From: an uncultured Gemmatimonadota bacterium
GTDB lineage: Bacteria > Gemmatimonadota > CAZMKB01 > CAZNLH01
NCBI GenBank assembly: GCA_964573995.1
Contig: CAZNLH010000001.1
Location: 112,810-176,809, forward strand
Direction of reading: 5' to 3'
DNA: 64,000 bases
Part shown: piece after piece, positions 1 to 64,000 of the stretch
Position numbering within the stretch: position 1 is the stretch's first letter
Layout: the number at the start of each line of letters is the position of its first letter
Position numbers and translations under genes: made by a program
Notes under the pieces: generated by a model
What the model was told of the DNA's origin: nothing
Seen by the model: the letters and a program-made list of their open reading frames with translations, nothing else
Database searches by the model: none

Positions 1-1748
1 ACCTCTTGATCGGTGAGGGGGGGGCCCTTGGGGATGTATCGATTCCCGAGAAAAAGGTAATGCCGGGAGACTCGGCCGTATCGACATTGACCTTCGATAC
101 GGTGACGATTCCCGGGGCTGCCGAGCCAGGGCGGTACCCGTTGACCTTGTTCCTGGATGGAACAACGGGGCATGGGGGGGTATTCCAGCAGGTATTGAGT
201 CTATCCGACAGCGTAACACTGGAGGCACCTCCAGAAATAAGTTACCTGCCCAATACACTTTCTAACAGGAATGTCAGTTCGGGCTATCCTCACTTCTTCA
301 CTCTGCGCCTGGCGAACGGCGGTGGATCGAGCTTGGATCTCGATCCCAACGGTTCGATCTTCTACTTCTCCGGCAGCGACACCTCATACTCGAGCCAACT
401 CTTTGGCCAGGGCGTATCCACAATAAACCCGGGGACCGACACCACCCTTACCTTTTCGCCTGCCGTGGTCCCCGGGTCCCTGGCTTCAGGCTCGTACCCT
501 GGTTTCGCCGTCCTCAGCGGAAATTTCAACGGCGTAAGTTACCTGGACACCTTGTCCGTGGATTCCATATATGTCGAGAGGCCGGCCACGCTCAGGGTAG
601 ACCTCCTGTCGGCCCCGGAAAAGGTATCACAGGGGGAGACGTTCTCCGTCAGCGCCATGCTCACAAATGAAGGAGAGGCCGGCGTTATCTCCAGCGGATC
701 GGTAACCTTGAGCGCTGAGGGGTTGGGTGTGCAGAATCCTACCTTGTCCTTTGGCCCTGCGCTCCCTGACACCGCGTCCTGGCAGGTCTCGGTGCCATCT
801 GGTATGAGCCCTGGTATTGTGGAGTTGTCGGTAAGCATTAGTGAAGCGCCCTTGGACGAGAATTCCGGATTGTCCGCCTTCCTTGCCCAGGAGACAGACA
901 ACTTTGCCCTCTCCGTCGTCGAGAGAAACCGGCTATCCCTTGAGCGAATGGATATCACGGATATTCCACCGCAGAACGTCTTCAAGGGCCAGAAGGGCGT
1001 CCCGATGCTCTACCTCCTATCCCGCAGCATGGGGGAAAAAGAGGGAGATATACGGCTGGACGATATCGTTATAAGAGTCGAAGAGCGTGGCGGAATTACG
1101 GTCTTAAATCCTGAGAATGTACTTGACAGGATCTATCTCGGTGGATCGGGGGGCGACAGTGTCATTGCTGAGGCTACCAGCCCGGTCCAGGGTGAATACA
1201 CCCTGTCACCGGCAAATGAATACCGAATCGGGAGTGATCCCGACACGCTTCGCTTCTTCGTGGATGTCTCCCCGAAGGCGAATGTGGTTACGTTTCAACT
1301 TATGATAAACGGGGCGGAAGCGGTCGATGCGGTCGACCTTTCCACCGGCCTGCCGGCCAACATTGTCGAGGGGAATTCGGAGGATCCATTGGGCGCACTC
1401 AGGAGTAATTTTACTGTCCTCAACCAGCAGGACTTCGCTGGGTCATTCAAGAATTACCCAAATCCCATGGGAAGCGGCGATGGATCCACGACCTTTGCCT
1501 ACTATCTCCAAGAGGAATCTAATGTTACAATCATGATATATACCCTGACCGGGTCCCTGGTAAAGAAGTTCCATTTCCCCGCAGGTCAGACCGGTGGCCG
1601 CGGTCCGAGTATCAACCAGGTCAGGTGGGACGGCTTGAACGGGAGGGGACGGTACGTGAATAACGGCGTTTATATATGTATCGCGACGGCCAGGACGCGG
1701 AGCGGAAAGACCTATACTACACGCCACAAACTCGCTGTGATGAGGTAG
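1..1748 (+). CDS. Large secreted surface protein carrying a C-terminal T9SS type-A sorting domain (FlgD-Ig-like). The 5' end lies outside the window.
   Basis: The ORF runs from the window edge. The last ~90 aa ('NYPNPMGSGDGSTTFAYYLQEESNVTIMIYTLTGSLVKKF...VRWDGLNGRGRYVNNGVYICIA...KLAVMR') match the Por/T9SS C-terminal sorting-domain pattern. The upstream part has repeated ~130-aa Ser/Thr/Gly-rich beta-type modules. Confidence 0.6.
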   Translation, partial: LLIGEGGALGDVSIPEKKVMPGDSAVSTLTFDTVTIPGAAEPGRYPLTLFLDGTTGHGGVFQQVLSLSDSVTLEAPPEISYLPNTLSNRNVSSGYPHFFTLRLANGGGSSLDLDPNGSIFYFSGSDTSYSSQLFGQGVSTINPGTDTTLTFSPAVVPGSLASGSYPGFAVLSGNFNGVSYLDTLSVDSIYVERPATLRVDLLSAPEKVSQGETFSVSAMLTNEGEAGVISSGSVTLSAEGLGVQNPTLSFGPALPDTASWQVSVPSGMSPGIVELSVSISEAPLDENSGLSAFLAQETDNFALSVVERNRLSLERMDITDIPPQNVFKGQKGVPMLYLLSRSMGEKEGDIRLDDIVIRVEERGGITVLNPENVLDRIYLGGSGGDSVIAEATSPVQGEYTLSPANEYRIGSDPDTLRFFVDVSPKANVVTFQLMINGAEAVDAVDLSTGLPANIVEGNSEDPLGALRSNFTVLNQQDFAGSFKNYPNPMGSGDGSTTFAYYLQEESNVTIMIYTLTGSLVKKFHFPAGQTGGRGPSINQVRWDGLNGRGRYVNNGVYICIATARTRSGKTYTTRHKLAVMR

Positions 1749-1753
1749 CATCA

Positions 1754-3625
1754 ATGTCTTCAGGTACGTACATCAAACGCTTGTTCTTACCTGTGATCCT
1801 CATGTCCCTTTCATGGTGGGGCCTGCTCATCGCAGATCCAGCGGAGGACGGGGGCACCGAGGGACTATTCTCCTACGGGGCCGGTTCCCGCGCCATTGGG
1901 CTCGGGGGGGCCGGCACGGCCGAACCGGCTGATTACACTGCAATCTACTGGAATCCCGCCTATCTCGATTTCGTACCCAGGATGACGGCGGGTTTCTTCC
2001 ATACATCCTTTGTCGAAGGTACACCGTATGACTTTGCCTCATTTACCTTCCCGACGCTGCGCATGGGGACGTTCAGTGGAGGACTCTTCCGTATCTCTAC
2101 CGGGGGGATTACGAGATACGACGAGTATGGCGTGCCGGGAGGGTCTTTCTCCTTCTCTCAGGAGGAATTCCTGCTCGGATACGGTAAGAAGGTCATCAAG
2201 GGGGGGAGCGCCGGTGTCCTCCTGAAGGTCGATCACCAGGCCATGCTCACCAATAACGCAACCGGGGTCGGATTCGATGCGGCCTTCTCCTATAACCTCG
2301 GGGTGGATTCTCCCTACCTCTCTTCAATCCGGACAGGTATCGTCTTCAGGAATTTGATCTCTCCGTCGTTGAAACTGGTGTCTCGATCAAATACCCTTCC
2401 AAAGTCCATAGTCGTCGGACTTGGAACAACGATTAATCTGACACACTCCCATCGGATTACGCCACTCTTCGACCTTGAAAAAATGAGTTATCATTTCTGG
2501 CAGATGAAACTTGGAATTGAATACAACTACCTTAACTATATATCTTTCAGGGGAGGTTTCAATCAGTTGGCAAGGTCATTCGGCTTCGGTTTGAGCCTGA
2601 AGAACGGGGTGGGCTTCGATTATGCCTTGAGAGATGCGGACCTCCTTACCCAACACCTCTTTTCAGTAAAGTACTCCTTCGGTCTTTCGAGAGATGAAAA
2701 AGTTGCGCAAGAGAAGCGAATGGAAGAAGAGCGGGTTGCGCGTGAGGTGAAGGAGAACTTTCAGGCGAGAAAGAGAGAAGAGATCAAGAAACACACTCAG
2801 AAAGCGCAGGACTATCTCGCGGGAAAAGATTATTTCTCCGCGCTAAGTGAATGGCAACAGGTACTGGCGTGGGATGAAAACAATGAACTGGCCAGGACGA
2901 CAATCGAGAAGATTTCCACTATACTAGATGACCTGCAGAAGGAGCGGGACCTTGACGCTGCGACTCGGGTGGCCAGCCGGGAACTATTCGATGTTGGTAT
3001 CAAGTATTATACTGAGAAGCGTTATCCAGAGGCGATATCATCATGGGAGCGGGTACTCGAGATCGACCCGGACCACTCGCTTTCGAAGGAGTATATCGAG
3101 CGGGCCAGGGAAGAAGTGAGGAACCTGGTTCATGCCCAGACCGACAGGGCAAATCGGCTGATACAGGCGGGCGACTACACCGCGGCATTAAATGATTATC
3201 ATGTAGCCCTTAGATATGACCCGCAAAACCTGGCGGTGTTAAAGGGAATCAAGAGGGCACAAGACCTCATACGCTCCAATGAGTCTTTCCGTGAAGGCCT
3301 GACCTACTATCTTAACAATGATTATGAAGGAGCGGAAAAGGCACTCAGACGCGCGCTGGAACTCAACCCTAACAACTTGATGGTGAAGGATTACCTCTCT
3401 GAGATCGATGCACGGAGGCAGGGGAAAACCGGTGAACTTCGTCCGGAACTTGAGAAGGATTACCTGAAGGGTGTCGATCTGTATCTCCAGGGGAAGTATT
3501 CGGAAGCCATCAAGATATGGGAAGGCGTATTGAGGGAAGACCCCTACAACCAACGGGTGACGAGGAACATAGAGGCGGCCAACGAGCGCCTGATGACCAT
3601 TAAAGAGATCGGATCGAAAAAATGA
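1754..3625 (+). CDS. Outer-membrane FadL/PorV-like beta-barrel fused to a C-terminal multi-TPR domain.
   Basis: ATG at 1754 follows a GGAGG-like RBS. The protein starts with a signal peptide ('MSSGTYIKRLFLPVILMSLSWWGLLIA'). Its N-terminal hatch motif 'GSRAIGLGGAGTAEPADYTAIYWNPAYL' resembles the FadL/PorV family 'GRA.SG.GA...D....RNPAL' motif. A coiled-coil linker follows, then ~8 TPR-like repeats ('YFSALSEWQQVLAWDENNELA', 'YPEAISSWERVLEIDPDH', and others). Confidence 0.55.
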   Translation: MSSGTYIKRLFLPVILMSLSWWGLLIADPAEDGGTEGLFSYGAGSRAIGLGGAGTAEPADYTAIYWNPAYLDFVPRMTAGFFHTSFVEGTPYDFASFTFPTLRMGTFSGGLFRISTGGITRYDEYGVPGGSFSFSQEEFLLGYGKKVIKGGSAGVLLKVDHQAMLTNNATGVGFDAAFSYNLGVDSPYLSSIRTGIVFRNLISPSLKLVSRSNTLPKSIVVGLGTTINLTHSHRITPLFDLEKMSYHFWQMKLGIEYNYLNYISFRGGFNQLARSFGFGLSLKNGVGFDYALRDADLLTQHLFSVKYSFGLSRDEKVAQEKRMEEERVAREVKENFQARKREEIKKHTQKAQDYLAGKDYFSALSEWQQVLAWDENNELARTTIEKISTILDDLQKERDLDAATRVASRELFDVGIKYYTEKRYPEAISSWERVLEIDPDHSLSKEYIERAREEVRNLVHAQTDRANRLIQAGDYTAALNDYHVALRYDPQNLAVLKGIKRAQDLIRSNESFREGLTYYLNNDYEGAEKALRRALELNPNNLMVKDYLSEIDARRQGKTGELRPELEKDYLKGVDLYLQGKYSEAIKIWEGVLREDPYNQRVTRNIEAANERLMTIKEIGSKK

Positions 3626-3643
3626 TTCCCGGAAGGGCATAAC

Positions 3644-6600
3644 GTGGCACTTGTCAAATCAAATCGCCGAAAACTGAGAATACCAGCAGATGAATCATAC
3701 CTCGCCGAGGTTCGGGATTTCATAACGGAGATCGCCCGTTCAATAGGCTTCGAGACGAAGGATGTCAGCAGCATCAAACTGGCGGTCGACGAAGGGTGTA
3801 CCAATATCATCCGTCATGCCTACAGGGACATCCCCAACGGCGTAATCGAAATCCTTGCCGTCATCAAGCAGCGTGCCCTCTCGATCGTCCTCATCGATCA
3901 TGGAAAGAGTTTCGATTTCAAGAAGGCAAGCGATCCAAACCTCCAGACCTATATGAAGATAGGTAAAAAGGGCGGCCTCGGAATATTCCTTATGAAGAAG
4001 TTGATGGATGAGGTTGAATACCATGTTACCAATCGGGGCAATGAGTTATGGCTCACAAAGCGAAAGTCCATGGAGAGAGAGTACTTCCTCGGATTCCTGC
4101 CCAAAAGGTTGTCCCTGAAGACCAAGGTTACCTCCCTGGTATCGTTTATCTTCAGTGCGGCGGTACTTGGAGGGGTCGGTTACCTGTACAGGGCCCAGGA
4201 GTCAGAGGTAGAGTCCAGGATATTTTCTCAGGGTATTGAAATCGTCCGCAACCTGTCGCTCAATTCCTGGGTCGATCTCAGCCAGGACAATGACCTCAAC
4301 CTCGCCTCTCAGGTCAAGAACGTAGCCCAGGAGAGCCCTCTGGTTTCAGAGGCGTTTATCACGGATATGAATAATAAGATCTGGGCCCATTCGGACATAC
4401 GAAAGACCTTTTCTACGTACCTGCCGCCGCGTCACATCGAATTGATCGGGAACCCCGATCACCAGACGGCCATCTTCTCTTATACTCTGCCAAAGGGAAA
4501 GCGGCTCGTGCAGATATCCACGCCGATTCGCGTAGAGGGCCCTGATGGACAAGACAAGCAGATGGTCATAGGTAAGGCGAATATAGTCATCCCGCGCGAC
4601 GCCATCGACAACCTCGTTTCGGAGGCTCAGAGAAGGCTCAAGATAATCGCCATTCTCCTCATTGCATTCGGCAACATGGGTATCTTCGCGCTTTCCTATC
4701 TATTGATGAAACCCTTTCAGCGACTTGCATCATGGGTCAGGGGCATGGGGGAGGGGAGCATGGAGGAAGCGCTCGTTCTCGACACGAACGATGAGATGGG
4801 AGAGATCGCCGAGGCCTTTAACGACATGGCATACAAGTTCAGGAAGGCGCAGGGGAGCCTTGTTGAAAAGGAGCGCCTCCAGCAAGAGGTCCTCGTGGCG
4901 CAGGAGATCCAGCACATGCTGCTTCCGCGCTCCTTTCCCAGCGTAGAGGGCTTCGATATCGCATCCTTCTACCGGGCGGCCAAGGAGGTTGGAGGTGACT
5001 ACTTCGACTTCGTTTGGGTCGACCCCGATACCCTCGGACTCGTCGTAGCCGATGTCTCGGGAAAGGGTGTCCCGGGCTCTCTTGTAATGACCATGATTCG
5101 TACTACATTGCGCCTGGAGGCAAGAGGGAACAAGTCGGCCTCCGATGTCCTGTCGAATGTCAATCGGTTTGTATCCGACGACATCAAGAAGGGGATGTTC
5201 GTGACGATGTTCTATATCATTCTCGACTCGAGGAGAAGGAAGATAGACTTTGCCAGTGCAGGACACAATCCACTCATTCTCTATCGTAACAAGACGAAAA
5301 AATCCTATTATCTCAACCCGGAAGGGTTCCCTGTCGGCATCTCTATGCAGAACAAGAGGTTGTTCGATGAATCGATTCACTCCGACTTCCTGCACTTGTC
5401 ACAGGGGGACCTCCTGATTGCTTATACAGACGGGCTGACGGAGGCAATGAACTCGGAGCGAGAACAGTTCGGCGAAGAGCGTTTCCTGGAATCCATACGA
5501 AGGTATGCCGGTCTGCCTGTGAATGAATTCGTAGAGAATATCAGGAAAGATGTCCAGGAATTCACGCAGGGTTTTCCACAGAATGACGACATTACCCTTG
5601 TCGCGATCCAGGAAAAACTGCAGGCTGATTCTCACCTTATGCAGATCAGGACCAGGCTGATAAATCTCGTGGAAAAGGATGGGGTGAGCGTAAAAGAGGC
5701 CTGCCGCAGGATGCGCGTATCACCCTCCACCTATTACCGGTACAAGAAGAGGTGGGAGGAAGAAGGTCTTGAGGGCCTCAGGAACCGGGTTGAGCGTGAC
5801 CACATTGCAGAGCGCCACATCAGTATTGAAGATAGAGCCAAGATCATGGATATCATGCAGAAGCATCCGGAATACGGTGCGAAGAGGATATGCCAGGAAT
5901 TGAATATAGAAGCATACGGGTTCACGAAGATTCCAGAGACCAGGATTTACGAGGAACTGAAGAAATTGAACCTCAACACGGAGGAACTGAGAAGACGTCA
6001 CGTTGAGAAGGGACATTCGAGTACAAAGAGATTGAAACCTCCCGGGACTCCGCTCCTCACAATTGAGGGGAAGGTGATCGATACCGGTGAACTCGACGGG
6101 GTTTACAAATCGCATGTATCCGGAGAGGGGGAGAAGAAGAGCATGAAAGGCCTGCCGCCCATGATGGACTGGGACATGGAACAACCAAAGGATGTCATCG
6201 CCACCAATCTCCCGAAGGATTCGGGAAGTCCGGGCGTGGACGGGCGGAAGGATCGTTGGAAGAAGAATGGAATCAAGAGAATTCCCCCGAAGAGCCCGCT
6301 CTGGCCTTCCGTGGAACAAAGGGTCAAGGCAGGTAAACTCGGAATTACAAGCCAAGGTCAGAGCGCTTCGGTGAGTGTAAGCCTTCCATCTCATCCCATT
6401 CACCCCGCGGTACGATCGCTTCCACTGATCATTCATCACCATAGAGAACTCGGCGATTTCATCAGAAAAGAGGTTGACCGTACGGTGAGCCTGCGCAAGA
6501 AGATCTTGCTCCTCGACTGCTCGAGTTTAGACCAGGATTGCCGTATCCTGTGGAAGGAAGTAGTCGACATTGTGGAGGATTTCAGGAACAGGGGAGGAGA

Positions 6601-6727
6601 CATCTTCCTGTGGAATCTTACGGGCCGGCATTTGGATAATTACAACGCTAATGGAATAGACAAGAAGGTCGTTCATATCACCTCGATTCAGGACTTGAGG
6701 GATCGACTGAGGTTTCTCAGGTTATAA
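3644..6727 (+). CDS. Single-polypeptide partner-switching regulator. Domain order: RsbW/SpoIIAB-like HATPase kinase, TM, extracytoplasmic sensor, TM, HAMP, PP2C (SpoIIE/RsbU) phosphatase, transposase-like HTH pair, C-terminal STAS-like domain.
   Basis: GTG start with RBS 'ggaaggg'. The N-terminus ('LAVDEGCTNIIRHAY...GGLGIFLMKKLMDEVEY') is RsbW-like. Two TM segments flank a ~170-aa sensor region. HAMP: 'ASWVRGMGEGSMEE...EMGEIAEAFNDMAYKF'. PP2C: 'GGDYFDF...VADVSGKGVPGSL...AGHNPLILY...DGLTEAMN...NDDITLVAIQ'. HTH: 'VSVKEACRRMRVSPSTYYRYKKRWEEEGLEGL' followed by 'RAKIMDIMQKHPEYGAKRICQELN'. The C-terminus ('KILLLDCSSLDQ...RNRGGDIFLWNLT') aligns with the STAS protein at 9869 ('LIIDLEDVDYISSAG...RKKGGDIKLARMT'). 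Confidence 0.75.
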   Translation: MALVKSNRRKLRIPADESYLAEVRDFITEIARSIGFETKDVSSIKLAVDEGCTNIIRHAYRDIPNGVIEILAVIKQRALSIVLIDHGKSFDFKKASDPNLQTYMKIGKKGGLGIFLMKKLMDEVEYHVTNRGNELWLTKRKSMEREYFLGFLPKRLSLKTKVTSLVSFIFSAAVLGGVGYLYRAQESEVESRIFSQGIEIVRNLSLNSWVDLSQDNDLNLASQVKNVAQESPLVSEAFITDMNNKIWAHSDIRKTFSTYLPPRHIELIGNPDHQTAIFSYTLPKGKRLVQISTPIRVEGPDGQDKQMVIGKANIVIPRDAIDNLVSEAQRRLKIIAILLIAFGNMGIFALSYLLMKPFQRLASWVRGMGEGSMEEALVLDTNDEMGEIAEAFNDMAYKFRKAQGSLVEKERLQQEVLVAQEIQHMLLPRSFPSVEGFDIASFYRAAKEVGGDYFDFVWVDPDTLGLVVADVSGKGVPGSLVMTMIRTTLRLEARGNKSASDVLSNVNRFVSDDIKKGMFVTMFYIILDSRRRKIDFASAGHNPLILYRNKTKKSYYLNPEGFPVGISMQNKRLFDESIHSDFLHLSQGDLLIAYTDGLTEAMNSEREQFGEERFLESIRRYAGLPVNEFVENIRKDVQEFTQGFPQNDDITLVAIQEKLQADSHLMQIRTRLINLVEKDGVSVKEACRRMRVSPSTYYRYKKRWEEEGLEGLRNRVERDHIAERHISIEDRAKIMDIMQKHPEYGAKRICQELNIEAYGFTKIPETRIYEELKKLNLNTEELRRRHVEKGHSSTKRLKPPGTPLLTIEGKVIDTGELDGVYKSHVSGEGEKKSMKGLPPMMDWDMEQPKDVIATNLPKDSGSPGVDGRKDRWKKNGIKRIPPKSPLWPSVEQRVKAGKLGITSQGQSASVSVSLPSHPIHPAVRSLPLIIHHHRELGDFIRKEVDRTVSLRKKILLLDCSSLDQDCRILWKEVVDIVEDFRNRGGDIFLWNLTGRHLDNYNANGIDKKVVHITSIQDLRDRLRFLRL

Positions 6728-6802
6728 TCGTGCCTTGACAGGAGACGGCATGCAACAGCATATTTACGCCCGTTGGAGTATTATGACGAATCTGAGGGTC
6801 TA

Positions 6803-7405
6803 ATGAAGAGCGGAAATATCGAGGGCATTATAAGGACCTCTCTTGAGGAAGCTATCCGTGTCAAGAGAGAGATGATCAACGTAATGTCCCCGGCTATCAT
6901 GGAGGCCGTTGAGATGCTGGCTGCCTGCATCGGGGAGAATCACAGGGTTTACTTGATGGGCAATGGAGGAAGTGCCTCGCAGGCGCAGCATATGGCCGCG
7001 GAGTTGATAGGTCGATTCGAACTGGAGAGTTCGCCCCTGCCAGCTGTTGCCCTTACTGCAGATTCATCCGTGTTGACCGCCTTGGGCAATGACTATGGAT
7101 ATCAGGATATATTTGCCCGTCAGGTCGATGCACTTGTCTCGAGCGGTGACGTGGTGGTTTGCTTCAGCACGAGCGGGGCCTCTGAGAATGTGATTCGCGG
7201 CGCGGAGAGGGCAAAGGCCAAGGGCGCACGCGTGATCGGCTTCCTCGGCACGGGAGAAAGCCCCCTTTCCAAGGTCGTCGACCTTGGTCTTCACGTCCCC
7301 TCTGCACGTGCAGGCCGGGTTCAGGAGGGGCACATCACGCTCGTCCACGTCATCTGCGAGGCACTCGAAAGACTACCATTGAAGACGAGGAAGAATGGTG
7401 CTTAA
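6803..7405 (+). CDS. gmhA: D-sedoheptulose-7-phosphate isomerase (phosphoheptose isomerase, SIS domain).
   Basis: 'VYLMGNGGSASQAQHMAAELIGRF...VCFSTSGASENVI' matches the GmhA SIS motifs. ATG at 6803 follows RBS 'gaggg' and aligns with the E. coli GmhA N-terminus. Confidence 0.85.
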   Translation: MKSGNIEGIIRTSLEEAIRVKREMINVMSPAIMEAVEMLAACIGENHRVYLMGNGGSASQAQHMAAELIGRFELESSPLPAVALTADSSVLTALGNDYGYQDIFARQVDALVSSGDVVVCFSTSGASENVIRGAERAKAKGARVIGFLGTGESPLSKVVDLGLHVPSARAGRVQEGHITLVHVICEALERLPLKTRKNGA

Positions 7406-8267
7406 ACTTCTTGAATCGATGCGGCCGAAGCAGTGGGTCAAGAACGGCTTCGTCTTCACCGCTCTTATCTTTTCAAAGAATGTCTTTGAGCCTGTCCTCT
7501 TTTTCCGTGTCACCGTCGCCTTCGTAGTATTCTGCCTGATCTCAGGCGTAGTTTACATCATCAACGATGTCTTTGATCTCGAGCGCGATAGGCTTCATCC
7601 ATCAAAAAGGGATCGCCCTATCGCCTCCGGAGACCTGAGCGTCCCCGTTGCCGTCACATTCGCGCTGAGTCTCCTCCTGATCATTTTGGCAAGCGTTTTT
7701 TTTATCTCGGTGAGGCTCTGCTTGATTCTCCTTGCATATTTCATATTGAACCTGGCCTATTCAATGAAACTCAAGGAGATAGTCCTGCTCGATGTCTTCT
7801 CGATTGCAGCGGGGTTCGTCATCCGAGTATTCTCGGGTGCCCTGGTCATTCAGGTGTCGATATCATCCTGGCTTATTGTATGTACCATTCTTCTCTCGCT
7901 CTTCCTCGCCTTTTCAAAGAGAAGGCACGAAATAGTGATTCTCGAGGGCTATGCCGTTGACCATCGGAAAATATTGTCAGAGTACAGTACGACTTTCCTT
8001 GATCAGATGATCTCGGTTGTAACTGCGTCAACGGTCATATCGTATGCACTCTACACTATGTCTGAAGAGACGGTAGCGAAATTCCACACTCAGAAGTTGA
8101 TATACACGGTTCCCTTCGTACTATACGGGATCTTTCGTTACTTGTACCTGATTCACCAGAAGAGCGGGGGGGGTGATCCGACGGCGCATCTCTTAACCGA
8201 TGTGCCGTTGATTGTCAACATTATGCTGTGGATAACCATTTCGGCGGCAATCATTTACAGGCCTTAA
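7395..8267 (+). CDS. UbiA-family prenyltransferase resembling decaprenyl-phosphate phosphoribosyltransferase (DPPR synthase-like).
   Basis: Polytopic membrane protein. The 'MRPKQWVKNGFVF' start region and the Asp-rich 'NDVFDLERDRLHPSKRDRPIASG' motif are typical of the UbiA superfamily DPPR-synthase subgroup. RBS 'gaggaag'; overlaps the gmhA stop. Confidence 0.6.
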   Translation: MVLKLLESMRPKQWVKNGFVFTALIFSKNVFEPVLFFRVTVAFVVFCLISGVVYIINDVFDLERDRLHPSKRDRPIASGDLSVPVAVTFALSLLLIILASVFFISVRLCLILLAYFILNLAYSMKLKEIVLLDVFSIAAGFVIRVFSGALVIQVSISSWLIVCTILLSLFLAFSKRRHEIVILEGYAVDHRKILSEYSTTFLDQMISVVTASTVISYALYTMSEETVAKFHTQKLIYTVPFVLYGIFRYLYLIHQKSGGGDPTAHLLTDVPLIVNIMLWITISAAIIYRP

Positions 8268-8563
8268 ACAAAACAAGGGATCCCAAACGCATTGAACCTG
8301 GTCAGCCCTGAGATCGCTGGTCCTCGATTGTGGAAATCCCCGTTATTCAGGTGACCCGGAAAGACCTCTATAGATATTCTTCCGGAAAGGGCGCGGGTCC
8401 TGTAGCCGATTACCCCGCCCGTGCTCGTTAAGACTACATGGGCGGCAAGGGCCCCATCGGTGCCGCCCGAGCGAAAAGGCAAGGGACTCCCAGGGCAGGA
8501 CATTAGCAAAGGAAGGCCTTAGGTAAGGCCAGCAGAGACATAAGAGAAAGGAAGCAAGACCTG

Positions 8564-9655
8564 ATGGGTAAGACTAAATCAAAGGTCGCCGTCTTGTGGA
8601 CACGCCCCGAGACGGTCGTCGAGGATTACAGCCGCCTTCTGCACCTGATTTCTTATCAAGAATATCTTCCGCGGGATAGAGAGATCGCACTCAAGGTCAA
8701 CATATCATGGGCCAAATTCTATCCCGGCTGCTCTACTACACCGTGGCAATTGGACGGTGTGATACGTACCCTCATAGACGACGGCTATGCAAAGGAGTCG
8801 TTGTATGCCTGCCACAACCGGACGGTGGTTGTGAGCGCCAAGAGGGGCGAGGTCAAGAACAAGCAGAAGAAAGTGATCGTTGATAAATACGGCCTCAGGA
8901 ACATCCATCTCTATGAGGGTGAGGAGTGGGTCAGGTACAACCCGAAGGGAGAGATACTCGTCCTCAATGATGTGTTCAAAGATGGCATCTATATCCCGAA
9001 GCGGCTGATCGGGAGTTCAATAATTCACCTGCCCACCATGAAGACCCACGTCTTTACCACGATAACAGGTGCCATGAAGAACGCCTTTGGCGGACTTCTC
9101 CACGAGAAGCGCCACTGGACCCATTCGGTGATACATGAGACGCTCGTTGATCTCCTTACTATCCAGAAGGAGATTCACCCGGGGATACTGGCGGTCATGG
9201 ACGGTACGTTCTCAGGAGATGGTCCGGGCCCGCGTGCGATGCACGTCCACGAAACAGATTGCATACTTGCCAGCACCGATCAGGTTGGAATAGATGCCGT
9301 TGCCGCCAAGATGATGGGTTTCGACCCCATGTCGATAAGGTTTATCAGGATGGCCCATGAAAAGGGCCTGGGATGCGGCGACCCGAGGGATATCGAGATC
9401 GTCGGGGACGATATCTCCAACGTCAATTTTTACTTCCAGGGCAATAAGAACACATTGGCCAGCAGGGGTCAGAAACTGATCTACCATGGTGCGCTCAAAC
9501 CACTTGAAAAGGTCCTCCTGCGATCCGCAATAACGCCGTGGTCCTACCTTGCTTCCTGGCTCTACCACGATGTTTACTGGTATCCCCTCGTCGGGAGGAG
9601 ACGTGTAAGACAGGCCCTCAAGACCAAATGGGGGAAACTCTTCTCTTCCTATTGA
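8564..9655 (+). CDS. DUF362 domain-containing protein.
   Basis: Family resemblance over 'KVNISWAKFYPGCSTTPW...IIHLPTMKTHVFTTITGAMKNAFGGLL...AVMDGTFSGDGPGP...DAVAAKMMGFDP' to DUF362 proteins. Confidence 0.6.
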   Translation: MGKTKSKVAVLWTRPETVVEDYSRLLHLISYQEYLPRDREIALKVNISWAKFYPGCSTTPWQLDGVIRTLIDDGYAKESLYACHNRTVVVSAKRGEVKNKQKKVIVDKYGLRNIHLYEGEEWVRYNPKGEILVLNDVFKDGIYIPKRLIGSSIIHLPTMKTHVFTTITGAMKNAFGGLLHEKRHWTHSVIHETLVDLLTIQKEIHPGILAVMDGTFSGDGPGPRAMHVHETDCILASTDQVGIDAVAAKMMGFDPMSIRFIRMAHEKGLGCGDPRDIEIVGDDISNVNFYFQGNKNTLASRGQKLIYHGALKPLEKVLLRSAITPWSYLASWLYHDVYWYPLVGRRRVRQALKTKWGKLFSSY

Positions 9656-9798
9656 TCTGCAATATTGATCAACCGGATCCTTATCCCCACCTTTTCTCCA
9701 TCGTGGCATATATATTGCTAAACTTTGTATTAGTGTCTCCATGCCATGATTGATTGAAGACACGCTCGAGTGAATGGATGGACGTGGCTTATTTCGCC

Positions 9799-9827
9799 TT
9801 GACATCCGCAGTTGATTCGTGTACAAT
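9799..9827 (+). promoter_or_regulatory. Near-consensus sigma70 promoter (TTGACA-17 nt-TACAAT) upstream of the STAS-HTH gene.
   Basis: Sequence 'cTTGACAtccgcagttgattcgtgTACAATtta' with -35 at 9799-9804, -10 at 9822-9827 and an exact 17-nt spacer. It sits ~40 nt upstream of ATG 9869. Confidence 0.5.
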
Positions 9828-9868
9828 TTACGGCGTAGTTGGTAATGCATATCCATGGAGGAACCGAT

Positions 9869-10528
9869 ATGGAAGGCATTCAGGTCTCGATAGACAAATT
9901 GGGCCTGGCGTCCGATACTTTCTTGATTAAGGTCGGTGGATACGTCGATACGACGACATCTCAGGAACTTGATCGAGCCCTGGAAGATCTCCTGAAAAAA
10001 GACATCATCAGGTTGATAATCGACCTCGAGGATGTCGATTACATCAGCAGCGCCGGCTGGGGGATTTTCATATCAGAAATAAAGACGATTCGCAAAAAGG
10101 GAGGAGACATAAAACTTGCCAGGATGACCCCGGATGTCTTCGAGGTCTTCGAACTCTTGGAGTTCCATCGCATACTCAAGTGCTACGATTCGGTCGATGA
10201 GGCAATCAAGGACTTCGAACTTGAATCGGGTGGGAGAGACCGTGTAGAGGCCAAAGAAGAAGACGACGTGGAAAGCGTCCCCGTGGAAGATCATGATAGT
10301 TCTTCCGAGGTGCAACTTGCTGGGGACGTCAGAACCCTCTCCCTGGAAGAAAAGATCAAGCGAATTGTCAGGAAGAATCCGGAATTTGGTACCGCTGATA
10401 TCCGGCGGCAACTTATGTCGGAACAATATGGACCCCTTCGCGTGGGGTCTTTTCAAATCTACCGCCTCTTGAGGAAACTCGACCTCAACTCGATGAAGAA
10501 GCGGGTGATTTTTTCCAGGTCTAAGTAG
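9869..10528 (+). CDS. Anti-sigma-factor antagonist (STAS/SpoIIAA-like) with an acidic linker and a C-terminal transposase-like HTH domain.
   Basis: ATG at 9869 follows 'ggagga'. STAS motifs 'IIDLEDVDYISSAGWGIF...KKGGDIKLARMTPDVFEVFELLEF'. Acidic stretch 'EAKEEDDVESVPVEDHDSSSE'. The C-terminal 'IKRIVRKNPEFGTADIRRQLMSEQYGPLRVGSFQIYRLLRKLDL' resembles the HTH_32/IS630-IS481 N-terminal HTH. Confidence 0.7.
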   Translation: MEGIQVSIDKLGLASDTFLIKVGGYVDTTTSQELDRALEDLLKKDIIRLIIDLEDVDYISSAGWGIFISEIKTIRKKGGDIKLARMTPDVFEVFELLEFHRILKCYDSVDEAIKDFELESGGRDRVEAKEEDDVESVPVEDHDSSSEVQLAGDVRTLSLEEKIKRIVRKNPEFGTADIRRQLMSEQYGPLRVGSFQIYRLLRKLDLNSMKKRVIFSRSK

Positions 10529-10551
10529 GGATAGACCTCGGGATATCCCTA
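10526..10551. terminator. Shared hairpin between two convergent genes, a possible bidirectional terminator.
   Basis: 'TAGGGATAgacctcgggaTATCCCTA' forms an 8-bp perfect inverted repeat that spans both stop codons (STAS gene on +, NhaC-like gene on -). No U-tract is present, so this is speculative. Confidence 0.3.
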
Positions 10552-12474
10552 CGCGGGCCTCTCCCCGTTTTCGTTTGTCTCTACCCTCCCGCCGAAGATC
10601 CACAGGAATGCCGCCAACACTATGCATCCTATGAGCAACGACCAGTAAGGACTAAGTCCGTAACCGCTCGGCAGATCTCCCACCAGGAGCCCCACTATCG
10701 CAACCAGGACGGCGTAAGGAAGTTGAGTCCTTACATGGTCTACATGGTCCGCCGAGGATGCCATGGAGGACATGATGGTCGTATCGGAGATCGGCGAACA
10801 GTGATCTCCAAAGATTGACCCTGCCAGGACCCCCGAGAGCGTACTGACCATGTTCATCTGGACCTCGGCCGCGGGAAAGGAGGCAGACAGGCAAAGGTTG
10901 TGGGAGAGGGGGGCCACGATGGGAATCACGATGGCCATCGTCGCCCAGGAAGTGCCGGTTGAAAAACTTATCAGGGCCGAGATAATGAACGTGAGGGCCG
11001 GCAGGAGCCTCGGCGAGAAGATCCCCCGCGAGATGAATACGACGTAATTGGCCGTGCTCAGTTTATCACACACGTTTCCAATCGACCACGCGAGGACCAG
11101 CACAATCATTGCAAGGAGCATGGAGCGAATTCCACTAACCCATGCATCGAACATCCGCGATATCGACATGATGCGCTGAGTGTAGGTGAGCCCCATCGCG
11201 GATAGTACGCCGAAGGTAGAAGCCCACAAGAGCACATTGAAGGTGTTGGCCTGCGTTATCACCTCTCTCAGTGGTAGGCTGGCGGGATCCCGCCCCATGG
11301 AAAGCAGGACGTGCCTGCCATCGATCCAGAGACCGAAGATGGTCCCGAGGATAACAACGAGAATGGGAACAACGGCATTGATCCACCTGAGCGGCAATCC
11401 CTCTTGTGATGGAGGCCCGTCCGTTTCGAAGTTTGATAGCGGAACCGCTCCGTCGCGCAGCAACTTTCCGGACACTCTGCTACGTCTCTCCGCCTTGAGC
11501 ATCGGGCCGAAATCTCTGCCGGTAATTGCCACGAGCAAGACAAAGAATATGGAAAGGAGGGGATAGAAGCGGTGAGGAATCGTCTGGAGAAATAAGAGGT
11601 AAGGGTCGATGCCGGTCTTGAGGGGCTCAATGGCGTCACTGATAAGTCCCACCTCGAATCCGATCCATGTCGAGATGATGGCCACGCTCGATACCGGCGC
11701 CGCCGTCGCATCTACGATGTACGAGAGTTTCTCTCGAGAGATCTTCAGCCTGTCTGTTATGGGTCTCATCGTATTCCCAACGATGAGGGTGTTTGCATAG
11801 TCATCGAAAAAGATGAAGACCCCCATGGCCCAGGTGGCCACCTGTCCCCTCAAGACACTTGTAGATATCGTCTTTAACTTCTCTATGATACCGGCCGTCC
11901 CGCCGTTTCTCGTGATCAGGCCGATCATCCCGCCGAGCATGAGACTGAAGAGGATAATCTCGACGTGAGACCGCTCTGTCAATACACCAACGACGATGGT
12001 GTCGAGTGAGCGGAGGAAGCCGGTGAGGGGGTTGAGGCCGTAAAGAAAAGATGCCCCGAGCCAGATACCGAGAAAGAGCGAAAAGACAACCTCTCGAAAG
12101 GCAATTGCCAGTACTATTGCGATAATCGGCGGCAGGAGAGAGATCCATCCAGGCAGGACATCCCGTTCGACTTGAACCTCTTCCTCTCCTACTTGAAGGG
12201 AAAAGAAGGCCCCACCTTGCCAGGAGAGATGAAGGTCTTTTAGAGTAACCCCGCCGCCGGATGTAATGATTCCCTTGTAGTCCATCCCCGTGGAAGGGCC
12301 GCCCGCCCCTGTTGTGAGTGGGCGAGGGCCCACGTGCAGGGAATATGGCACTGAATCCGTTGGGGTACTTCCTGCAGGGATGATCTTTACATCGAAGGGT
12401 ACCTTGGAGAGTATAACGTGCGGCAACTTCAGGGGTGGGCCCTCGGCTGCCGCAAGCACGGCAGGAAGGAGCAA
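10549..12474 (-). CDS. NhaC-family Na+/H+ antiporter-like transporter with an extra ~110-aa N-terminal soluble domain.
   Basis: About 12 predicted TM helices in an NhaC-like arrangement ('GGMIGLITRNGGTAGIIEKL', 'FGDHCSPISDTTIMSSMAS'). TTG start at 12474, with no ATG between the upstream in-frame stop and that TTG. Confidence 0.5.
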   Translation of the reverse strand: MLLPAVLAAAEGPPLKLPHVILSKVPFDVKIIPAGSTPTDSVPYSLHVGPRPLTTGAGGPSTGMDYKGIITSGGGVTLKDLHLSWQGGAFFSLQVGEEEVQVERDVLPGWISLLPPIIAIVLAIAFREVVFSLFLGIWLGASFLYGLNPLTGFLRSLDTIVVGVLTERSHVEIILFSLMLGGMIGLITRNGGTAGIIEKLKTISTSVLRGQVATWAMGVFIFFDDYANTLIVGNTMRPITDRLKISREKLSYIVDATAAPVSSVAIISTWIGFEVGLISDAIEPLKTGIDPYLLFLQTIPHRFYPLLSIFFVLLVAITGRDFGPMLKAERRSRVSGKLLRDGAVPLSNFETDGPPSQEGLPLRWINAVVPILVVILGTIFGLWIDGRHVLLSMGRDPASLPLREVITQANTFNVLLWASTFGVLSAMGLTYTQRIMSISRMFDAWVSGIRSMLLAMIVLVLAWSIGNVCDKLSTANYVVFISRGIFSPRLLPALTFIISALISFSTGTSWATMAIVIPIVAPLSHNLCLSASFPAAEVQMNMVSTLSGVLAGSIFGDHCSPISDTTIMSSMASSADHVDHVRTQLPYAVLVAIVGLLVGDLPSGYGLSPYWSLLIGCIVLAAFLWIFGGRVETNENGERPA

Positions 12475-12530
12475 GAGGAGGAGTATTGCCCTGGTCGAGA
12501 TCCCTTTATGTATCCGATGGGTCAGAGGTC

Positions 12531-15197
12531 TTACTCTCCTTTGTTAGACAGCAAGGCGGCGTGGGCGGCGGCCAGCCGGGCGACAGGGACACGGTACGGG
12601 GAACAACTTACGTAGTCCAGTCCAACGTCATGGCAGAATGCCACCGAACTCGGCTCGCCGCCATGTTCGCCGCATATCCCTATCTTCAGGTTCTCCTTCG
12701 TCTGTCTCCCCTTGACGACCCCGATGCGAACCAGTTCACCCACGCCATCACGGTCGAGTACCTGGAACGGGTCGGCCTGCAATACCCCGTGTTCGACATA
12801 GGAAGGAAGGAATCGACCTGAATCATCCCTCGATAACCCGAAGGTGGTCTGCGTCAGGTCGTTGGTACCGAAGGAAAAAAAGTCGGCGACTGTTGCTATT
12901 CGATCGGCCGTCAGGCAGGCCCGGGGGACCTCTATCATCGTGCCCACCAGGTAGGAGAGAGCCATTCCGGAATTCTCAATTATCTCCTTGGCCGTTCGGT
13001 CTATGATCGCCCGTTGATTCCGCAGTTCTTCGACATCGCTTACGAGTGGGATCATAATCTCCGGTAGGACTTCAAACCCATCCCTCTTGACGTTCACCGC
13101 CGCTTCGATGATCGCCCTTGCCTGCATCTCTGTAATCTCCGGGTAGAGAATCCCAAGACGGCATCCCCGGTGTCCCAGCATCGGGTTGGCCTCCCGTAAA
13201 GAGTCCACAATCAAATGTACTCTATCGAGATCGATTCCAGATCGTCCGGCGAAGTCCTCCATCTCCTCTTCGGAAACTGGAAGAAACTCGTGAAGCGGAG
13301 GATCGAGCAACCGGATCGTTACCGGGTATCCGTCCATCGCCCGAAAGATCCCCTCAAAATCACCTCTCTGCATCGGGAGCAATTCGGCCAAGGCCTCCCG
13401 GCGCCTCTCGGTGTCTTCAGCCAGGATCATCTTCCTCATGGAGAAGATGCGGTCTCCCTGGAAGAACATGTGCTCCGTCCTGCAAAGGCCTATCCCCTCG
13501 GCACCGAACTCTCTACCCTTGCGGGCATCATGCGGGGTGTCGGCATTTGTCCTGACCCCCAATTTGCGGAGTTCATCGGCCCATGACATGAGGGACTTGA
13601 AATCATCGGACAGTTCAGGCTCGATCAGAGGTGCACTGCCGAGTATGACCTCGCCCGTGGAGCCGTTAATGGTGATAATGTCTCCCCTCTTGACTGTGAC
13701 TTCTCCCACCCGGAACTCGCCCTTCAGGTAATCCACCGCGATATTTTCACATCCAGCGACGCACGGTTTCCCCATTCCCCTTGCCACAACCGCCGCATGA
13801 GATGTCATGCCGCCACGCGAGGTCAGGATGCCCTTCGCCGTGGCCATACCGTGGATGTCTTCGGGTGATGTCTCCGCACGGGTAAGTATGACGTCCTCCT
13901 GCTTCCCGAGTTCCGAGGCCTCATCGGCACTAAAGACCACCATTCCGACAGCCGCGCCTGGAGAAGCAGGAAGGCCCTTGGCGAAGACGGTAACGGGGGC
14001 CTTCGGGTCGATAGTGGGGTGGAGCAATTGGTCGAGGGAAGCTGCTGGACAGATTCTATCTACTGCGGTCCTGCGATCGATGAGTCCCTCGGCCACCATG
14101 TCCACGGCTATCTTTACGGCAGCGGCCGTACTTCGTTTGCCGGTCCGTGTCTGGAGCATCCAAAGTTTGCCCTTCTCTATGGTGAACTCGATGTCCTGCA
14201 TGTCGTGGTAGTGTGCCTCGAGTTTTTTGTAGATCTCGGTCAGTTCCCTGTAAATTTCAGGCATCTCATCTTCGAGGCACGAGTCGTCGGTTCCTGACAT
14301 GTTGCTCCGATTCAGCGGCTTAGGCGTCCGGATTCCGGCGACGACGTCCTCCCCCTGGGCATTATCCAGGTACTCACCGAAGAATTGCCGGTCCCCGGTC
14401 GAGGGGTCTCGAGTAAACGCAACACCGGTGGCACTCCTGTCGCCCGTGTTCCCGAAGACCATCACCTGCACATTCGCCGCTGTCCCCAGGTCATCAGGAA
14501 TCCCATGTATCTTCCGGTAATCGATCGCCCTCCTGTTGTTCCACGACTGAAAGACGGCGGTTATCGCTCCCCATAATTGTTCCCATGGGTCGGACGGGAA
14601 CTCCTGCCCCGTGGTTGTGCGAATGGTCTCCTTGTATGAGTCCACGAGCGATTTGAAGGCGGATAGACTGAGTTGATGGTCATAGCGTACACCCTCGCGC
14701 CTTCGTATTTCGGATAGGGACGACTCGAACAGGCTGTGATCTACTCCCAGCACCACATCCCCATACATCTGTATGAAGCGGCGGTAACTGTCCCAACCGA
14801 ACGTCTCGTCTGCACCATGGCGACAAAGGCCATCCATAGTCTCTTCATTCAGCCCGATGTTCAGGACCGTGTCCATCATGCCAGGCATGGAAATGGCGGC
14901 CCCCGAACGTACGGATAGCAAGAGTGGATTGTCAACGGATCCAAACTTACGTCCCATGATGGTCTCGAGACGATTCAGATTGATGCGGACCTCGTTCTCC
15001 AGTCCCTCGGGGTAGGACCCGTCGTGCATTGAATAATGGTTACACACCTCAGTGGTTATCGTAAAGCCCGGTGGCACCGGTATATCAAGCCTAGACATCT
15101 CAGCCAGGTTTGCCCCCTTTCCACCCAGCAGCCTCTTCTGGTGCCTGTCCCCTTCGGCCTCTCCGGCCCCAAAGAAATAAACCCATTTTTTCGACAT
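12531..15197 (-). CDS. ppdK: Pyruvate, phosphate dikinase.
   Basis: 'MSKKWVYFFGAGEAEGDRHQKRLLGGKGANLAEM' matches the PPDK N-terminus. The catalytic His region 'GGMTSHAAVVARGMGKPCV' and the PEP-utilizing C-terminal domain are present. RBS 'gggggga' precedes ATG 15197; the track ORF extends to 15221. Confidence 0.93.
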   Translation of the reverse strand: MSKKWVYFFGAGEAEGDRHQKRLLGGKGANLAEMSRLDIPVPPGFTITTEVCNHYSMHDGSYPEGLENEVRINLNRLETIMGRKFGSVDNPLLLSVRSGAAISMPGMMDTVLNIGLNEETMDGLCRHGADETFGWDSYRRFIQMYGDVVLGVDHSLFESSLSEIRRREGVRYDHQLSLSAFKSLVDSYKETIRTTTGQEFPSDPWEQLWGAITAVFQSWNNRRAIDYRKIHGIPDDLGTAANVQVMVFGNTGDRSATGVAFTRDPSTGDRQFFGEYLDNAQGEDVVAGIRTPKPLNRSNMSGTDDSCLEDEMPEIYRELTEIYKKLEAHYHDMQDIEFTIEKGKLWMLQTRTGKRSTAAAVKIAVDMVAEGLIDRRTAVDRICPAASLDQLLHPTIDPKAPVTVFAKGLPASPGAAVGMVVFSADEASELGKQEDVILTRAETSPEDIHGMATAKGILTSRGGMTSHAAVVARGMGKPCVAGCENIAVDYLKGEFRVGEVTVKRGDIITINGSTGEVILGSAPLIEPELSDDFKSLMSWADELRKLGVRTNADTPHDARKGREFGAEGIGLCRTEHMFFQGDRIFSMRKMILAEDTERRREALAELLPMQRGDFEGIFRAMDGYPVTIRLLDPPLHEFLPVSEEEMEDFAGRSGIDLDRVHLIVDSLREANPMLGHRGCRLGILYPEITEMQARAIIEAAVNVKRDGFEVLPEIMIPLVSDVEELRNQRAIIDRTAKEIIENSGMALSYLVGTMIEVPRACLTADRIATVADFFSFGTNDLTQTTFGLSRDDSGRFLPSYVEHGVLQADPFQVLDRDGVGELVRIGVVKGRQTKENLKIGICGEHGGEPSSVAFCHDVGLDYVSCSPYRVPVARLAAAHAALLSNKGE

Positions 15198-15233
15198 TGA
15201 TCCCCCCGTTACTACCTTCATTGATTGCCCTGC

Positions 15234-16667
15234 TCACGGAGTGAGCACGTGTTTCTTTTCAAGTATGAACTTGTCCGTTTCTTCCACTTCGACCGAGTAA
15301 TCGCCCGAAAAACAGGCGTGGCAGAACGAATCTCCTGAAAGGGGGGCCGACTTCAACATCCCTTCCAGCGATAGGTACCCGAGCGAGTCTACACCAAGAA
15401 AGGCAGATATCTCCTCGACGGAATGGTTTGAAGCAACAAGTTCCTCACGGCTCGGGGTATCGATTCCATAGTAACACGGAAATTGAAAAGGTGGAGAGCC
15501 CACCCTGAAATGGACCTCCCTGGCGCCGCACTGCCTGAGAAGCCTAACAAGTACACGGCTTGTTGTTCCACGGATTATGGAATCATCGACGACTACTACC
15601 CTCTTGTCCCTAAGGACCTCCCTTACCGGGTTATATTTTATTTTCACACCCAGGTCCCTTACCTTCTGCGTTGGACGGATAAAGGTCCTCCCGACATAAT
15701 GGTTCCTGATGAGCCCTATTTCCAGTGGGAGACCGGCGGCCTCGGCGAACCCGAGCGCGGTAATGTTGCTCGAGTCCGGGACAGATATGACGCAATCTCC
15801 ATCAACCGGATGTTCCCTGGCGAGTTGGCGGCCGAACTCACGGCGTGCTATGCCCGCACATGCCCCGAAGACCCTGGAATCCGGCCTTGAAAAATATACA
15901 TATTCAAAGATGCACATCCTTGGAGATACCTTTTCAAATGGTTTGATGGAATCGATCCCTTGCTCGGAGAAGTGTACTATCTCACCTGGTTCAATGTCCC
16001 GCAGGAAATGGGCACCGACGATATCGAACCCGCACGACTCGGAGGCCACCACGTATCCCCCGTCGAGGCCGGCAATGGAGAGAGGGCGGAATCCCCTTGT
16101 GTCCCTAACGGCATACAGTTCGCCGTTGACGAGTATAAGCAGGGAATAGGCCCCCTTTACGGTGTTCAATGCCTCGACAATACTGTCTTTAATCTTTTTC
16201 TTCGTTGATGATGCGATCAAGTGGACGATGACCTCCGTATCCATTGATGATTGGAAGATCGACCCCTTTCCCTCCAATTGTCTCCGAACCCTGGTGGAAT
16301 TGACGAGGTTCCCGTTGTGAGAAATGGACATCTGGCCGATGCGGAAATTGACCATGAGAGGTTGTGCGTTGGAGATGTGGGTGGATCCGGTGGTGGAGTA
16401 CCGCGTGTGTCCGATCGTTATATCACCGGGGAGTTTCTCCAACACGGAATCGTCTATAGTATCGGAGACCAGGCCCATTCCCCTGAAGAGGTGCTGCCTC
16501 TTGCCGTCCCACGATGCAATTCCAGCACTCTCTTGACCGCGATGCTGAAGTGAATAAAGACCAAAGTATGTCAATTCGGCGGCCTTGGGAATGTTCCAGA
16601 TTGCGAAGAGGGCACAATGTCCACGTAATGACGGCTCAATGAGGTTTGCCGACCTTTCTTCGCTCAT
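15234..16667 (-). CDS. purF: Amidophosphoribosyltransferase (glutamine PRPP amidotransferase).
   Basis: 'CALFAIWNIPKAAELTYFGLYSLQHRGQESAGIA' is the class-II Ntn-amidotransferase active-site Cys after a short propeptide. A PRTase domain and C-terminal Cys residues suggest an Fe-S type enzyme. Confidence 0.92.
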   Translation of the reverse strand: MSEERSANLIEPSLRGHCALFAIWNIPKAAELTYFGLYSLQHRGQESAGIASWDGKRQHLFRGMGLVSDTIDDSVLEKLPGDITIGHTRYSTTGSTHISNAQPLMVNFRIGQMSISHNGNLVNSTRVRRQLEGKGSIFQSSMDTEVIVHLIASSTKKKIKDSIVEALNTVKGAYSLLILVNGELYAVRDTRGFRPLSIAGLDGGYVVASESCGFDIVGAHFLRDIEPGEIVHFSEQGIDSIKPFEKVSPRMCIFEYVYFSRPDSRVFGACAGIARREFGRQLAREHPVDGDCVISVPDSSNITALGFAEAAGLPLEIGLIRNHYVGRTFIRPTQKVRDLGVKIKYNPVREVLRDKRVVVVDDSIIRGTTSRVLVRLLRQCGAREVHFRVGSPPFQFPCYYGIDTPSREELVASNHSVEEISAFLGVDSLGYLSLEGMLKSAPLSGDSFCHACFSGDYSVEVEETDKFILEKKHVLTP

Positions 16668-16695
16668 TGTACTATCTCCCTAATTATCCTATAGG

Positions 16696-17439
16696 TTAAG
16701 CCCTATCCTTCTCGGCTGATTTTTCCCATAGCCCGCCGAGGATCGAACGGCCGAGGCCAAACAGAATGTAGAGGAAGCAGAGAGGGAAGAAAATATACCG
16801 TGGTATAGTGAAGACACCTACCCAGAATGCCAACAATAACAGGACCGCAGTCATCCCCTTTACACCACCTCGTCTCAGGGACGGAAAACTGGGGTACTGC
16901 ACATTACTTATCATCAGGATCGAGATCAGAACGATGAAGACCGACAGAAACCTTTCGTGACCGGCACCGGTGAAATAGCGAGCGTAGAGGGGAGTCAGGG
17001 AGAAGGGGATGAAAGAGACGAGGAAGATGCCTGCCACCGGGATCGGCAGCCCGGTGAAGAACTTCTTCGCCGGCCCCGGACTTTCAACGTTGTAACGCGC
17101 TAACCGAAGCGCACCGGCAAAGAGGAATCCGAAGACGAGCAACCACGACCACTCGCCCCTGGAGCGTAAAAAATAGGTAAACATTATAACCGACGGGGCC
17201 ACACCAAAGGTCACGAGATCGGCGAGGGAGTCGAGTTCCATTCCAAAGCGGCTGTAACTCTTGGAAAACTTGGCGACCTTCCCGTCTATGAAATCGAGGA
17301 TTCCTCCAACTATGACGAACCAACTGGCGTTTACCAACTCGAGACGGAACGCAGAAATGATCGCATAGAATCCGAAGAATAGATTGCCGGAGGTAAAAGC
17401 ACCCGGGAGCGCCATCCTGCCTTTTTGTCTAATGCTCAT
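16696..17439 (-). CDS. pssA: CDP-diacylglycerol--serine O-phosphatidyltransferase (CDP-alcohol phosphatidyltransferase family).
   Basis: 'DFIDGKVAKFS...GMELDSLADLVTFGVAP' is the CDP-OH phosphotransferase motif. ATG at 17439 overlaps the psd stop in an ATGA junction. Confidence 0.85.
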   Translation of the reverse strand: MSIRQKGRMALPGAFTSGNLFFGFYAIISAFRLELVNASWFVIVGGILDFIDGKVAKFSKSYSRFGMELDSLADLVTFGVAPSVIMFTYFLRSRGEWSWLLVFGFLFAGALRLARYNVESPGPAKKFFTGLPIPVAGIFLVSFIPFSLTPLYARYFTGAGHERFLSVFIVLISILMISNVQYPSFPSLRRGGVKGMTAVLLLLAFWVGVFTIPRYIFFPLCFLYILFGLGRSILGGLWEKSAEKDRA

Positions 17440-18089
17440 GAGAATACTCCAATGATGGTCTTCCCTGCAACCGTCTTTTCCCCGCAAGAAATCTTCACCT
17501 TGCACTCCATGGGGATAAAAAGGTCGAGGCGTGAGCCGAAGAGTACCATGCCGAGACGCTCGCCACGTTTCACGTGATCTCCCTCTTTCGGGTAGGTGAT
17601 GATCCTCCGGGCAAGTATCCCGGCGACCTGTCTCAGGATTACCGTCTTATCTTCGTGCTCAATGACCAGACTGCACTGTTCGTTTCGCCTGCTTGCCTCA
17701 TCTCTATAGGCGGGCAGGAACTTTCCCGCCCGGTATTCCCTTCGTATGACCTCTCCGGAAACAGGGATCCGGTTGATATGTACGTTCCATATAGACATGA
17801 AAATGGAGATCAGGATGCAACGCCCGCCTGGAAGGCTATCTTCAACCTCTTCGGAGACCCTGATGATCTTTCCATCCGCCGGCGCCAGGATGAGACCTTC
17901 TTCACCAGGAGGACTGCGTTCCGGGTCGCGGAAGAAGGTGATGAACATGGCCAACAGGAGAATGGGGGATGAGACGACCGGGTATCTCAACCACTTCGGC
18001 CAGTTAGTGGTAAATATGGTCGTCAAGATCAGCAGTATAAGAGAAAGAAAGAGAAATGGAAAGCCGTGTCGGGAGATACCTATATGCAT
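17436..18089 (-). CDS. psd: Phosphatidylserine decarboxylase proenzyme (short, Asd-type).
   Basis: 'GERLGMVLFGSRLDLFIP' is the GS(T) self-cleavage motif region. N-terminal TM helices are present. Confidence 0.85.
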   Translation of the reverse strand: MHIGISRHGFPFLFLSLILLILTTIFTTNWPKWLRYPVVSSPILLLAMFITFFRDPERSPPGEEGLILAPADGKIIRVSEEVEDSLPGGRCILISIFMSIWNVHINRIPVSGEVIRREYRAGKFLPAYRDEASRRNEQCSLVIEHEDKTVILRQVAGILARRIITYPKEGDHVKRGERLGMVLFGSRLDLFIPMECKVKISCGEKTVAGKTIIGVFS

Positions 18090-18805
18090 GGCCCCTCTTT
18101 ATCCCTGCAGATCCTTCGGAAGACCTCCTGGTAGGTCTCCTCGACGTCACCGAGATCGAACCGGAACCTGTCCTTGTCGAGTTTCCTGCCGGATTCCTTG
18201 TCCCAGAAACGGCACGTGTCGGGGCTGATCTCGTCGCCGAGGAGGATCCGGTCACGCCACCGCCCGAATTCGAGCTTGATATCGACCAATTCGATGCCGA
18301 TACCGCTCAATTCTGAACGGAGGATGGTATTGGCCCGCCTTGCGAGTTCAAGGATGGCCCGTTCTTCATCTCTTCTGGCGAGATGTAGGGCCGTCACATG
18401 GTCGGAATTGATGAATGGGTCTCCGAGGAGGTCGTCCTTGTAATACTCTTCAACGATCGGGCTCTTGAGTTCCGTTCCCTCTTCCAGGCCGATCCTGCGG
18501 ACGAGGCTGCCCGCGCAGATGTTGCGAACGACCACCTCGATGGGAAAGATATTCAGTCTTTTCACGAGCATCGAATCGTCGCTCAGGCACCGGACGAAAT
18601 GCGTTGGGATCCCCTTCTCCTCGAGGACCCTGAAAAGATAGGATGAAATCCGGTTGTTTACAATCCCTTTGCCGGCGATCCTGCCCTTTTTCTTACCGTT
18701 GAACGCCGTTGCATCTTCCTTGAACTCCTGTATGACGTAGGACTCGTCTTCTGTTGCAAACATCTTCTTTGCCTTACCCTCGTACAGCAATTCCGCCCTC
18801 TTCAT
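18080..18805 (-). CDS. purC: Phosphoribosylaminoimidazole-succinocarboxamide synthase (SAICAR synthetase).
   Basis: 'LLYEGKAKKMFATEDESYVIQEFKEDATAFNGKKKG' is the canonical PurC N-terminus. Confidence 0.92.
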   Translation of the reverse strand: MKRAELLYEGKAKKMFATEDESYVIQEFKEDATAFNGKKKGRIAGKGIVNNRISSYLFRVLEEKGIPTHFVRCLSDDSMLVKRLNIFPIEVVVRNICAGSLVRRIGLEEGTELKSPIVEEYYKDDLLGDPFINSDHVTALHLARRDEERAILELARRANTILRSELSGIGIELVDIKLEFGRWRDRILLGDEISPDTCRFWDKESGRKLDKDRFRFDLGDVEETYQEVFRRICRDKEGPCI

Positions 18806-20121
18806 GGTGTTCGACCGCCTTTCCCGCTTTGCAGGCCCAGTCTCTCAAAGATTCGGTCTACGTTCCGCAGATGGTACCCGACGTCGAACGAGCCGGCGAT
18901 CTCGTCCTCAGATAGGTGGCGCCTGAGTTTCTTGCTTGCAAGGGCCCTTTCCCTGAAGGTCCGGCCCGATCTCTCCTCGCTCAAGGCGATCGACTGGATG
19001 ATGGAATACGCCTCCTCGCGTGTCAGCCCCTTTTGTACCAACTTCAATAACAGGCCCTGGGAAAAGATCATCCCGCCAGTCATGTGCAGGTTTTTGTCCA
19101 TCCTCTCCCGGTGAACTATGAGACCTTCAAGGACCTGCTGGAAGATGGTCAACATGTAATAGACGAGGATGGTGCTGTCGGGGATGATCACACGCTCCAC
19201 GGAAGAATGTGTAATATCTCGTTCGTGCCAGAGGTTGATGTTCTCCATGGCTGCGAAGGAATTGGCCCTGAGAACCCTGGATAGCCCCGCGACCCGCTCG
19301 CAGAGGATCGGGTTCCTCTTGTGAGGCATTGCTGATGAACCCTTCTGCCCGCTCCGGAAGGGCTCCTCGAGTTCCCCTATCTCCGTTCTGTGGAGGTTGC
19401 GGATCTCCGTTGCGAATTTTTCAAGCCCCGAGCCGATCATGGCGATCGCACAGAGGTAGAATGCGTGGCGGTCGCGCGAGATGATCTGAGAGGAAATAGA
19501 TGCGGGTCTTAGGCCGAGCCGATTCATGACGTAGGATTCTACCCCGGGATCGAGGTGGGCGAAGGTCCCGACCGCTCCCGATAATTTCCCACAAGAGATC
19601 TCTTCAACGGCCAATCTGAAATGATCCTTTAAGCGCTTCATCTCATCATACCATGAAGCGAACTTCAGGCCGAGCGTAATGGGCTCGGCATGAACCCCGT
19701 GGGTCCGTCCTATCATGGGGGTCCGTTTCTCCTGCATCGCCATTCGTGCCAGGCGGCCGATTACAAGGTCTATCCGTTCCAGGATGATCCCCCCTGCCTC
19801 CTTCATCTGCAGGGCAAGGGTGGTATCGAGGAGGTCGGAGGAAGTAAGGCCAAGATGGATATAACGGGAAGGCCTGCCTACATTCTCGGCGATATTGGTC
19901 AGGAAGGCGATGACATCATGATGTGTCTCTTTCTCTATTTCTCGCACACGGGATACGTCGAAGGTGGCCTTCTCCTTGATCGCCTTCAGGTCGTCCTGCG
20001 GAACAACTCCTTCTTTGGAAAGGGCCTCGCAGACGTACAACTCTATCCTCAACCATATCGAGAACTTGGTCGTATCTTCCCAGATTTCTTTCAGCGGAGA
20101 AAGGGAATATCTTTCTATCAT
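18802..20121 (-). CDS. purB: Adenylosuccinate lyase.
   Basis: 'MIERYSLSPLKEIWEDTTKFSIWLRIE' and the fumarate-lyase signature 'GSSAMPHKRNP'. Confidence 0.93.
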   Translation of the reverse strand: MIERYSLSPLKEIWEDTTKFSIWLRIELYVCEALSKEGVVPQDDLKAIKEKATFDVSRVREIEKETHHDVIAFLTNIAENVGRPSRYIHLGLTSSDLLDTTLALQMKEAGGIILERIDLVIGRLARMAMQEKRTPMIGRTHGVHAEPITLGLKFASWYDEMKRLKDHFRLAVEEISCGKLSGAVGTFAHLDPGVESYVMNRLGLRPASISSQIISRDRHAFYLCAIAMIGSGLEKFATEIRNLHRTEIGELEEPFRSGQKGSSAMPHKRNPILCERVAGLSRVLRANSFAAMENINLWHERDITHSSVERVIIPDSTILVYYMLTIFQQVLEGLIVHRERMDKNLHMTGGMIFSQGLLLKLVQKGLTREEAYSIIQSIALSEERSGRTFRERALASKKLRRHLSEDEIAGSFDVGYHLRNVDRIFERLGLQSGKGGRTP

Positions 20122-20127
20122 ACGCCC

Positions 20128-21687
20128 TCAGCCGATTAAAAGCGATCGATAGATCAGGCGGTTGTTCCTTTCGAGGACCATCGAATTTCGGCGCCGGGAA
20201 AGGTTTTTGAGCACGCTCTTGGCCTCTTCTGCAGATCGGATATCGGTGTTGTTGACCTTGAGAATCACGTCGAACGGTTTCAACCCATTGTCTTCCGAGA
20301 GTAAGGGGTTGGTGACTTCAAGGATCAGGGCTCCACGTTGGCTCTGCAGGCCGAGTTGACTGCGAATGGGATCGTCTATGTCGGCGAGTATCAGGCCGAG
20401 GTCCACCTTTATCTTCTTGGCCGTGTCGGTAGGGCGTGGGACTGTCTCGAATTTCACATCCGAATAGTGGCCTTCTCTATATACTTCAAGGTCGATATCG
20501 GTGTTTGTCTCGATATCGAGCAGGAGTCCTTCCCAATCCTGGGACGAACGTATAGATCTACCATTGATGCGGGTAATGACGTCTCCTCGCTGGATTCCCG
20601 CCTTGCCGGCGGGGCTCCCGTCATCTACATCGACGACAATGACGCCCTGCATGTTTTCATCTCCAAGTTCGAGCCCCTTCCGAAGCGATGGATTGAGGTC
20701 CTGGGGATGAATGCCGATCCAGGGCCTCAGTACCCTCTGGTATCGCAATATCTCCCTGTACACACGCTTGGCCCGGTCTATGGGTATGGCGAAACCGATG
20801 CCGAGAGACCCCCCGCTCTTTGTGAATATAAAGGTATTGACACCTACGACCTCGCCCTCTGAATTTACCAGTGGGCCGCCGCTGTTACCGGGATTGATCG
20901 AGGCGTCCGTCTGGATCATGTCGGCATACAGAGTGGATTCTCCCTTCGATAACTTGATGTCCCTGTTCAGGGCACTGACAACACCGACGGTTACGGTCGG
21001 CTGGGTATCATCGAGGAGATATCCGAACGGGTTCCCGATGGCGATGACCCATTCACCGATCAGGAGGTTGAGGGAAGTTCCGACCTTGGAGACGGGGAGA
21101 TCGTCAGCCTCGATCTTCAATATAGCGAGGTCGGACAACTTATCGGATCCCAGTATGGATGCCTGGTATTCGCGTCCATCTACCAGGATGACGGTGATCT
21201 TTTCAGCGTCCCTGACAACGTGCTCGTTTGTGAATATATGTCCGTCACCAGATATGATGAACCCAGATCCGAGGCTCTGAACCTGTTGCTTGTAACCCTG
21301 AGGAAAGAAGAAATCTTTCCAGAAATCGTTGAAGAACGGATTCCCGCTCTGTACGATTCTGGTCTGAAGGACGTTTATGCTCACCACTGCCGGCCCTTCC
21401 TCCTCGGCCGCCCTTACGATAGCATTCTCACGCGACGAACCAATGGAATGGTCCTGCAACCCCCGGGATTGATGCCTGCTGTTCCCAGCAGTAGGTGACT
21501 CACCTACAAGGGCCGTATCCAGTGCCGTGGTTGCTGCATTTGACGGAAGTACCGGCTTATCCGGAATACTCCTTGCTCCTTCATCCACGAAGAAGTACCA
21601 GGTGATGGCACCGCCGATGAAAAGGCTGATGAGGGATAAGAGGAAGAGGGAAGTCGGGCTTTCAACTCCGCCCGTGTGATGTTTCAA
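20128..21687 (-). CDS. htrA: HtrA/DegP-family periplasmic serine endoprotease with two PDZ domains.
   Basis: Catalytic triad context 'HIFTNEHVV', 'DLAILKI', 'GNSGGPLVNSEGEVVGVNTFI', followed by two PDZ-like regions. N-terminal TM/signal anchor. Confidence 0.9.
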   Translation of the reverse strand: MKHHTGGVESPTSLFLLSLISLFIGGAITWYFFVDEGARSIPDKPVLPSNAATTALDTALVGESPTAGNSRHQSRGLQDHSIGSSRENAIVRAAEEEGPAVVSINVLQTRIVQSGNPFFNDFWKDFFFPQGYKQQVQSLGSGFIISGDGHIFTNEHVVRDAEKITVILVDGREYQASILGSDKLSDLAILKIEADDLPVSKVGTSLNLLIGEWVIAIGNPFGYLLDDTQPTVTVGVVSALNRDIKLSKGESTLYADMIQTDASINPGNSGGPLVNSEGEVVGVNTFIFTKSGGSLGIGFAIPIDRAKRVYREILRYQRVLRPWIGIHPQDLNPSLRKGLELGDENMQGVIVVDVDDGSPAGKAGIQRGDVITRINGRSIRSSQDWEGLLLDIETNTDIDLEVYREGHYSDVKFETVPRPTDTAKKIKVDLGLILADIDDPIRSQLGLQSQRGALILEVTNPLLSEDNGLKPFDVILKVNNTDIRSAEEAKSVLKNLSRRRNSMVLERNNRLIYRSLLIG

Positions 21688-22340
21688 GGGGTCGCACCTC
21701 CCTCTGAGCGCTTCCAGTCATCAAGAAAGCGCTCGATACCTACATCGGTCAAGGGGTGATGAAGCAGTTTTGTCAGGACATGGTACGGAATGGTGGCAAC
21801 GTCTGCGCCCGTGATGGCCGCCTCTATTACGTGGAGCGGATTTCGAATACTTGCCACGATGACCTTCGTAGAAAAATCGTAGTTTGCAAAGATCGAGCAG
21901 GTCTCTCTCACAACCTCCATCCCATCGTGGCCTGCATCATCAAGGCGACCGATGAACGGGCTCACGAAAGTGGCGCCCGCCTTTGCCGCCAACATCGCCT
22001 GGAGGGAAGAAAAGACAAGGGTCACGTTAGTATTTATTCCCTCCTGACTCAGCATCCGCACGGCCTTCATCCCTTCCTCTCCAACCGGTATCTTCACGGT
22101 GATATTTTCGGCGATCCGTGAGAGAGCGCGCGCCTGGTCGACCATTTCCCCGCACTTCAGGCCGACGACCTCCGCGCTGACGGGCCCATCGACCTCCCTG
22201 CATATTTCGGATAATATCTCCCATGGGTCTCCATCTTCCCTGGCCAGGAGCGTTGGGTTGGTTGTAACGCCATCGACCAGGCCAAGGGAGTTGGCCTCCC
22301 GTATCTCCTTTATGTTTGCCGTATCGATAAAGAAAAGCAT
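21684..22340 (-). CDS. tal: Transaldolase (short form) / fructose-6-phosphate aldolase family.
   Basis: 'MLFFIDTANIKEIREANSLGLVDGVTTNPTLL...KIPVGEEGMKAVRMLSQEGINTNVTLVFS' contains the Schiff-base Lys context. Confidence 0.9.
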   Translation of the reverse strand: MLFFIDTANIKEIREANSLGLVDGVTTNPTLLAREDGDPWEILSEICREVDGPVSAEVVGLKCGEMVDQARALSRIAENITVKIPVGEEGMKAVRMLSQEGINTNVTLVFSSLQAMLAAKAGATFVSPFIGRLDDAGHDGMEVVRETCSIFANYDFSTKVIVASIRNPLHVIEAAITGADVATIPYHVLTKLLHHPLTDVGIERFLDDWKRSEGGATP

Positions 22341-22389
22341 GATCCTCCCTTTCAGGGTTCACGATAGTTACTAATCGGGAATGGTCGCT

Positions 22390-23091
22390 TTATTCCACCC
22401 ATTTCAGGTCGTAATTGCCCAGGCTCAGGAATGGATGGGTGGATTTAAGCACGAGGGTCGTTACGCCATCCTTGAAGACCTTTACATTTTCCTTCTTTTT
22501 TGAGATACTGACCGCTCCCGAGTTGAATTTTCTCCGATAATCATTTGACAGGTCATTGCCCACGAATACATCAATCCGGTATTCTCCTGCTGGCAGAGAG
22601 ACTTCGTACCTGCCGAATTGAAAATTGTTCTTGAGTATCGTCCACCCCTCGCTTCTAACCTCTTCATCTGTCTTGTCATCTACCTTTTCGTATGCCACCT
22701 TTTCATTTGCCTTTATTCGAAACACGATACTGTTTGCCTCGGTAGCAATCGCCCGATCACCCCCCCTCCTGAAACGAATAGTCGTCGTCAGGGTGGGGCC
22801 GGTCACGATTACCATCAATTTTCCAGTCCCGAACGATTCTCCAATAACGGATAAAGTGCCGTTTTCGTTATCGGCACCGAATTCGATCGTTAGAATTTTT
22901 TCCTTGCTTACCGCCAATTCATTGATAAAGGAGGTCTTGAAGAAGAGGGTATCACCGCTCATTCGAAGCATCCTGCCGCTGAAGATAGTCCCGTCCCTGA
23001 GCGTCACTCGATCCTGTGAGGCCGCGGAGGTCGCTGTGACGATTATTATAAAAAGGGAGAAGATGACCCGGTAAATTGCATGATTTCTCAT
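22390..23091 (-). CDS. Hypothetical secreted protein (signal peptide).
   Basis: N-terminal 'MRNHAIYRVIFSLFIIIVTATSAASQ'. No recognisable family. Confidence 0.4.
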   Translation of the reverse strand: MRNHAIYRVIFSLFIIIVTATSAASQDRVTLRDGTIFSGRMLRMSGDTLFFKTSFINELAVSKEKILTIEFGADNENGTLSVIGESFGTGKLMVIVTGPTLTTTIRFRRGGDRAIATEANSIVFRIKANEKVAYEKVDDKTDEEVRSEGWTILKNNFQFGRYEVSLPAGEYRIDVFVGNDLSNDYRRKFNSGAVSISKKKENVKVFKDGVTTLVLKSTHPFLSLGNYDLKWVE

Positions 23092-23095
23092 AATA

Positions 23096-23842
23096 TCAAT
23101 ACCTTACGTGGTGCAGACATAGACCCTGTGGAGGCGCGAGCCATGGATGGGGCCAAGCATCCGCGCCTCGTGAAAGTATTTCCTCGAGTAATGAAATATC
23201 GTATTTCATGGAACCTATATCAATGAGTAATGCCAGGATCCGTCGAATCATATGCGGTAGAAACCTATTGGCTGTGACCTGGAAGGAGTAGCCGCAAGGG
23301 GATCGTTCCCAGGCGATTTGTTGGACCTCGCAGATCGTATTGTCTCCCAACTCACTCTCCTTGGCAAATGCCCGGAAATCTCTCTTCCCGAGGAAGAGAG
23401 AAGATGCCTTTTCAATGGACAGCATGTCCAGGGAGACCCCAGGATACCAGGTAAAACGGTTAGTTAGCGGGGATTCCAGCATGTCCCACATACCCAGCCT
23501 GTAGTAATAAGTCCTGCACACCGCGGAGAAACGCGCGTTAAACCCCGATGAAACTTCCCTCACTTCCCTTATAAATATATCTCTTGGGAGGCGTTGATTC
23601 AAGGCAAGCCTAAGATTCTGCAACGGCAGGGTCCTGCTGGTAGTGAAGTTGACCACCTGCCCGTCGGCGTGGACGCCTCGGTCAGTTCTCCCTGCGGCGG
23701 TAAGGCGAATATCTTCGTTCAACAGCCCGGATAATTTCTCCTGAAGGGTTCCCTGTATCGTTCGCAGGGCAGGCTGTACTTGCCATCCGTGAAAATCCGT
23801 GCCGTCATAGGCGACAACGGCCTTGATGTTTCTTCCTATCAA
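23096..23842 (-). CDS. truA: tRNA pseudouridine(38-40) synthase.
   Basis: 'IKAVVAYDGTDFHGWQVQP...AAGRTDRGVHADGQVVNF' with the catalytic Asp context. Confidence 0.9.
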   Translation of the reverse strand: MIGRNIKAVVAYDGTDFHGWQVQPALRTIQGTLQEKLSGLLNEDIRLTAAGRTDRGVHADGQVVNFTTSRTLPLQNLRLALNQRLPRDIFIREVREVSSGFNARFSAVCRTYYYRLGMWDMLESPLTNRFTWYPGVSLDMLSIEKASSLFLGKRDFRAFAKESELGDNTICEVQQIAWERSPCGYSFQVTANRFLPHMIRRILALLIDIGSMKYDISLLEEILSRGADAWPHPWLAPPQGLCLHHVRY

Positions 23843-24877
23843 CCCGAACCTGCGGATGAGATTTCAATCTGTTTCAATATTCGATTCGCATCCCGCGGTT
23901 CACCGTACCGGGGCACGGGACACAGGATAAGCGCGTGGGCTATGTGGAACCTTGAATCAGGTTTATTATAGCAAAGTGTAACGAAAGTGTCAAATGAAGG
24001 GGGGGGCACACACCTTGAATTGGTATCTCTATCTCCGTATTGTCCTTCGCTGGTTCATCAGAAATCGGACCTGCCTGTTCAATTCTTCCTCGCGCATGAT
24101 TTCCCTTGCGGCCTCTATCTTTGCATCGATCTTGTCCTGCCATTCACTGCCTCGAGTTCGAGGCTCGGGTGTGCCCTTTTCATGGATGTCTCCACGAGGC
24201 TGTCCTGTGCCATTGCTCCCAGCCGGCAGCCTGATGTCTCTTTCAAGTGGGGCTTGGTAGCCGGGAAGGAGGTACTTGAGCAAGGCAGATAAACGCCGGT
24301 GTTCATTCATGTCCGCGTTCCAGTCGGAATGTCCGTCTCAAGTCCTTCATAATTATCTTGCTTGGGTTAATGGCGATTAGGATCCTTGTGACTTGAGTGG
24401 AGTTTGCAATCTTCATACCATAGACAGGCCGTTGGTCCTCTGTGCATGAAATCAACCGAATGTCGATGATGGGAAGGGCCGGCCCGGGTGAATGAGGCAG
24501 GACGGGCTCTGTGTTGCTCCATGTCACAATACCTCGTGCCTTGTGCTCTTCGTGGCCGCTGGGCTTATTGATGCTTGGATGGAAGGTTCATTGGAAACTT
24601 TTTCATGGGGCGTGAAAAAAGGAAAGACTTGCCGCTGATCCCGGGGGATGTTATGTTACGTTCAGGAATGTCCCGGCGGATTCCAAGCCCGCCAACCGGC
24701 GACGAAGTGGCTTTGATTGCCAGGAGATCGAGGAAGAAGAGGTACGAAACCTGCCGTCGGGGCCGTTCAATATTGTTTCTGAGTATGCTGTCTCACCGTT
24801 CTTAGTGAACTACCCTTTATGTCGAACCGAGCGACTGCCTATCGAGCACTTGCACGAATGGAAGGAGTTGATCGAAC

Positions 24878-25879
24878 ATGGGGAAAAATATCGACATAGA
24901 ATTCGGGGGACGTAAGGTCCACCTCCCAGGCATCAATCCTTTTACCGCGGGATTGAAGGTGCTTCTGTTAATAATCTTCTCCCTGTGGATCATCTCGGGA
25001 ATATACATCGTCGGTCCTGATGAAATAGGGGTTATCCGGAGGTTCGGGAAGGCCGTAAGAAACTCTCCGCCCGGCATACACTATCACCTTCCTTCTCCCA
25101 TAGAGATGGTAGACGAACCCAAGGTTACCGAGGTAAAACGGTTGGAAGTGGGTTTCAGGACCCTCGACCCCGGCCCGCCTGCGAAATACCGGAAGGTCCT
25201 CCAGGAGGCGCAGATGCTGACGGGGGACGAGAACATCGTGAACGTAGAGATCATCGTACAGTACAAGGTCAAGGAGCCAAGGGACTACCTGTTCAATATC
25301 CGCAGCCTGAAGAGCATACTCCGTCATGCAACCGAGGCGGCCCTTCGACAGGTTGTGGGCAACCACCCGATAGATGAGGTGTTGACGACCGGGAAGTTCC
25401 AGATCCAGGAAGAGACAAAGGCATTGCTGCAATCGATCGTAGACCGGTATGAATCGGGCCTGATGATCCTCGCCGTTCAACTCCAGGATGTACATCCGCC
25501 AGAGGAGGTCGTGCAGGCCTTCAAAGACGTGGCCAGCGCCAAGGAGGACAAGGACAAGTTGATTAATCAGGCCAAGGGGTACCGGAACGATGTGATCCCC
25601 AAGGCCAAGGGTGAGGCGGAGAAGATGATAAGGGAAGCGGAAGGGTACCATGAAAAGCGTATCAAGACGGCGGAAGGGGATGCTGAACGGTTTATTGAGG
25701 TATGGAAAGAATACCGAAAGGCCAAGGAGGTGACACGCCAGCGGCTCTACCTTGAGACCATGGAGCGGATAATGCCCGAGGTTCAGAAGATCATAGTAAC
25801 ACCTGGATCCAACACCGCGCTGCTCAACCTGATGGACATCATGGGTGCCGTTCATGGAAAAGAGGAGGTGAACAAATGA
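24878..25879 (+). CDS. hflK: Protease modulator HflK (SPFH/band-7).
   Basis: A TM anchor followed by an SPFH domain ('IVNVEIIVQYKVKEPRDYLFNI') and a C-terminal coiled coil. Paired with hflC immediately downstream. Confidence 0.88.
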   Translation: MGKNIDIEFGGRKVHLPGINPFTAGLKVLLLIIFSLWIISGIYIVGPDEIGVIRRFGKAVRNSPPGIHYHLPSPIEMVDEPKVTEVKRLEVGFRTLDPGPPAKYRKVLQEAQMLTGDENIVNVEIIVQYKVKEPRDYLFNIRSLKSILRHATEAALRQVVGNHPIDEVLTTGKFQIQEETKALLQSIVDRYESGLMILAVQLQDVHPPEEVVQAFKDVASAKEDKDKLINQAKGYRNDVIPKAKGEAEKMIREAEGYHEKRIKTAEGDAERFIEVWKEYRKAKEVTRQRLYLETMERIMPEVQKIIVTPGSNTALLNLMDIMGAVHGKEEVNK

Positions 25880-26742
25880 AGAGAGACAGCCTGCTACTGA
25901 TATTGATTCTTTTCTTCATCATCGCCTTTTCCATGGTTACCTTCACCGTGGACGAGAAAGAGACCGTGGTGATCACCCAAATGGGTAAGCCGGTCCGGAC
26001 GGTTAAGGACCCCGGGCTTTACTTCAAGTTGCCCTATCCGGTCCAGACCGTTCACGTGTTCGATGACAGGATCCTCGAATACGATTCGACTCCAACGGAG
26101 ATAATCACAAAGGACAAGAAGAACCTTGTGATTGACAACTACGCCAGCTGGAAGATCATCGATCCACTCAAGTTCATGCAGACGGTCGCTACAGAGGCTG
26201 GTGCGCAATCGAGGCTCGATGATATAATTTACTCTGAACTCAGGGTCGAACTTGGTTCACGAGACCTCCTCGATGCCGTGGCGAATTCACGAGCCAAGAT
26301 CATGACTGTCGTCACCACGAAATGCCATCAAAAGGCCCTCGAATACGGCATCGATATCGTGGATGTCAGGGTCAAGAGAGCTGACCTGCCTGCTGAAAAC
26401 GAAAAGTACGTCTTCGAGCGGATGAAGGCCGAAAGGCAGCGGATCGCCAGCCGGTACAGATCCGAGGGGTACGGGGAATCGACAAAGATCAAGGCCGAGA
26501 CCGACAGGGACAAGACGAAGATCCTGGCTGATGCCTACCAAAAGGCACAGGATATACGTGGGGAGGGGGACGCCAAGGCCTTGAAGATATACGCGGATGC
26601 CTATCAGCGAGATCCGGCCTTTTATGATTTCACGAGGAGTCTCGAGGCCTACGAGAAGGGCCTGATGGATAAAACGGTGGTTATCCTGTCTACCAAGAGC
26701 GAACTTTTTAAGTATCTCGAGGGGGCTGTATCGTCGAAATGA
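25876..26742 (+). CDS. hflC: Protease modulator HflC (SPFH/band-7).
   Basis: 'VVITQMGKPVRTVKDPGLYFKLPYPVQTVHVFDDRILEYD'. Start overlaps the hflK stop. Confidence 0.88.
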   Translation: MKRDSLLLILILFFIIAFSMVTFTVDEKETVVITQMGKPVRTVKDPGLYFKLPYPVQTVHVFDDRILEYDSTPTEIITKDKKNLVIDNYASWKIIDPLKFMQTVATEAGAQSRLDDIIYSELRVELGSRDLLDAVANSRAKIMTVVTTKCHQKALEYGIDIVDVRVKRADLPAENEKYVFERMKAERQRIASRYRSEGYGESTKIKAETDRDKTKILADAYQKAQDIRGEGDAKALKIYADAYQRDPAFYDFTRSLEAYEKGLMDKTVVILSTKSELFKYLEGAVSSK

Positions 26743-27548
26743 AGGCAAGCAAGAGGAACATCCTCTTCGCAACGATGCCTTACCAGGAGGTCCAAAGGAA
26801 CCTCAATTTCCTTGAGAGTAACCGGCTGGGCGTCGAGATCGCGACGCATGACACCAACTGGCTTCTCAACATATTCAAGGAATCTATCGCCAGGCGCCTG
26901 GGCGAGGATATAAGGAGCAGGGGGATAATCATACTGTCCAGCGGCCCCATCTTTGACATGAACCCAGGAAGCCTCGATCACGTTGTCAGGCGACATACGG
27001 AGGATTGCTTTGTGCGGGCGCTCGACCTGGCCAGGTCCCTGGACGCCCCTTCCCTCGTCCTGCCGAGCGGCTTCAATCCCCTGCTGCCCGATGAAAGCGT
27101 GGAGGGATGGAAGGAACTTTCCATTGAGACCTGGATAAGGGTGGGGGAGGCCGCGCGAAAGAGGGGGATACGCGTCCTGATCAAGAATATTTTTGATCAC
27201 TCGCCCGATATCATCATGCAACTGATGGAGGCACTGGATGGACTCCCATTCGGGATCTGCCTGGATGTGGGGCACGTCAATGTGTACTCTTCCATGCCGA
27301 CAGGGAAGTGGCTTCGTGCTTTCGGGCCCCAACTACATGAAATCCACCTCCATGACAACCTGGGGACCTCCGATGACCATTTGACCATGGGGGGCGGAAT
27401 TATAGATTTCAAGTCCGTTTTCCGGGATCTGACTCGAAAGTATCGCAGTATACCGTTGACGTTGGACATGGAGATGACAGAGATAACCAAGAGCCTCGAT
27501 TATATCGACAGGCTCGATCTCCTGGGCATGCAACTCAACCTGCTATAA
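26739..27548 (+). CDS. Sugar phosphate isomerase/epimerase (xylose-isomerase-like TIM barrel).
   Basis: 'GICLDVGHVNVY...HEIHLHDN' are the metal-binding His/Asp motifs of the AP_endonuc_2 fold. Confidence 0.6.
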   Translation: MKASKRNILFATMPYQEVQRNLNFLESNRLGVEIATHDTNWLLNIFKESIARRLGEDIRSRGIIILSSGPIFDMNPGSLDHVVRRHTEDCFVRALDLARSLDAPSLVLPSGFNPLLPDESVEGWKELSIETWIRVGEAARKRGIRVLIKNIFDHSPDIIMQLMEALDGLPFGICLDVGHVNVYSSMPTGKWLRAFGPQLHEIHLHDNLGTSDDHLTMGGGIIDFKSVFRDLTRKYRSIPLTLDMEMTEITKSLDYIDRLDLLGMQLNLL

Positions 27549-27673
27549 AGACATGCTCGGCGGAGATTGACAGCGCGATTCGGCGTCATTATTCTTAGAT
27601 ACCGGCAAGTTGTACCCAGCAATTCTGGAAGGCACTCGACTGAGGGGGGGATGATATCCTGGACCGGATTACC

Positions 27674-28015
27674 TTGAAGGGAATGAAGTTCTTTTCTCAT
27701 GCGGGGCTTTATCCCTTCGAGAGGGAGGTGGGCCAGCCGATCGAGGTCGACGTTACCTGTTTTCTGGATTTGAAAGAAGCGGGAGAGACCGACAGGCTCG
27801 ATAAGACGATAGATTACTCGATGATCTATGACCGGGTCGAGTCGATCGTTGCAAAGGGAAATCACAACCTGATCGAGGCGCTGGCCACGGATATCGCGTC
27901 ATCCATCCTTGATTGCAGCACCCTGAGAGGGGTGAGGGTCAGGTGCCGAAAACCGAAGGTCAGACTCCCCGGAATGCTCGATTTCGTCGAGGTGACGATT
28001 GAAAGGAACAAGTGA
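27674..28015 (+). CDS. folB: Dihydroneopterin aldolase.
   Basis: 'LKGMKFFSHAGLYPFEREVGQPIEVDV...YSMIYDRVESIV' matches FolB. TTG start per the ORF track. Confidence 0.85.
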   Translation: MKGMKFFSHAGLYPFEREVGQPIEVDVTCFLDLKEAGETDRLDKTIDYSMIYDRVESIVAKGNHNLIEALATDIASSILDCSTLRGVRVRCRKPKVRLPGMLDFVEVTIERNK

Positions 28016-28523
28016 AAGATGGGCGGTTGCATTTATCGGGCTGGGCTCAAATCTCGGCGAAAGGCAGAGTTACCTCAGTGAGGCGATAAGACGCCTCAAG
28101 CAGGTACCCGGAACGAACATTATAGGTCTCTCTCGCGTGTTGAACACCCAACCGGTAGATAACACGGACCAGCCGGAGTTCCTGAATCAGGTCGTCGCAG
28201 TTGAGTCTGCCCTGTCTCCACACGAAATGCTGGCCGCACTCCAGGCGATAGAGGATCAACTGGGGCGAGTTAGGACGACATGGAAGGGCCCGAGGACTAT
28301 CGACATGGATATACTCCTCTTCGACGACCTCGTCATCTCCGTTTCAAACCTCACAATCCCTCACCCCAGACTCCTGAGACGCCCCTTTTTTATGCGCCAG
28401 ATACTCGAAATCGACCCATTGATCGTGGAGCCCGTAAGTTGCCGGCCCTTGGAGGCCTTATTGACCAACGGAGGAATTGAAACCCCCCTTAGCGGAGAGA
28501 TCGATAATGAAAAGAGAGGATGA
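27999..28523 (+). CDS. folK: 2-amino-4-hydroxy-6-hydroxymethyldihydropteridine pyrophosphokinase.
   Basis: 'AVAFIGLGSNLGERQSYLSEAIRRL...WKGPRTIDMDILLFDD' matches HPPK. TTG start overlaps the folB stop. Confidence 0.88.
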   Translation: MKGTSERWAVAFIGLGSNLGERQSYLSEAIRRLKQVPGTNIIGLSRVLNTQPVDNTDQPEFLNQVVAVESALSPHEMLAALQAIEDQLGRVRTTWKGPRTIDMDILLFDDLVISVSNLTIPHPRLLRRPFFMRQILEIDPLIVEPVSCRPLEALLTNGGIETPLSGEIDNEKRG

Positions 28524-29331
28524 CGACAAGAGCATGAGACCCCGTTCTCTCGTAGATTACAGGAGGATGAAGGAGAGAGGGGAAAAGATCGCCGTGTTGA
28601 CAGCCTATGACTTCTTGATGGCAAGGATCCTGGAATCGAGCGGCATAGACATGGTCCTCGTGGGAGATTCAGTGGGAATGGTATTCTCCGGCCATTCCAA
28701 TACCCTCCCGGTCACTGTGGATGAGATGATTTACCACGCTCGAGCGGTCGGAAGAGGGATAAAGGACACGCCGATAATAGTAGATATGCCATTCATGAGT
28801 TTCCAGGTCTCATCCACCGAGGCCGTCCGGAATTGCGGGCACGTACTCAAGGAGACCCGTGCCATGGCCGTGAAAATCGAGGGTGGAGAGGAGATTATGC
28901 CGACGGTCTCGGCCCTGATCCGTGCATCGATCCCCGTCATGGGCCATATCGGGTTGACGCCTCAGTCGATACATCGTTTCGGCGGCTATGGGTTGCAGGG
29001 AAGGGATCCCGAGCAGAAGGAGAAACTCATGCGGGATGCCGCCCGTTTGCAGGAGGCCGGCTGTTTTTCCATCGTCCTCGAGATGATACCCTCGGAATTG
29101 GCCGGAAAGATAACAGCGAACCTCGATATTCCAACGATCGGCATCGGCGCGGGGCCCTCCTGCGACGGCCAAGTGCTTGTGCTGCCCGATATGCTCGGCC
29201 TGAACGAAGGTTTCGAGCCGAAGTTCCTGAAGAAGTACGCATCGCTCGGTCAGGAGACGAGACATGCAGTCCGCGCCTTTATAGAGGAAGTAAAATCCGG
29301 GATGTATCCCTCGGACAAAGAGAGTTATTGA
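28507..29331 (+). CDS. panB: 3-methyl-2-oxobutanoate hydroxymethyltransferase.
   Basis: 'KIAVLTAYDFLMARILESSGIDMVLVGDSVGMVFSGHSNTLPVTVDEMIYH' matches PanB. Start chosen by N-terminal alignment; the track ORF begins at 28477. Confidence 0.9.
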   Translation: MKREDDDKSMRPRSLVDYRRMKERGEKIAVLTAYDFLMARILESSGIDMVLVGDSVGMVFSGHSNTLPVTVDEMIYHARAVGRGIKDTPIIVDMPFMSFQVSSTEAVRNCGHVLKETRAMAVKIEGGEEIMPTVSALIRASIPVMGHIGLTPQSIHRFGGYGLQGRDPEQKEKLMRDAARLQEAGCFSIVLEMIPSELAGKITANLDIPTIGIGAGPSCDGQVLVLPDMLGLNEGFEPKFLKKYASLGQETRHAVRAFIEEVKSGMYPSDKESY

Positions 29332-29343
29332 GGAGACAGCAGG

Positions 29344-30216
29344 GTGAAGGCCACGGCCGATATCACAACGCTAAGGAAATTGATAGGGGAATATCGTGGG
29401 ATGGGACGTACCATAGGCTTTGTACCGACCATGGGATGTCTCCATGAAGGCCACCTGAGCCTGGTCGATATAGCCGGGGAAAGTTGCGACGTGGTGGTGA
29501 TGAGTATCTTCGTGAACCCAACGCAGTTTGGGCCGGGAGAGGATCTGGAACGGTATCCTCGTGACCTGGATTCAGACCTTCTCATGGCGGAAGAGAGGGG
29601 AGTGGGACTGGTATTCCATCCGGAGGTCTCTACCATGTACCCAGGTGGTGACACACTTGCTTACATCGATATGCCGGGTCTGACCGGGGTATTGTGCGGT
29701 GCCAGCCGTCCTGGTCACTTCCGTGGCGTTATGACCGTCGTGGCGAAGTTGCTGAACATAGTTAAGCCGGATTTGGCAGTGTTCGGCCAGAAGGACATCC
29801 AGCAACTGGTAGTGATAAAAAGGATGGTACGCGACCTCAATTTTCCGGTGAAGATCGTCTCGGGCCCGATTGTCCGGGAGAGGGACGGATTGGCCATGAG
29901 TTCGCGTAATAAATACCTGGACGGGGATGAGCGCGTGGAGGCCCTCAGGTTGTACCGGTCTCTCCTGAAGGCGAAGGAATTAATACTCGATGGCGAGAGG
30001 ATCAGCAACAATATCTTGACTCCAATGACCGGAATACTCTCGGGCAAGGGGGTGAGATTGGACTATGCTGCCATCGTGCGGTACGATGATCTCGAGCCGA
30101 TGGACATTATAGGAGGGAGGGCCATCATAGCCGTGGCGGCATACGTGGGATCCACTCGACTTATAGACAATCTCATCGTGGAGATATCAGATGACGGGCC
30201 GTCATTCTCCATCTGA
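29344..30216 (+). CDS. panC: Pantoate--beta-alanine ligase.
   Basis: 'TIGFVPTMGCLHEGHLSLV' is the HIGH-type motif. GTG start follows RBS 'aggaga'. Confidence 0.9.
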   Translation: MKATADITTLRKLIGEYRGMGRTIGFVPTMGCLHEGHLSLVDIAGESCDVVVMSIFVNPTQFGPGEDLERYPRDLDSDLLMAEERGVGLVFHPEVSTMYPGGDTLAYIDMPGLTGVLCGASRPGHFRGVMTVVAKLLNIVKPDLAVFGQKDIQQLVVIKRMVRDLNFPVKIVSGPIVRERDGLAMSSRNKYLDGDERVEALRLYRSLLKAKELILDGERISNNILTPMTGILSGKGVRLDYAAIVRYDDLEPMDIIGGRAIIAVAAYVGSTRLIDNLIVEISDDGPSFSI

Positions 30217-31261
30217 AAGAGATGCACTCGCAGTGGTCATCCTGGCGGCGGGCGACTCTACCAGGATGAAGTCATCGGTCACAAAGGTGCTGCATCCCCT
30301 TGCCGGAAGGCCGATGATAGAACATATCCTCGCGGCAGTCGATCCCCTCCATCCCGTTTTGACCGTCATCGTGGCTGGCAGGAACAGGCAAAGCATTCGT
30401 GATGCCCTCCACAGCCCCGGGATCCACCTGGTGAGACAGGAGGAACCGCTTGGCACCGCCCATGCCCTGCTAACTGCAAGGGGAGAACTGGACGGATTCA
30501 ACGGCGACATTGTTGTCCTCTGTGGTGATACACCCCTCATCCGGCCCGACACCCTCCACCGCCTCCTCCAGTTCCACCGCGGAGGACGGGGCGATGCCAC
30601 CCTACTTACCTGTCGATTCAGCGATCCCGGTGGTTACGGCCGCATAATTCGTGGTGGGGATGGCGCAATACGGCGGATAGTCGAGGAAGTAGATACATCC
30701 CCCGAGGAGAAGGCTATCAGGGAGGTGAACACCGGCGTCTATTGTTTCAGGGCTCCCGTTATATTCAAATACTTGGAAGGTATCTGCGGCAGGGACAAAA
30801 GGCCTGGAGAGGAATACTTCCTGACAGATATCGTTGATGAATACAACCGGGCCGATCTCAGGGTCGGCGGGCTCTTGATCGATGAGGAAATGGAGGTCCT
30901 CGGGATCAACACCCTTGTCCAGTTGGCCTCCGCCGACAGGATCTTGAGGGAACGGATAAGAGACCACTGGATGACGGAGGGAGTAACGTTGATGGATCCC
31001 CCTTCCACTTTTATCGATGCGAGGGTCGTGATAGGGGCGGATACAAGGATATACCCCTTCGTTGTCATAGAGGGAGATAGCGTGATCGGCGAGAATACGG
31101 TCATAGGCCCTTTCAGCCGTATCATCAATAGCAGGTTGGAGCCGGCAACTCGATTGATGGGATGGAACTTCGTTGAGAATGCCTCCATCCCCGAGGGCCA
31201 GGTCCTGCCGCCGTTTTCATCATATCCCCGGGGCGGATCGGATAATCCGTCTTCACCATAG
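30191..31261 (+). CDS. GlmU-like sugar-1-phosphate nucleotidyltransferase with a truncated left-handed beta-helix tail.
   Basis: 'VVILAAGDSTRMKSSVTKVLHPLAGRPMIEH' is a GlmU N-terminal nucleotidyltransferase motif. The C-terminal 'VIGADTRIYPFVVIEGDSVIGENTVIG' hexapeptide repeats cover only ~100 aa, against ~200 aa in a full-length GlmU. Confidence 0.65.
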   Translation: MTGRHSPSERDALAVVILAAGDSTRMKSSVTKVLHPLAGRPMIEHILAAVDPLHPVLTVIVAGRNRQSIRDALHSPGIHLVRQEEPLGTAHALLTARGELDGFNGDIVVLCGDTPLIRPDTLHRLLQFHRGGRGDATLLTCRFSDPGGYGRIIRGGDGAIRRIVEEVDTSPEEKAIREVNTGVYCFRAPVIFKYLEGICGRDKRPGEEYFLTDIVDEYNRADLRVGGLLIDEEMEVLGINTLVQLASADRILRERIRDHWMTEGVTLMDPPSTFIDARVVIGADTRIYPFVVIEGDSVIGENTVIGPFSRIINSRLEPATRLMGWNFVENASIPEGQVLPPFSSYPRGGSDNPSSP

Positions 31262-31299
31262 ATGTCCATGCTGCAAGTCGCGTCGTTCTTTTCCTGCAA

Positions 31300-31820
31300 T
31301 GGCGAAAAAGCGATCGAAGAGGAAGAGTAAGAGACAAGGCCCGGGCCGGCGTCTCGTCACGCTCCTGTCCCTCGTCACGTTCATTGCTGTCCTCGTCCTG
31401 GCCATATCCACCGCACTGCGTTGGATTGTTCCACCACGGTCGAGGCACCTGTTCGGGAGGGACGTGATCAGGGTAGAGGTCCTGAACGGTTGCGGTGAAT
31501 ACGGGGTGGCAGAGAGGGTTACAGATTGGTTGAGAGAGGAGGGCTTCGATATCGTGTATTTCGGCAACGCTGACTCTTTCCGGTACGACGAGACCATCCT
31601 GTTTGACCGGTCGGGGAGGCCCGAGTTTGCCAGAGAGGTTGCGGATGTCCTGGGGTGCCATAATATCGAGAAGCGTTATGATGGATTGCTCCTTCTGGAC
31701 GTGACCGTTATCGTTGGAAAGGATTGGCGGAAGATGCGACTGGGACCAGATGAGGAGGGCGGTTGGAAGGAGTCGGCCAAGCGGTTGAGGGAGATGATGG
31801 AAGAATGGTTCAGTCCTTAG
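31300..31820 (+). CDS. LytR C-terminal (LytR_C) domain membrane-anchored protein.
   Basis: Basic N-terminus, TM helix, then 'IRVEVLNGCGEYGVAERVTDWLREEGFDIVYFGNADSF...TIL' typical of the LytR_C domain. Confidence 0.6.
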
Positions 31821-32473
31821 ATTGTTCCCTCTGTGTCATACTCGATTCGAAACACATCGGGGGGCGCGATATTGGTGAACTGACGAGGGGCCTGTGTGTA
31901 AACGGCGCCTCCATGATTCAGTACCGCGCAAAGGGGGAAGGGGACTCCTACCATTGGCGTTTCCTTCCCCCTGTCATAGCCTCGGCCCGCCAATGTCAAG
32001 TCCCCGTCATAATCAACGACGACCTCGACCTGGCCATCTTGTATGGAGCGGATGGGGTTCACCTGGGACAACGGGACATGCCGGTCGCCGAGGCCAGGAA
32101 GCGAGGAGGGGGGATCATAGTGGGAGCAACGGTTCACGATGTGGAGGAGGCAGGGAAGGCCATAAAGGATGGTGCGGACTATATAAGCCTCGGCTCGATT
32201 TACAAGACCAGTACCAAGGAGGACATTCACCTGGTAGGGCTCGATGTACTCGCCTCGGTATGCCGATACTCGACAATCCCCACCATCGCCATAGGCGGGA
32301 TTGATGGTGGGAGGATCGACGAAGTCCTCGGAAGGGGGGCCGATGGAATTGCCGTCGTTTCCGCGGTCCTTGACGGGCCGGATCCCGCTCAGGCGGTCAG
32401 GCGGTTGAGAGGGATGATAGATGGATACAGGTGCTCGCCGCCTCGAATCTCCACGCCCATCGATGGAGGGTAG
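31805..32473 (+). CDS. thiE: Thiamine-phosphate synthase.
   Basis: 'IQYRAKGEGDS...VIINDDLDLAILYGADGVHLGQRDMPVAEARK...GGIIVGATVHDVEEAGKAIKDGADYISLGSIY' matches ThiE. Confidence 0.88.
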   Translation: MVQSLDCSLCVILDSKHIGGRDIGELTRGLCVNGASMIQYRAKGEGDSYHWRFLPPVIASARQCQVPVIINDDLDLAILYGADGVHLGQRDMPVAEARKRGGGIIVGATVHDVEEAGKAIKDGADYISLGSIYKTSTKEDIHLVGLDVLASVCRYSTIPTIAIGGIDGGRIDEVLGRGADGIAVVSAVLDGPDPAQAVRRLRGMIDGYRCSPPRISTPIDGG

Positions 32474-32611
32474 TGAAGTCGGAGGGTGAATAATTGATGT
32501 TAAACTCTTCACGGTAGTACAAGGTCGGAATTATGTGAAGGTGTACATGATTCATCGGTCCAATATTTCTTTTATTAGATTACCCTGCTCATGGGGCTGC
32601 AATTCTTTTTC

Positions 32612-32640
32612 TTGACAATTCTTTCGCGGTGTGCTATCCT
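32612..32640 (+). promoter_or_regulatory. Candidate sigma70 promoter (TTGACA-17 nt-TATCCT) for the PAS-kinase operon.
   Basis: 'cTTGACAattctttcgcggtgtgcTATCCT' lies ~95 nt upstream of ATG 32735. RBS 'agggagg' sits just before the start codon. Confidence 0.3.
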
Positions 32641-32734
32641 GTTTTCAACCATGATTTCAACAGTAATCCAATCATGTTTCCGCAAGGCGAGAAGCCGCTT
32701 CTTAACATATCTTATGAAATAGGGAGGACCTGGG

Positions 32735-33979
32735 ATGCTTGGAGCAGCAAAAGGAGAAGGCGAGGTCGCGGATCCCGGTCAATGCGTTAGTAACAACGGG
32801 ACGGCAGGCAGGTGGGGAGGACGAAAGGGCGAAGTATCGCTGCTGGAGGAGGTCTTCCGTGATGTCAAGGAGGGGATCGGGGTCGTCGACGAGAATGAAA
32901 AGATAGTATTGTGTAATCCGGCCTACGCCAGGATCTTTGACGAGGAGCCGGAGAGGCTGCTGGGAGAGAGATTGTCCGATTTCCTGGATGAAGACTCTTT
33001 CAATAAGGTTATTGAGCAGACAAGAGCGAGAAGAAGTGGACGCGCAGGGACCTATGAACTCTCGATCGTCACCAGGAGGGGTAATCGGAAGGAGATTCGG
33101 ATCTCTGCACTGCCGCGCTTCGACGCGTATGGATCTTACAGGGGCGCCCTTGGTACCATCCTCGACATCACCGAGCGCAGGCAGGCCGAACGACGATTGA
33201 GGAGGTACTCCGAGCGACTTGAGGAGATGGTCGACGAAAGGACCAGGGAACTGAGAGAGGCCCAGGAAGACCTCATTCGTAAGGAGAGACTGGCCACCCT
33301 CGGTCAACTGGCCGGTGGAGTGGGCCATGAATTGAGAAATTCCCTGGGGGCGGTAAAGAACTCGGCGTATTTTCTAAAGATGGCCCTCGAGGGGTCGGAC
33401 CCCGACATAATGAAGGCCATAGATATCCTGGATCGCGAGGTAACTGCGTCAGATAGGATCATCAGCAGTCTCCTCGACTTTGCCAGGTTGAGGGCTCCCA
33501 CCTTTAAGGAAGTGAACGTCAACGACCTGCTCGTGGAGGAGATGGATCGCCTCTCCATATCCAAAGATATCAAGGTCGTGACCAGGCTGAAGAGGTCAAT
33601 GCCCGCCGTCCAGGCAGACCCCGATCAACTCGGCCAGGTCTTCGGGAACATCATAGTCAATGCCGTCCAGGCAATGCCCTCGGGCGGCAGGCTGGGCGTA
33701 TCGACCGGGGTATGTGGTTCAGGGTGGATATCCGTGTCCATATCCGACACCGGTGTGGGAATCGCCGAGGAGGACCTGGGCAAACTCTTCATCCCTCTCT
33801 TCACGACGAAGGTCAACGGTATCGGCCTTGGCCTCGCCATCACGCACAGGCTTGTTGAAAGACACGGGGGGAAGATAGAGGTCAAGAGCGAGGTTGGTAA
33901 GGGGAGCACGTTCACGGTCCGCTTGCCGCAACATGGAAGGGTAGAAGATAGGCAGCCGGAAGGTGATCACTCGGGGTGA
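32735..33979 (+). CDS. PAS-domain sensor histidine kinase (HisKA + HATPase_c).
   Basis: PAS: 'IVLCNPAYARIFDEEPERLLGERL'. H-box: 'GGVGHELRNSLGAV'. ATPase G-boxes: 'DTGVGIAEED...NGIGLGLAI'. Confidence 0.85.
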   Translation: MLGAAKGEGEVADPGQCVSNNGTAGRWGGRKGEVSLLEEVFRDVKEGIGVVDENEKIVLCNPAYARIFDEEPERLLGERLSDFLDEDSFNKVIEQTRARRSGRAGTYELSIVTRRGNRKEIRISALPRFDAYGSYRGALGTILDITERRQAERRLRRYSERLEEMVDERTRELREAQEDLIRKERLATLGQLAGGVGHELRNSLGAVKNSAYFLKMALEGSDPDIMKAIDILDREVTASDRIISSLLDFARLRAPTFKEVNVNDLLVEEMDRLSISKDIKVVTRLKRSMPAVQADPDQLGQVFGNIIVNAVQAMPSGGRLGVSTGVCGSGWISVSISDTGVGIAEEDLGKLFIPLFTTKVNGIGLGLAITHRLVERHGGKIEVKSEVGKGSTFTVRLPQHGRVEDRQPEGDHSG

Positions 33980-34021
33980 TTTCCTGAAGGGATTGGCCGA
34001 CAGGAGAAGAAGGTCAACGGA

Positions 34022-37000
34022 ATGGAGGAAAACAATAGAATCCTGATCGTCGACGACAGCGAGGGGATCGCCAACAGCCTGACTCTCATCCTTCGCAGGA
34101 AGGGATACGACACCGATAAGGCCTCCACGGGCCGAGAGGCCCTTAAAAAGGCCGGGGCGAGGTTCTTCAACGTGATCCTCCTCGACATCAAACTCCCCGA
34201 TGTCAATGGCGTGCAACTGATCAATCAACTCAAGGCGATACACCCAGACACGGCCGTGATCGTTATCACCGCATACGCCTCCTTGGATTCGGCGGTCAGC
34301 GCGCTGAACGATGGGGCCATGCTCTACCTTATGAAGCCCCTTAACATGGATCTCGTCCTGTCCAAGGTCGAGGAGGCAATCGAGGAACAGTGCCGTATAT
34401 GGGAAGGAAGGAGATCCATAGAGGCACTGGGGGAGAGTGAGGAGAAGTTCAGGATGATGGCCGAGGCTGGGAGCGATGTGATCTACCAGATGGACAGGGA
34501 GGGGAGGATCACATACTGCTCGCCGGCGGTTAAAAAACTCACGGGTTACTCACAGGAAGAGGTCATAGGGACATCACTCGACAGGTACTGTGCCCCGGGA
34601 GACCTTGATAGAATTACAAGGGCCTTCCGAAACATCCTGTCAGGAAAGAGGACCGAACTGCTCGAACTGAACGCGCTCCACAGGGATGGATCGCTCCTGC
34701 CGGTTGAGATCAGCACTGTTCCCCTTTTCAGAAATGGTGACATCGTGGGTGCCCAGGGAATCGTTCGGGACGTCACGGAGCGCAAGAAGGCGGAGGATGC
34801 CCTGCGCAGGAGGGACAAGATCCTCGAGGCGGTTAGTAACGCCGCACAGATATACATGACGGCGGATTCGTGGGAGGAGGCCACATCGGACATCCTGCAA
34901 CGAATTGGGAACGCTGCGGGAGTTTGTCGCGTTTATATCTTCGAGAATCAGCGCTCCCCGGAAGGAGACATCCTGACCAGCCAGCGCTATGAATGGGTAG
35001 AGGCGGGCGTCTCCCCCCAGATAGACAACCCTGAACTCCAGGGCTTTCCGTATAGGGCCGGAGGGTTTTCACGGTGGGCGGAGACACTGGCAAGAGGCGA
35101 GGCCATCTGGGGCCATGTCAAAGACTTCCCGGATAGTGAGCGCGAGGTCCTGGAACAACAGGATATCAAGTCGATAGTCGTTGCACCTATCTTCACTGGG
35201 AAGGCCTGGTGGGGGCTGATTGGGTTCGATGCATGCCGTTCGGAGCGTGAGTGGTCAGATGCGGAGATCGACACCCTGAAGGCCGCCGCAGGCACGCTGG
35301 GCGCGGCTATTCGCCGCGACCAGACTGCGAGGCAACTGAATGAACAAAAGATGCTTCTGGAATCGTTGTTCAACAATATCCAGGAGGGAATAGGGTTCGT
35401 GGACACGGAGGAAAATATCGTTTTCTGTAACCCAGCATACGCAAGGATCTTCGAGGCGGACACATCGGAATTGGTGGGGAAGAACCTGCGGTCTTTCCTG
35501 GACGACGATGCCTTCTCACTGATCCTCCGGCAGACGGAGAATAGAAGGGCCGGAAGGGTGACGACCTACGAGTGCCCGATTCGTACCTCCAGGGGTCACC
35601 GGAAGGTGATTCGCGTAACGGGTTCTCCGCGGTTCAGCGAGACTGGTGAATACCTCGGCACCTTCGGCGCCGTCCTCGACGTAACGGAGGAGAAGAGGCT
35701 CAGGGAAGAACTCGAGCGATCCGAGGCCCGGTCCCGCCACATCCTGACGTCGAGCCCGGTGGTCCTTTACAGTTGCACGGCCTCGACCGAGGGGGAGGAT
35801 GCGCATGGATACGTTACCACCTTCATCAGTGCAAATATCCGGGATATCTTCGGGTACTCACAGGAGGAATGCCTGGAAGACCCGGAATGGTGGCTCAGAA
35901 TCATCCATCCCGGGGACGCAGCGAGGGTCCTCAAGGAGATGGCACAACTCTTCAAGGAGGATTACCTCTCCCACGCCTACAGGATCAGGAACAAGGGCGG
36001 GGAATACCGCTGGATAGCGGACGAGATCAACCTCATACGCGAAGCCGATGGCAGGCCGGTCGAGTTCATCGGCTCCTGGATGGACATCACCGAACAAATG
36101 CGGATGGAATCCGCACTGGCGGAAAGCGAGGAGAAGTACAGGAACCTGGTCGACAACGCCCTCGTGGGAATCTTCCAGACAAACCTCAAGGGCGAGATCC
36201 TCTTCGCCAACGAGGCCCTGTCACGGATGGCGAAGTTCCGCTCCCCGGCGGAGATGATGGAGCAGGGCGCATTGCCGCGGTACAAGGATCCGAAGGCCAG
36301 GGAAGAGATGATAAAGATCCTGCTCAGACAAGGGAAGATCGACGGATTTTCCACGGAGATGCTCACGAAGACAGGTGAGACCCGGTACGCCCTGACGAGC
36401 GCCGTCCTCTCCGATGGAAAGATCTCGGGGGTGGTGATCGACATTACCTCTCTCCGGAACATGGAAAGGGAACTGCGGCGTTCCCAAGAGGAATTTCGCG
36501 ATCTTGCCCGGCACCTTCAGTCCGTGCGCGAGGAGGAACGCACTGATATCGCCCGTGAGATACACGACGGCCTCGGACAATCACTGACCGCATTGAAGAT
36601 GGACCTGTCATGGCTGGCGAAGAGGATACCGGGAGATCAACGCTCACTCCTCAACAAGATACGATCGATGTCGGACTTGATCGATGGGAATATCCGGTCG
36701 GTCAAGAGGCTATCCTCTGAATTGAGGCCGGGGCTGCTGGATGAGATCGGCCTCAATGCCGCTATTGAATGGTATCTGGAGAGTTTCGAGGATCGGACCG
36801 GGATACGGTGCCAGGTTAAATACGACTCGAACAGGGGCGACCTGCATCTCGACAGGAACCGTGCGACCGCCCTTTTCCGGGTCTTACAGGAGGCGATGAC
36901 CAACGTAGTCCGCCACGCCGATGCCACGAGGGTCATGATCAGCGCCAGGATCGAAGACGACAGGTTCATCTTATCGATAAGGGATAACGGGAACGGCATT

Positions 37001-37222
37001 ACGGAGGCGGACCTCTCGAACCCTCGTTCATACGGTCTAATCGGGATGCGGGAACGAGTCCAACCGTGGGGAGGAGAACTCGATATCCGCGGGAATGAAG
37101 GCAAGGGCACCACGGTCGTTGTAAGTATACCCCTCGGAGGAGAGGAGGATCCAAATGATAAGAGTGCTGATAGCGGACGACCACACGATCGTTCGAAAGG
37201 GGATCGTACAGATTCTCAATGA
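34022..37222 (+). CDS. Hybrid multi-sensor kinase: N-terminal receiver, then PAS, GAF, PAS, PAS, PAS, then HisKA_3 (NarL-type) and HATPase.
   Basis: Receiver: 'ILIVDDSEG...VILLDIKLPDVNG'. Repeated PAS modules, including 'IVFCNPAYARIFEAD'. GAF-like region. HisKA_3 H-box 'REIHDGLGQSLTALKMDL'. HATPase: 'RDNGNGIT...GLIGMRERVQPWGGEL'. Confidence 0.85.
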   Translation: MEENNRILIVDDSEGIANSLTLILRRKGYDTDKASTGREALKKAGARFFNVILLDIKLPDVNGVQLINQLKAIHPDTAVIVITAYASLDSAVSALNDGAMLYLMKPLNMDLVLSKVEEAIEEQCRIWEGRRSIEALGESEEKFRMMAEAGSDVIYQMDREGRITYCSPAVKKLTGYSQEEVIGTSLDRYCAPGDLDRITRAFRNILSGKRTELLELNALHRDGSLLPVEISTVPLFRNGDIVGAQGIVRDVTERKKAEDALRRRDKILEAVSNAAQIYMTADSWEEATSDILQRIGNAAGVCRVYIFENQRSPEGDILTSQRYEWVEAGVSPQIDNPELQGFPYRAGGFSRWAETLARGEAIWGHVKDFPDSEREVLEQQDIKSIVVAPIFTGKAWWGLIGFDACRSEREWSDAEIDTLKAAAGTLGAAIRRDQTARQLNEQKMLLESLFNNIQEGIGFVDTEENIVFCNPAYARIFEADTSELVGKNLRSFLDDDAFSLILRQTENRRAGRVTTYECPIRTSRGHRKVIRVTGSPRFSETGEYLGTFGAVLDVTEEKRLREELERSEARSRHILTSSPVVLYSCTASTEGEDAHGYVTTFISANIRDIFGYSQEECLEDPEWWLRIIHPGDAARVLKEMAQLFKEDYLSHAYRIRNKGGEYRWIADEINLIREADGRPVEFIGSWMDITEQMRMESALAESEEKYRNLVDNALVGIFQTNLKGEILFANEALSRMAKFRSPAEMMEQGALPRYKDPKAREEMIKILLRQGKIDGFSTEMLTKTGETRYALTSAVLSDGKISGVVIDITSLRNMERELRRSQEEFRDLARHLQSVREEERTDIAREIHDGLGQSLTALKMDLSWLAKRIPGDQRSLLNKIRSMSDLIDGNIRSVKRLSSELRPGLLDEIGLNAAIEWYLESFEDRTGIRCQVKYDSNRGDLHLDRNRATALFRVLQEAMTNVVRHADATRVMISARIEDDRFILSIRDNGNGITEADLSNPRSYGLIGMRERVQPWGGELDIRGNEGKGTTVVVSIPLGGEEDPNDKSADSGRPHDRSKGDRTDSQ

Positions 37223-37787
37223 CACGGATGACATGGCCCCGGTTGATGAGGCGGAGAACGGCCGGGAAGTCCTACGAAAGACATCCGAGGGTAGTTTCGA
37301 CGTTGTCCTGCTCGATATATCAATGCCCGGCATGAACGGCCTGGATGTCTTGAAGCAATTGAAGATCTCGAGCCCCGGTATCAACGTGCTGATCCTGAGC
37401 ATGTATCCGGAGGAGCAATACGCCATCCGCCTCCTCAAGGCAGGCGCCGCCGGCTATGTATCTAAGGACAGGGCCCCGGAAGAATTGATAAAGGCGATAC
37501 GCAAGGTCTCGAAGGGCAGGAAATACGTCAGCCCATCACTTGCAGAGCGCCTGGCCTGGAACCTGGCAACAGATTCCGACAGGCCGCTCTATGAAATCCT
37601 CTCCGATCGAGAATTCCAGATAATCTGCGAAATCGCCTCCGGCAAGACCGTTGGCGAGATCGCGGAAAAACTCTCGTTGAGCCCCAAGACGGTAAGTACC
37701 TATCGAACCCGTGTCCTGAGAAAGACAGGCATGAAGAACAATGCGGAATTGATGCGTTATGCGATATTGAACAACCTCGTGGAATAA
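37155..37787 (+). CDS. LuxR/NarL-family response regulator (receiver plus HTH).
   Basis: 'MIRVLIADDHTIVRKGI...VVLLDISMPGMNG' and the C-terminal LuxR HTH 'TVGEIAEKLSLSPKTVSTYRTRVLRK'. RBS 'ggagaggagg'. The 5' end overlaps the kinase tail by 68 nt. Confidence 0.9.
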   Translation: MIRVLIADDHTIVRKGIVQILNDTDDMAPVDEAENGREVLRKTSEGSFDVVLLDISMPGMNGLDVLKQLKISSPGINVLILSMYPEEQYAIRLLKAGAAGYVSKDRAPEELIKAIRKVSKGRKYVSPSLAERLAWNLATDSDRPLYEILSDREFQIICEIASGKTVGEIAEKLSLSPKTVSTYRTRVLRKTGMKNNAELMRYAILNNLVE

Positions 37788-38576
37788 TCTGATACCCTCC
37801 TCCCCGCCATCCTGCTCCTACTCGGACTACCATACGGCTATTACTGTAGGACAAATATGGACAATAAATTGAGCATCAGGCGCGCATACTTTCGCCTGCC
37901 TGTATTGTATAATGTATATCTAAAATCTCCATCACGCCTGGAAGTTCGCACGTAATCCGATATCAAGGCACGTTGCGTCCGGGTGCTCGATGTCCGGATT
38001 CCGGCGTGCCGGCCGATCGGGAAACGGTATCTTCTCTTGTTGCGTTATCTCGGGAACCAAGAGGTCCAAGGTGTTTGGTCGATCATGGGGCTTATGGCTC
38101 GATTAAATCCATATGATTAGACTTCCGATGAAGGCATCGAGGACCTCTTCTTCCTGAGAGTTCCACTCCCGACACGAAAATTATTTTTTCGAATAACTAT
38201 CCTCATTCAATCCTTATTAAAACTCAATTTCCTGAAATCCAATCTTATCCTCGTGAAGACAGTGCGCACTTTAAGAAACGACGGCACCATCACTCACAAT
38301 AAAAACCCCCACCTGCATATCCGTATGGCGGCCGCCTTGTCGTCAGAAAGGCACGACTTGGAGGGATCCAGCGAAGATGCCGCGTCATCAGGATAGGGGG
38401 TCAGCGGTGAACTTCAAGGGCCCCGATGCAGCCCGTCCTTCCGATGGACTTTAGGGTTGGGGGTCCAATGATTGTAAGGTTGGTTACAGAAACTCGACAG
38501 TGCCCAGATATAATAAGAAAACGATATCAGTCCTTTGTAGAGGCGTCTGAATGTCTTCAGGTCAAGGAGGGTTAGA

Positions 38577-39908
38577 ATGGCAAAGTCGTTGAGATATTAC
38601 CGATTCGCGCACCTTAGCATGTGGATGGTGTTCTTTTTTATCGGTACGCTTCTCGCGTCTGAACCGCCTGATACCATTTGGACGAGATATTATGGCGGGC
38701 AGGAGTTTGGCCAAGAGGACAATGGTTGGTCAATTCAACGGACCAGGGACGGCGGATACGCCGCCTTTGGAAAGACGGAGTCGTTAGGCGCTGGGTTGTC
38801 CGATTTCTGGCTCATCCGGACGGACGGCTACGGGGATACATTGTGGACCCGGACGTATGGGGGGACGGGTTGGGACGACGGATACTCGGCCCGGCAGACC
38901 ACCGACGGCGGCTATATCCTTGCTGGACGGACGACCTCTTTTGGGGCGGGATGGGGCGATGTGTATCTCGTAAAAACGGACGATGTCGGGGATATCGTGT
39001 GGACGAGGACCTTCGGCGGTTCAAGCGACGACTTCGCCTTCTCTGTAAGACAGACCGAAGATGAGGGATACATCCTGGTGGGGGGATCCTCGAACGATGT
39101 CTACCTGGTCAAGACCGATGCGGAGGGAAATGCTATCTGGGAGAAGAGATATGGGGGGGTCCTCTACGATGCAGGCTATTCTGTCGAGCAGGTTCCCGAT
39201 GGAGGCTATATCGTGGGAGGGGAGACCTACCTGGGTTACGGCACCGGGGGCGAGGAATTCTACCTGATCAGGACGGACGCGAACGGAGACACCCTATGGA
39301 CGAGGCACTACGGCGGGCCGGCCGACGACTGGGGACGCTGCGCGAGCTGGACTTCCGACGGAGGTTATGTCTTCGTCGGGAACACGACCTCGTTCGGTTC
39401 GGGTTGGGGTGATATCGGCCTGGTCAAGACGGACGCCTTCGGTGAGCCCCTCTGGATGAGGGTGTATGGAGGTGATACGATCGAGCAAGACAATGGATAT
39501 TGTGTGCGCCAGACGTCGGATGGAGGTTATATCATCGCGGGAAATACATGGTCCAGGGGGTCGGGGGAGGCCGATGTCTACCTGATCCGGGCGAACGACA
39601 GCGGAGATACCCTGTGGACCGAGACCATAGGCGGTGGATTCTGGGATGGGGCGTGGTCGGTGGAGAGGACCCCCGAGGGTGGATATATCGTTGTAGGAAC
39701 TACTGGCTCGTACGGCGATCCATGGGGCGACTTCTACCTCATCAGGATCAGGAGTGATTCTCCGATAGGGAGGTCTCCTTCGAACGGCAGGAGATTTTAC
39801 CATGCAGTCAGTGGGAGTCACCTCAAAGCGTGCCACCGGCGGTATGGAGTCGGGGCGTTGATGGAAACCTTCCTCAGAGAGTCGATTGGCTTTGTCCCTG
39901 CCAGATGA
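38577..39908 (+). CDS. Secreted protein built from seven tandem SBBP-like beta-propeller repeats.
   Basis: Signal peptide present. Seven ~47-aa repeats of the form 'DTLWTRTYGG..DDGYSV.QT.DGGYI.AG.T.SFG.G.GD.YL.KTD..G'. RBS 'aaggaggg'. Confidence 0.7.
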   Translation: MAKSLRYYRFAHLSMWMVFFFIGTLLASEPPDTIWTRYYGGQEFGQEDNGWSIQRTRDGGYAAFGKTESLGAGLSDFWLIRTDGYGDTLWTRTYGGTGWDDGYSARQTTDGGYILAGRTTSFGAGWGDVYLVKTDDVGDIVWTRTFGGSSDDFAFSVRQTEDEGYILVGGSSNDVYLVKTDAEGNAIWEKRYGGVLYDAGYSVEQVPDGGYIVGGETYLGYGTGGEEFYLIRTDANGDTLWTRHYGGPADDWGRCASWTSDGGYVFVGNTTSFGSGWGDIGLVKTDAFGEPLWMRVYGGDTIEQDNGYCVRQTSDGGYIIAGNTWSRGSGEADVYLIRANDSGDTLWTETIGGGFWDGAWSVERTPEGGYIVVGTTGSYGDPWGDFYLIRIRSDSPIGRSPSNGRRFYHAVSGSHLKACHRRYGVGALMETFLRESIGFVPAR

Positions 39909-39958
39909 CTTCACCTCATTGACGAGGGGGCTTAAAAACCTCCTGCGGCCGACCCGGC

Positions 39959-40477
39959 CTACATCAAGGTCAAACTGTATGCGGGTCTGGATCTTACACT
40001 CTTTCTCCAATCGATATCGCCGAAGGTTCGAGGAAATTCGATCAGTTTTTTCAAGTGCTTGTCGATTTCCGCCAGGGCAAATTTCTTCATTTCCTCGGAG
40101 GACCCGAATTGTTTCACGAGGAACTTAAATACGATGTTGAATTCCGAGTTCTCCATCTCGTAGGACAGGCCGTAGGCATCGTTGAGCGTCTTGATGGGGG
40201 GCATCCGTTTTACGGCGGAAATATGGAGGATCCCTTCTATTTTTTTTAGGAAAAGTGGGTCTGCGGGGGCGAGAAGTCGCTCCGGATGGAGGGAGCCTCG
40301 AATGCTTTCCAGTGTTCGAGCGTGATATTGTTCGTCCTTTTCCATTCCCTTCCAGAATTCTGCAACATCGGGCCGATGTGAAAAGAGTTCGGAAAATCTA
40401 TGATAGAGGGCGCACTGGTACCTTTCGATTTGTATCGCGAGTTCGAACACGGCTGCATTGGTGTCCTTATTATCCAC
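39959..40477 (-). CDS. Ferritin-like / rubrerythrin-family four-helix-bundle protein.
   Basis: 'ELAIQIERYQCALYHRFSELF...EKDEQYHARTLESI' has the E..H diiron-type motifs. Confidence 0.45.
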   Translation of the reverse strand: MDNKDTNAAVFELAIQIERYQCALYHRFSELFSHRPDVAEFWKGMEKDEQYHARTLESIRGSLHPERLLAPADPLFLKKIEGILHISAVKRMPPIKTLNDAYGLSYEMENSEFNIVFKFLVKQFGSSEEMKKFALAEIDKHLKKLIEFPRTFGDIDWRKSVRSRPAYSLTLM

Positions 40478-40914
40478 AGCGATCCCCTTTCTCCTGCCGC
40501 GTGAGATTCCTCGTTGCCTTCAACTCCAGATAGAAAATAACGAGGAAGTCGAAAGGCTCCATTCGAGTGACGGTCGAGACAAATAATAGCAACTTTCATG
40601 CCTTCCGAAGTCTGCATCTCCCTGGTATCGCTCATTGCCGAGACGCCTGTAAAAAAAACGAACCGGAAAACCTAAACCACGAAAACCATGGATTCCTCCA
40701 ATGGACCAACCCTGGAGACAATACAATAACCGCTATCTTGTACCAGAACAAAAGACCTACACTCAACCAACAGAATAGGACATTTCTACTTTGGTAAAAA
40801 TAGAACATTTCTAAATTGGCTTGACATCCAAGCACGTTGACCTTGATTTTAATCCAACATCACGTATATTAAAAGATTCTCAAAAATTCAATCACCGAAG
40901 GCAATCTTACACCC

Positions 40915-41625
40915 TTGACTCCGATAAGGGACAATTTTAACCGCGTACGCGAGCGCATAGACCTCGCTCTCAGGAGGAGCGGCAGGGAAGGGGAGGAGGT
41001 CCTGGTTGTCGCCGTTACAAAAAATGTTGGCATAGAGGACATCGAGGAGGCAGTTGCCGCGGGGCTCCGTACTTTCGGTGAAAACCGGGTTCAGGAGGCA
41101 GGGCCCAAGGTCCGGCACTTCGAAGGGAGAGGGCTTGACTGGCACATGATAGGGCACCTGCAGCGGAACAAGGTAAAGACCGCACTCCCCCTCTTCTCGA
41201 TGATCCATTCGCTGGATTCCATGGCACTGGCGAGGGAAATATCAAAACGAGCTGAGGGAGGGGGAAGGGAAGTGGACCTCCTGCTGCAGGTCAACACGTC
41301 GGGTGAAGAGACGAAATATGGTATCGCGCCCTCGAAAATGGAAGATATCCTCGGACAGGTAGAGGAACTACCCAATATCAAGATAAGGGGCCTGATGACC
41401 ATTGGACCCTTCACCGATGAGGAGGGACCAGTTCGGGAGTCGTTCAGGGCACTTTACCGCCTCTTTGTCAAGGCACGGGAGATGCGACTGGGAAACACGG
41501 ACATGCGCTTCCTCTCCATGGGAATGTCGGGAGACTACGAGATCGCCGTAGAGGAAGGATCCAACATGGTACGCCTCGGAACCGCCCTGTTCGGTCCGAG
41601 GGAGAAGGGGGGAGGGCCAAAGTGA
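40915..41625 (+). CDS. yggS: YggS-family pyridoxal-phosphate homeostasis protein.
   Basis: 'LVVAVTKNVGIEDIEEAVAAGLRTFGENRVQE...WHMIGHLQRNK' matches YggS. TTG start, no in-frame ATG. Confidence 0.85.
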   Translation: MTPIRDNFNRVRERIDLALRRSGREGEEVLVVAVTKNVGIEDIEEAVAAGLRTFGENRVQEAGPKVRHFEGRGLDWHMIGHLQRNKVKTALPLFSMIHSLDSMALAREISKRAEGGGREVDLLLQVNTSGEETKYGIAPSKMEDILGQVEELPNIKIRGLMTIGPFTDEEGPVRESFRALYRLFVKAREMRLGNTDMRFLSMGMSGDYEIAVEEGSNMVRLGTALFGPREKGGGPK

Positions 41626-42287
41626 AGATCACACCGCTCGATCTGCGAAACCAGGAATTCAGCCGTACATTTCGGGGATATGACACAGAAGAAGTAAAGG
41701 TCTTCCTGGAACTGGTGTCGGATGAGATGGAATACCTGATCAGGGAAAACAACGGCCTGACGGACAGGTTGAGGGGCCTCGATGAAAAGATCAATGATTA
41801 CCGCAACATGGAAAAGACCTTGAATGCAACGCTGATGGCCGCCCAGGAGAACGCCGAAAGTTACTTCGAAAACGCAAAGAAGGAGGCAGATCTGATCCTG
41901 GAGAATGCAAGGGTGGAGTCCAAACGCATCATGGAAGAGGCTCGATGTGAAGTCGTCACCCTCAAGGAAGAGATATCCCGGTTGCAGAAAGCGCGACGGC
42001 ACCTGATAAAAAACTTCAAGGCATTTCTCACGGATCAACTTGAACTCTTGGCAGGTCAGGAAGATATGCCTCCTGATAGTTTGATGGGAGATGAGGCCGA
42101 GGGGCCAGTTGAATCAGACGACGCGTTGCCCGCGCCTGGCAACGAGGGCACGTTCCGTCCGACTTTTTCCTTCGACGATGATAGTCCCGATGAGGAAGAG
42201 GGTGAGGATGAGCATGAGAGTGAGAGGCGGGGAGATGAAGATAGGGAGAAGGAGGACGCAGCAACCGGAGAACAACAACGAGGATGA
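41622..42287 (+). CDS. DivIVA-domain protein with an acidic C-terminal tail.
   Basis: 'MKITPLDLRNQEFSRTFRGYDTEEVKVFLELV' is a DivIVA N-terminal motif. Coiled coil follows. GTG start overlaps the yggS stop (GTGA). Confidence 0.85.
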   Translation: MKITPLDLRNQEFSRTFRGYDTEEVKVFLELVSDEMEYLIRENNGLTDRLRGLDEKINDYRNMEKTLNATLMAAQENAESYFENAKKEADLILENARVESKRIMEEARCEVVTLKEEISRLQKARRHLIKNFKAFLTDQLELLAGQEDMPPDSLMGDEAEGPVESDDALPAPGNEGTFRPTFSFDDDSPDEEEGEDEHESERRGDEDREKEDAATGEQQRG

Positions 42288-42291
42288 GGGC

Positions 42292-43110
42292 ATGGAACTA
42301 CGCCGACAGGTAGACGAAGCCGTGGACTTCCTCAGGGGGGAGACGGATATCTCGCCGAGGGTGGGGCTAATCCTGGGGACCGGCCTCGGGGGATTGGCGG
42401 AGGAGATCGACGTCAGCAAGGGCGTTCCTTACGGTAAGATTCCGCATTTCCCGGCCTCGACGGTGGAGACTCACGCGGGAGAACTCCTCTTTGGAACGCT
42501 CTGTAAGCGGTCGGTAGTGGCCATGAGGGGCCGCTTTCATTATTATGAGGGTCACAGCATGGCGGAGATCACGCTCCCGGTAAGGGTAATGAAGTTCCTC
42601 GGAATAAAGACCCTTCTGATTTCCAACGCTGCTGGCGGGATGAACCCGTTCTTGAGGCACGGAGACCTGATGGTCATCGATGATCACATCAACCTCATCG
42701 GTACCAATCCCCTTATCGGCGTAGACGATGAACGACTCGGCCCTCGTTTCCCGGACATGAGCGAACCCTATAGTTCCGACCTGATAAAACTGGCTGAAGG
42801 TATCGCCCTGGAAGAACAGATTCCACTAAAGAAGGGGACCTACGTAGCGGTCTCTGGACCCAACCTCGAGACGAAGGCGGAGTACCGGTTCCTTAGAGGG
42901 ATCGGAGCCGACGCCGTCGGTATGTCAACGGTCCCCGAGGTCATTGTGGCCGCCCAATCGGGCCTCAAAGTCTTTGCTGTATCCGTGATAACGGACCGGT
43001 GCCTACCAGATGCCTTGGAGCCGGTCAATATCAAGGCCATTATCAAGACCGCCCGCAAGGCCGAACCCAACCTGACAAGGTTGATGAAGAGGATAGTAGA
43101 GCGCCTTTAG
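42292..43110 (+). CDS. punA: Purine nucleoside phosphorylase (PNP/MTAP family I).
   Basis: 'GLILGTGLGGLAEEI...FGTLCKRSVVAMRGRFHYYEGHSMAEITLPVRVMKFLG...LISNAAGG'. Confidence 0.88.
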   Translation: MELRRQVDEAVDFLRGETDISPRVGLILGTGLGGLAEEIDVSKGVPYGKIPHFPASTVETHAGELLFGTLCKRSVVAMRGRFHYYEGHSMAEITLPVRVMKFLGIKTLLISNAAGGMNPFLRHGDLMVIDDHINLIGTNPLIGVDDERLGPRFPDMSEPYSSDLIKLAEGIALEEQIPLKKGTYVAVSGPNLETKAEYRFLRGIGADAVGMSTVPEVIVAAQSGLKVFAVSVITDRCLPDALEPVNIKAIIKTARKAEPNLTRLMKRIVERL

Positions 43111-43166
43111 GAGGTTCATTACCGAAAGATGCCATTTCATAGTAGAAATACGAATATACGGTCAAG

Positions 43167-45977
43167 ATGAATTACGGAAAGACATTGAATCTACCCAAGA
43201 CAAGGTTCCCCATGAAGGCGAGACTCGTGGAGAACGAGCCCTCTATACTGAAGAGATGGGGAGAGATGGACGCCTATGGCAGACTTCGCGAGAGACGCCA
43301 TGGGAGCGAAAAATTCATCCTTCATGACGGCCCGCCTTATTCCAACGGGCATATCCACCTGGGACATGCCCTCAATAAGGTCGCCAAAGACCTCATCGTC
43401 CGTTCCCGTTCCATGATGGGATATGACGCCCCCTACCTCCCCGGATGGGACAATCACGGGATGCCTATCGAGATGAACATCCTCAAGGAACTCAACACGG
43501 ACAGGAGGGAGATAGATCCACTGGTCCTCCGAAAAAAGTGTCGTGCATATGCAGGGCGTTTTGTCGCCATCCAGCGCGAGGAGTTTGTAAGGTTGGGGAT
43601 ATGGGGAGAGTGGGACCACCCGTACCTGACGATGGATCCCGCCTACGAGAAGATCGTCCTGAGGACATTCGGGGAAATGGTGGATAAGGGCTATATCTAC
43701 CGCGGGAAAAGGCCCATACATTGGTGCGCCCGGTGCGAGACCGCCCTGGCGGAATCGGAGATCGAATACATGGAGAAGGAATCGACCTCCATCCTGGTAC
43801 GCTTCCCGTTGCTCATGGACCCGGAGGGGGTGTTCCCCCGCGGCGTGCGCTCTTTCGTGCTTATCTGGACTACAACCCCGTGGACCATTCCCGCGAACAT
43901 GGCTGTAGTCGTGCACCCGAAGATCGATTATGCCGTGATAGAGACGGATCAAGGGGCCTACCTGCTCGCAGAGCGCCTCGCTCCGGTCGTCATGGAATCA
44001 ATGGGAATCGAGGAATACAAGGTCCTGAACCGGTTGAGAGGAGAGGAACTCAAGGGGCTGGTCTTCTCTCATCCACTATTCGACCGCGAGTCGCCACTGT
44101 ACATGGCCGATCACGTCAACCTGGAAGAGGGAACGGGGGTGGTCCATACCGCTCCCGGGCACGGGATGGAAGATTTCCTGGTAGGGAAGAAGGAGGGGTT
44201 GAAGATACTTTGTCCCGTAAACGAGAGGGGGATCTTCACTTCGGATGGGGGGAAGTACGAGGGGAAGGGGGTCGATGAGGTAAACATCGAGGTCCTTGAC
44301 GACCTGAAAGAGGCGGGCGCCTTGCTGCGTCGTGAGACGATCCGCCATTCCTATCCACACTGCTGGAGGTGCAAGAGCGCCCTCCTGTTTCGCGCAACCA
44401 CTCAATGGTTTTTTTCCATTGATCACGGGGGATTGCGGGAGATGGCGATGGATGCTATCGATCATGTGAAATGGGCACCAGAGTCGAGTAAGAACAGGAT
44501 CCAGGGAATGATACGCAACCGCCCCGACTGGTGTCTCTCCAGGCAGAGGGAGTGGGGGGTCGGAATCCCGATCCTCATCTGCAACGATTGTAATGAGCCC
44601 TTGCTAAAAAAGGAAGTGGTGGACCTCGTAGCGGAGAAGGTAGGCGAAATGGGATCGGATTGCTGGTTCACGCTGGATGCGGAGGATTTTCTGCCTGGTG
44701 ATCTCCGCTGCCCCGCGTGCGGGGGGTGCGACTTCCGGAAGGAGACCGATATACTCGACGTCTGGTTCGAATCGGGAAGTTCCCACCTGGCGGTCCTCGA
44801 GGGAAATGAGCGCCTTCAATGGCCGGCCGACATCTACCTTGAAGGCACCGATCAGCACCGTGGCTGGTTCAACACCTCGCTGATCATCTCCATGGTAGCC
44901 AAGGGGGCCCCGCCATACCGCCGGGTCCTGACGAACGGGTGGACACTCGACGCCGAGGGCAAGGCCATGCACAAACTCGAAGGCAACGTGGTCTCTCCGC
45001 TGGAGATTATCGAGAAACGCGGTGCCGACATACTGAGACTATGGGTATGTTCCAACGATTTCAAGAGCGATATCAGGTTCTCGGACAGCGCCCTGGACCA
45101 GGTAACCGAGATCTACCGGAAGATAAGGAATACCTGCCGATTCCTCCTGGGGAACCTCTACGATTACGATCCAGATGTGAACAGGGTAGCCTATGGTGAT
45201 CTGCTTGAGATCGATCAGTACGCCCTCCACCTCCTGGAGGCCTTCAAGGGGAAGGTATGCCTTGCCTACGAGAACATGGAATTCCACTCGGCTTACCACA
45301 CTATCAACGAGTTCTGCACGAATATATCCTCCTTTTACTTCGATGTTCTTAAAGACCGGTTATACACGTTCTCTGCAGATTCACCTGGACGTCGATCGGC
45401 TCAAACGGTCCTGCACGAGATCATTCAGACACTGGTGAGGGTCACGGCCCCGATACTTCCATTCACGAGCGAGGAGGTCTGGGGCTACCTTTGCGCCGAC
45501 GACGGGGAATCGATCCATTTCCAATTGTTCAAGGACCCTGATGAAGCGCACTTGAGGCCGGATCTCGAAGAGAAATGGAAGACACTGTTGATCCTCCGCG
45601 GAGAGGTACAGAAGGGCCTGGAAGCCGCGAGGAAGAACGGGGACATAGGTTCATCCCTGGAAGCGGCCGTGGAATTGATCGCCTCGCGGGAAGACCTCCA
45701 GGCATTGATCGAAGATTACCAGAGAGATCTACCTTCCCTGTTCATCGTCTCCCAGGTCCACGTAAGGGAAGGGGAAGGGGGAGAAGAAGGAGGGGAGTGG
45801 TCGGTTTCTTCCGAACTTCCCCTTCGGGTCCTGATCCGAAGGGCGGACGGGGTGAAGTGTGTCCGCTGCTGGAACTATTCGGTAGATGTGGGAAATTCAT
45901 CCGAGCACCCGGATTTGTGCGGCCGGTGTGTTGGAATGCTTGCACAGGAGATGAGATATGACAAAGAAAAAAGGTGA
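43167..45977 (+). CDS. ileS: Isoleucine--tRNA ligase.
   Basis: 'PYSNGHIHLGHALNKV' (HIGH), 'KMSKS'-region context, editing domain, and a C-terminal Zn finger 'CVRCWNY...CGRC'. Confidence 0.95.
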   Translation: MNYGKTLNLPKTRFPMKARLVENEPSILKRWGEMDAYGRLRERRHGSEKFILHDGPPYSNGHIHLGHALNKVAKDLIVRSRSMMGYDAPYLPGWDNHGMPIEMNILKELNTDRREIDPLVLRKKCRAYAGRFVAIQREEFVRLGIWGEWDHPYLTMDPAYEKIVLRTFGEMVDKGYIYRGKRPIHWCARCETALAESEIEYMEKESTSILVRFPLLMDPEGVFPRGVRSFVLIWTTTPWTIPANMAVVVHPKIDYAVIETDQGAYLLAERLAPVVMESMGIEEYKVLNRLRGEELKGLVFSHPLFDRESPLYMADHVNLEEGTGVVHTAPGHGMEDFLVGKKEGLKILCPVNERGIFTSDGGKYEGKGVDEVNIEVLDDLKEAGALLRRETIRHSYPHCWRCKSALLFRATTQWFFSIDHGGLREMAMDAIDHVKWAPESSKNRIQGMIRNRPDWCLSRQREWGVGIPILICNDCNEPLLKKEVVDLVAEKVGEMGSDCWFTLDAEDFLPGDLRCPACGGCDFRKETDILDVWFESGSSHLAVLEGNERLQWPADIYLEGTDQHRGWFNTSLIISMVAKGAPPYRRVLTNGWTLDAEGKAMHKLEGNVVSPLEIIEKRGADILRLWVCSNDFKSDIRFSDSALDQVTEIYRKIRNTCRFLLGNLYDYDPDVNRVAYGDLLEIDQYALHLLEAFKGKVCLAYENMEFHSAYHTINEFCTNISSFYFDVLKDRLYTFSADSPGRRSAQTVLHEIIQTLVRVTAPILPFTSEEVWGYLCADDGESIHFQLFKDPDEAHLRPDLEEKWKTLLILRGEVQKGLEAARKNGDIGSSLEAAVELIASREDLQALIEDYQRDLPSLFIVSQVHVREGEGGEEGGEWSVSSELPLRVLIRRADGVKCVRCWNYSVDVGNSSEHPDLCGRCVGMLAQEMRYDKEKR

Positions 45978-46392
45978 CGACGGCAAGAAAGAAAGAAGGA
46001 AAAAGGGTGCATCCTGGTCGGAAGAGGACCTGAAGTTCTTTGAGAAGCGGCTCATGGAAGAGAGGGAAAAAGCGGTCATGGGATTGGGGCAATACGGCAG
46101 GAACCTGTCGAACACTCAAAGAGATTCCTCGGGCGATCTGTCTTCCTATGCCTTCCACATGGCCGACCTCGGGACCGATGCAATGGAGAGAGAGAAGGCA
46201 TTTCTTTTTGCCTCGCAGGAAGGAAGGCTCCTGTACCATATTGACGAGGCCTTGAGGCGCCTGTACAAGGGAGACCGTTACGGTCTCTGCGAGTATTGCA
46301 ACAATAAAATCGATCGTCGGCGCCTTACCATAATTCCCCATGCGCGGCTATGCATCGCCTGCAAGGAAAAGGAGGAAAAATCCAATCGGTGA
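45958..46392 (+). CDS. DksA/TraR-family C4-type zinc-finger protein.
   Basis: 'CEYCNNKIDRRRLTIIPHARLCIACKEKEE' is the TraR/DksA C4 zinc finger. A coiled-coil N-region precedes it. The start overlaps the ileS 3' end by 20 nt. Confidence 0.8.
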   Translation: MTKKKGDDGKKERRKKGASWSEEDLKFFEKRLMEEREKAVMGLGQYGRNLSNTQRDSSGDLSSYAFHMADLGTDAMEREKAFLFASQEGRLLYHIDEALRRLYKGDRYGLCEYCNNKIDRRRLTIIPHARLCIACKEKEEKSNR

Positions 46393-46396
46393 TCAT

Positions 46397-46918
46397 TTGA
46401 GCGTCTTCGGTGACCATCACCGGCAAAGAGATTTTCAAGTGTTCATTCTGGTGTCCACGATATCGGCCTTCTTTGACCAGGTAAGCAAGGGCTTGGCGGT
46501 CATCTTCCTCCCAGGCTCCGGGTCGGTACACGTATTGAGAGAATACTTCCAGTTCACCCTGATTCGTAACCGCGGAGCGGCATTCGGTATCTCCCTGGGC
46601 CCGAATTCCGATCTCCTCCTCCTCTTTATCTCCATCGCCGCGATACTTCTTATCGTCTACTATTATTTTAGGACGGCGCCAGACAAGATGTGGCAGCATC
46701 TCTCTTTCGGAATGATAACGGGCGGTGCGATAGGCAATCTAATCGACAGGATCGCCAAGGGAGAAGTGGTGGACTTCATCGATTGCGGGATTGGCGGATT
46801 GAGATGGCCCATATTCAACGTCGCGGACATCGCCGTGACCGCTGGGGCCCTTCTCTTCCTGTTTTACTCCCTTGGACACGCCGAACAGGGCCGTTCCAAC
46901 CTGCCTTCACCCGATTGA
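46397..46918 (+). CDS. lspA: Lipoprotein signal peptidase (signal peptidase II).
   Basis: 'LIRNRGAAFGISLG' and 'FNVADIAVTAGALLFL' are LspA catalytic-region motifs. Start is uncertain: TTG at 46397 is 5 nt after the dksA-like stop, and the track ORF begins at 46340. Confidence 0.85.
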   Translation: MSVFGDHHRQRDFQVFILVSTISAFFDQVSKGLAVIFLPGSGSVHVLREYFQFTLIRNRGAAFGISLGPNSDLLLLFISIAAILLIVYYYFRTAPDKMWQHLSFGMITGGAIGNLIDRIAKGEVVDFIDCGIGGLRWPIFNVADIAVTAGALLFLFYSLGHAEQGRSNLPSPD

Positions 46919-46946
46919 TACGCCTCTTCTGACAGGGGCCCTTCTC

Positions 46947-47933
46947 GTGGTCAATCAATCACGCAAAGAAACGATCATTGTCCCTTCAGGAGAATCAAGA
47001 AGGATAGATGTATACCTCGCCGAGCGATTATCGGTCTCTCGTTCGAGGATCCAGAAGGCGATAAGGGCCTACCACGTAACAGTAAACAGCAATGAGACGA
47101 GGTCGAATTACACTCTAAGCCCCGGCGACGTCATCGAGTTCGACATCCCGCAGCCGCCTCCCATATCACAATCGGTGATAGCGCAGGAAATCCCTTTATC
47201 GATCCGTTACGAGGATGAATATCTCCTGGTCGTAGACAAGCCGTCCGGAATGGTTGTACATCCTGCGCCAGGTACACCCGATGGTACGCTCGTCAATGCA
47301 CTCTTATTCCGTTTTAGGGACCTTCCATTTCGTCCCGATGACCCAAGGCCGGGTATTGTCCATCGCTTGGACAAGGATACATCCGGGCTCATCCTGGTGG
47401 CGAAGACAGAAGACGTCAAGGAAAAATTATCAGTCGCGATCATTGAGCGCAGGGTCAGGCGGACTTACCATGCCATTGTATTCGGACACCTCAAGCAACG
47501 TGAAGCGCTCATCGATATCCCCATCGGCAGGCATCCAACCGATAGGAGGAGGATGTCTACACTGAGCACACATCCGCGCAGCGCCCGGACCAGGTACCGC
47601 CTCCTGGAGAGTTTTGACGTGTGCGAACTACTGGAGGTCAACCTCTTGACCGGAAGGACCCACCAGATACGGGTCCATTTTTCGTCGATAGGGCACCCGC
47701 TGGTAGGCGACAGCCTCTATAGGGGGGGGAGAGGTTGCGAGCGCGGGTTTTCCGGGGAACAACGGGAAAAGGCACGACTTCTCCTCTCCATGATGGGGCG
47801 GCAGGCCCTACACGCCTGCCGACTTCAGTTCCGGCACCCAATCAGCGGGGAACCCGTAACCGTTGAATCAGATCCACCGCCCGATTTTCAGGACTTGTTG
47901 AATTACCTGCGGGAGAGCGCGCGCGAGGCATGA
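46947..47933 (+). CDS. rluD: RluA-family 23S rRNA pseudouridine synthase (RluD-like, S4 domain plus catalytic domain).
   Basis: S4: 'RIDVYLAERLSVSRSRIQKAI'. Catalytic: 'HRLDKDTSGLILVAKT'. GTG start chosen at 46947; the track ORF extends to 46872. Confidence 0.85.
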   Translation: MVNQSRKETIIVPSGESRRIDVYLAERLSVSRSRIQKAIRAYHVTVNSNETRSNYTLSPGDVIEFDIPQPPPISQSVIAQEIPLSIRYEDEYLLVVDKPSGMVVHPAPGTPDGTLVNALLFRFRDLPFRPDDPRPGIVHRLDKDTSGLILVAKTEDVKEKLSVAIIERRVRRTYHAIVFGHLKQREALIDIPIGRHPTDRRRMSTLSTHPRSARTRYRLLESFDVCELLEVNLLTGRTHQIRVHFSSIGHPLVGDSLYRGGRGCERGFSGEQREKARLLLSMMGRQALHACRLQFRHPISGEPVTVESDPPPDFQDLLNYLRESAREA

Positions 47934-48161
47934 GTGTCATCCTTCTCTTGATCCTGGGATAGTGGAATCAGGAAGAGCAACGAGTAGACCTTAATGTAGT
48001 GTGTTATGATTGAGTTATATCGATATGGTATATATTAAGTTTAATGATTCATGGTGAATTAATAAGTTAACATAATATATCTTATACGACATTATGATTT
48101 GACATTTGGAAGTGTCTCTCGCCCGAGGAAAAACCTAACGTGGAGTCTGGCGACGAGGCAC

Positions 48162-50327
48162 TCAATGTGCCATTCCATCTGTTTTTCGGTTTATTTCGAA
48201 GAGGCTGGCTGCTGGATAAGAAGCAAGGATTTCCTTTCCGTCGCAGAACCGGACGTAAAACGAGAAATCCTTGCCTTCGAGGCCTTGCGTGTTGCCCAAC
48301 GATTCACTGTCGAGACAAACTTCAAGTACCTTTCCAAGGTATGATCTCCCTATTTGCCTTCCTGAGTGAGTAATATCAGAGGGGCCCTCATTCAGTGAGA
48401 TCTTTAGAGCGCACTTGTATGGTACAACAAGGCATAATACAACATAATACGAAGCCTTGAGTTGTTCTCTGTATCTAAAGTCGATTCTTATATTGATATC
48501 CCCTCGCCCGCCGCCCCAGTATATGGAATCTATACCAGGCTGGTTCATTGCCCGTTGGCAGTCCAGACAGGTGTAATAGCGTATTGCCGGAAGCCATTCA
48601 AAGTAGGAGGAGACTTCTCCGTCGAGTATGACATTGAAATCCTGATAACTATCGGCACAGTAACGAGTTATCTTGCTCTCTGGTGAAATGGCATCGAATA
48701 ATCGCACAGGAGGTTCATCACCGAGCAGTTCATAGACACGGATTAGATGGAGCCTGAACAGCAGGTCGAATTCAGCGTCCATCTCGCTGCTGAAGTCATC
48801 TCCATACCACCAGAACCAATCGCTCCCCTCTGCTATGTATATCTCTTTCCATGCCCTTTCAAGGATTCCCGGGTCCATGTCGACATCTCTACACCTGCCG
48901 ACAAGATAATCCCTCGTCTCACCAAGGAGTTCCCAGGCCCTGTTGCTTTCTTCGCCACCGATCCATATGCGAAAGTCTCCATAGATCCAGGAGCCTGGCG
49001 ACAGGTCGGCGAGAGAGGGTAATTCAACCCCATTGTCAGCAAGAAGATCGAGGTACCTCGAGGGCGTCGTAGGTGAAAGATATTGATTGTCCTCCAGCAT
49101 GTCATATATGCGATGGAGGAATACCCGGCCATCTTCATCGTAGTTTTCCCACGGGTTCTCTCCATCAACGACGATGGTGATAACGGGATAAGGTATGCCG
49201 GCGGTACATGTGCTTTCAAGCACATTCATGAGATAAGACTTGAGGTGATCTATGGAATCTTCAATATCCATATTGCAATAAGAAAAAGCAATCTTGTCGG
49301 ATATGAAGTGGTCTCTGAAGAACAATGAGAGAAATCCGTCGTCACTGCATAGCCGGTATGGATGGTAGACCTCCAACGGTGGCTGTGACTCGCGTGCCGG
49401 CCCCTTCACCTCGGGATCACCAAGAGATCGGACCAGGACAGTTTCGTCGCCGGCCGCCCAGCGGATTCCGGATTGGAGAAAGAATGGAATGAGTTGCCGG
49501 CACAGGCCTCCCTCGGAGGGCCACATCCCGCGCGGCTCCTCTCCAAACACCTCGGCATGGTAGGCGACGGCGCTTGAAATCTGGCGTCGAACATCGTCCG
49601 GGGAGCGGAAGGGACGGTAGGGTGGCAAGGCATCCGGGCTCGCTTCCGCAGCCATGTCGGTGTCAAAGAGGAGGGGGAGTATGGGGTGATGGAAGGGGGA
49701 TGCCGAGAGTTCGATCCTTCCCTCCCCCGCCAGATCCCTGTAAAGGGGGATGATCTTGGATAGTATATCCCTTGTCCTGGCCTGAACGAGATCCATGTCT
49801 TTTAGGGAATAACCCCTCCCCTTCTCTTTCAATGCGCGCAGGCCGTGATCCTCCGAGAAGTATACCGGGTCGAACCAGGCAAGGTTGTAAAGGATTTGAA
49901 GGTCCAAGAGGTCCTGATCTCGGAGTTGTGTTCCCCCCTCTCCATTGCCTGTCCCGTAACGATGTAGGAGTTCCTTCAATCGTGGAAAGCGATAGGCCAA
50001 ACGGGGGCTAAGAATGGATAGAAGTCGTGGAAGGGACCTGCGAATATCTTCCGGAAGGCACCGGGGGTCGGTCATGGACAGATCAAAGACCCTGTCCGTG
50101 GCCCCTTCCTCCACGTACATCCGGATCTGCTGCAGCAGGCATGGCGAAAAGTTAAAGGTGACCATGACACCGGGATGCTCGGAAAGGATCGACGCCATGT
50201 CGAGATAATCCTTCGTCCCGTGCAGTCTGACCCACGGCATCCAGAGACACGGAGAATCCCCGATGCCGTAATAGGGCTGGTGCATGTGCCAGATGAGTAC
50301 GACGTTTAATTTCTCCTCTTCAACCAC
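48162..50327 (-). CDS. Glycoside hydrolase family 57 alpha-glucan-active enzyme.
   Basis: 'NVVLIWHMHQPYYG' N-terminal GH57 signature. Large C-terminal extension. Confidence 0.8.
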   Translation of the reverse strand: MVEEEKLNVVLIWHMHQPYYGIGDSPCLWMPWVRLHGTKDYLDMASILSEHPGVMVTFNFSPCLLQQIRMYVEEGATDRVFDLSMTDPRCLPEDIRRSLPRLLSILSPRLAYRFPRLKELLHRYGTGNGEGGTQLRDQDLLDLQILYNLAWFDPVYFSEDHGLRALKEKGRGYSLKDMDLVQARTRDILSKIIPLYRDLAGEGRIELSASPFHHPILPLLFDTDMAAEASPDALPPYRPFRSPDDVRRQISSAVAYHAEVFGEEPRGMWPSEGGLCRQLIPFFLQSGIRWAAGDETVLVRSLGDPEVKGPARESQPPLEVYHPYRLCSDDGFLSLFFRDHFISDKIAFSYCNMDIEDSIDHLKSYLMNVLESTCTAGIPYPVITIVVDGENPWENYDEDGRVFLHRIYDMLEDNQYLSPTTPSRYLDLLADNGVELPSLADLSPGSWIYGDFRIWIGGEESNRAWELLGETRDYLVGRCRDVDMDPGILERAWKEIYIAEGSDWFWWYGDDFSSEMDAEFDLLFRLHLIRVYELLGDEPPVRLFDAISPESKITRYCADSYQDFNVILDGEVSSYFEWLPAIRYYTCLDCQRAMNQPGIDSIYWGGGRGDINIRIDFRYREQLKASYYVVLCLVVPYKCALKISLNEGPSDITHSGRQIGRSYLGKVLEVCLDSESLGNTQGLEGKDFSFYVRFCDGKEILASYPAASLFEINRKTDGMAH

Positions 50328-51039
50328 CGCTGCTGTTATTCCCTGTCATTTTTAAACCATCGGCAGATGATGCCTGGATCTCGGCCTTTAACAAGGCCGC
50401 CTCTCCAGCTTCCTGCGCATCCGGGTAGTTGTCGAGGATGAACCGGCATTCTTCCAACGCCTTCTGCGTGTCATCCGCCATGGAATACGCCCTCGCCGCA
50501 TCGAGCCTCGCCTTTACACGCTGGTAATCAAAACGGGCGCTTTCGGATGCTCTGATGTAAGCAGCAGCGGCCTCGACGAATGAATTCTGATCCTCCAGGA
50601 TACATCCAAGGAGTTCATGCGCCTGATAACTCATAGGGGAACGAGTATCATATTCAGCGTCAAATTCTTTCAAGGCGTCTTCGGCCTCTTTGTATTTCTT
50701 CTCTTGGTAATAGGCCTCCGCAAGCATGTACATGGCCTCATCCCCTATCTTTGTCCCTGTGAAGTCCTTTCTGACCTTTTCAAGGTCAGAGATTGCAAGC
50801 GGATAGTTCTGTGAATCATAATCCACCTGGCCGCTCCACAAGAGGCGAGCGGCGCGCATCTCCTTGTGTGAACGATAATCCAGGTAATACAGCACCGCTC
50901 CGACAACGACGGCGACCGCGATCAGGTAGATGACTGTTTTTCTCAGGTTCTCTTGGAAAAAACGGGCCAGTTCAAACGTCGTGCTTACAAACTTGTCCTG
51001 CTTCAGTTGCTTTTTAGAAAGTCTCCTTTTGCTGCCCAT
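50320..51039 (-). CDS. Membrane-anchored TPR-repeat protein (YfgM-like).
   Basis: Basic N-terminus, one TM helix, then TPR-like repeats ('MYMLAEAYYQEKKYKEAEDALKEF'). Confidence 0.5.
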   Translation of the reverse strand: MGSKRRLSKKQLKQDKFVSTTFELARFFQENLRKTVIYLIAVAVVVGAVLYYLDYRSHKEMRAARLLWSGQVDYDSQNYPLAISDLEKVRKDFTGTKIGDEAMYMLAEAYYQEKKYKEAEDALKEFDAEYDTRSPMSYQAHELLGCILEDQNSFVEAAAAYIRASESARFDYQRVKARLDAARAYSMADDTQKALEECRFILDNYPDAQEAGEAALLKAEIQASSADGLKMTGNNSSGG

Positions 51040-51101
51040 GGCTCTCAATGCCTCCGTTGAACTTGGGAATTATCTTTCCAAGCCTGATAAAAAGACAGCA
51101 C

Positions 51102-51178
51102 TGGTACCCCTGGCGTGACTCGAACACGCGACACGCGGTTTAGGAAACCGCTGCTCTATCCTACTGAGCTACAGGGGC
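51102..51178 (-). tRNA. tRNA-Arg (anticodon CCU) with encoded CCA.
   Basis: Reverse complement reads GCCCCTG-TA-GCTC-AGTAGGATA-GAGC-A-GCGGT-TTCCTAA-ACCGC-GTGTC-GCGTG-TTCGAGT-CACGC-CAGGGGT-A-CCA. This gives a cloverleaf with a 7-bp acceptor stem, a T-loop TTCGAGT, and anticodon loop TT-CCT-AA. Confidence 0.85.
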
Positions 51179-51848
51179 ACCTGCATAACTTACAAAGGGT
51201 TATCGGCGTTACCTGTACTTTGTTCTGATATGCGATGCTTCAATGCGATTGACAATTATTCGTTTGCTGCTCCTTCGCATCGTTCATTCTAATTATTACC
51301 GCCAACCTTGTCAAGATCGTGCTTCCTGTCCTCATCCCGCCCGGCACTCATCGATGGAGGTCTTGGATTACCGTGTAAGCCTTTTAGAGCATCCGCGAGG
51401 GTAGCGCCGATGGGCGTGTTCGGCGACAGGACCAGCGCGTTTCACAGGGTAACATCCGCGAAATAACTTCCGGGGAATCGCACTGGGTGAGCCGGTATCC
51501 TGGAGATACCCCACCTGCGCCTGGTTAGGATGAATCGGAAGGGCTCATCCCTCATGAAGTCAATGTCCATGGCCTACCCCTTGATGACATGAACGCGGAT
51601 AAGCGAGTCATCTCGGCTGTCACATCCTGAACAGAAGTATCCTTCTCAATGGGATCGATATAAAAAAAGTATTGTGCAACCACCAAAAAGGTAATGGACA
51701 ACGGGCGTTGATCTAACGGGGATTATAAGGCCCTTTCAAGTTCCTGCTAAGGGAAAGGAGAAGAAAGTGGGGCGCAAAGCCGCACTTGGTATGCATATTG
51801 CTTAATAAAAGGTGTGAATATACCACTGTCATGCTTGCTGGAGGTCTT

Positions 51849-52994
51849 TCCGTGGCCAATATAACCTGCAATGAAGTTGGCAAGAGGGCTCCTTCCCTCC
51901 TGATCGGCTGTCTGTTTCTCTCGCACCTCTTCCTCCTGCCGCAACCTGGATGGTCGGGGGAATATCATTCCTATCGAAATGGTACGCTGTATTGTGATGA
52001 ATGCCACCTGTCCTTAGTCTCCCCTAAAGACCTTCCGAGTACGGTACCTTCCGCCGCAGGTAAGCCTGCAGGATGGGCGGGCAACCCTTACCTCCTGAGA
52101 TATGATGGCAATGAAGTCTGCCTGTCATGCCATGACGATAACCCCGGGGCGGTGGACGTGGTTGGATTCAACAGGGGGGAGAAGCCGGGGATCGTGAGGG
52201 AGGCGGGTGCGCTCAACATGGTTTCCGGCGGTTATCCATACAGTGAAGAAAACGGCCACACTCTTGGCCTGGAAACTCCTGCTCCGGGAAGCGATCCCCA
52301 ATGGATACCTTCCGGCGGCCTGAAGTGCATCGATTGCCATGATCCACACGGGGAGAACCCAAACGGGAATTCCTATCGAAACCTGGTCGCTACCCCAGGC
52401 AACACCCCCTACCCCGGTATACTGGTGACGTATTCCTCGGGGACGAATGACCCAGGCAGCGATGTCTTTGTCCGCTGCATGGGAGGCTATGACGTGTCTG
52501 ATGTGGACTTCAATGAGCCATCCCCCGGCACTTCGGCAATGGCGGCGTTCTGTGGCGGATGCCACACCGATTTCCACGGCTCCAAGGGCGGACCGGAAGT
52601 AGGCGGAGCATCGGGAGTTGGCTGGATCCGACACCCCTCGAGTGATGCGGACATCGGCCACCTGGGCGGGCGCCATTCGCGCCGCGAGGTTTTTGCGGGG
52701 GAGTGGTCGAGAAAAGAAGACTTCGTCAAGGTCATGACAGGCACGGGGAACTGGAGGCCGCAAAGCGCCTCCGAGGTTGTCGATCACACGCCGACCTGCC
52801 TTACCTGCCACAAGGCACACGGCAACCGAAACCCGTTTGGGTTGATATTCATGGGCAACAATGGGCCTGTTAATGAAGAGGGTACGCCGGGCGGCAGTTA
52901 CACCGACCTGTGCCGCCAGTGCCATGTCCAGTCGCTTCGGAGAGATCACAATAGGCAAGCCGGGCGCTTCGCGGGCCGTCGGCCCGGATCTTGA
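51849..52994 (+). CDS. OmcS-family hexaheme c-type cytochrome (candidate nanowire subunit), paralog 1.
   Basis: Six CxxCH sites in OmcS-like order and context: 'YHSY..CDECH', 'CLSCHDD', 'CIDCHDPHGE', 'FCGGCHTDFHG...WIRHPSS', 'CLTCHKAHGN', 'DLCRQCHVQ'. Recalled G. sulfurreducens OmcS has 'FHSGGVAECEGCH', 'CLNCHQ', 'CSSCHDPHGK', 'WCANCHTDIHN...LRHPAG', 'CLSCHRAHASG', 'CNKCHAKD'. GTG 51849 follows GGAGG, and a signal peptide is present. Confidence 0.7.
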   Translation, partial: SVANITCNEVGKRAPSLLIGCLFLSHLFLLPQPGWSGEYHSYRNGTLYCDECHLSLVSPKDLPSTVPSAAGKPAGWAGNPYLLRYDGNEVCLSCHDDNPGAVDVVGFNRGEKPGIVREAGALNMVSGGYPYSEENGHTLGLETPAPGSDPQWIPSGGLKCIDCHDPHGENPNGNSYRNLVATPGNTPYPGILVTYSSGTNDPGSDVFVRCMGGYDVSDVDFNEPSPGTSAMAAFCGGCHTDFHGSKGGPEVGGASGVGWIRHPSSDADIGHLGGRHSRREVFAGEWSRKEDFVKVMTGTGNWRPQSASEVVDHTPTCLTCHKAHGNRNPFGLIFMGNNGPVNEEGTPGGSYTDLCRQCHVQSLRRDHNRQAGRFAGRRPGS

Positions 52995-53018
52995 CTCCGG
53001 ACTCCCATTATGTGAATG

Positions 53019-54152
53019 CTACTGATCGACTCTCGCAAGATAGTGGCACTGGTCGCATCCCACGTAATTCACGGTACCCTCGACGGGGAATGTCATGGAA
53101 AACGCCTGATCCGAGCCGTGGGCCTTGTGACAGGAGAGGCAGAAGACCCCGTTGGTAGATGCGTCCACCACGAGCCCCCCACCGTATTCCGACGCGCCGT
53201 CCACAACAAACGGCACCCTCTCTGTTCCGATGAATCCGGACCCGCTGCCGAGTTCCCAGTGGGCGGGGTTTGTCGACCCCCTGTCTTCCCCCTGGTCGAT
53301 GTGGTTCGGTGAGTTTCGTTCGCTGTCATAGGTGGGATGCCTTGAGTGAATACCGTTTCCATCCGGGTCTATGTAAGATTCTCCTGAAAAGATGTGATGA
53401 CAGTCCAGACAGATATTGGATGCCTCGCGCAACTCCTCTGTGTTCAAGGTGCCGTAAGAGACGTGTTCGCTCTCGTACTTATCGAGCCCCGAGGCCGACG
53501 GGTCCACGAGAAGACCAATCGGGGGTGTTCCATCGGGATCTGACGCCCACTGCAGGTTCCTTGGATTACCATTGCCGTGTGGATTATGGCAGTCAATGCA
53601 TGTCACCTTCTGATCCGCAGGGTCACCCCAGTGGCATCGCATGCATAGTTCCCAGCCGCTCGGAAGGTCCCTTCCAAGGTCATGTCCATTGATGTTCTGC
53701 ACCTCAGGTTCCCCGAAGAATCCAGCCGACCGCTCGGTCAGACCGTTCACGTCGTTTCCTACTACATCGGGTACGCCCGACATGTTATCGTGGCATAACA
53801 GGCAGAGGTCGAGAGGATCTGGTGCAAGCAAAAGTTCCGGGTTTGGGGTGCCTTCCCATGGAAAGCCCGAAATGGCCCCTTCTCCTGAGTAGCCACCCTC
53901 ATGGTTGTGTTGCATGCTTGCATGCATTACGTGACAGTCCGTACAAACCAGGGTCTCACCGAAATGATACGGAGTGTATCCGCCCACCTGTGGCTCATCT
54001 TCGGTCCCCCGTCCCCCCGTCTGCTTATGGATCTGGTAACCTAACAACTCTTCCCGACCCATCTGGCCTGCATTCAACTGGGCCACAGACAATTGGAAGA
54101 TAAGGGCCGAAATTACAGAGAGACAGACAATTACATCCTTGCCCGCAGACAT
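53019..54152 (-). CDS. OmcS-family multiheme c-type cytochrome, paralog 2 (7 CxxCH).
   Basis: 'CTDCHVMHASMQ', 'CLLCHDN', 'CMRCHWGDP', 'CIDCHNPHGNGNP', 'CLDCHHIFSG...IHSRHPT', 'CLSCHKAHGSD', 'CDQCHY'. Signal peptide 'MSAGKDVIVCLSVISALIFQLSVAQ'. RBS 'aaaggagga'. Confidence 0.65.
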   Translation of the reverse strand: MSAGKDVIVCLSVISALIFQLSVAQLNAGQMGREELLGYQIHKQTGGRGTEDEPQVGGYTPYHFGETLVCTDCHVMHASMQHNHEGGYSGEGAISGFPWEGTPNPELLLAPDPLDLCLLCHDNMSGVPDVVGNDVNGLTERSAGFFGEPEVQNINGHDLGRDLPSGWELCMRCHWGDPADQKVTCIDCHNPHGNGNPRNLQWASDPDGTPPIGLLVDPSASGLDKYESEHVSYGTLNTEELREASNICLDCHHIFSGESYIDPDGNGIHSRHPTYDSERNSPNHIDQGEDRGSTNPAHWELGSGSGFIGTERVPFVVDGASEYGGGLVVDASTNGVFCLSCHKAHGSDQAFSMTFPVEGTVNYVGCDQCHYLARVDQ

Positions 54153-54296
54153 GTTTCCTCCTTTCATTACGTCAGCGCGAGGCGTCTTCTAAGTTGAATC
54201 GCTGCTATCTCCTCAACGAGGGGCGATGCGAGGGGTAAGGAGGGGGAGAATCGGGGAGTACTCGAAGTCGGCCTGGGGTCTGGACCTTACCGCGGT

Positions 54297-57200
54297 CTAC
54301 TTGAAGTCGGCGCCTACACGATGACACTGGATGCAGAGATCCCTCCGCTGGTCATGGGTAAGCATCTTCGAGTAGTCACTGGAATGGGGATCGTGACATG
54401 AAGCACATGTCATCCTTTCTCCGGTGCGGGGATCGATCGCCTCACCACCTACGGGGTGTATGTGTTTCATGTCCACCGCATCCTTGTGGCACCCGTAACA
54501 CAAATCGTTCACATTGACCGGAAGGAGGTACCGAGCCTTGGAATCATGCGGGTCATGGCACTTGGTGCATCCTTCCTCTAAGGGCGCGTGGAGGTTTTTC
54601 CCGCCAAGGATTCGTGCCCTGTCGTGGCAGGTAAAACAGGTCTCATCGCCCTCCCTCGAGAGGAGGTACTTGCCGAATCCCATGTGAGGATTGTGGCAAT
54701 TTGTACATCCGCCACCCCGCGACAAGGCCTTGTGGAGGTGAGGCTGGTCCAGTTTCTTGCGAAAATCTTTATGACAGCCGAGACACAGTTCCTGGCCCTT
54801 CAACCTTGTGCCAAAGTTCAACTTGGAGGTATGACAAGTCAGGCATCCCCCCCTAAAGGGCTCATGGACTACTGGGTATAGGAGTTTTTTCCCGCCCTTT
54901 GGGACGGAATGCGGGTCGTGGCAGCGGGTACAGTCTCCCTTCCCCACGGGGAATCCGGAATGTGCCGCCTCGAACGCAGGCTCCCCGGCATCATGACAAC
55001 TCAGGCAGAGGGTTGCCCCCTTCTTTTTCAAGAGGTATTCGTTGCTCGATGTGTGGGAATCGTGACAATCCCCGCAATCGCCATCCTTATATGGTGGGTG
55101 AAGGGCCTCCGTTTTGTAACCCTTCCCGAGTCTCTCATGACAACCGAAACACAGGGAAGGCGTGCCTTCCTTGAGTAGATTCTTCACCGCTCCGGAGTGC
55201 GGGACATGGCAACTGAGGCATTCGCCCTTTGCAACGGGGGCGTGGCTGAGCGAGGTTCTCGTTATACCCCTCATCCCCTCGTGGCACCGGTAGCACAATT
55301 TTTCCCCAGGAGCACGGAGTAATTTCTCGTTGCTCGATGCATGGGGGCTGTGGCAGGCCACACAATTCCCTTTGGTGACCGGGTCGTGAACCACCTCGGC
55401 ACCGGTAAAATCGTCGTCATGACACTGTAGGCAGAGTGCACTCCCCTCTTCGACCAGGCGCGCGGGCTCCCCCTTGCGCTTGGGTTCCACATGGCATGCG
55501 TCACACAACTTATCCTCAAAGGGAGGATGAAGATTCTTTCCCAACAACTTTGGCGATGCCGAGTTGTGAGGATCGTGGCAGTCTATGCAATTCGTCCCTT
55601 CAACCGAGTATCCGAGGTGCGCATTCCTGATGTTTTCGCTGTCCACCTGGTGGCAACTCTGGCACAACTTCTTCGGTTCCGCTACGAGGTTTACGGAGAA
55701 ATCCGAGGCATGAGGGTCGTGGCAGGTCAGGCACCCCTTTTCTGTAGTCAGAGGCTGGTGAACATTCCCGGTAAGATAGTCATCCCTGTCATGGCACTTA
55801 AGGCACAAGTCCGTTCCCTTCGCCTTGAGCAGACCAGGCCCCTCGCCACCGTGTGGATCGTGGCACCCGCTGCAATTTCCCTCTACCACAGGTGTGTGGA
55901 CAGAGGGCTTCGTCATGAGTTCTTCGATCTCAGAGTGGCAGGATATGCAGAGTTCACCCTGATCCTTGACCAGGAGCCCCTTGTTGCCCGCCGCATGGGG
56001 ATTGTGGCAATCGGTACAGGCTCCTTCGACGGCGGCGGGATGAGCACCATCGCCTGAAATCTTCTCCCCTATATCTTTATGGCACTGCGTACAGAGATCA
56101 TTTCCCCCTATCTTCAACATGGAATTACCGGTCGAGGCGTGGGGTGAATGGCAGGCCGAGCACTCACCCAATTCGAATGGGCTGTGCTGATTTACCTCCT
56201 TGAGCCTGTCCACCACGTCACCATGACACTTCAGGCATATTTCCTTTTGAGGCCCAACCAGCAGGGACGGCAACTTGGAACTGTGCGGCCTGTGACAGGA
56301 CAGGCATCCCGGGTCAAGGACCGGCGGATGAGTCCCCTCCCCCTTATCGATCGCCTCGTAGATATCCTTGTGACAGGAACGACACAGATCCGGCTTCGGG
56401 GACCTCAGCAGCGGACTCGTCCCGGAACCGTGAGGGTCGTGGCAACCTGTGCAATTACCCTCCTTTAGAGGGGGGTGAACCGATTTGTCATGAAGATCCT
56501 CTTCCCTTTCGGGGTGACAAGTAAGGCACAACTCGCCCTCGTCCTCCTTCAATAGCGCCTTTCTCTTGGACACATGAGGATCGTGACAGTCGGTGCACTC
56601 TCCATCGGATGCAGGCGGGTGGATCGATTCAGACCTGAGGGACGCCTCGATCTTGGAGTGACAGGTAAGGCAGATATCCTTCACGTCCTGCCTTAGATGG
56701 ACACCCCCCTCCCCGACCGGCTCCTCGTGGCAAGCGGTGCAGTCTCCCTCGAGCAGGGGTTCATGTGCGCTCTCGTTCAGTAATGCGGGCCTTGAAGATG
56801 CGTGGGGGTTGTGACAACTGTCGCATGACAGTTCCTTTATATCGAATCCCTTGTGTCCCTTGGATTGTGCAATATCCTCTTTACCATGGCACTTTCTGCA
56901 GAGCGTCTTCTCATCAGAGACCAGGAGGCCCCCGTACGATGAAGCATGGCTCTGATGGCAAGCCCCGCAGTCCTTATCGGCGAAGGGCTGATGCAGATGG
57001 GGTTTCTCGAGTTCCCTGGCGATGTCCTCGTGGCATGAAGTGCAGATGCCCTTTCCGCCGATCGATTTCAGGAGGGATGCATTGTCTGAGGCGTGAGGAT
57101 CGTGGCAGGCGATACAATTGCCTTCCTCGACAGGTGAGTGGACGACCTTCTTGCCGGCCTCTTTTTTGATATCCTCGTGACAGTTCAGACAGAGATCGGG

Positions 57201-57422
57201 CCCCGTCCTCTTCAAGGCGAGTTTCTGCTTAAAGCCGTGTCGGGCATGGCAGGCGTCACACTTTCCCCTTTTGACGGGGTCATGAATGATCTCCTTAGAC
57301 TGGAAGGCCTTCCGTGCCTGTTTGTGGCAATCATAGCAAGTCTTACGTTGAGCAATGAGGGGCAGGACCAGTAGGTTCTCCACGGTAAAGAACAGGAAGA
57401 GCGCCCGCCTCGTGCTGCCCAT
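54297..57422 (-). CDS. Giant periplasmic multiheme cytochrome c (~42 CxxCH), a polymer of cytochrome-c7/c3-like triheme repeats.
   Basis: Signal peptide present. Regularly spaced CxxCH motifs (~42 counted by eye) in repeating 'C..CH.PH.S......L....G..LC..CH' units across the whole length. The ATG overlaps the upstream gene's stop (TAATG). Confidence 0.85.
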   Translation of the reverse strand: MGSTRRALFLFFTVENLLVLPLIAQRKTCYDCHKQARKAFQSKEIIHDPVKRGKCDACHARHGFKQKLALKRTGPDLCLNCHEDIKKEAGKKVVHSPVEEGNCIACHDPHASDNASLLKSIGGKGICTSCHEDIARELEKPHLHQPFADKDCGACHQSHASSYGGLLVSDEKTLCRKCHGKEDIAQSKGHKGFDIKELSCDSCHNPHASSRPALLNESAHEPLLEGDCTACHEEPVGEGGVHLRQDVKDICLTCHSKIEASLRSESIHPPASDGECTDCHDPHVSKRKALLKEDEGELCLTCHPEREEDLHDKSVHPPLKEGNCTGCHDPHGSGTSPLLRSPKPDLCRSCHKDIYEAIDKGEGTHPPVLDPGCLSCHRPHSSKLPSLLVGPQKEICLKCHGDVVDRLKEVNQHSPFELGECSACHSPHASTGNSMLKIGGNDLCTQCHKDIGEKISGDGAHPAAVEGACTDCHNPHAAGNKGLLVKDQGELCISCHSEIEELMTKPSVHTPVVEGNCSGCHDPHGGEGPGLLKAKGTDLCLKCHDRDDYLTGNVHQPLTTEKGCLTCHDPHASDFSVNLVAEPKKLCQSCHQVDSENIRNAHLGYSVEGTNCIDCHDPHNSASPKLLGKNLHPPFEDKLCDACHVEPKRKGEPARLVEEGSALCLQCHDDDFTGAEVVHDPVTKGNCVACHSPHASSNEKLLRAPGEKLCYRCHEGMRGITRTSLSHAPVAKGECLSCHVPHSGAVKNLLKEGTPSLCFGCHERLGKGYKTEALHPPYKDGDCGDCHDSHTSSNEYLLKKKGATLCLSCHDAGEPAFEAAHSGFPVGKGDCTRCHDPHSVPKGGKKLLYPVVHEPFRGGCLTCHTSKLNFGTRLKGQELCLGCHKDFRKKLDQPHLHKALSRGGGCTNCHNPHMGFGKYLLSREGDETCFTCHDRARILGGKNLHAPLEEGCTKCHDPHDSKARYLLPVNVNDLCYGCHKDAVDMKHIHPVGGEAIDPRTGERMTCASCHDPHSSDYSKMLTHDQRRDLCIQCHRVGADFK

Positions 57423-57916
57423 TATTTCGACCCTCCCTTGTTCCTGATCACCGTCTCCTTTCCACCCCCCCGGTTTCCATCAGGTTTCTCTTCTCCAGCC
57501 CCCTGAGCCGTTCCGGTAGGCGAGACCTTGTAATCCTTTAGTTCGAAGGAGAGGAGTGATCTCCTGAAAAAATGGGGGGCACCCTTTCCACGGAAGGCCC
57601 ACGTTTCATCCACCTTCTTGTCCTTGTCGTATACAATCACCCGAACAGCGGGGTTGTTTAACTGGTCGGATCGAGAAATGACCTCTCCCGTCTTCAGGTT
57701 TACGGCAAAGTCTGGGATGAATTCCACCGCCTCGGCGGAATAATCCGTGTCAGAGAGGTAGAATCTCTCTCCCAGTCTCACGGTGTGTTCCTCGCGAAAG
57801 TCCTTGTATACCCTGTGGGTAGCGACCAGTGTAACGTTGTCGATCTTTATTGTCCCGGCTATTGCCCGGGATATGACAACTGTAGAAATCAAGATGAGAA
57901 AGACCGTGTACTTCAT
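57422..57916 (-). CDS. Hypothetical periplasmic protein (signal peptide) inside the cytochrome operon.
   Basis: 'MKYTVFLILISTVVISRAIAG'. ATGA overlap with the upstream gene and TAATG overlap with the downstream cytochrome. Confidence 0.45.
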   Translation of the reverse strand: MKYTVFLILISTVVISRAIAGTIKIDNVTLVATHRVYKDFREEHTVRLGERFYLSDTDYSAEAVEFIPDFAVNLKTGEVISRSDQLNNPAVRVIVYDKDKKVDETWAFRGKGAPHFFRRSLLSFELKDYKVSPTGTAQGAGEEKPDGNRGGGKETVIRNKGGSK

Positions 57917-58551
57917 CGCATCTCCTCCATTCTATGAAGGGATTCCCTCCTCAGGGATTTAACGACCTCGCGAGCCATGACCTCGGTCAGCCTGTCGAGG
58001 GATGTTATCCTCCCGATCCCGAAGACCTTTTCTGTGTCGTTGCCGTTCCTGGAGTAGGATGAGGCCCAGAGGATCTTTCCGCTGCCGGCGTCGACCATCT
58101 TGACGAGCAATGATATGAAGGGGACTTCGGTGACGTTGTAGCCCTGCACCTGCCTGATCCCGTATTCAAGGACAGTCCCCTCGATGAGTGCGGACACATT
58201 CAGATCGGATGCGATCTTCCGGGTCTGCTCACTCGAGAGTTCCGAGATGAAACGAATCCTTTCAGAGGTGAGGACACCCTCTACTTCCCCGGGATCGACC
58301 ACCGAAAACTTACCTGTTTTCAACAACTCTACCGTAAAGATATCGTGAACGTGCCTGGCGGCGCCCTCCGCATCCGTCAGGTTATCGAACGGAAGTACGG
58401 CGACACGAATCTCACCATGGAGTTTGAATTCATTGCTCGTGTATACCCTTGGACTGGGCGCGCACCCGGCGACTAAAGCGGTTGCGAGGAAAACAGACAA
58501 CTTCCTAAATTTCCTGTCCTTGAGATTCATGGCGCATAATACGTGGATCAC
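57913..58551 (-). CDS. Lipoprotein with a CsgG/LpoB/DUF799-like N-terminal fold, paralog A.
   Basis: Lipobox 'LVAGC'. Motif 'EIRVAVLPFDNLTDAEGAARHVHDIFTVELLKTGKFSVVDP'. Confidence 0.45.
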   Translation of the reverse strand: MIHVLCAMNLKDRKFRKLSVFLATALVAGCAPSPRVYTSNEFKLHGEIRVAVLPFDNLTDAEGAARHVHDIFTVELLKTGKFSVVDPGEVEGVLTSERIRFISELSSEQTRKIASDLNVSALIEGTVLEYGIRQVQGYNVTEVPFISLLVKMVDAGSGKILWASSYSRNGNDTEKVFGIGRITSLDRLTEVMAREVVKSLRRESLHRMEEMR

Positions 58552-58578
58552 ACCCGGAACGAGGGTGATACCCTCTCC

Positions 58579-59226
58579 TCAATATCCTATCCGGTCGACT
58601 ATGTCTTTACACACCTTCTGGGTCATCTCTCCAAGGGTATACGTCTCCCCGAGGCTGATAATTGGGAGGTGGGGTCCTCCCTTCCTCGTGTGGCTGATCA
58701 TCCACACGACCTTTCCTGTCTCGACATCGATCAATTCAACGTCGACGGTAACGAGCGGGTACGATGTCTGTCCTATCCTCACCATCTCGTAATCTCGAAC
58801 CGTTCCCGTTATGATTCCCTGGACTTCGGCTTCGCTCCCCAGTTTCTTGATATTGTCGAGTTTCCACTCTCCTCCTGAATCTATTCCGCCGCTCAATATC
58901 CCCCTCGCCTTTTCGCGGAACTGCCCCGGCTCCACGACATCGAAACTCTTCTTGACCAGGAGTTCTGTAATCAGCGCATTGGCGACCTTCTCACCGGCCA
59001 GTCGGTCGTTGGTTAGGTTCTTAAAGGGCAAGACACCGATGGTCTCATAGTACGAGATATCGACGTCCTGGTGTATAAAGGTCCTCGGCCCACCGCAACC
59101 CATCAAACAGGCCGGGAGCAGGCAGGTCAACGATATCGTTATACGGCGCCTTAAGGTGGATACGATAATCTCTCTGGCGGCCGGCGGACCTTTCTCGCCT
59201 CTTCTCTGGTGTTCATCGGAATTCAT
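58579..59226 (-). CDS. Lipoprotein with a CsgG/LpoB/DUF799-like N-terminal fold, paralog B.
   Basis: Lipobox-like 'CLMGC'. Motif 'GVLPFKNLTNDRLAGEKVANALITELLVKKSFDVVEP', paralogous to the gene downstream. Confidence 0.45.
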   Translation of the reverse strand: MNSDEHQRRGEKGPPAAREIIVSTLRRRITISLTCLLPACLMGCGGPRTFIHQDVDISYYETIGVLPFKNLTNDRLAGEKVANALITELLVKKSFDVVEPGQFREKARGILSGGIDSGGEWKLDNIKKLGSEAEVQGIITGTVRDYEMVRIGQTSYPLVTVDVELIDVETGKVVWMISHTRKGGPHLPIISLGETYTLGEMTQKVCKDIVDRIGY

Positions 59227-59230
59227 AGCG

Positions 59231-60874
59231 CTAAAACCACTTCACAAGATTGATCCCCAGGTTGCTTATCCTTCTGTTTCCGGAGATCATCTGGGTATCA
59301 AGGCTCAAACGAAGGTTCGCGCGTTCCCTGAGCTTCAGGTTCATCTGGAAGAGGAGCCCCTCCTGGGCCCCGGAAAAGGACGTCGGCTGTGTTAAGGCCT
59401 CCCCATTGGCCCTGGACCGGGAATTTCTCCGGTTGTATATCAGGGAGAGACCCGAGCCGCCCGAAAAGAGGTAGTTCAGTGTCCCCGTAACGAGGTAATC
59501 ATGACGCCCGAAGACCCTGCGGTCGTCTTCCCTCGCTACGGTCCAGAGGGTCGTCAGGCGTGGAGCCGGCTGATAATTGAGGCTCATCTGCAAAGTCGAT
59601 GATTGGGTGTCTAACCAGGGGACCTTTTCTCCGTATGATAGTGTCCGGAGGCCGAAATCGAGCATCAGCCTTCCGGTTGGGACGGTGCGAAGATCGAGCG
59701 TCCGCCGTACCTGGAATCGTCCTGTTGTAACGCCGGGGTTTTCCGATTGTGTGATATTGTAATCGGAATTCAGGCTTATGCCGCGATAGACCTGCGCAAC
59801 CACGCTGAACAGATACCCATGTGAAGGAAAACTGCCCTCCTTGCTCCTGATGATGTATGTCCTTGTGAACGCCGCCCTCCCTTCGATCCTTTCACGAATT
59901 CTACCGTGAAGGCGTGCCTCGGCACGGAGGAAATCGGACGTCGATTCCCCTCCTTCCTGCATTATCCGGCGATAATCCCTGGAACCAGATATCGAGAGAT
60001 AATCGGTCGGCATGAACCTCATACCAGAGACTACCTCGGACAGGGAGGAGTTCTCGCTGCCCTGCCCCTCTCTCCTTATGTAATTGCCGAGGAACGAGGT
60101 GTAGCCTGACAGGCGGGCCAGCGGCTTGATCGAAGCCCGGGCACTCATGTTATTGACCATAGACTTGCCGATGAATTCCGGCCCTCCCCGATCGTCCGTG
60201 TATAGATAATCATAGTCCACCGTGAGGCTTGCCCGCCGGGGAAAGGGGATACGGGCACCAAGCCCCCCGCTTATATCCCGTATCCTGCGATTACCACTAT
60301 TGTCGACCCTGTCGACCATCTTCCTCTCCCTTAGAAGTGATCGATAATTCATGAACTTGTATTCGTATGTCATGTTGACCAGCCTGTCCACCTTGAGCAT
60401 ATCGACCCTGCCAGCGCCTGTCCCTCCACCCACCCTCTCGTTCCGGTCATATGTAACGCTGGTCACCGGTGCCTTGGGAGGCGACACGACAAGGTTAAAC
60501 CGCCTGCCCCTTCCGTGCAGTGCCGCCGGGCCGGAAGCGCTGTTGAGCCTATAGCGCGGGGAGAGATCGCCGGTGAATGTGTAATACTTCCCTGTCATGT
60601 TGGTGCGCCACCGCTGGCGGATGGCCCCTCCGGGCTGCGTACCTGCCGAATACCGCTGGAGAAAATAACTCAGGGTCAAGAGGTTTTTTGTGAAAAGGGC
60701 ATCCGCCACGGAAATATCCAGTTCCTGGTCAAAGTTTTGACTCCTCGTGTCCTCGAATCTGGTGCTCAGGTAGTCGAGGTTGAGCCGACCCCTGAAGTTC
60801 GCCTGAGAGAACAGCCCGGCGGGCTCCATGGAGAACGCCAGTAAGGCCGCAGAGGCAGACAACAGCCTCCACAT
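59231..60874 (-). CDS. Outer-membrane beta-barrel protein, a candidate porin or secretin partner of the cytochromes.
   Basis: Signal peptide 'MWRLLSASAALLAFS'. Alternating amphipathic beta-strand pattern throughout. C-terminal '...LGINLVKWF' has the OMP terminal aromatic. The track ORF extends to 60985. Confidence 0.55.
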   Translation of the reverse strand: MWRLLSASAALLAFSMEPAGLFSQANFRGRLNLDYLSTRFEDTRSQNFDQELDISVADALFTKNLLTLSYFLQRYSAGTQPGGAIRQRWRTNMTGKYYTFTGDLSPRYRLNSASGPAALHGRGRRFNLVVSPPKAPVTSVTYDRNERVGGGTGAGRVDMLKVDRLVNMTYEYKFMNYRSLLRERKMVDRVDNSGNRRIRDISGGLGARIPFPRRASLTVDYDYLYTDDRGGPEFIGKSMVNNMSARASIKPLARLSGYTSFLGNYIRREGQGSENSSLSEVVSGMRFMPTDYLSISGSRDYRRIMQEGGESTSDFLRAEARLHGRIRERIEGRAAFTRTYIIRSKEGSFPSHGYLFSVVAQVYRGISLNSDYNITQSENPGVTTGRFQVRRTLDLRTVPTGRLMLDFGLRTLSYGEKVPWLDTQSSTLQMSLNYQPAPRLTTLWTVAREDDRRVFGRHDYLVTGTLNYLFSGGSGLSLIYNRRNSRSRANGEALTQPTSFSGAQEGLLFQMNLKLRERANLRLSLDTQMISGNRRISNLGINLVKWF

Positions 60875-60881
60875 TGAGATT

Positions 60882-63032
60882 CTACCATCTCTCCTGCTCA
60901 CTTTCCCTCGTCTTGACGGCCTCTCTCTCTCCCTCAGACGGGTGATGCACGTTAAGGCTGTTTGAGGACGAATAATCACGTCCATGGCAGTCGTAACATG
61001 AAGCCTCTCTCCCTGAGTAATGTTCCTGTACCTCGCTCGGGATGGTATTCATGATGATTCCTTCTACTGAACGCGAGCCCGGTACTCCGTCTGCAGGGAT
61101 GTGACAACCGAAGCAGAAACGGCGTGTCTGCTGCGGATCGTTCAGGGTATCAGTCAACCCGCTCCAACCGTCTCGCTGATCACTGATCAGGAAGCCGTTT
61201 GGCTGAACGCCGTCATGTCCCAATGACCCGTGCGGGTTGTGACAATCGTAACATGGAAGTTTGTCACCCTTCTGGACGTAATTCGGCCAGGACAGTGCTA
61301 TGTCGTCGGACATCTTGATCTGGTGCCCTGCCCGATCGTCATTATTGATCCTCGAGTCATAATAATCTGATATCCTCCGGTTTTCTTCATCCATGCCGAC
61401 CGGCCCGTCGGGGCCATGGCACCGGAAACATAGTTCGTAATGCTCCGGAGGACCCACTTCTCCCGACCCGCTTATCTCCAAGTAAGGATACAGTAGCAGG
61501 TCGAAGGGGTTATCCGTAACGTGCGGGTCGTGACAATTGATGCAGAGCCCATTTCCGGCCTGGTCGCGAAGCGGCATGTCGCGGTCGTTCCTGTGGGGGG
61601 AAAAGTACCTCCCATCACCGAAAGTCCTCTGGTCGGTATATGCAACCATTCCGGGCCACCTCTTGCGGTTCTTGACACCTGTAATTCTTTCTCCACCGCT
61701 ATTGTACTCGAAGTATCCGGGGGAGGAGGACCCTTCCGGCAGCCGGTCTGTCTCCTGAGCCGGGTATCCCGTGGGGATGTCTCCGTGGCAACCGCCCCTG
61801 CCGGATGGATCGAAACAGAGATTGTTGGTGTTCTCACAGAACAGCCCGTAAGGAAATGGACCGCCGGTGGGATTTCCGTCTACGCTGGCGTGCATATAAT
61901 GGCACTGGGAACACTCTCCCACGGTGGGTGGGTCGGTGACCACCCTTTCCACTCCGCTCAGTGCGTCGCCATGTTGACTATCGAGGAATATCCTGCCGTA
62001 GTGGCATTGCGTGCACGTCTCTGACATCCTCTGCCCGTCTTCGTGGGGTAAAGTCTCGCTATCGTCATAGATCAGGAGGTACTTGTGCGAGGATCCATGT
62101 GCCTTGTGGCATGAACCGCAAAACGCTTCATTGTCGCTGTCGGCCGACGAGCCCGGGACCTCGGTTGGCGAAACAACCGCAACACGCGATACAAGCCCTG
62201 AAAACCAGCCATCGCCTCCAAGGTGACCGTTGCGATAGCCATCCGACATCGTCACGTCTCGTGTTGGGTGACGTAACCACTCGTTCCCAGGTCCAGTATC
62301 ACCGCTGGGGCTTCCGCCCATTTCGTGACCTCCCCCAGGGCCGTGAAACTCTCCATGACATCCCCCGCACCACCTGGATAAGCCGACCTCGTTTCCTCCG
62401 GACATCAACCGCCTGTAACGGATGTTCTCTACCGAGTAGCGGATAGATGGTGGGGTCGTCTCTATCTCCTGCACCGAGGAAGATCCGTCGTAGACCTGGC
62501 CCCGTGTTACCGTGACGAGGGCCTGGCCCTGCCCGCCAGGGTTCTCCACTAAATTACGGTAATACTGATTTCCATGAGGATCATGGCAGGATGTACACGT
62601 CAGTGTGGACGACCATGCTCCACCGGTATATCCGGGTGGACTCTCGCCCGACCCGAGGGAGTGTCGGTTTTCCTCGACTATCTGGCCGCCGCTCGTAAAA
62701 CTTCCAGCGGCCGATTCGTATCCGACAGGGTCCTCTACGTTGGGGGCGTTAGGGTTGCTGCCGTCATGACAATTGAGGCACAACTGATTCGTCGTCTGAT
62801 CGATGATCAATCTCTCAAAGGGCCCGCCGGGTTCCGATCCGGGTGGGATTTCCCCGTTTTGCGAGTAGTGCATTGTATGACAATCCGAGCAGAGGAGGCC
62901 ATCGTGTCCCAACTCGCTATCGGCCGACAGGCCTTTGCATCCCAAGGCTACATACCAAAGGAGCATAGTGAAGGACCAGGCGAATACCCAGTTGTATGTG
63001 AAATAAGGGTGAAAGGATGATCCGTGAATCAT
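60882..63032 (-). CDS. Doubled OmcS-family cytochrome: two tandem hexaheme OmcS-like modules (12 CxxCH), possibly a lipoprotein.
   Basis: Module 1: 'CSDCHTMHYS', 'QLCLNCHDGSNP', 'CTSCHDPHGNQ', 'WCGGCHGEFHG...WLRHPTRD', 'CGSCHKAHGSS', 'CTQCHYG'. Module 2: 'CSQCHYMHAS', 'CINCHDPHVTDNP', 'CFRCHGPDG', 'CYDCHNPHGS', 'CFGCHIP', 'CYDCHGRDYS'. The N-terminal hydrophobic segment ends in '...VALGC'. Confidence 0.7.
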   Translation of the reverse strand: MIHGSSFHPYFTYNWVFAWSFTMLLWYVALGCKGLSADSELGHDGLLCSDCHTMHYSQNGEIPPGSEPGGPFERLIIDQTTNQLCLNCHDGSNPNAPNVEDPVGYESAAGSFTSGGQIVEENRHSLGSGESPPGYTGGAWSSTLTCTSCHDPHGNQYYRNLVENPGGQGQALVTVTRGQVYDGSSSVQEIETTPPSIRYSVENIRYRRLMSGGNEVGLSRWCGGCHGEFHGPGGGHEMGGSPSGDTGPGNEWLRHPTRDVTMSDGYRNGHLGGDGWFSGLVSRVAVVSPTEVPGSSADSDNEAFCGSCHKAHGSSHKYLLIYDDSETLPHEDGQRMSETCTQCHYGRIFLDSQHGDALSGVERVVTDPPTVGECSQCHYMHASVDGNPTGGPFPYGLFCENTNNLCFDPSGRGGCHGDIPTGYPAQETDRLPEGSSSPGYFEYNSGGERITGVKNRKRWPGMVAYTDQRTFGDGRYFSPHRNDRDMPLRDQAGNGLCINCHDPHVTDNPFDLLLYPYLEISGSGEVGPPEHYELCFRCHGPDGPVGMDEENRRISDYYDSRINNDDRAGHQIKMSDDIALSWPNYVQKGDKLPCYDCHNPHGSLGHDGVQPNGFLISDQRDGWSGLTDTLNDPQQTRRFCFGCHIPADGVPGSRSVEGIIMNTIPSEVQEHYSGREASCYDCHGRDYSSSNSLNVHHPSEGEREAVKTRESEQERW

Positions 63033-63036
63033 TTAA

Positions 63037-64000
63037 TCATTGCTTATTGTTAGGTCTATCCGTTACCGGCACCTTGAAGGCCTGAAACCGCGCAATTCCC
63101 TTTTCCAGGATAAACAACCTCCCTCTTGATCCGAACGCGATATCGAGTGGGAAAAAGAGTTTCCCTGGCTCGGTCCCCATTTCACCATACTCTTTCACGA
63201 AGGTTCCATCCTCCGAGTATACCTTTACAGCATGCTGGAAAGTGTCCACGATCCACAACTTGCCCCTTGGTCCAACCGCTCCTGCTATGGGGAACGAGAA
63301 TTTACCCGCGCTTGAACCGTGAAGACCAAAGTGATTGACGAGGCGCCCATCCCGGCCTATTACATGAACGGCATATCCCCTCGAAGAGATCAGGATCGTT
63401 TCTCCTCCACGCGCTCCCTGCACTACATCTTGGAGTGCCACCCCCTCATTCTCCTCCTTGGGGAAGGTGTAAAACAGGCCGGTATTTCTACTGTCCATAT
63501 CCAGCCGCATAACGTCCCTCCCGAAACGACCCGCGACGAGGAGCCTGCCCCCCGAGTCAAAGCCCATACCGCCGGGGGAAAATCGTCCCCTTGACGATGA
63601 CTTCAGGTCTATGGGCTCCATGCCCACTTGGTCCCTGCCCACAGACCATATCCTGGGCATGTCCTGCTCCCCGATGACGAGTGTGCCGTTCCCGGCGACG
63701 GCCAATTTAAAGGGAATCCTCAGCGTCCTGTCCAGGCGCAACTTGTGCAGGTACCGGCCTTCCTGATCGTAGACGATTACCTGGCGCCTACCCCTGTCAG
63801 AGATGTAGACCTCGTTGCGAATGGTGTCGACTGCAATAGCGCCGGGCTTCAAGAGCGGCTCATCATGTTCCGCTTCTTCTACCGAGAATAAGAAATCCCA
63901 CCCCGACCCGCCCCCGGTTCCTCCTCCAGCCGTAACGCCACTACCCGCCAGGATGAACAACAGTAGAATCAGCACGAGCCTTACGGCCTCTCTTTTCCTC
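63037..64000 (-). CDS. NHL-repeat beta-propeller protein. The 5' end probably lies beyond the window.
   Basis: Repeated NHL-like blades: 'AIAVDTIRNEVYISDRGRRQVIVYD', 'GMGFDSGGRLLVAGRFGRDVMRLD', 'LDIAFGSRGRLFILEKGIARFQAF'. The ORF is open to the window edge upstream of GTG 63975. Confidence 0.6.
   Translation of the reverse strand, partial: RKREAVRLVLILLLFILAGSGVTAGGGTGGGSGWDFLFSVEEAEHDEPLLKPGAIAVDTIRNEVYISDRGRRQVIVYDQEGRYLHKLRLDRTLRIPFKLAVAGNGTLVIGEQDMPRIWSVGRDQVGMEPIDLKSSSRGRFSPGGMGFDSGGRLLVAGRFGRDVMRLDMDSRNTGLFYTFPKEENEGVALQDVVQGARGGETILISSRGYAVHVIGRDGRLVNHFGLHGSSAGKFSFPIAGAVGPRGKLWIVDTFQHAVKVYSEDGTFVKEYGEMGTEPGKLFFPLDIAFGSRGRLFILEKGIARFQAFKVPVTDRPNNKQ

Follow-up and report, generated by a model that had tools for sequence, protein, structure and literature searches.

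We consider it fairly probable that four envelope genes lying between two multiheme cytochrome genes constitute the outer-membrane (OM) core of an omcS-companion (osc) cluster of divergent and reduced form, which would putatively export or mount an OmcS-like cytochrome. The initial annotation of this DNA had offered two readings, a conduit for electrons across the outer membrane and a dedicated secretion or assembly channel. The second is the best supported, as the content and position of the cassette appear homologous to OscE/F/G, with related genes present in 50 of 61 OmcS-anchored loci.

Gene order and neighboring cytochromes

All four genes are on the minus strand of the window (the whole 64-kb stretch of DNA that was analysed), flanked by cytochrome genes of 12 and 42 hemes, with coordinates as originally given. 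They encode an OM beta-barrel of 547 aa (59231..60874), lipoprotein 1 of 215 aa (58579..59226), lipoprotein 2 of 212 aa if read from GTG (57913..58551), and p164, a secreted all-beta protein of 164 aa (57422..57916). The barrel gene follows the 12-heme cytochrome gene after 7 nt and is separated from lipoprotein 1 by 4 nt; the two lipoprotein genes are 27 nt apart, or 48 nt if the likely ATG start of lipoprotein 2 at 58530 (205 aa) is taken; lipoprotein 2 and p164 share a 4-nt overlap (ATGA), and p164 overlaps the 42-heme cytochrome gene by 1 nt. This order is repeated in independent contigs at 48-65% protein identity (L001, L003, L091, L092) and at lower identity in L002, L006, L086 and L089, and a chance arrangement is thereby ruled out. 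It is kept from about 65% to about 34% identity, as well as in canonical OmcS loci, and every context examined for relatives of at least 34% identity is a cytochrome context.

The 716-aa cytochrome with 12 CXXCH motifs (60882..63032, minus strand) had been described as a doubled OmcS-like protein. Its first six hemes (residues 48-340) are indeed collinear with the OmcS-family HMM (E 1.8e-12, four collinear segments within residues 22-324), but the second six are spaced differently and the second half of the protein resembles the first only weakly. The spacing of the first six hemes is common to a 402-aa, six-heme OmcS-like cytochrome (51786..52994, plus strand, convergent with the operon; OmcS-family HMM E 4.9e-10), and a third OmcS-like cytochrome, of 382 aa and seven hemes, is encoded at 53019..54167 on the minus strand (E 2e-9). 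The CxxCH-x-x-H histidine equivalent to His16 of OmcS, found in 121 of 127 OmcS-family members, is retained in the 716-aa (CSDCHTMH) and 382-aa (CTDCHVMH) proteins and is missing from the 402-aa protein (CDECHLSL). No window cytochrome matches the PDB sequence of OmcS in a plain phmmer search.

Directly downstream of the cassette, the 1041-aa cytochrome (54297..57422, minus strand), a likely counterpart of OscI, carries 42 CXXCH motifs in an array that includes 22 paired-CXXCH stretches and DmsE-family modules; it scores 456 bits against the DmsE-family decaheme model and 391 bits against the GSU2203 family, in ten stretches each. Unlike the other window cytochromes, it has no collinear match to the OmcS-family HMM. 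At the opposite end, a 312-aa NHL-repeat beta-propeller protein (63037..63975, minus strand; Pfam NHL and DUF5128) reaches the window edge with its upstream end. In L091 and L001 the DNA farther upstream holds two additional NHL genes together with a six-heme OmcS-like gene of 340-350 aa, so the window end evidently cuts the cluster.

The remaining cassette member, p164, is clade-specific: it has only 4 database homologs, and is present in L001, L003, L006, L091 and L092 and in 0 of 78 OmcS-anchored loci. Its hydrophobic N-terminus precedes nine strands in the AF2 model (core pLDDT about 85-93 across most blocks) and a disordered C-terminal tail. It has no match in Pfam or NCBIfam, and neither a fold search (nothing with E < 0.18) nor a sequence search (best E 0.37) of the PDB returned anything significant; by hhalign it is unrelated to the lipoprotein domain (Prob 0.5).

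Correspondence with the osc cluster

The osc cluster of Geobacter sulfurreducens was described by Shen et al. (2025, Cell Chem Biol 32:239), with OscE/F/G as the proposed secretion channel; PMC13194489 equates oscC and oscI with GSU2501 and GSU2495, and the published genetics that it summarizes assign OscE/F/G to OmcS secretion. The earlier premise that the export route of OmcS is not known thus appears outdated, going by the accounts of this cluster in PMC13194489 and bioRxiv 10.1101/2025.10.22.684050. The latter states that most OmcE and OmcS regions contain large beta-barrels and describes a porin-mounted model, and one review calls the mechanism of OmcS secretion and anchoring 'still speculative' (PMC12307469).

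We collected 78 genome loci anchored by OmcS sequence alone, the anchor being verified against PDB 6EF8; G. sulfurreducens itself is absent among them. Co-occurrence was counted in the 61 loci whose flank spans 7 kb or more. The initial annotation had named the lack of homologs beside OmcS-like genes as a possible refutation, but 50 of these loci encode a relative of the barrel and, after it, relatives of the lipoproteins, the canonical trio being a barrel of ~730-790 aa, a lipoprotein of ~195 aa and a two-domain lipoprotein of ~365-430 aa, with a median of 1.5 kb between the OmcS-family gene and the barrel. In Geomonas oryzae (L077) a Rotamase_2 prolyl isomerase comes next after the barrel and lipoproteins, and then a 26-heme cytochrome. 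The barrel and lipoprotein sizes agree with those published, OscE, OscF and OscG having been modeled over 701, 169 and 367 residue pairs according to the supplement of PMC13194489, and on gene order, locus-tag arithmetic and these matching sizes the canonical genes probably correspond to OscE/F/G.

By sequence comparison, we show here homology and synteny of the cassette with canonical OmcS loci. Like the osc cluster, whose module is closely linked to OmcS-family genes, the window combines a propeller, an OmcS-family cytochrome, a barrel, a PelC-like lipoprotein, a second one, and a very large multiheme cytochrome. The depth of the relation differs by part: it is detected at profile level for the barrel, by pairwise phmmer for the lipoproteins, and by iterated jackhmmer for the giant cytochrome, which is strongly matched from the 26-heme cytochrome of Geomonas oryzae, and for the NHL protein, which is homologous to the one encoded just upstream of omcS (from L077:8774-9850, E 4.8e-69). 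The differences are nonetheless substantial. At 547 aa the window barrel lacks a central insertion of ~200-290 aa that is present in the osc barrels (about 700-790 aa), both window lipoproteins are single-domain where osc pairs a single-domain protein with one that carries two domains in tandem, and p164 is an addition. The adjacent cytochrome has 12 hemes and only distant similarity to OmcS, and the giant cytochrome has 42 hemes against 26 in the canonical one. Neither a prolyl isomerase (OscH) nor a YNCE/lactonase-type propeller (OscD) was found in the 64-kb window or the related loci. The only named close relative is from Candidatus Glassiibacteriota, whereas osc belongs to Desulfuromonadia.

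Barrel and PelC-like lipoproteins

The 547-aa protein begins with a signal-like helix and ends in ...VKWF, in keeping with the KWF terminus reported earlier; NCBI calls it from an alternative TTG start, as a protein of 543 aa (P0001). The suggested strand count yields 28 strands (DSSP on the AF2 model, pLDDT 78.9), and modeling shows here a predicted fold of the large OM beta-barrel class. An alignment of the wider barrel family (A2) matches the canonical ~740-aa barrels end to end in hhalign (Prob 99.2, E 2.4e-19, 509 columns), a score to be read against a reversed control of Prob 86.5 and E 4.6e-6, beta-barrel profiles being inflated. The narrow alignment of the window clade (A1) reaches only Prob 59.6, and in the opposite direction an HMM of the canonical barrels misses the one in the window; homology to the canonical barrels consequently hangs on intermediate sequences. 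By position and profile, it is a probable OscE counterpart.

Among the comparisons proposed for the barrel, a Foldseek search of the PDB placed MtrB first (6r2q_B, E 1.3e-8, TMq 0.51, 10% identity). TonB-dependent receptors, FimD/PapC ushers and LptD follow; such other large barrels come close behind, at 7-12% identity, and the MtrB match is accordingly one of size class, not family. It nevertheless bears on the conduit reading, in which a barrel of Mtr/Pcc type permanently sheathes a heme wire and shields the electrons crossing the OM, exporting no filament subunit, with the lipoproteins only stabilizing or docking. The wire would be either the 12-heme protein or a DmsE/MtrA-like module within the 42-heme one. 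MtrB of MtrCAB (PDB 6R2Q) is likewise a very large barrel encoded beside DmsE/MtrA-module multiheme cytochromes, its 26 strands are close to the 28 of the model, and here the gene for the DmsE/MtrA-like 42-heme protein overlaps the cassette. We know, however, of no described Mtr or Pcc system with PelC-like lipoproteins. The association of the cassette with OmcS-family genes in most OmcS-anchored loci, and the genetic assignment of OscE/F/G to OmcS secretion summarized in PMC13194489, also argue against a simple conduit, which we regard as unlikely, if well worth keeping in mind. A filament base mounted in the barrel would in effect be a conduit too, so the two readings overlap.

Lipoprotein 1 (...CLMGC, motif TIGVLPFKNLTN) and lipoprotein 2 (lipobox LVAGC, motif RVAVLPFDNLTD) are paralogs, as the initial annotation held (phmmer E 3.7e-19, 26% identity). 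Both match canonical lipoproteins with phmmer E values from ~1e-19 down to 1e-28. Lipoprotein 1 is OscF-like: it matches the single-domain lipoproteins of ~195 aa encoded after the barrel in OmcS loci (E ~1e-19 to 1e-25), and its median score is 75 bits with OscF-type domains and 33 bits with OscG domain 2. Lipoprotein 2 occupies the position of OscG, where canonical proteins have the domain in two tandem copies, yet it too scores higher with OscF-type than with OscG-type domains, and is therefore at most a putative one-to-one ortholog of OscG.

In Pfam, lipoprotein 1 exceeds the gathering scores of LpoB (25.6 against 22.3, E 1.3e-5) and CsgG (22.0 against 20.8, E 1.1e-4); lipoprotein 2 exceeds that of CsgG (30.1, E 3.8e-7) and falls just under that of TolB_N (21.5 against 22.4). 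These matches, and the name 'TolB-like protein' that homologs carry at JGI, would suit a generic envelope-maintenance module of LpoB-type peptidoglycan synthase activators or TolB-like proteins alongside an unrelated porin, beside cytochromes by chance. The NCBIfam LpoB equivalog, however, scores 20.6 bits where 110.55 are required. The barrel family is also very rare (103 representatives in 1.84 billion proteins) and is confined to cytochrome contexts among those examined, a multiheme cytochrome adjoining the barrel in every barrel-anchored context (the window, L001, L002, L003, L006, L086, L087, L091 and L092); the module is thus not widespread without cytochromes, the other refutation anticipated at the outset, and both outcomes favor a module dedicated to cytochromes. 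With gene order also conserved over such distances and in canonical OmcS loci, the co-occurrence data refute a generic module, and we give it practically no credence.

The comparison with CsgG suggested earlier has some basis, given the Pfam scores and extracellular fiber subunits as putative cargo. CsgG, though, is itself a nine-copy membrane channel, whereas the window has a separate 28-strand barrel; the window lipoproteins (~170 aa mature) cover only positions 7-173 or 11-144 of the 210 in the CsgG profile and are too short for CsgG membrane hairpins; and no CsgE/CsgF-like partners were recognized. A lipoprotein family profile built from cytochrome-context members only matches PelC far more strongly (9h80_C, 5t11, 5t10 and 5t0z, E 7.6e-10 to 2.5e-8) than a broader profile matches CsgG structures (E 0.25-0.75, not significant). 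On these profile scores PelC is shown here to be the nearest relative that the lipoproteins have among solved structures, and CsgG no longer stands as the best analogue.

In the account given in PMC12141448, a PelC 12-mer ring sits on the PelB barrel. The PelC-PelB system (PDB 9H80, 5T10, 5T11, 5T0Z) resembles the window in encoding small lipid-anchored proteins beside an OM barrel, and the likely common principle is a lipoprotein ring at the periplasmic rim that guides a polymer into the barrel. An actual Pel-like gate, exporting a matrix polymer and placed among cytochrome genes by chance, would account for the PelC kinship and for the most distant relatives of lipoprotein 2, which have Pel-like neighborhoods: P0045 (33% identity) has a TPR protein on one side and a GAF-GGDEF protein on the other, and P0048 (28% identity) adjoins a GAF-domain protein. 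Yet the cluster has no TPR-porin, glycosyltransferase, deacetylase or GGDEF/GAF genes, and pel biosynthesis genes are absent; the 28-strand barrel has no TPR domain, and the fold search showed no kinship to PelB; and the closer relatives examined, down to 34% identity, are all in cytochrome contexts. Such a gate is close to refuted and, in our judgment, very improbable. The putative cargo would be a heme protein instead of a cationic polysaccharide, and a pair of paralogous lipoproteins takes the place of a single subunit. A PelC-like ring beneath a separate barrel would fit these observations.

A putative export route for an OmcS-like cytochrome

Returning to the osc-type secretion channel, we suggest that the 547-aa protein would serve as an OscE-type barrel with some 28 strands and the two lipoproteins as PelC-like counterparts of OscF and OscG, which may assemble into a lipid-anchored ring at its periplasmic rim, as PelC does on PelB. 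Heme-loaded OmcS-like subunits could then be funneled through ring and barrel, to be polymerized or mounted at the cell surface, with the 42-heme OscI-like cytochrome possibly feeding in electrons on the side of the periplasm. The NHL propellers and p164 would be accessory factors, and might in this lineage stand in for the absent OscH chaperone and OscD propeller. A system of this kind is already known from the OmcS nanowires of Geobacter; what would be new is only its reduced variant, from an uncultured lineage.

The gene cluster and its cytochromes

The cluster is read on the minus strand from an NHL-repeat propeller gene adjoining the window edge (63037-63975), through a 716-aa cytochrome with 12 CXXCH motifs (60882-63032), to four envelope genes, hereafter the cassette: a 547-aa barrel with the C-terminus KWF (59231-60874), lipoprotein 1 (215 aa, 58579-59226), lipoprotein 2 (212 aa, 57913-58551), and p164 (164 aa, 57422-57916), whose N-terminus is signal-like. 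Next come the 42-heme protein, a cytochrome of 1041 aa and 42 CXXCH motifs (54297-57422, minus strand), and, beyond a 129-nt gap, a 382-aa seven-heme cytochrome on the same strand; a 402-aa six-heme cytochrome (51786-52994, plus strand) is convergent with this operon. The initial annotation had described a packed four-gene envelope cassette between cytochrome genes, and this description is borne out: the genes lie at these positions, the junctions are tight (gaps of 7, 4 and 27 nt, overlaps of 4 and 1 nt), and the two lipoproteins are paralogs (E 3.7e-19). Scans of the sequence for promoter-like and terminator-like matches returned a background level of hits, with no enrichment.

None of the 716-, 382- and 402-aa cytochromes matched OmcS in a plain phmmer search against the PDB, and an OmcS-family HMM, built from 126 OmcS-family ORFs, was therefore needed. 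It recovered the 716-aa (E 1.8e-12), 382-aa (2e-9) and 402-aa (4.9e-10) proteins, with collinear heme segments, and gave no match to the 42-heme protein. As judged from sequence, the likeness of the window cytochromes to OmcS is distant; by the HMM, an OmcS-family gene lies directly beside the cassette. The 716- and 382-aa proteins, like 121 of 127 OmcS-family members, keep a histidine three residues past the first heme motif (CxxCH-x-x-H), which we take to be the equivalent of OmcS His16, ligating the heme of a neighboring subunit. Such an inter-subunit heme-ligating histidine exists in OmcS (PMC12307469). The 42-heme protein is among the top jackhmmer matches from the 26-heme protein of the Geomonas oryzae locus (L077), and on this basis is of the type of OscI, the large multiheme cytochrome of the published omcS-companion (osc) cluster of Geobacter sulfurreducens. 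The NHL protein of the window is likewise homologous to the NHL protein upstream of omcS.

The 402-aa protein resembles the first half of the 716-aa protein in heme spacing but has no conserved histidine after the first heme motif (CDECHLSL), and may represent a paralog that does not polymerise or a unit that terminates a filament. The N-terminus of the 716-aa protein (62940-63032) reads ...WYVALGCKG, which could be a non-canonical lipobox that would make this 12-heme cytochrome a lipoprotein, unlike OmcS. In a related contig, six-frame translation of L003:11154-14282 gives an uninterrupted ORF of ~1040 aa, a homolog of the 42-heme cytochrome, where the deposited calls are several small minus-strand genes; this looks like a calling error on a heme-repeat gene.

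The full gene order is repeated in the contigs that carry close homologs (L001, L003, L091 and L092). Its upstream half consists of an NHL protein, a cytochrome of ~340-360 aa (six CXXCH motifs, counted in L001 and L003), two more NHL proteins and a ~700-aa cytochrome (12 motifs where counted), and its downstream half of the barrel, two lipoproteins, a small protein and, where called (L001 and L091), a ~1040-aa cytochrome. Two of the NHL genes and the six-heme OmcS-like gene, of 340-350 aa, thus precede the last NHL gene in these relatives (L091:18-4364, L001:3618-7877), and so the window must cut the cluster at its upstream end (63037-64000). The organism is known only from metagenomes, and among its close relatives just one has a name, Candidatus Glassbacteria of the phylum Candidatus Glassiibacteriota, with a single homolog at 61% identity on which the lineage assignment depends. 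Beyond the cytochrome cluster, at 48162-51048, the window encodes a 242-aa TPR protein followed by a 721-aa glycoside hydrolase of family GH57; the same order, a TPR/YfiO-like protein (230 aa) and then a 647-aa unannotated ORF truncated by the contig end, is found in the Glassbacteria-like contig L091 (L091:14703-17342), which suggests that synteny with that contig is conserved beyond the cytochrome cluster.

The association of cytochrome, barrel and two lipoproteins is kept in the more distant contigs L002, L006, L086, L087 and L089, with lipoprotein 2 at 39% identity in L002 and 34% in L006, and with L086 and L087 belonging to a separate barrel subfamily. Departures from the cytochrome context are confined to the remotest lipoprotein relatives, at 33% and 28% identity. 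A generic envelope module, whose barrel and lipoproteins would occur widely away from cytochromes, is nearly excluded by this co-occurrence together with the gene content.

Comparison with the osc cluster

The initial annotation took the export route of OmcS to be not known, a statement that is out of date given the osc cluster, in which oscC is GSU2501, oscI is GSU2495 and oscJ is GSU2494 (Shen et al. 2025, as summarised in PMC13194489), and given the view, put forward in a 2025 preprint, that OmcS is mounted on the outer membrane via a porin-like pathway (bioRxiv 10.1101/2025.10.22.684050). That preprint also places large barrels in most OmcE and OmcS regions, and the supplement of PMC13194489 includes models of OscE/OscF/OscG over 701/169/367 residue pairs. 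PMC12307469 and the preprint still call the outer-membrane crossing of cytochrome nanowires speculative.

For comparison, 78 loci from species-representative genomes were retrieved with OmcS (50-67% identity) and their six-frame ORFs searched; the query had been checked against PDB 6EF8, with 407/407 residues aligned and one mismatch, which was corrected. These canonical loci include Geomonas, Citrifermentans and Anaeromyxobacter isolates as well as MAGs labelled Nitrospirota, Rokubacteria, Acidobacteriota, Myxococcales and others. The genome-contig scan with OmcS did not return G. sulfurreducens itself, its closest locus having 67% identity; the collection lacks or masks either the whole genome or this part of it. 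The Geomonas oryzae locus runs NHL protein, OmcS homolog, YNCE/lactonase-type propeller, 744-aa barrel, 197-aa lipoprotein, 365-aa two-domain lipoprotein, 598-aa PPIC-type prolyl isomerase and 26-heme cytochrome, in agreement with the D-E-F-G-H-I order and the protein sizes published for osc.

A diverse alignment of window-type barrels (A2) matches an ORF of ~730-790 aa downstream of omcS in many of the 78 loci, and an HMM made from these ORFs finds a barrel in nearly all lipoprotein-bearing loci. The window lipoproteins match the two ORFs directly after the canonical barrel (E ~1e-19 down to 1e-28), one of ~195 aa and the other of ~365-430 aa with two tandem domain copies. The co-occurrence check that accompanied the initial annotation came out in favor of a cytochrome-dedicated module, with barrel and lipoproteins accompanying OmcS in 50 of the 61 loci that have at least 7 kb of flank, at a median gap of 1.5 kb from the OmcS-family gene to the barrel; the other 11 are mostly loci without downstream sequence or extra OmcS-paralog loci of MAGs with more than one locus.

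By hhalign, A2 aligns with the canonical barrels end to end (Prob 99.2, E 2.4e-19, 509 columns; reversed-sequence control E 4.6e-6), while the narrow alignment of the window clade alone reaches only Prob 59.6, and we therefore regard the link as real but distant. The canonical-barrel HMM did not recover the window barrel. On this alignment the window gene would encode an OscE-type large outer-membrane barrel directly downstream of a cytochrome gene. The canonical barrels match the window-type profile at both ends and carry between them a central insertion of ~200-290 residues that the window barrel lacks. In the Geomonas oryzae barrel (L077, 12827-15061) the insertion spans residues ~270-550, with a weak, sub-threshold galactose-binding-like match (F5_F8_type_C_2, E 8e-4).

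The barrel itself has no Pfam or NCBIfam family, only a sub-threshold OMP_b-brl match. Word-index search returned only 13 homologs (48-56% identity), of 1.84 billion representative proteins searched exhaustively with a profile, 103 reached E <= 0.001, nearly all of 510-590 aa, and a metagenome scan with a narrower barrel alignment (A5) added just two short loci; the family is rare and specialised. The predicted structure (mean pLDDT 78.9) has 28 strands by DSSP. Foldseek ranked MtrB first (TMq 0.51, 10% identity), with TonB-dependent receptors, the FimD and PapC ushers and LptD close behind, all at 7-12% identity; by size the modelled barrel thus ranks with the largest barrels formed by one chain, and it cannot be assigned to any particular known family. 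Its C-alpha diameter would be ~5.5 nm by the standard barrel-radius formula applied to the strand count, not measured on the model, an estimate wide enough for a folded heme protein. The MtrB match, together with DmsE-like modules in the 42-heme protein, argues for the main rival explanation, an insulated Mtr/Pcc-like conduit, which we judge unlikely on balance. Export and conduit would not be mutually exclusive if the base of the filament stays in the barrel.

Lipoproteins, PelC and p164

Lipoprotein 1 scores above the Pfam thresholds for both LpoB and CsgG, and lipoprotein 2 above that for CsgG (PF03783: 22.0 and 30.1 bits, respectively, for a cut-off of 20.8). These matches cover only positions 7-173 and 11-144 of the 210 in the CsgG profile. 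CsgG chains have 262 aa, whereas the mature window lipoproteins have ~170 aa and are accompanied by a separate barrel gene; the full-length CsgG architecture, including the channel-forming membrane hairpins, is not found in either lipoprotein. Against the LpoB equivalog (NCBIfam TIGR02722), lipoprotein 1 scores 20.6 bits for a cut-off of 110.55 and lipoprotein 2 has no match.

A profile restricted to lipoproteins in cytochrome context (A7) matches PelC structures clearly (9h80_C, E 7.6e-10; 5t11, 2.6e-9; 5t10, 4.6e-9; 5t0z, 2.5e-8) and GNA1162 at E 0.016. CsgG structures reach E 0.25-0.75 with a broader lipoprotein profile (A6), and with A7 none has an E-value below 1. Twelve PelC lipoproteins assemble into a ring that sits on the PelB barrel at its periplasmic rim (PMC12141448), and by analogy PelC-PelB is the closest mechanistic precedent for a set of lipoproteins with a barrel. 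Export of a Pel-like polysaccharide, which this likeness might bring to mind, is nearly excluded by gene content and co-occurrence: the window cluster contains no TPR-porin of the PelB kind, no PelD-like GAF/GGDEF gene and no glycosyltransferase gene, and partners with TPR and GAF-GGDEF or GAF domains are confined to the two most distant relatives of lipoprotein 2, both in Pel-like arrangements. One of these (P0045, 33% identity, L088:731-4450) is flanked by a TPR protein on one side and a GAF-GGDEF protein on the other, and the second (P0048, 28% identity, L090:1-3207) adjoins a GAF-domain protein; their contexts mark the meeting point of the cytochrome-linked lipoprotein family and true PelC.

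Within the osc comparison, lipoprotein 1 matches the ~195-aa proteins that follow canonical barrels (E ~1e-19 to 1e-25), with a median of 75 bits against 50 OscF-type domains, and from these scores is a putative OscF-type single-domain lipoprotein encoded after the barrel. At the OscG position, canonical loci encode a protein made up of two PelC/LpoB-like domains in tandem (L077:15631-16728 and equivalents in about 42 OmcS-anchored loci). Lipoprotein 2 has a single copy of the domain, in place of the two-domain OscG layout of ~367 aa, and both window lipoproteins score best against OscF-type domains. Together with the one in OscF, this gives a canonical cluster three domains of the type for each barrel, where the window has two.

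No match to p164 was found in Pfam or NCBIfam, nor any significant sequence match (best E 0.37) or fold match in the PDB. Its model has an all-beta core and a disordered tail, and it is found only in the window clade, with no relative in the canonical loci. It is unrelated to the lipoprotein domain, and we rejected the idea that p164 arose by divergence of a third such domain or by separation from OscG.

A probable reduced osc-type module

Beyond its two single-domain lipoproteins, insertion-free barrel and clade-specific p164, the window differs from osc in lacking OscH and OscD. Jackhmmer searches from the Geomonas oryzae PPIase and YNCE/lactonase-type propeller found neither a prolyl isomerase nor such a propeller anywhere in the window, nor in L001, L002, L003 and L006, whereas the same searches gave 50 and 63 matches, respectively, in the OmcS loci. 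NHL-type propellers are present in place of OscD in the window-type clusters.

Homology of the cassette to the osc module is very probable. We also favor, with less assurance, the whole functional statement that OmcS-like cytochromes are exported or mounted by the cassette as a reduced module of osc type, in which the barrel and a PelC-like ring would together form the module and the adjacent 42-heme protein would feed it with electrons. A bolder extension, which we regard as a long shot, is that this lineage, a relative of Candidatus Glassiibacteriota, has a minimal cytochrome-filament exporter: one dispensing with the prolyl-isomerase chaperone and OscD, in which both PelC-like lipoproteins form a hetero-oligomeric ring below a 28-strand barrel free of the insertion, with the new small beta protein p164 in an adaptor or chaperone role, and the 12-heme protein as a fused subunit giving a filament type not yet seen. 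If that were true, it would define an irreducible core for nanowire secretion, made up of propeller, barrel, PelC-like ring and giant periplasmic heme wire.

As a reduced version of osc, the cluster would show what such a module can do without (prolyl isomerase, OscD propeller, insertion in the barrel and second OscG domain) and what it retains (the barrel, PelC-like lipoproteins, an NHL propeller and a giant multiheme cytochrome), thereby narrowing the targets for structural work. The relationship to PelC would, by analogy, supply a specific architecture open to testing, in which lipoproteins ring the rim of a barrel, and for which a solved precedent exists. Since this kind of system was published in 2025, the cluster opens no new field; what differs is the variant architecture. 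Its value is that it delimits the core that is conserved and puts forward PelBC as a model architecture that can be tested.

Follow-up and report, generated by a model that had tools for sequence, protein, structure and literature searches.

Is the 716-aa multiheme cytochrome encoded at 60882..63032 (minus strand) of the 64,000-nucleotide stretch of DNA analysed here (the window) a doubled OmcS, as an earlier note on this sequence proposed, or a composite of two different proteins? Reading of this interval revealed an intact open reading frame of 716 aa plus stop, which carries a CX8CH site in addition to 12 CXXCH motifs. Six of the canonical motifs lie in the first half (C48, C85, C146, C222, C305, and C340) and six in the second (C374, C497, C535, C594, C640, and C679), confirming the description of the protein as two consecutive multiheme units, and we set the boundary between the halves at aa ~345-353 because stand-alone homologs end or begin there. 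The landmarks that had been assigned to both units are present in approximate form only, as CSDCHTMH and CTSCHDPHG in the first half and CSQCHYMH, CINCHDPHV, and CYDCHNPHG in the second. Fused, full-length orthologs (45-70% identity) were found in at least eight other MAGs or contigs. This architecture is hidden by public gene calls, which start at M238 (479 aa) or M23 (694 aa) and leave the full ORF uncalled. Pfam and NCBIfam searches with the 716-aa protein returned generic multiheme models only, such as Paired_CXXCH_1 and Cytochrome_C7, and phmmer comparison of the whole protein with PDB sequences returned nothing at E <= 10.

The first half, or N-module (aa ~38-344; 62001..62921, minus strand), is clearly an OmcS-family hexaheme by its sequence, in agreement with the OmcS-like character proposed for the first unit. 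Profile-profile alignment (hhalign) to the OmcS family extended over the full length of the module (aa 39-350 to OmcS 1-406) with a score of 306.8 and E = 1.6e-42, compared to a background of 178 +/- 27 for scrambled orders, and a block matrix of the N-module against OmcS gave diagonal values of 56, 39, 86, 77, 59, and 22. OmcS was reached from the 716-aa protein only via an intermediate homolog and profiles; the intermediate (P0018) matches PDB entry 6EF8 at E = 5.7e-51, and the N-module profile matches it collinearly at E = 6e-14. Stand-alone homologs of the N-module are 330-350 aa long and 45-51% identical to it.

All six candidate distal His of OmcS are kept in the N-module, with hhalign placing H43 on H2, H55 on H16, H124 on H110, H153 on H147, the LRHP His on its OmcS counterpart, and H312 on H335. 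The module opens with an OmcS-type N-terminal "arm" (aa 43-55; 62868..62906, minus strand; H43...C48-SD-C51-H52-T-M-H55), and H55 at its end would be the equivalent of the inter-subunit ligand of OmcS, which we take to be H16. Wherever the alignment is valid, all 9/9 fused and all 46/46 N-only proteins retain H55, H124, H153, H255, and H312; the alignment misplaces the C-terminal 42 residues of N-only sequences onto aa 594-644. H43 is present in the relatives with its position shifted by 1-2 residues. The full-length AF2 model was of low confidence for the N-module (pLDDT 32-80, pTM 0.56) and throughout the linker and the start of the second half, too low for conclusions on how the halves meet, and a Foldseek search with this low-confidence model placed 6EF8 at the top with a non-significant match (E = 2.3, TM 0.10-0.16).

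The second half, or C-module (aa ~354-700), is by sequence a member of a large unnamed family of stand-alone ~370-aa cytochromes. A search with the C-module recovered 176 clusters at E <= 0.001, and the 120 of these that were listed are mostly stand-alone proteins of ~370-400 aa with 50-58% identity; matches to the stand-alone ~370-aa cytochromes reach E ~1e-110 to 1e-130. Members of this kind from Latescibacterota, Krumholzibacteria, and Gemmatimonadaceae, named "cytochrome c3 family protein" (e.g., P0052, P0073, and P0108), maintain this identity over the whole C-module and have six CXXCH, an invariant Cys-His, and seven conserved His in common with it, but unlike the C-module each has a signal peptide of its own and a gene to itself, located immediately after an OmcS-like gene. 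The C-module also occurs within giant multiheme cytochromes. Its similarity to OmcS does not clearly exceed the motif-scrambled background, being at or only marginally above it: the C-module HMM matched 6EF8 at E ~1, hhalign to OmcS scored 95.7 compared to 77 +/- 10 for scrambled sequences (3/60 scrambles as high or higher), and the block matrix showed no diagonal with OmcS. Two fold searches with the C-module likewise recovered no solved relative and no OmcS fold match.

The C-module consists of a conserved "head" (aa 354-416; 61785..61973, minus strand), with the pattern H354-GD..GV.R...G-E-C374-SQ-C-H378-Y-M-H381...LF.EN.N.L-C406-X8-C415-H416, and a body (aa 417-700; 60933..61784, minus strand) that carries the remaining five CXXCH motifs. 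H381 is a His in 41/45 C-only members. The head ends in a putative 13th heme site (aa 406-416; 61785..61817, minus strand), C406-FDPSGRGG-C415-H416, where the local model is of low confidence. C415-H416 is invariant in 78/78 family members, preceded by an upstream Cys in 58 of them (as CX8, CX7, CX6, or CX2) and by Ala or Pro in its place in the other 20, and distant relatives have a canonical CXXCH, CX4CH, or CX5CH at this position. The C-module also has seven conserved non-motif His, a count that fits seven hemes, and it therefore probably carries seven bis-His hemes, six at CXXCH and one at a variable CXnCH. The 12 hemes (6 + 6) ascribed to the protein in the earlier note hold for the canonical motifs, but 13 (6 + 7) are more likely because C415-H416 is invariant and distant relatives have a canonical CXXCH there. 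The analysis thereby flags a probable non-canonical heme site, CX2-8CH and sometimes with a single Cys. Across the whole protein there is one more conserved non-motif His than hemes (14 to 13), a surplus consistent with outward donation of H55; this tally is suggestive only, as Met or less-conserved His could serve as ligands instead.

Comparison with related loci showed that the 716-aa ORF is two different cytochromes, elsewhere encoded by neighbouring genes, joined in one polypeptide. Among 82 loci surveyed, 9 are fused, 18 are split with a full C-module, and 17 are split and share the head alone, followed by a different cytochrome body. In those ~35 split loci the N gene comes first and the C gene adjoins it, with the head starting within ~150 nt of the stop of the OmcS-like gene in the loci that were checked; the head opens cytochromes of many sizes and is always fused to, or directly after, an OmcS-like gene. 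The genes surrounding one split pair (L002) and those in the window are pairwise orthologous, the order being NHL, 354-aa cytochrome, 373-aa cytochrome, and proteins of 552, 219, 204, 191, and 1058 aa in the former, and NHL, the 716-aa fusion, and proteins of 584, 215, 212, 164, and 1041 aa in the latter. The pair thus shows the Rosetta-stone relationship, with N-only and C-only proteins encoded side by side elsewhere, in an unchanged order and gene context. In the tree of the C-module, fused forms appear at no fewer than four positions, a spread that may reflect either fusion or fission. A literature search for fused OmcS-like proteins returned nothing relevant.

The joint between the two proteins is short and nearly constant. 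Nine residues (aa 345-353, YGRIFLDSQ; 61974..62000, minus strand) connect His344 of heme 6 to His354 of the head, a junction whose length stays within 9-11 residues across 9/9 fused orthologs. Past the last CXXCH, N-only proteins extend by a median of 2 residues, and in C-only precursors the head His follows closely on the signal peptide, at a median position of 32, so the connector joins the extreme C-terminus of one protein to the extreme mature N-terminus of the other. Larger cytochromes, of 955-2,555 aa, likewise start with the N-C unit, and in these the boundaries of the two domains lie 1-32 residues from each other. The idea that a covalent link might pre-form a subunit contact is reasonable given this fixed junction, but for a hetero-pair and not for a homo-dimer.

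The surrounding genes place the 716-aa gene in an osc-type (OmcS-companion) nanowire-assembly cluster (Shen et al. 2025, as cited in PMC13194489 and PMC12977616): an OmcS-like hexaheme lies beside NHL, LpoB/CsgG-like lipoprotein, and 42-heme cytochrome genes on the same strand. The gene for a 312-aa NHL-repeat/beta-propeller protein (63037..63975, minus strand; Pfam NHL and DUF5128; NHL ortholog in L002) lies 4 nt upstream of the cytochrome ATG. On the other side follow, all on the minus strand, a 543-aa protein (59231..60862; a 584-aa ORF trimmed to the public call), two LpoB/CsgG-like lipoproteins of 215 and 212 aa (57913..59226; Pfam LpoB and CsgG; orthologs in L002 and in a further related locus, L001), a conserved small protein of 164 aa (57422..57916; ortholog L2_191), and a 1041-aa cytochrome with 42 CXXCH (54297..57422) that corresponds to two adjacent Desulfuromonadaceae genes with 26 and 16 motifs. 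The 543-aa protein, which has a weak ortholog in L2_552, matched nothing in Pfam, neither a beta-barrel nor a porin family, and is a candidate outer-membrane component by position only. Three stand-alone OmcS-like paralogs are present at the locus, namely one of 382 aa with 7 CXXCH (53019..54167, minus strand), one of 402 aa (51786..52994, plus strand), and one of 342 aa whose gene lies upstream of the window. In the Desulfuromonadaceae locus, which has the 26- and 16-motif cytochromes in common with this one, there are also an NHL gene and OmcS-like genes, and a head-bearing 7-CXXCH gene comes after its OmcS-like gene. In L083, three NHL genes and a further OmcS-like gene are located upstream. 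No rotamase match indicative of the peptidyl-prolyl isomerase OscH was found among ten ORFs scanned in the 48-64 kb interval; L001 does carry a peptidyl-prolyl isomerase.

That the N- and C-modules are adjacent genes in most other bacteria and are naturally fused here suggests end-to-end docking of two proteins. The family assignments, the gene order, the fusion, and the tight junction are observed, and the docking is inferred. As an explanation of the whole, we consider it rather probable that the protein combines an OmcS-family hexaheme with a different, ~seven-heme partner, fused within an osc-type cluster, and that the two halves dock end to end. The head of the C-module would dock on the heme-5/6 end of the N-module in the manner of the next protomer in an OmcS filament, with heme 1 of the C-module (C374) stacking on heme 6 of the N-module (C340); H381 may serve as the distal ligand of N-module heme 5 (C305). 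Docked in this way, the two modules would form one continuous 13-heme wire, and the OmcS-type arm at the N-terminus would be left free to plug into another OmcS-like subunit. In an OmcS-type filament, the N-C unit would then serve either as an end piece (a cap, anchor, or adaptor) or as an extension module, and not as a symmetric protomer dimer.

In the OmcS filament, a His from the neighbouring monomer ligates heme 5, and at the terminal monomer one heme is left open, where an anchor could attach (PMC7096707; PMC9473688); where such nanowires start and end, how they are anchored to the cell, and how electrons enter them are stated open questions (PMC12307469; PMC7096707; bioRxiv 10.1101/2025.10.22.684050). 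As a tentative extension of the docking model, possible but short of probable, the C-module family might be a dedicated end subunit of OmcS-type filaments, its head mimicking the donor arm and filling the open heme-5 socket of the last subunit, and the heme chain continuing into a non-polymerising seven-heme body that links either to the envelope, as an anchor or point of electron entry, or to the substrate, as a tip. If this is true, the fusions and the giant N-C-extension proteins would be Rosetta stones for the head-socket contact, and the family would explain the termination or anchoring of such nanowires.

An alternative that we judge unlikely is that the protein belongs to a porin-cytochrome conduit, in which its 13 hemes, held inside or against a neighbouring outer-membrane protein in the style of OmcB or MtrA/MtrC, would simply conduct electrons across the envelope, without any OmcS-like polymer. 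Conduit cytochromes typically carry twelve to thirteen hemes, as does this one. The gene order is also compatible with a conduit, given that the 543-aa protein is encoded next, followed by the LpoB/CsgG-like lipoproteins and the 42-heme cytochrome, and wire formation is known, among the Geobacter homologs of OmcS, for Geobacter OmcS alone (PMC12977616). However, the absence of a detected beta-barrel or porin family in the neighbour argues against a conduit, as do the full OmcS signature of the N-module, with the inter-subunit arm His invariant in 55/55 relatives, and the three further OmcS-like paralogs at the locus. Moreover, the equivalent Geobacter block is linked to the folding and secretion of OmcS nanowires and not to a classical porin-cytochrome complex (PMC13194489).

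A tandem duplication, in which both halves descend from one OmcS-like hexaheme and form a covalent protomer dimer, or, in a weaker version, in which the neighbouring genes arose as ancient paralogs and became fused afterwards, appears improbable. Both halves open with His ... CxxCH-x-M-H and share the sub-motifs CH.MH at heme 1, CHDPH at heme 3, and CH..HGS at heme 5, and deep profile-profile alignment of the halves (hhalign, E = 6e-14) pairs their six heme sites collinearly, with the CX8CH site falling opposite heme 2. The native block order also outscored 160/160 scrambled orders, but only with a score of 105.4 compared to a scramble maximum of 104.0. E-values with the heme-block order scrambled were still 1e-8 to 1e-13, and a block-by-block matrix of the N-half against the C-half had no dominant diagonal, the first C block scoring about equally with the first and third N blocks (33.5 and 33.9, respectively). 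These controls show that heme motifs inflate the hhalign E-values, and both a clear duplication and the opposite claim of no similarity at all, suggested by shallow profiles (E = 0.03-0.1 for half against half), were therefore rejected. The likeness of the head to the OmcS arm rests on short motifs. The internal repeat that the earlier note expected from self-alignment was not confirmed, since single-sequence self-BLAST of the 716-aa protein gave only weak matches in mutually inconsistent registers, and the tandem OmcS module it proposed is contradicted by the far closer match of the second half to the stand-alone ~370-aa cytochromes than to OmcS or to the N-half.

It is still less likely that the protein is a surface-anchored lipoprotein, tethered to the outer membrane by a lipidated Cys32 as in OmcB. 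The N-terminal export region (aa 1-37; 62922..63032, minus strand) has a hydrophobic helix at aa ~11-30, also present in the AF2 model (aa 11-30), and the Cys previously noted after a hydrophobic stretch is indeed there; the start codon is ambiguous, with M1 and M23 as alternative calls. V-A-L-G-C32 matches a permissive PROSITE-like lipobox and follows a 17-residue hydrophobic stretch, but A-L-G-C32 fails the strict pattern [LVI][ASTVI][GAS]C and the n-region (MIHGSSF...) has no Lys or Arg. Cys is missing at this position in 8/8 full-length orthologs, the loose pattern occurs in 2/9 fused orthologs, and the strict lipobox occurs in 1/9 fused, 1/52 N-only, and 1/112 C-only proteins, a census that ruled out lipidation as a conserved feature. 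In addition, OmcS-family cleavage falls just before the His aligned to H43, and would therefore remove Cys32.

Finally, an assembly or sequencing error that erased a stop codon and the intergenic DNA separating two genes, as might be suspected because public callers miss the full ORF and the majority of relatives are split, is effectively refuted by an independent metagenome record with the same intact ORF (100% identity over 9.1 kb), by at least eight other fused orthologs with an in-frame, conserved 9-11-residue junction and a second half without a signal peptide, and by the same junction in the giant N-C-extension proteins.

Returning to the docked pair of an OmcS-family hexaheme and a different partner, the significance of the locus is that, outside Geobacter, OmcS-family hexahemes are very often paired with a specific uncharacterised cytochrome, either as a neighbouring gene or as a covalent fusion, and that this pair is a concrete candidate for a filament end piece or adaptor. 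Should the docking model be wrong, an ordinary fusion of multiheme modules would remain.

The closest known counterpart of the N-module is OmcS of Geobacter sulfurreducens (GSU2504; PDB 6EF8/6NEF), a hexaheme that polymerises into conductive filaments and whose order of six CXXCH motifs the N-module keeps together with the landmarks CH-T-M-H, CLNCH, CxSCHDPHG, WCxxCH, LRHP, and CxSCHxAHxS, including all of the landmark His. The N-module differs in being ~60 residues shorter and only ~25-30% identical to OmcS-clade proteins, and in that OmcS ends 3 residues past heme 6, whereas the N-module there continues into a 370-aa second cytochrome. By position only, the 716-aa gene can be likened to GSU2501 (OscC), since both encode an OmcS-like cytochrome immediately upstream of a block for NHL, lipoprotein, large, and heme-rich cytochrome proteins; GSU2501 is always directly upstream of the eight-gene osc secretion/maturation block in Geobacter (PMC12977616; PMC13194489). 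The G. sulfurreducens cytochrome table in PMC13194489 has no cytochrome gene between GSU2501 and this block, so the gene for the partner, the C-module, seems to be absent in G. sulfurreducens. Finally, modular multiheme cytochromes of the GSU1996 type and other long, "nanowire-like" ones (PMC11492766) likewise build a longer heme wire from modules in one polypeptide, but here the joined modules are of different families, one of them the OmcS filament type, and the N-C pair also exists as two genes.

An intact open reading frame (ORF) at 60882..63032 (minus strand) codes for 716 aa with 12 CXXCH motifs, at residues 48, 85, 146, 222, 305, 340, 374, 497, 535, 594, 640, and 679. A JGI metagenome contig (3300023444, Ga0256747_1000038) is 100% identical to the window over 9.1 kb and carries the same ORF intact, but the gene call there starts at M238 (479 aa); in a further database entry the protein begins at M23 (694 aa). 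The M238 call leaves 715 nt uncalled (residues 1-237; window 62319-63032; 5286-6000 of L083, the fetched contig locus). Both public calls are too short, so that the 479-aa database copy lacks four hemes and the fused architecture is hidden. Full-length orthologs of ~700 aa (45-70% identity) were found, the nearest being from uncultured Gemmatimonadota MAGs (70%, 66%, and 51% identity) and one Glassbacteria MAG, and an artefactual origin of the long ORF can be dismissed with near certainty.

The only Pfam/NCBIfam matches for the protein were generic multiheme models, and direct phmmer comparison of the 716-aa protein with all PDB sequences returned no match at E <= 10. Besides the full-length orthologs, homologs cover one half only: P0016 (425 aa) ends at the motif equivalent to C340, while in P0013, P0014, and P0015 the counterpart of the query C-half forms the N-half, fused to something else. 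Searched separately, each half proved to be a large stand-alone family. N-only proteins are 330-350 aa long with 45-51% identity to the N-half, and the C-half search returned 176 clusters at E <= 0.001, of which the 120 listed are mostly stand-alone, ~370-400 aa, and 50-58% identical. The C-family, labeled in its source only as 'cytochrome c3 family protein' (Latescibacterota, Krumholzibacteria, Gemmatimonadaceae), also occurs within giant multiheme proteins. We are highly confident of the fusion and of the assignment of both modules to their families.

For the N-module (residues ~38-344), several comparisons point to OmcS, the filament-forming hexaheme cytochrome of Geobacter sulfurreducens (PDB 6EF8). 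An intermediate homolog, P0018, matches 6EF8 at 5.7e-51, and the N-module HMM matches it at 6e-14 in four collinear segments. Deep profile-profile alignment with the OmcS family extends over the whole length (score 306.8, E = 1.6e-42), and the block matrix has a clean diagonal (56, 39, 86, 77, 59, and 22, against ~15-30 off the diagonal). In the residue mapping, OmcS landmarks are matched exactly (H43/H2, C48..H52/C9..H13, H55/H16, H124/H110), as are CHDPH with H153/H147, WCxxCH, LRHP, and CHxAH with H312/H335, and the landmark histidines of the N-module are invariant across the family. His16 is presumably the inter-monomer ligand of OmcS heme 5. Structure prediction for the N-module was of low confidence; fold apart, it is by sequence an OmcS-family hexaheme. 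Cleavage by analogy with OmcS would fall just before H43 and remove Cys32, the residue through which the earlier note envisaged a surface lipoprotein. Although V-A-L-G-C32 fits a permissive lipobox pattern, it fits no stricter one, the n-region before it contains no Lys or Arg, and Cys32 is not conserved among orthologs, making such an anchor very improbable.

The same note read the protein as two OmcS-like units in tandem, which holds for the N-half, but the C-half (residues ~354-700) belongs to a distinct family. With shallow HMMs, the C-module matched OmcS at E ~1 and the N-module at 0.03-0.1. Deep hhalign of the two modules was collinear (score 105.4, E = 5.7e-14), pairing all six heme sites, with a CX8CH motif opposite heme 2. 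However, when the seven heme-centered blocks of the C-family alignment were scrambled (n=160), scores against the N-module were still 70 +/- 13 (maximum 104.0), implying that the N-C E-values mostly reflect generic motif matching and that the collinearity signal is marginal, with 0/160 scrambles attaining the native score. Against the OmcS family, the C-family scored 95.7, compared to 77 +/- 10 for scrambles, 3/60 of which were equal or higher, and its likeness to OmcS is not demonstrable from these alignments. No diagonal dominates the N-C block matrix, and the 'CH..H' blocks C1, C3, and C5 match N1, N3, and N5 interchangeably. An ancient duplication giving both halves one common origin, with a match near the scrambled background and no diagonal to support it, is therefore improbable.

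The count of 12 hemes split 6+6 likewise stands as to the CXXCH motifs but omits a probable 13th site of putative attachment, the C-X8-CH motif at residues 406-416 (61785-61817, minus strand), a candidate non-canonical heme site. C415-H416 is invariant across all 78 members of the family alignment. Of these, 58 carry the upstream Cys (spacer of 8, 7, 6, or 2 residues) and 20 have Ala or Pro in its place, a loss that would imply single-thioether attachment; more distant cytochromes sharing the C-module head (residues 354-416) have canonical CXXCH, CX4CH, or CX5CH at this position. In the C-module, exactly seven non-motif histidines reach a conservation of 90% or more (H354, H480, H504, H570, H601, H671, and H696), which would fit seven bis-His hemes, and H381 is kept in 41/45 proteins of the C-only group and in all nine fused ones.

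Gene order suggests how the modules are joined. At locus L002, an NHL-repeat gene precedes cytochromes of 354 and 373 aa, followed by proteins of 552, 219, 204, 191, and 1058 aa; in the window, an NHL gene is followed by the 716-aa fusion and then by 584, 215, 212, 164, and 1041 aa, and each gene pair is related by BLAST, the 584-aa ORF only weakly. The 354-aa protein matches query residues 20-344 and the 373-aa protein residues 354-702 (58% identity). In a census of 82 fetched loci, whose proportions are biased because query motifs were used for fetching, N and C shared one ORF at 9, an N gene directly preceded a full C-module gene at 18, and at 17 it lay immediately before a cytochrome sharing only the head (first ~65 positions) on a different body, including Anaeromyxobacter, Desulfuromonadaceae, Thermoanaerobaculia, and Nitrospirota. 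The fused nine include Gemmatimonadota, Glassbacteria, Planctomycetota, Pseudomonadota, and Poribacteria, and two carry extensions of ~1,750-1,860 aa. In the C-module neighbor-joining tree, fused forms fall at four or more distinct places, implying repeated fusion or fission events. Five giant representatives (P0162, P0164, P0167, P0171, and P0175; 955-2,555 aa, 18-40 CXXCH) start with N then C, with a domain-boundary gap of 1-7 residues in 4/5 and 32 in 1/5. In giants, among them those at L008 9893-15145 and L009 1047-6632, the N-C unit is N-terminal; extensions always follow the C-module and never separate N from C.

N-only proteins, like OmcS, stop a median of 2 residues past the last CXXCH, and the conserved head His of C-only precursors lies at median position 32, just past a signal peptide; in 9/9 fused orthologs, 9-11 residues separate the heme-6 His from the head His. 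This short fixed connector thus stands in for a stop codon, intergenic region, and signal peptide, and suggests that the two termini lie close in the assembled N-C pair.

These results show a secreted-type c-type cytochrome that covalently joins an OmcS-family hexaheme to a distinct, probably seven-heme cytochrome, a pairing kept across phyla. In OmcS, the adjacent monomer supplies the distal His of heme 5 (PMC7096707; PMC9473688). The C-module head might dock on the heme-5/6 end of the N-module in the way that one protomer adjoins the following one in an OmcS filament, so that the heme chain would run on into the C-module, with H381 (or H354) possibly providing the heme-5 ligand; we put this docking forward tentatively, at slightly less than even likelihood. 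Set against 13 hemes, the 14 conserved non-motif histidines would leave one His spare, which fits the N-terminal arm residue H55 remaining available to insert into another OmcS-like subunit, and the N-C unit may serve an OmcS-type filament as an end piece or an extension. That the protein belongs to a porin-cytochrome conduit with no relation to filaments is unlikely, and our explanation as a whole is, in our judgment, somewhat favored.

The 584-aa ORF (59231-60985, minus strand; public call from 60862, 543 aa) shares 104 nt with the 3' end of the cytochrome gene; a Pfam scan of the 543/584-aa protein gave no match, and from its position it may be an outer-membrane component of the cluster. 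Two LpoB/CsgG-like lipoproteins and the 164-aa protein share the strand of the fusion. The 1041-aa, 42-CXXCH cytochrome (54297-57422, minus strand) resembles adjacent genes at the Desulfuromonadaceae locus L079, residues 4-649 matching a 26-motif gene (1902-3824) and 664-1034 a 16-motif gene (3821-5011); as 26 + 16 = 42, this gene, too, appears to be a fusion. Geobacter GSU2495 is described as a 26-heme protein (PMC12977616). Stand-alone OmcS-like paralogs of 382 aa (53019-54167, minus strand), 402 aa (51786-52994, plus strand), and 342 aa (L083 2144-3172, upstream of the window end) score 71, 76, and 89 bits with the OmcS-family HMM, compared to 126 for the fused N-module. Beyond the NHL gene at 63037-63975 (minus strand), the source contig carries two more NHL genes and the OmcS-like gene, which precedes the third NHL gene; the three upstream of the fusion (L083 1045-5285 and window 63037-63975) thus comprise an adjoining nearest pair and one set apart by the OmcS-like gene. 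Downstream of the cytochrome cluster, 48162-51048 (minus strand) encodes a 721-aa GH57 glycoside hydrolase and a 242-aa TPR/YfiO-like protein. No rotamase gene was found among ten ORFs scanned between 48 and 64 kb.

This context matches the osc (omcS companion) operon as described in the literature. Clusters of this type are already known, as is the fusion of modules in multiheme cytochromes; the architecture is real and conserved, a hetero-fusion within that cluster type as opposed to a tandem OmcS duplication, and a conserved partner family tightly fused to an OmcS-type subunit offers a handle on how such wires end or anchor.
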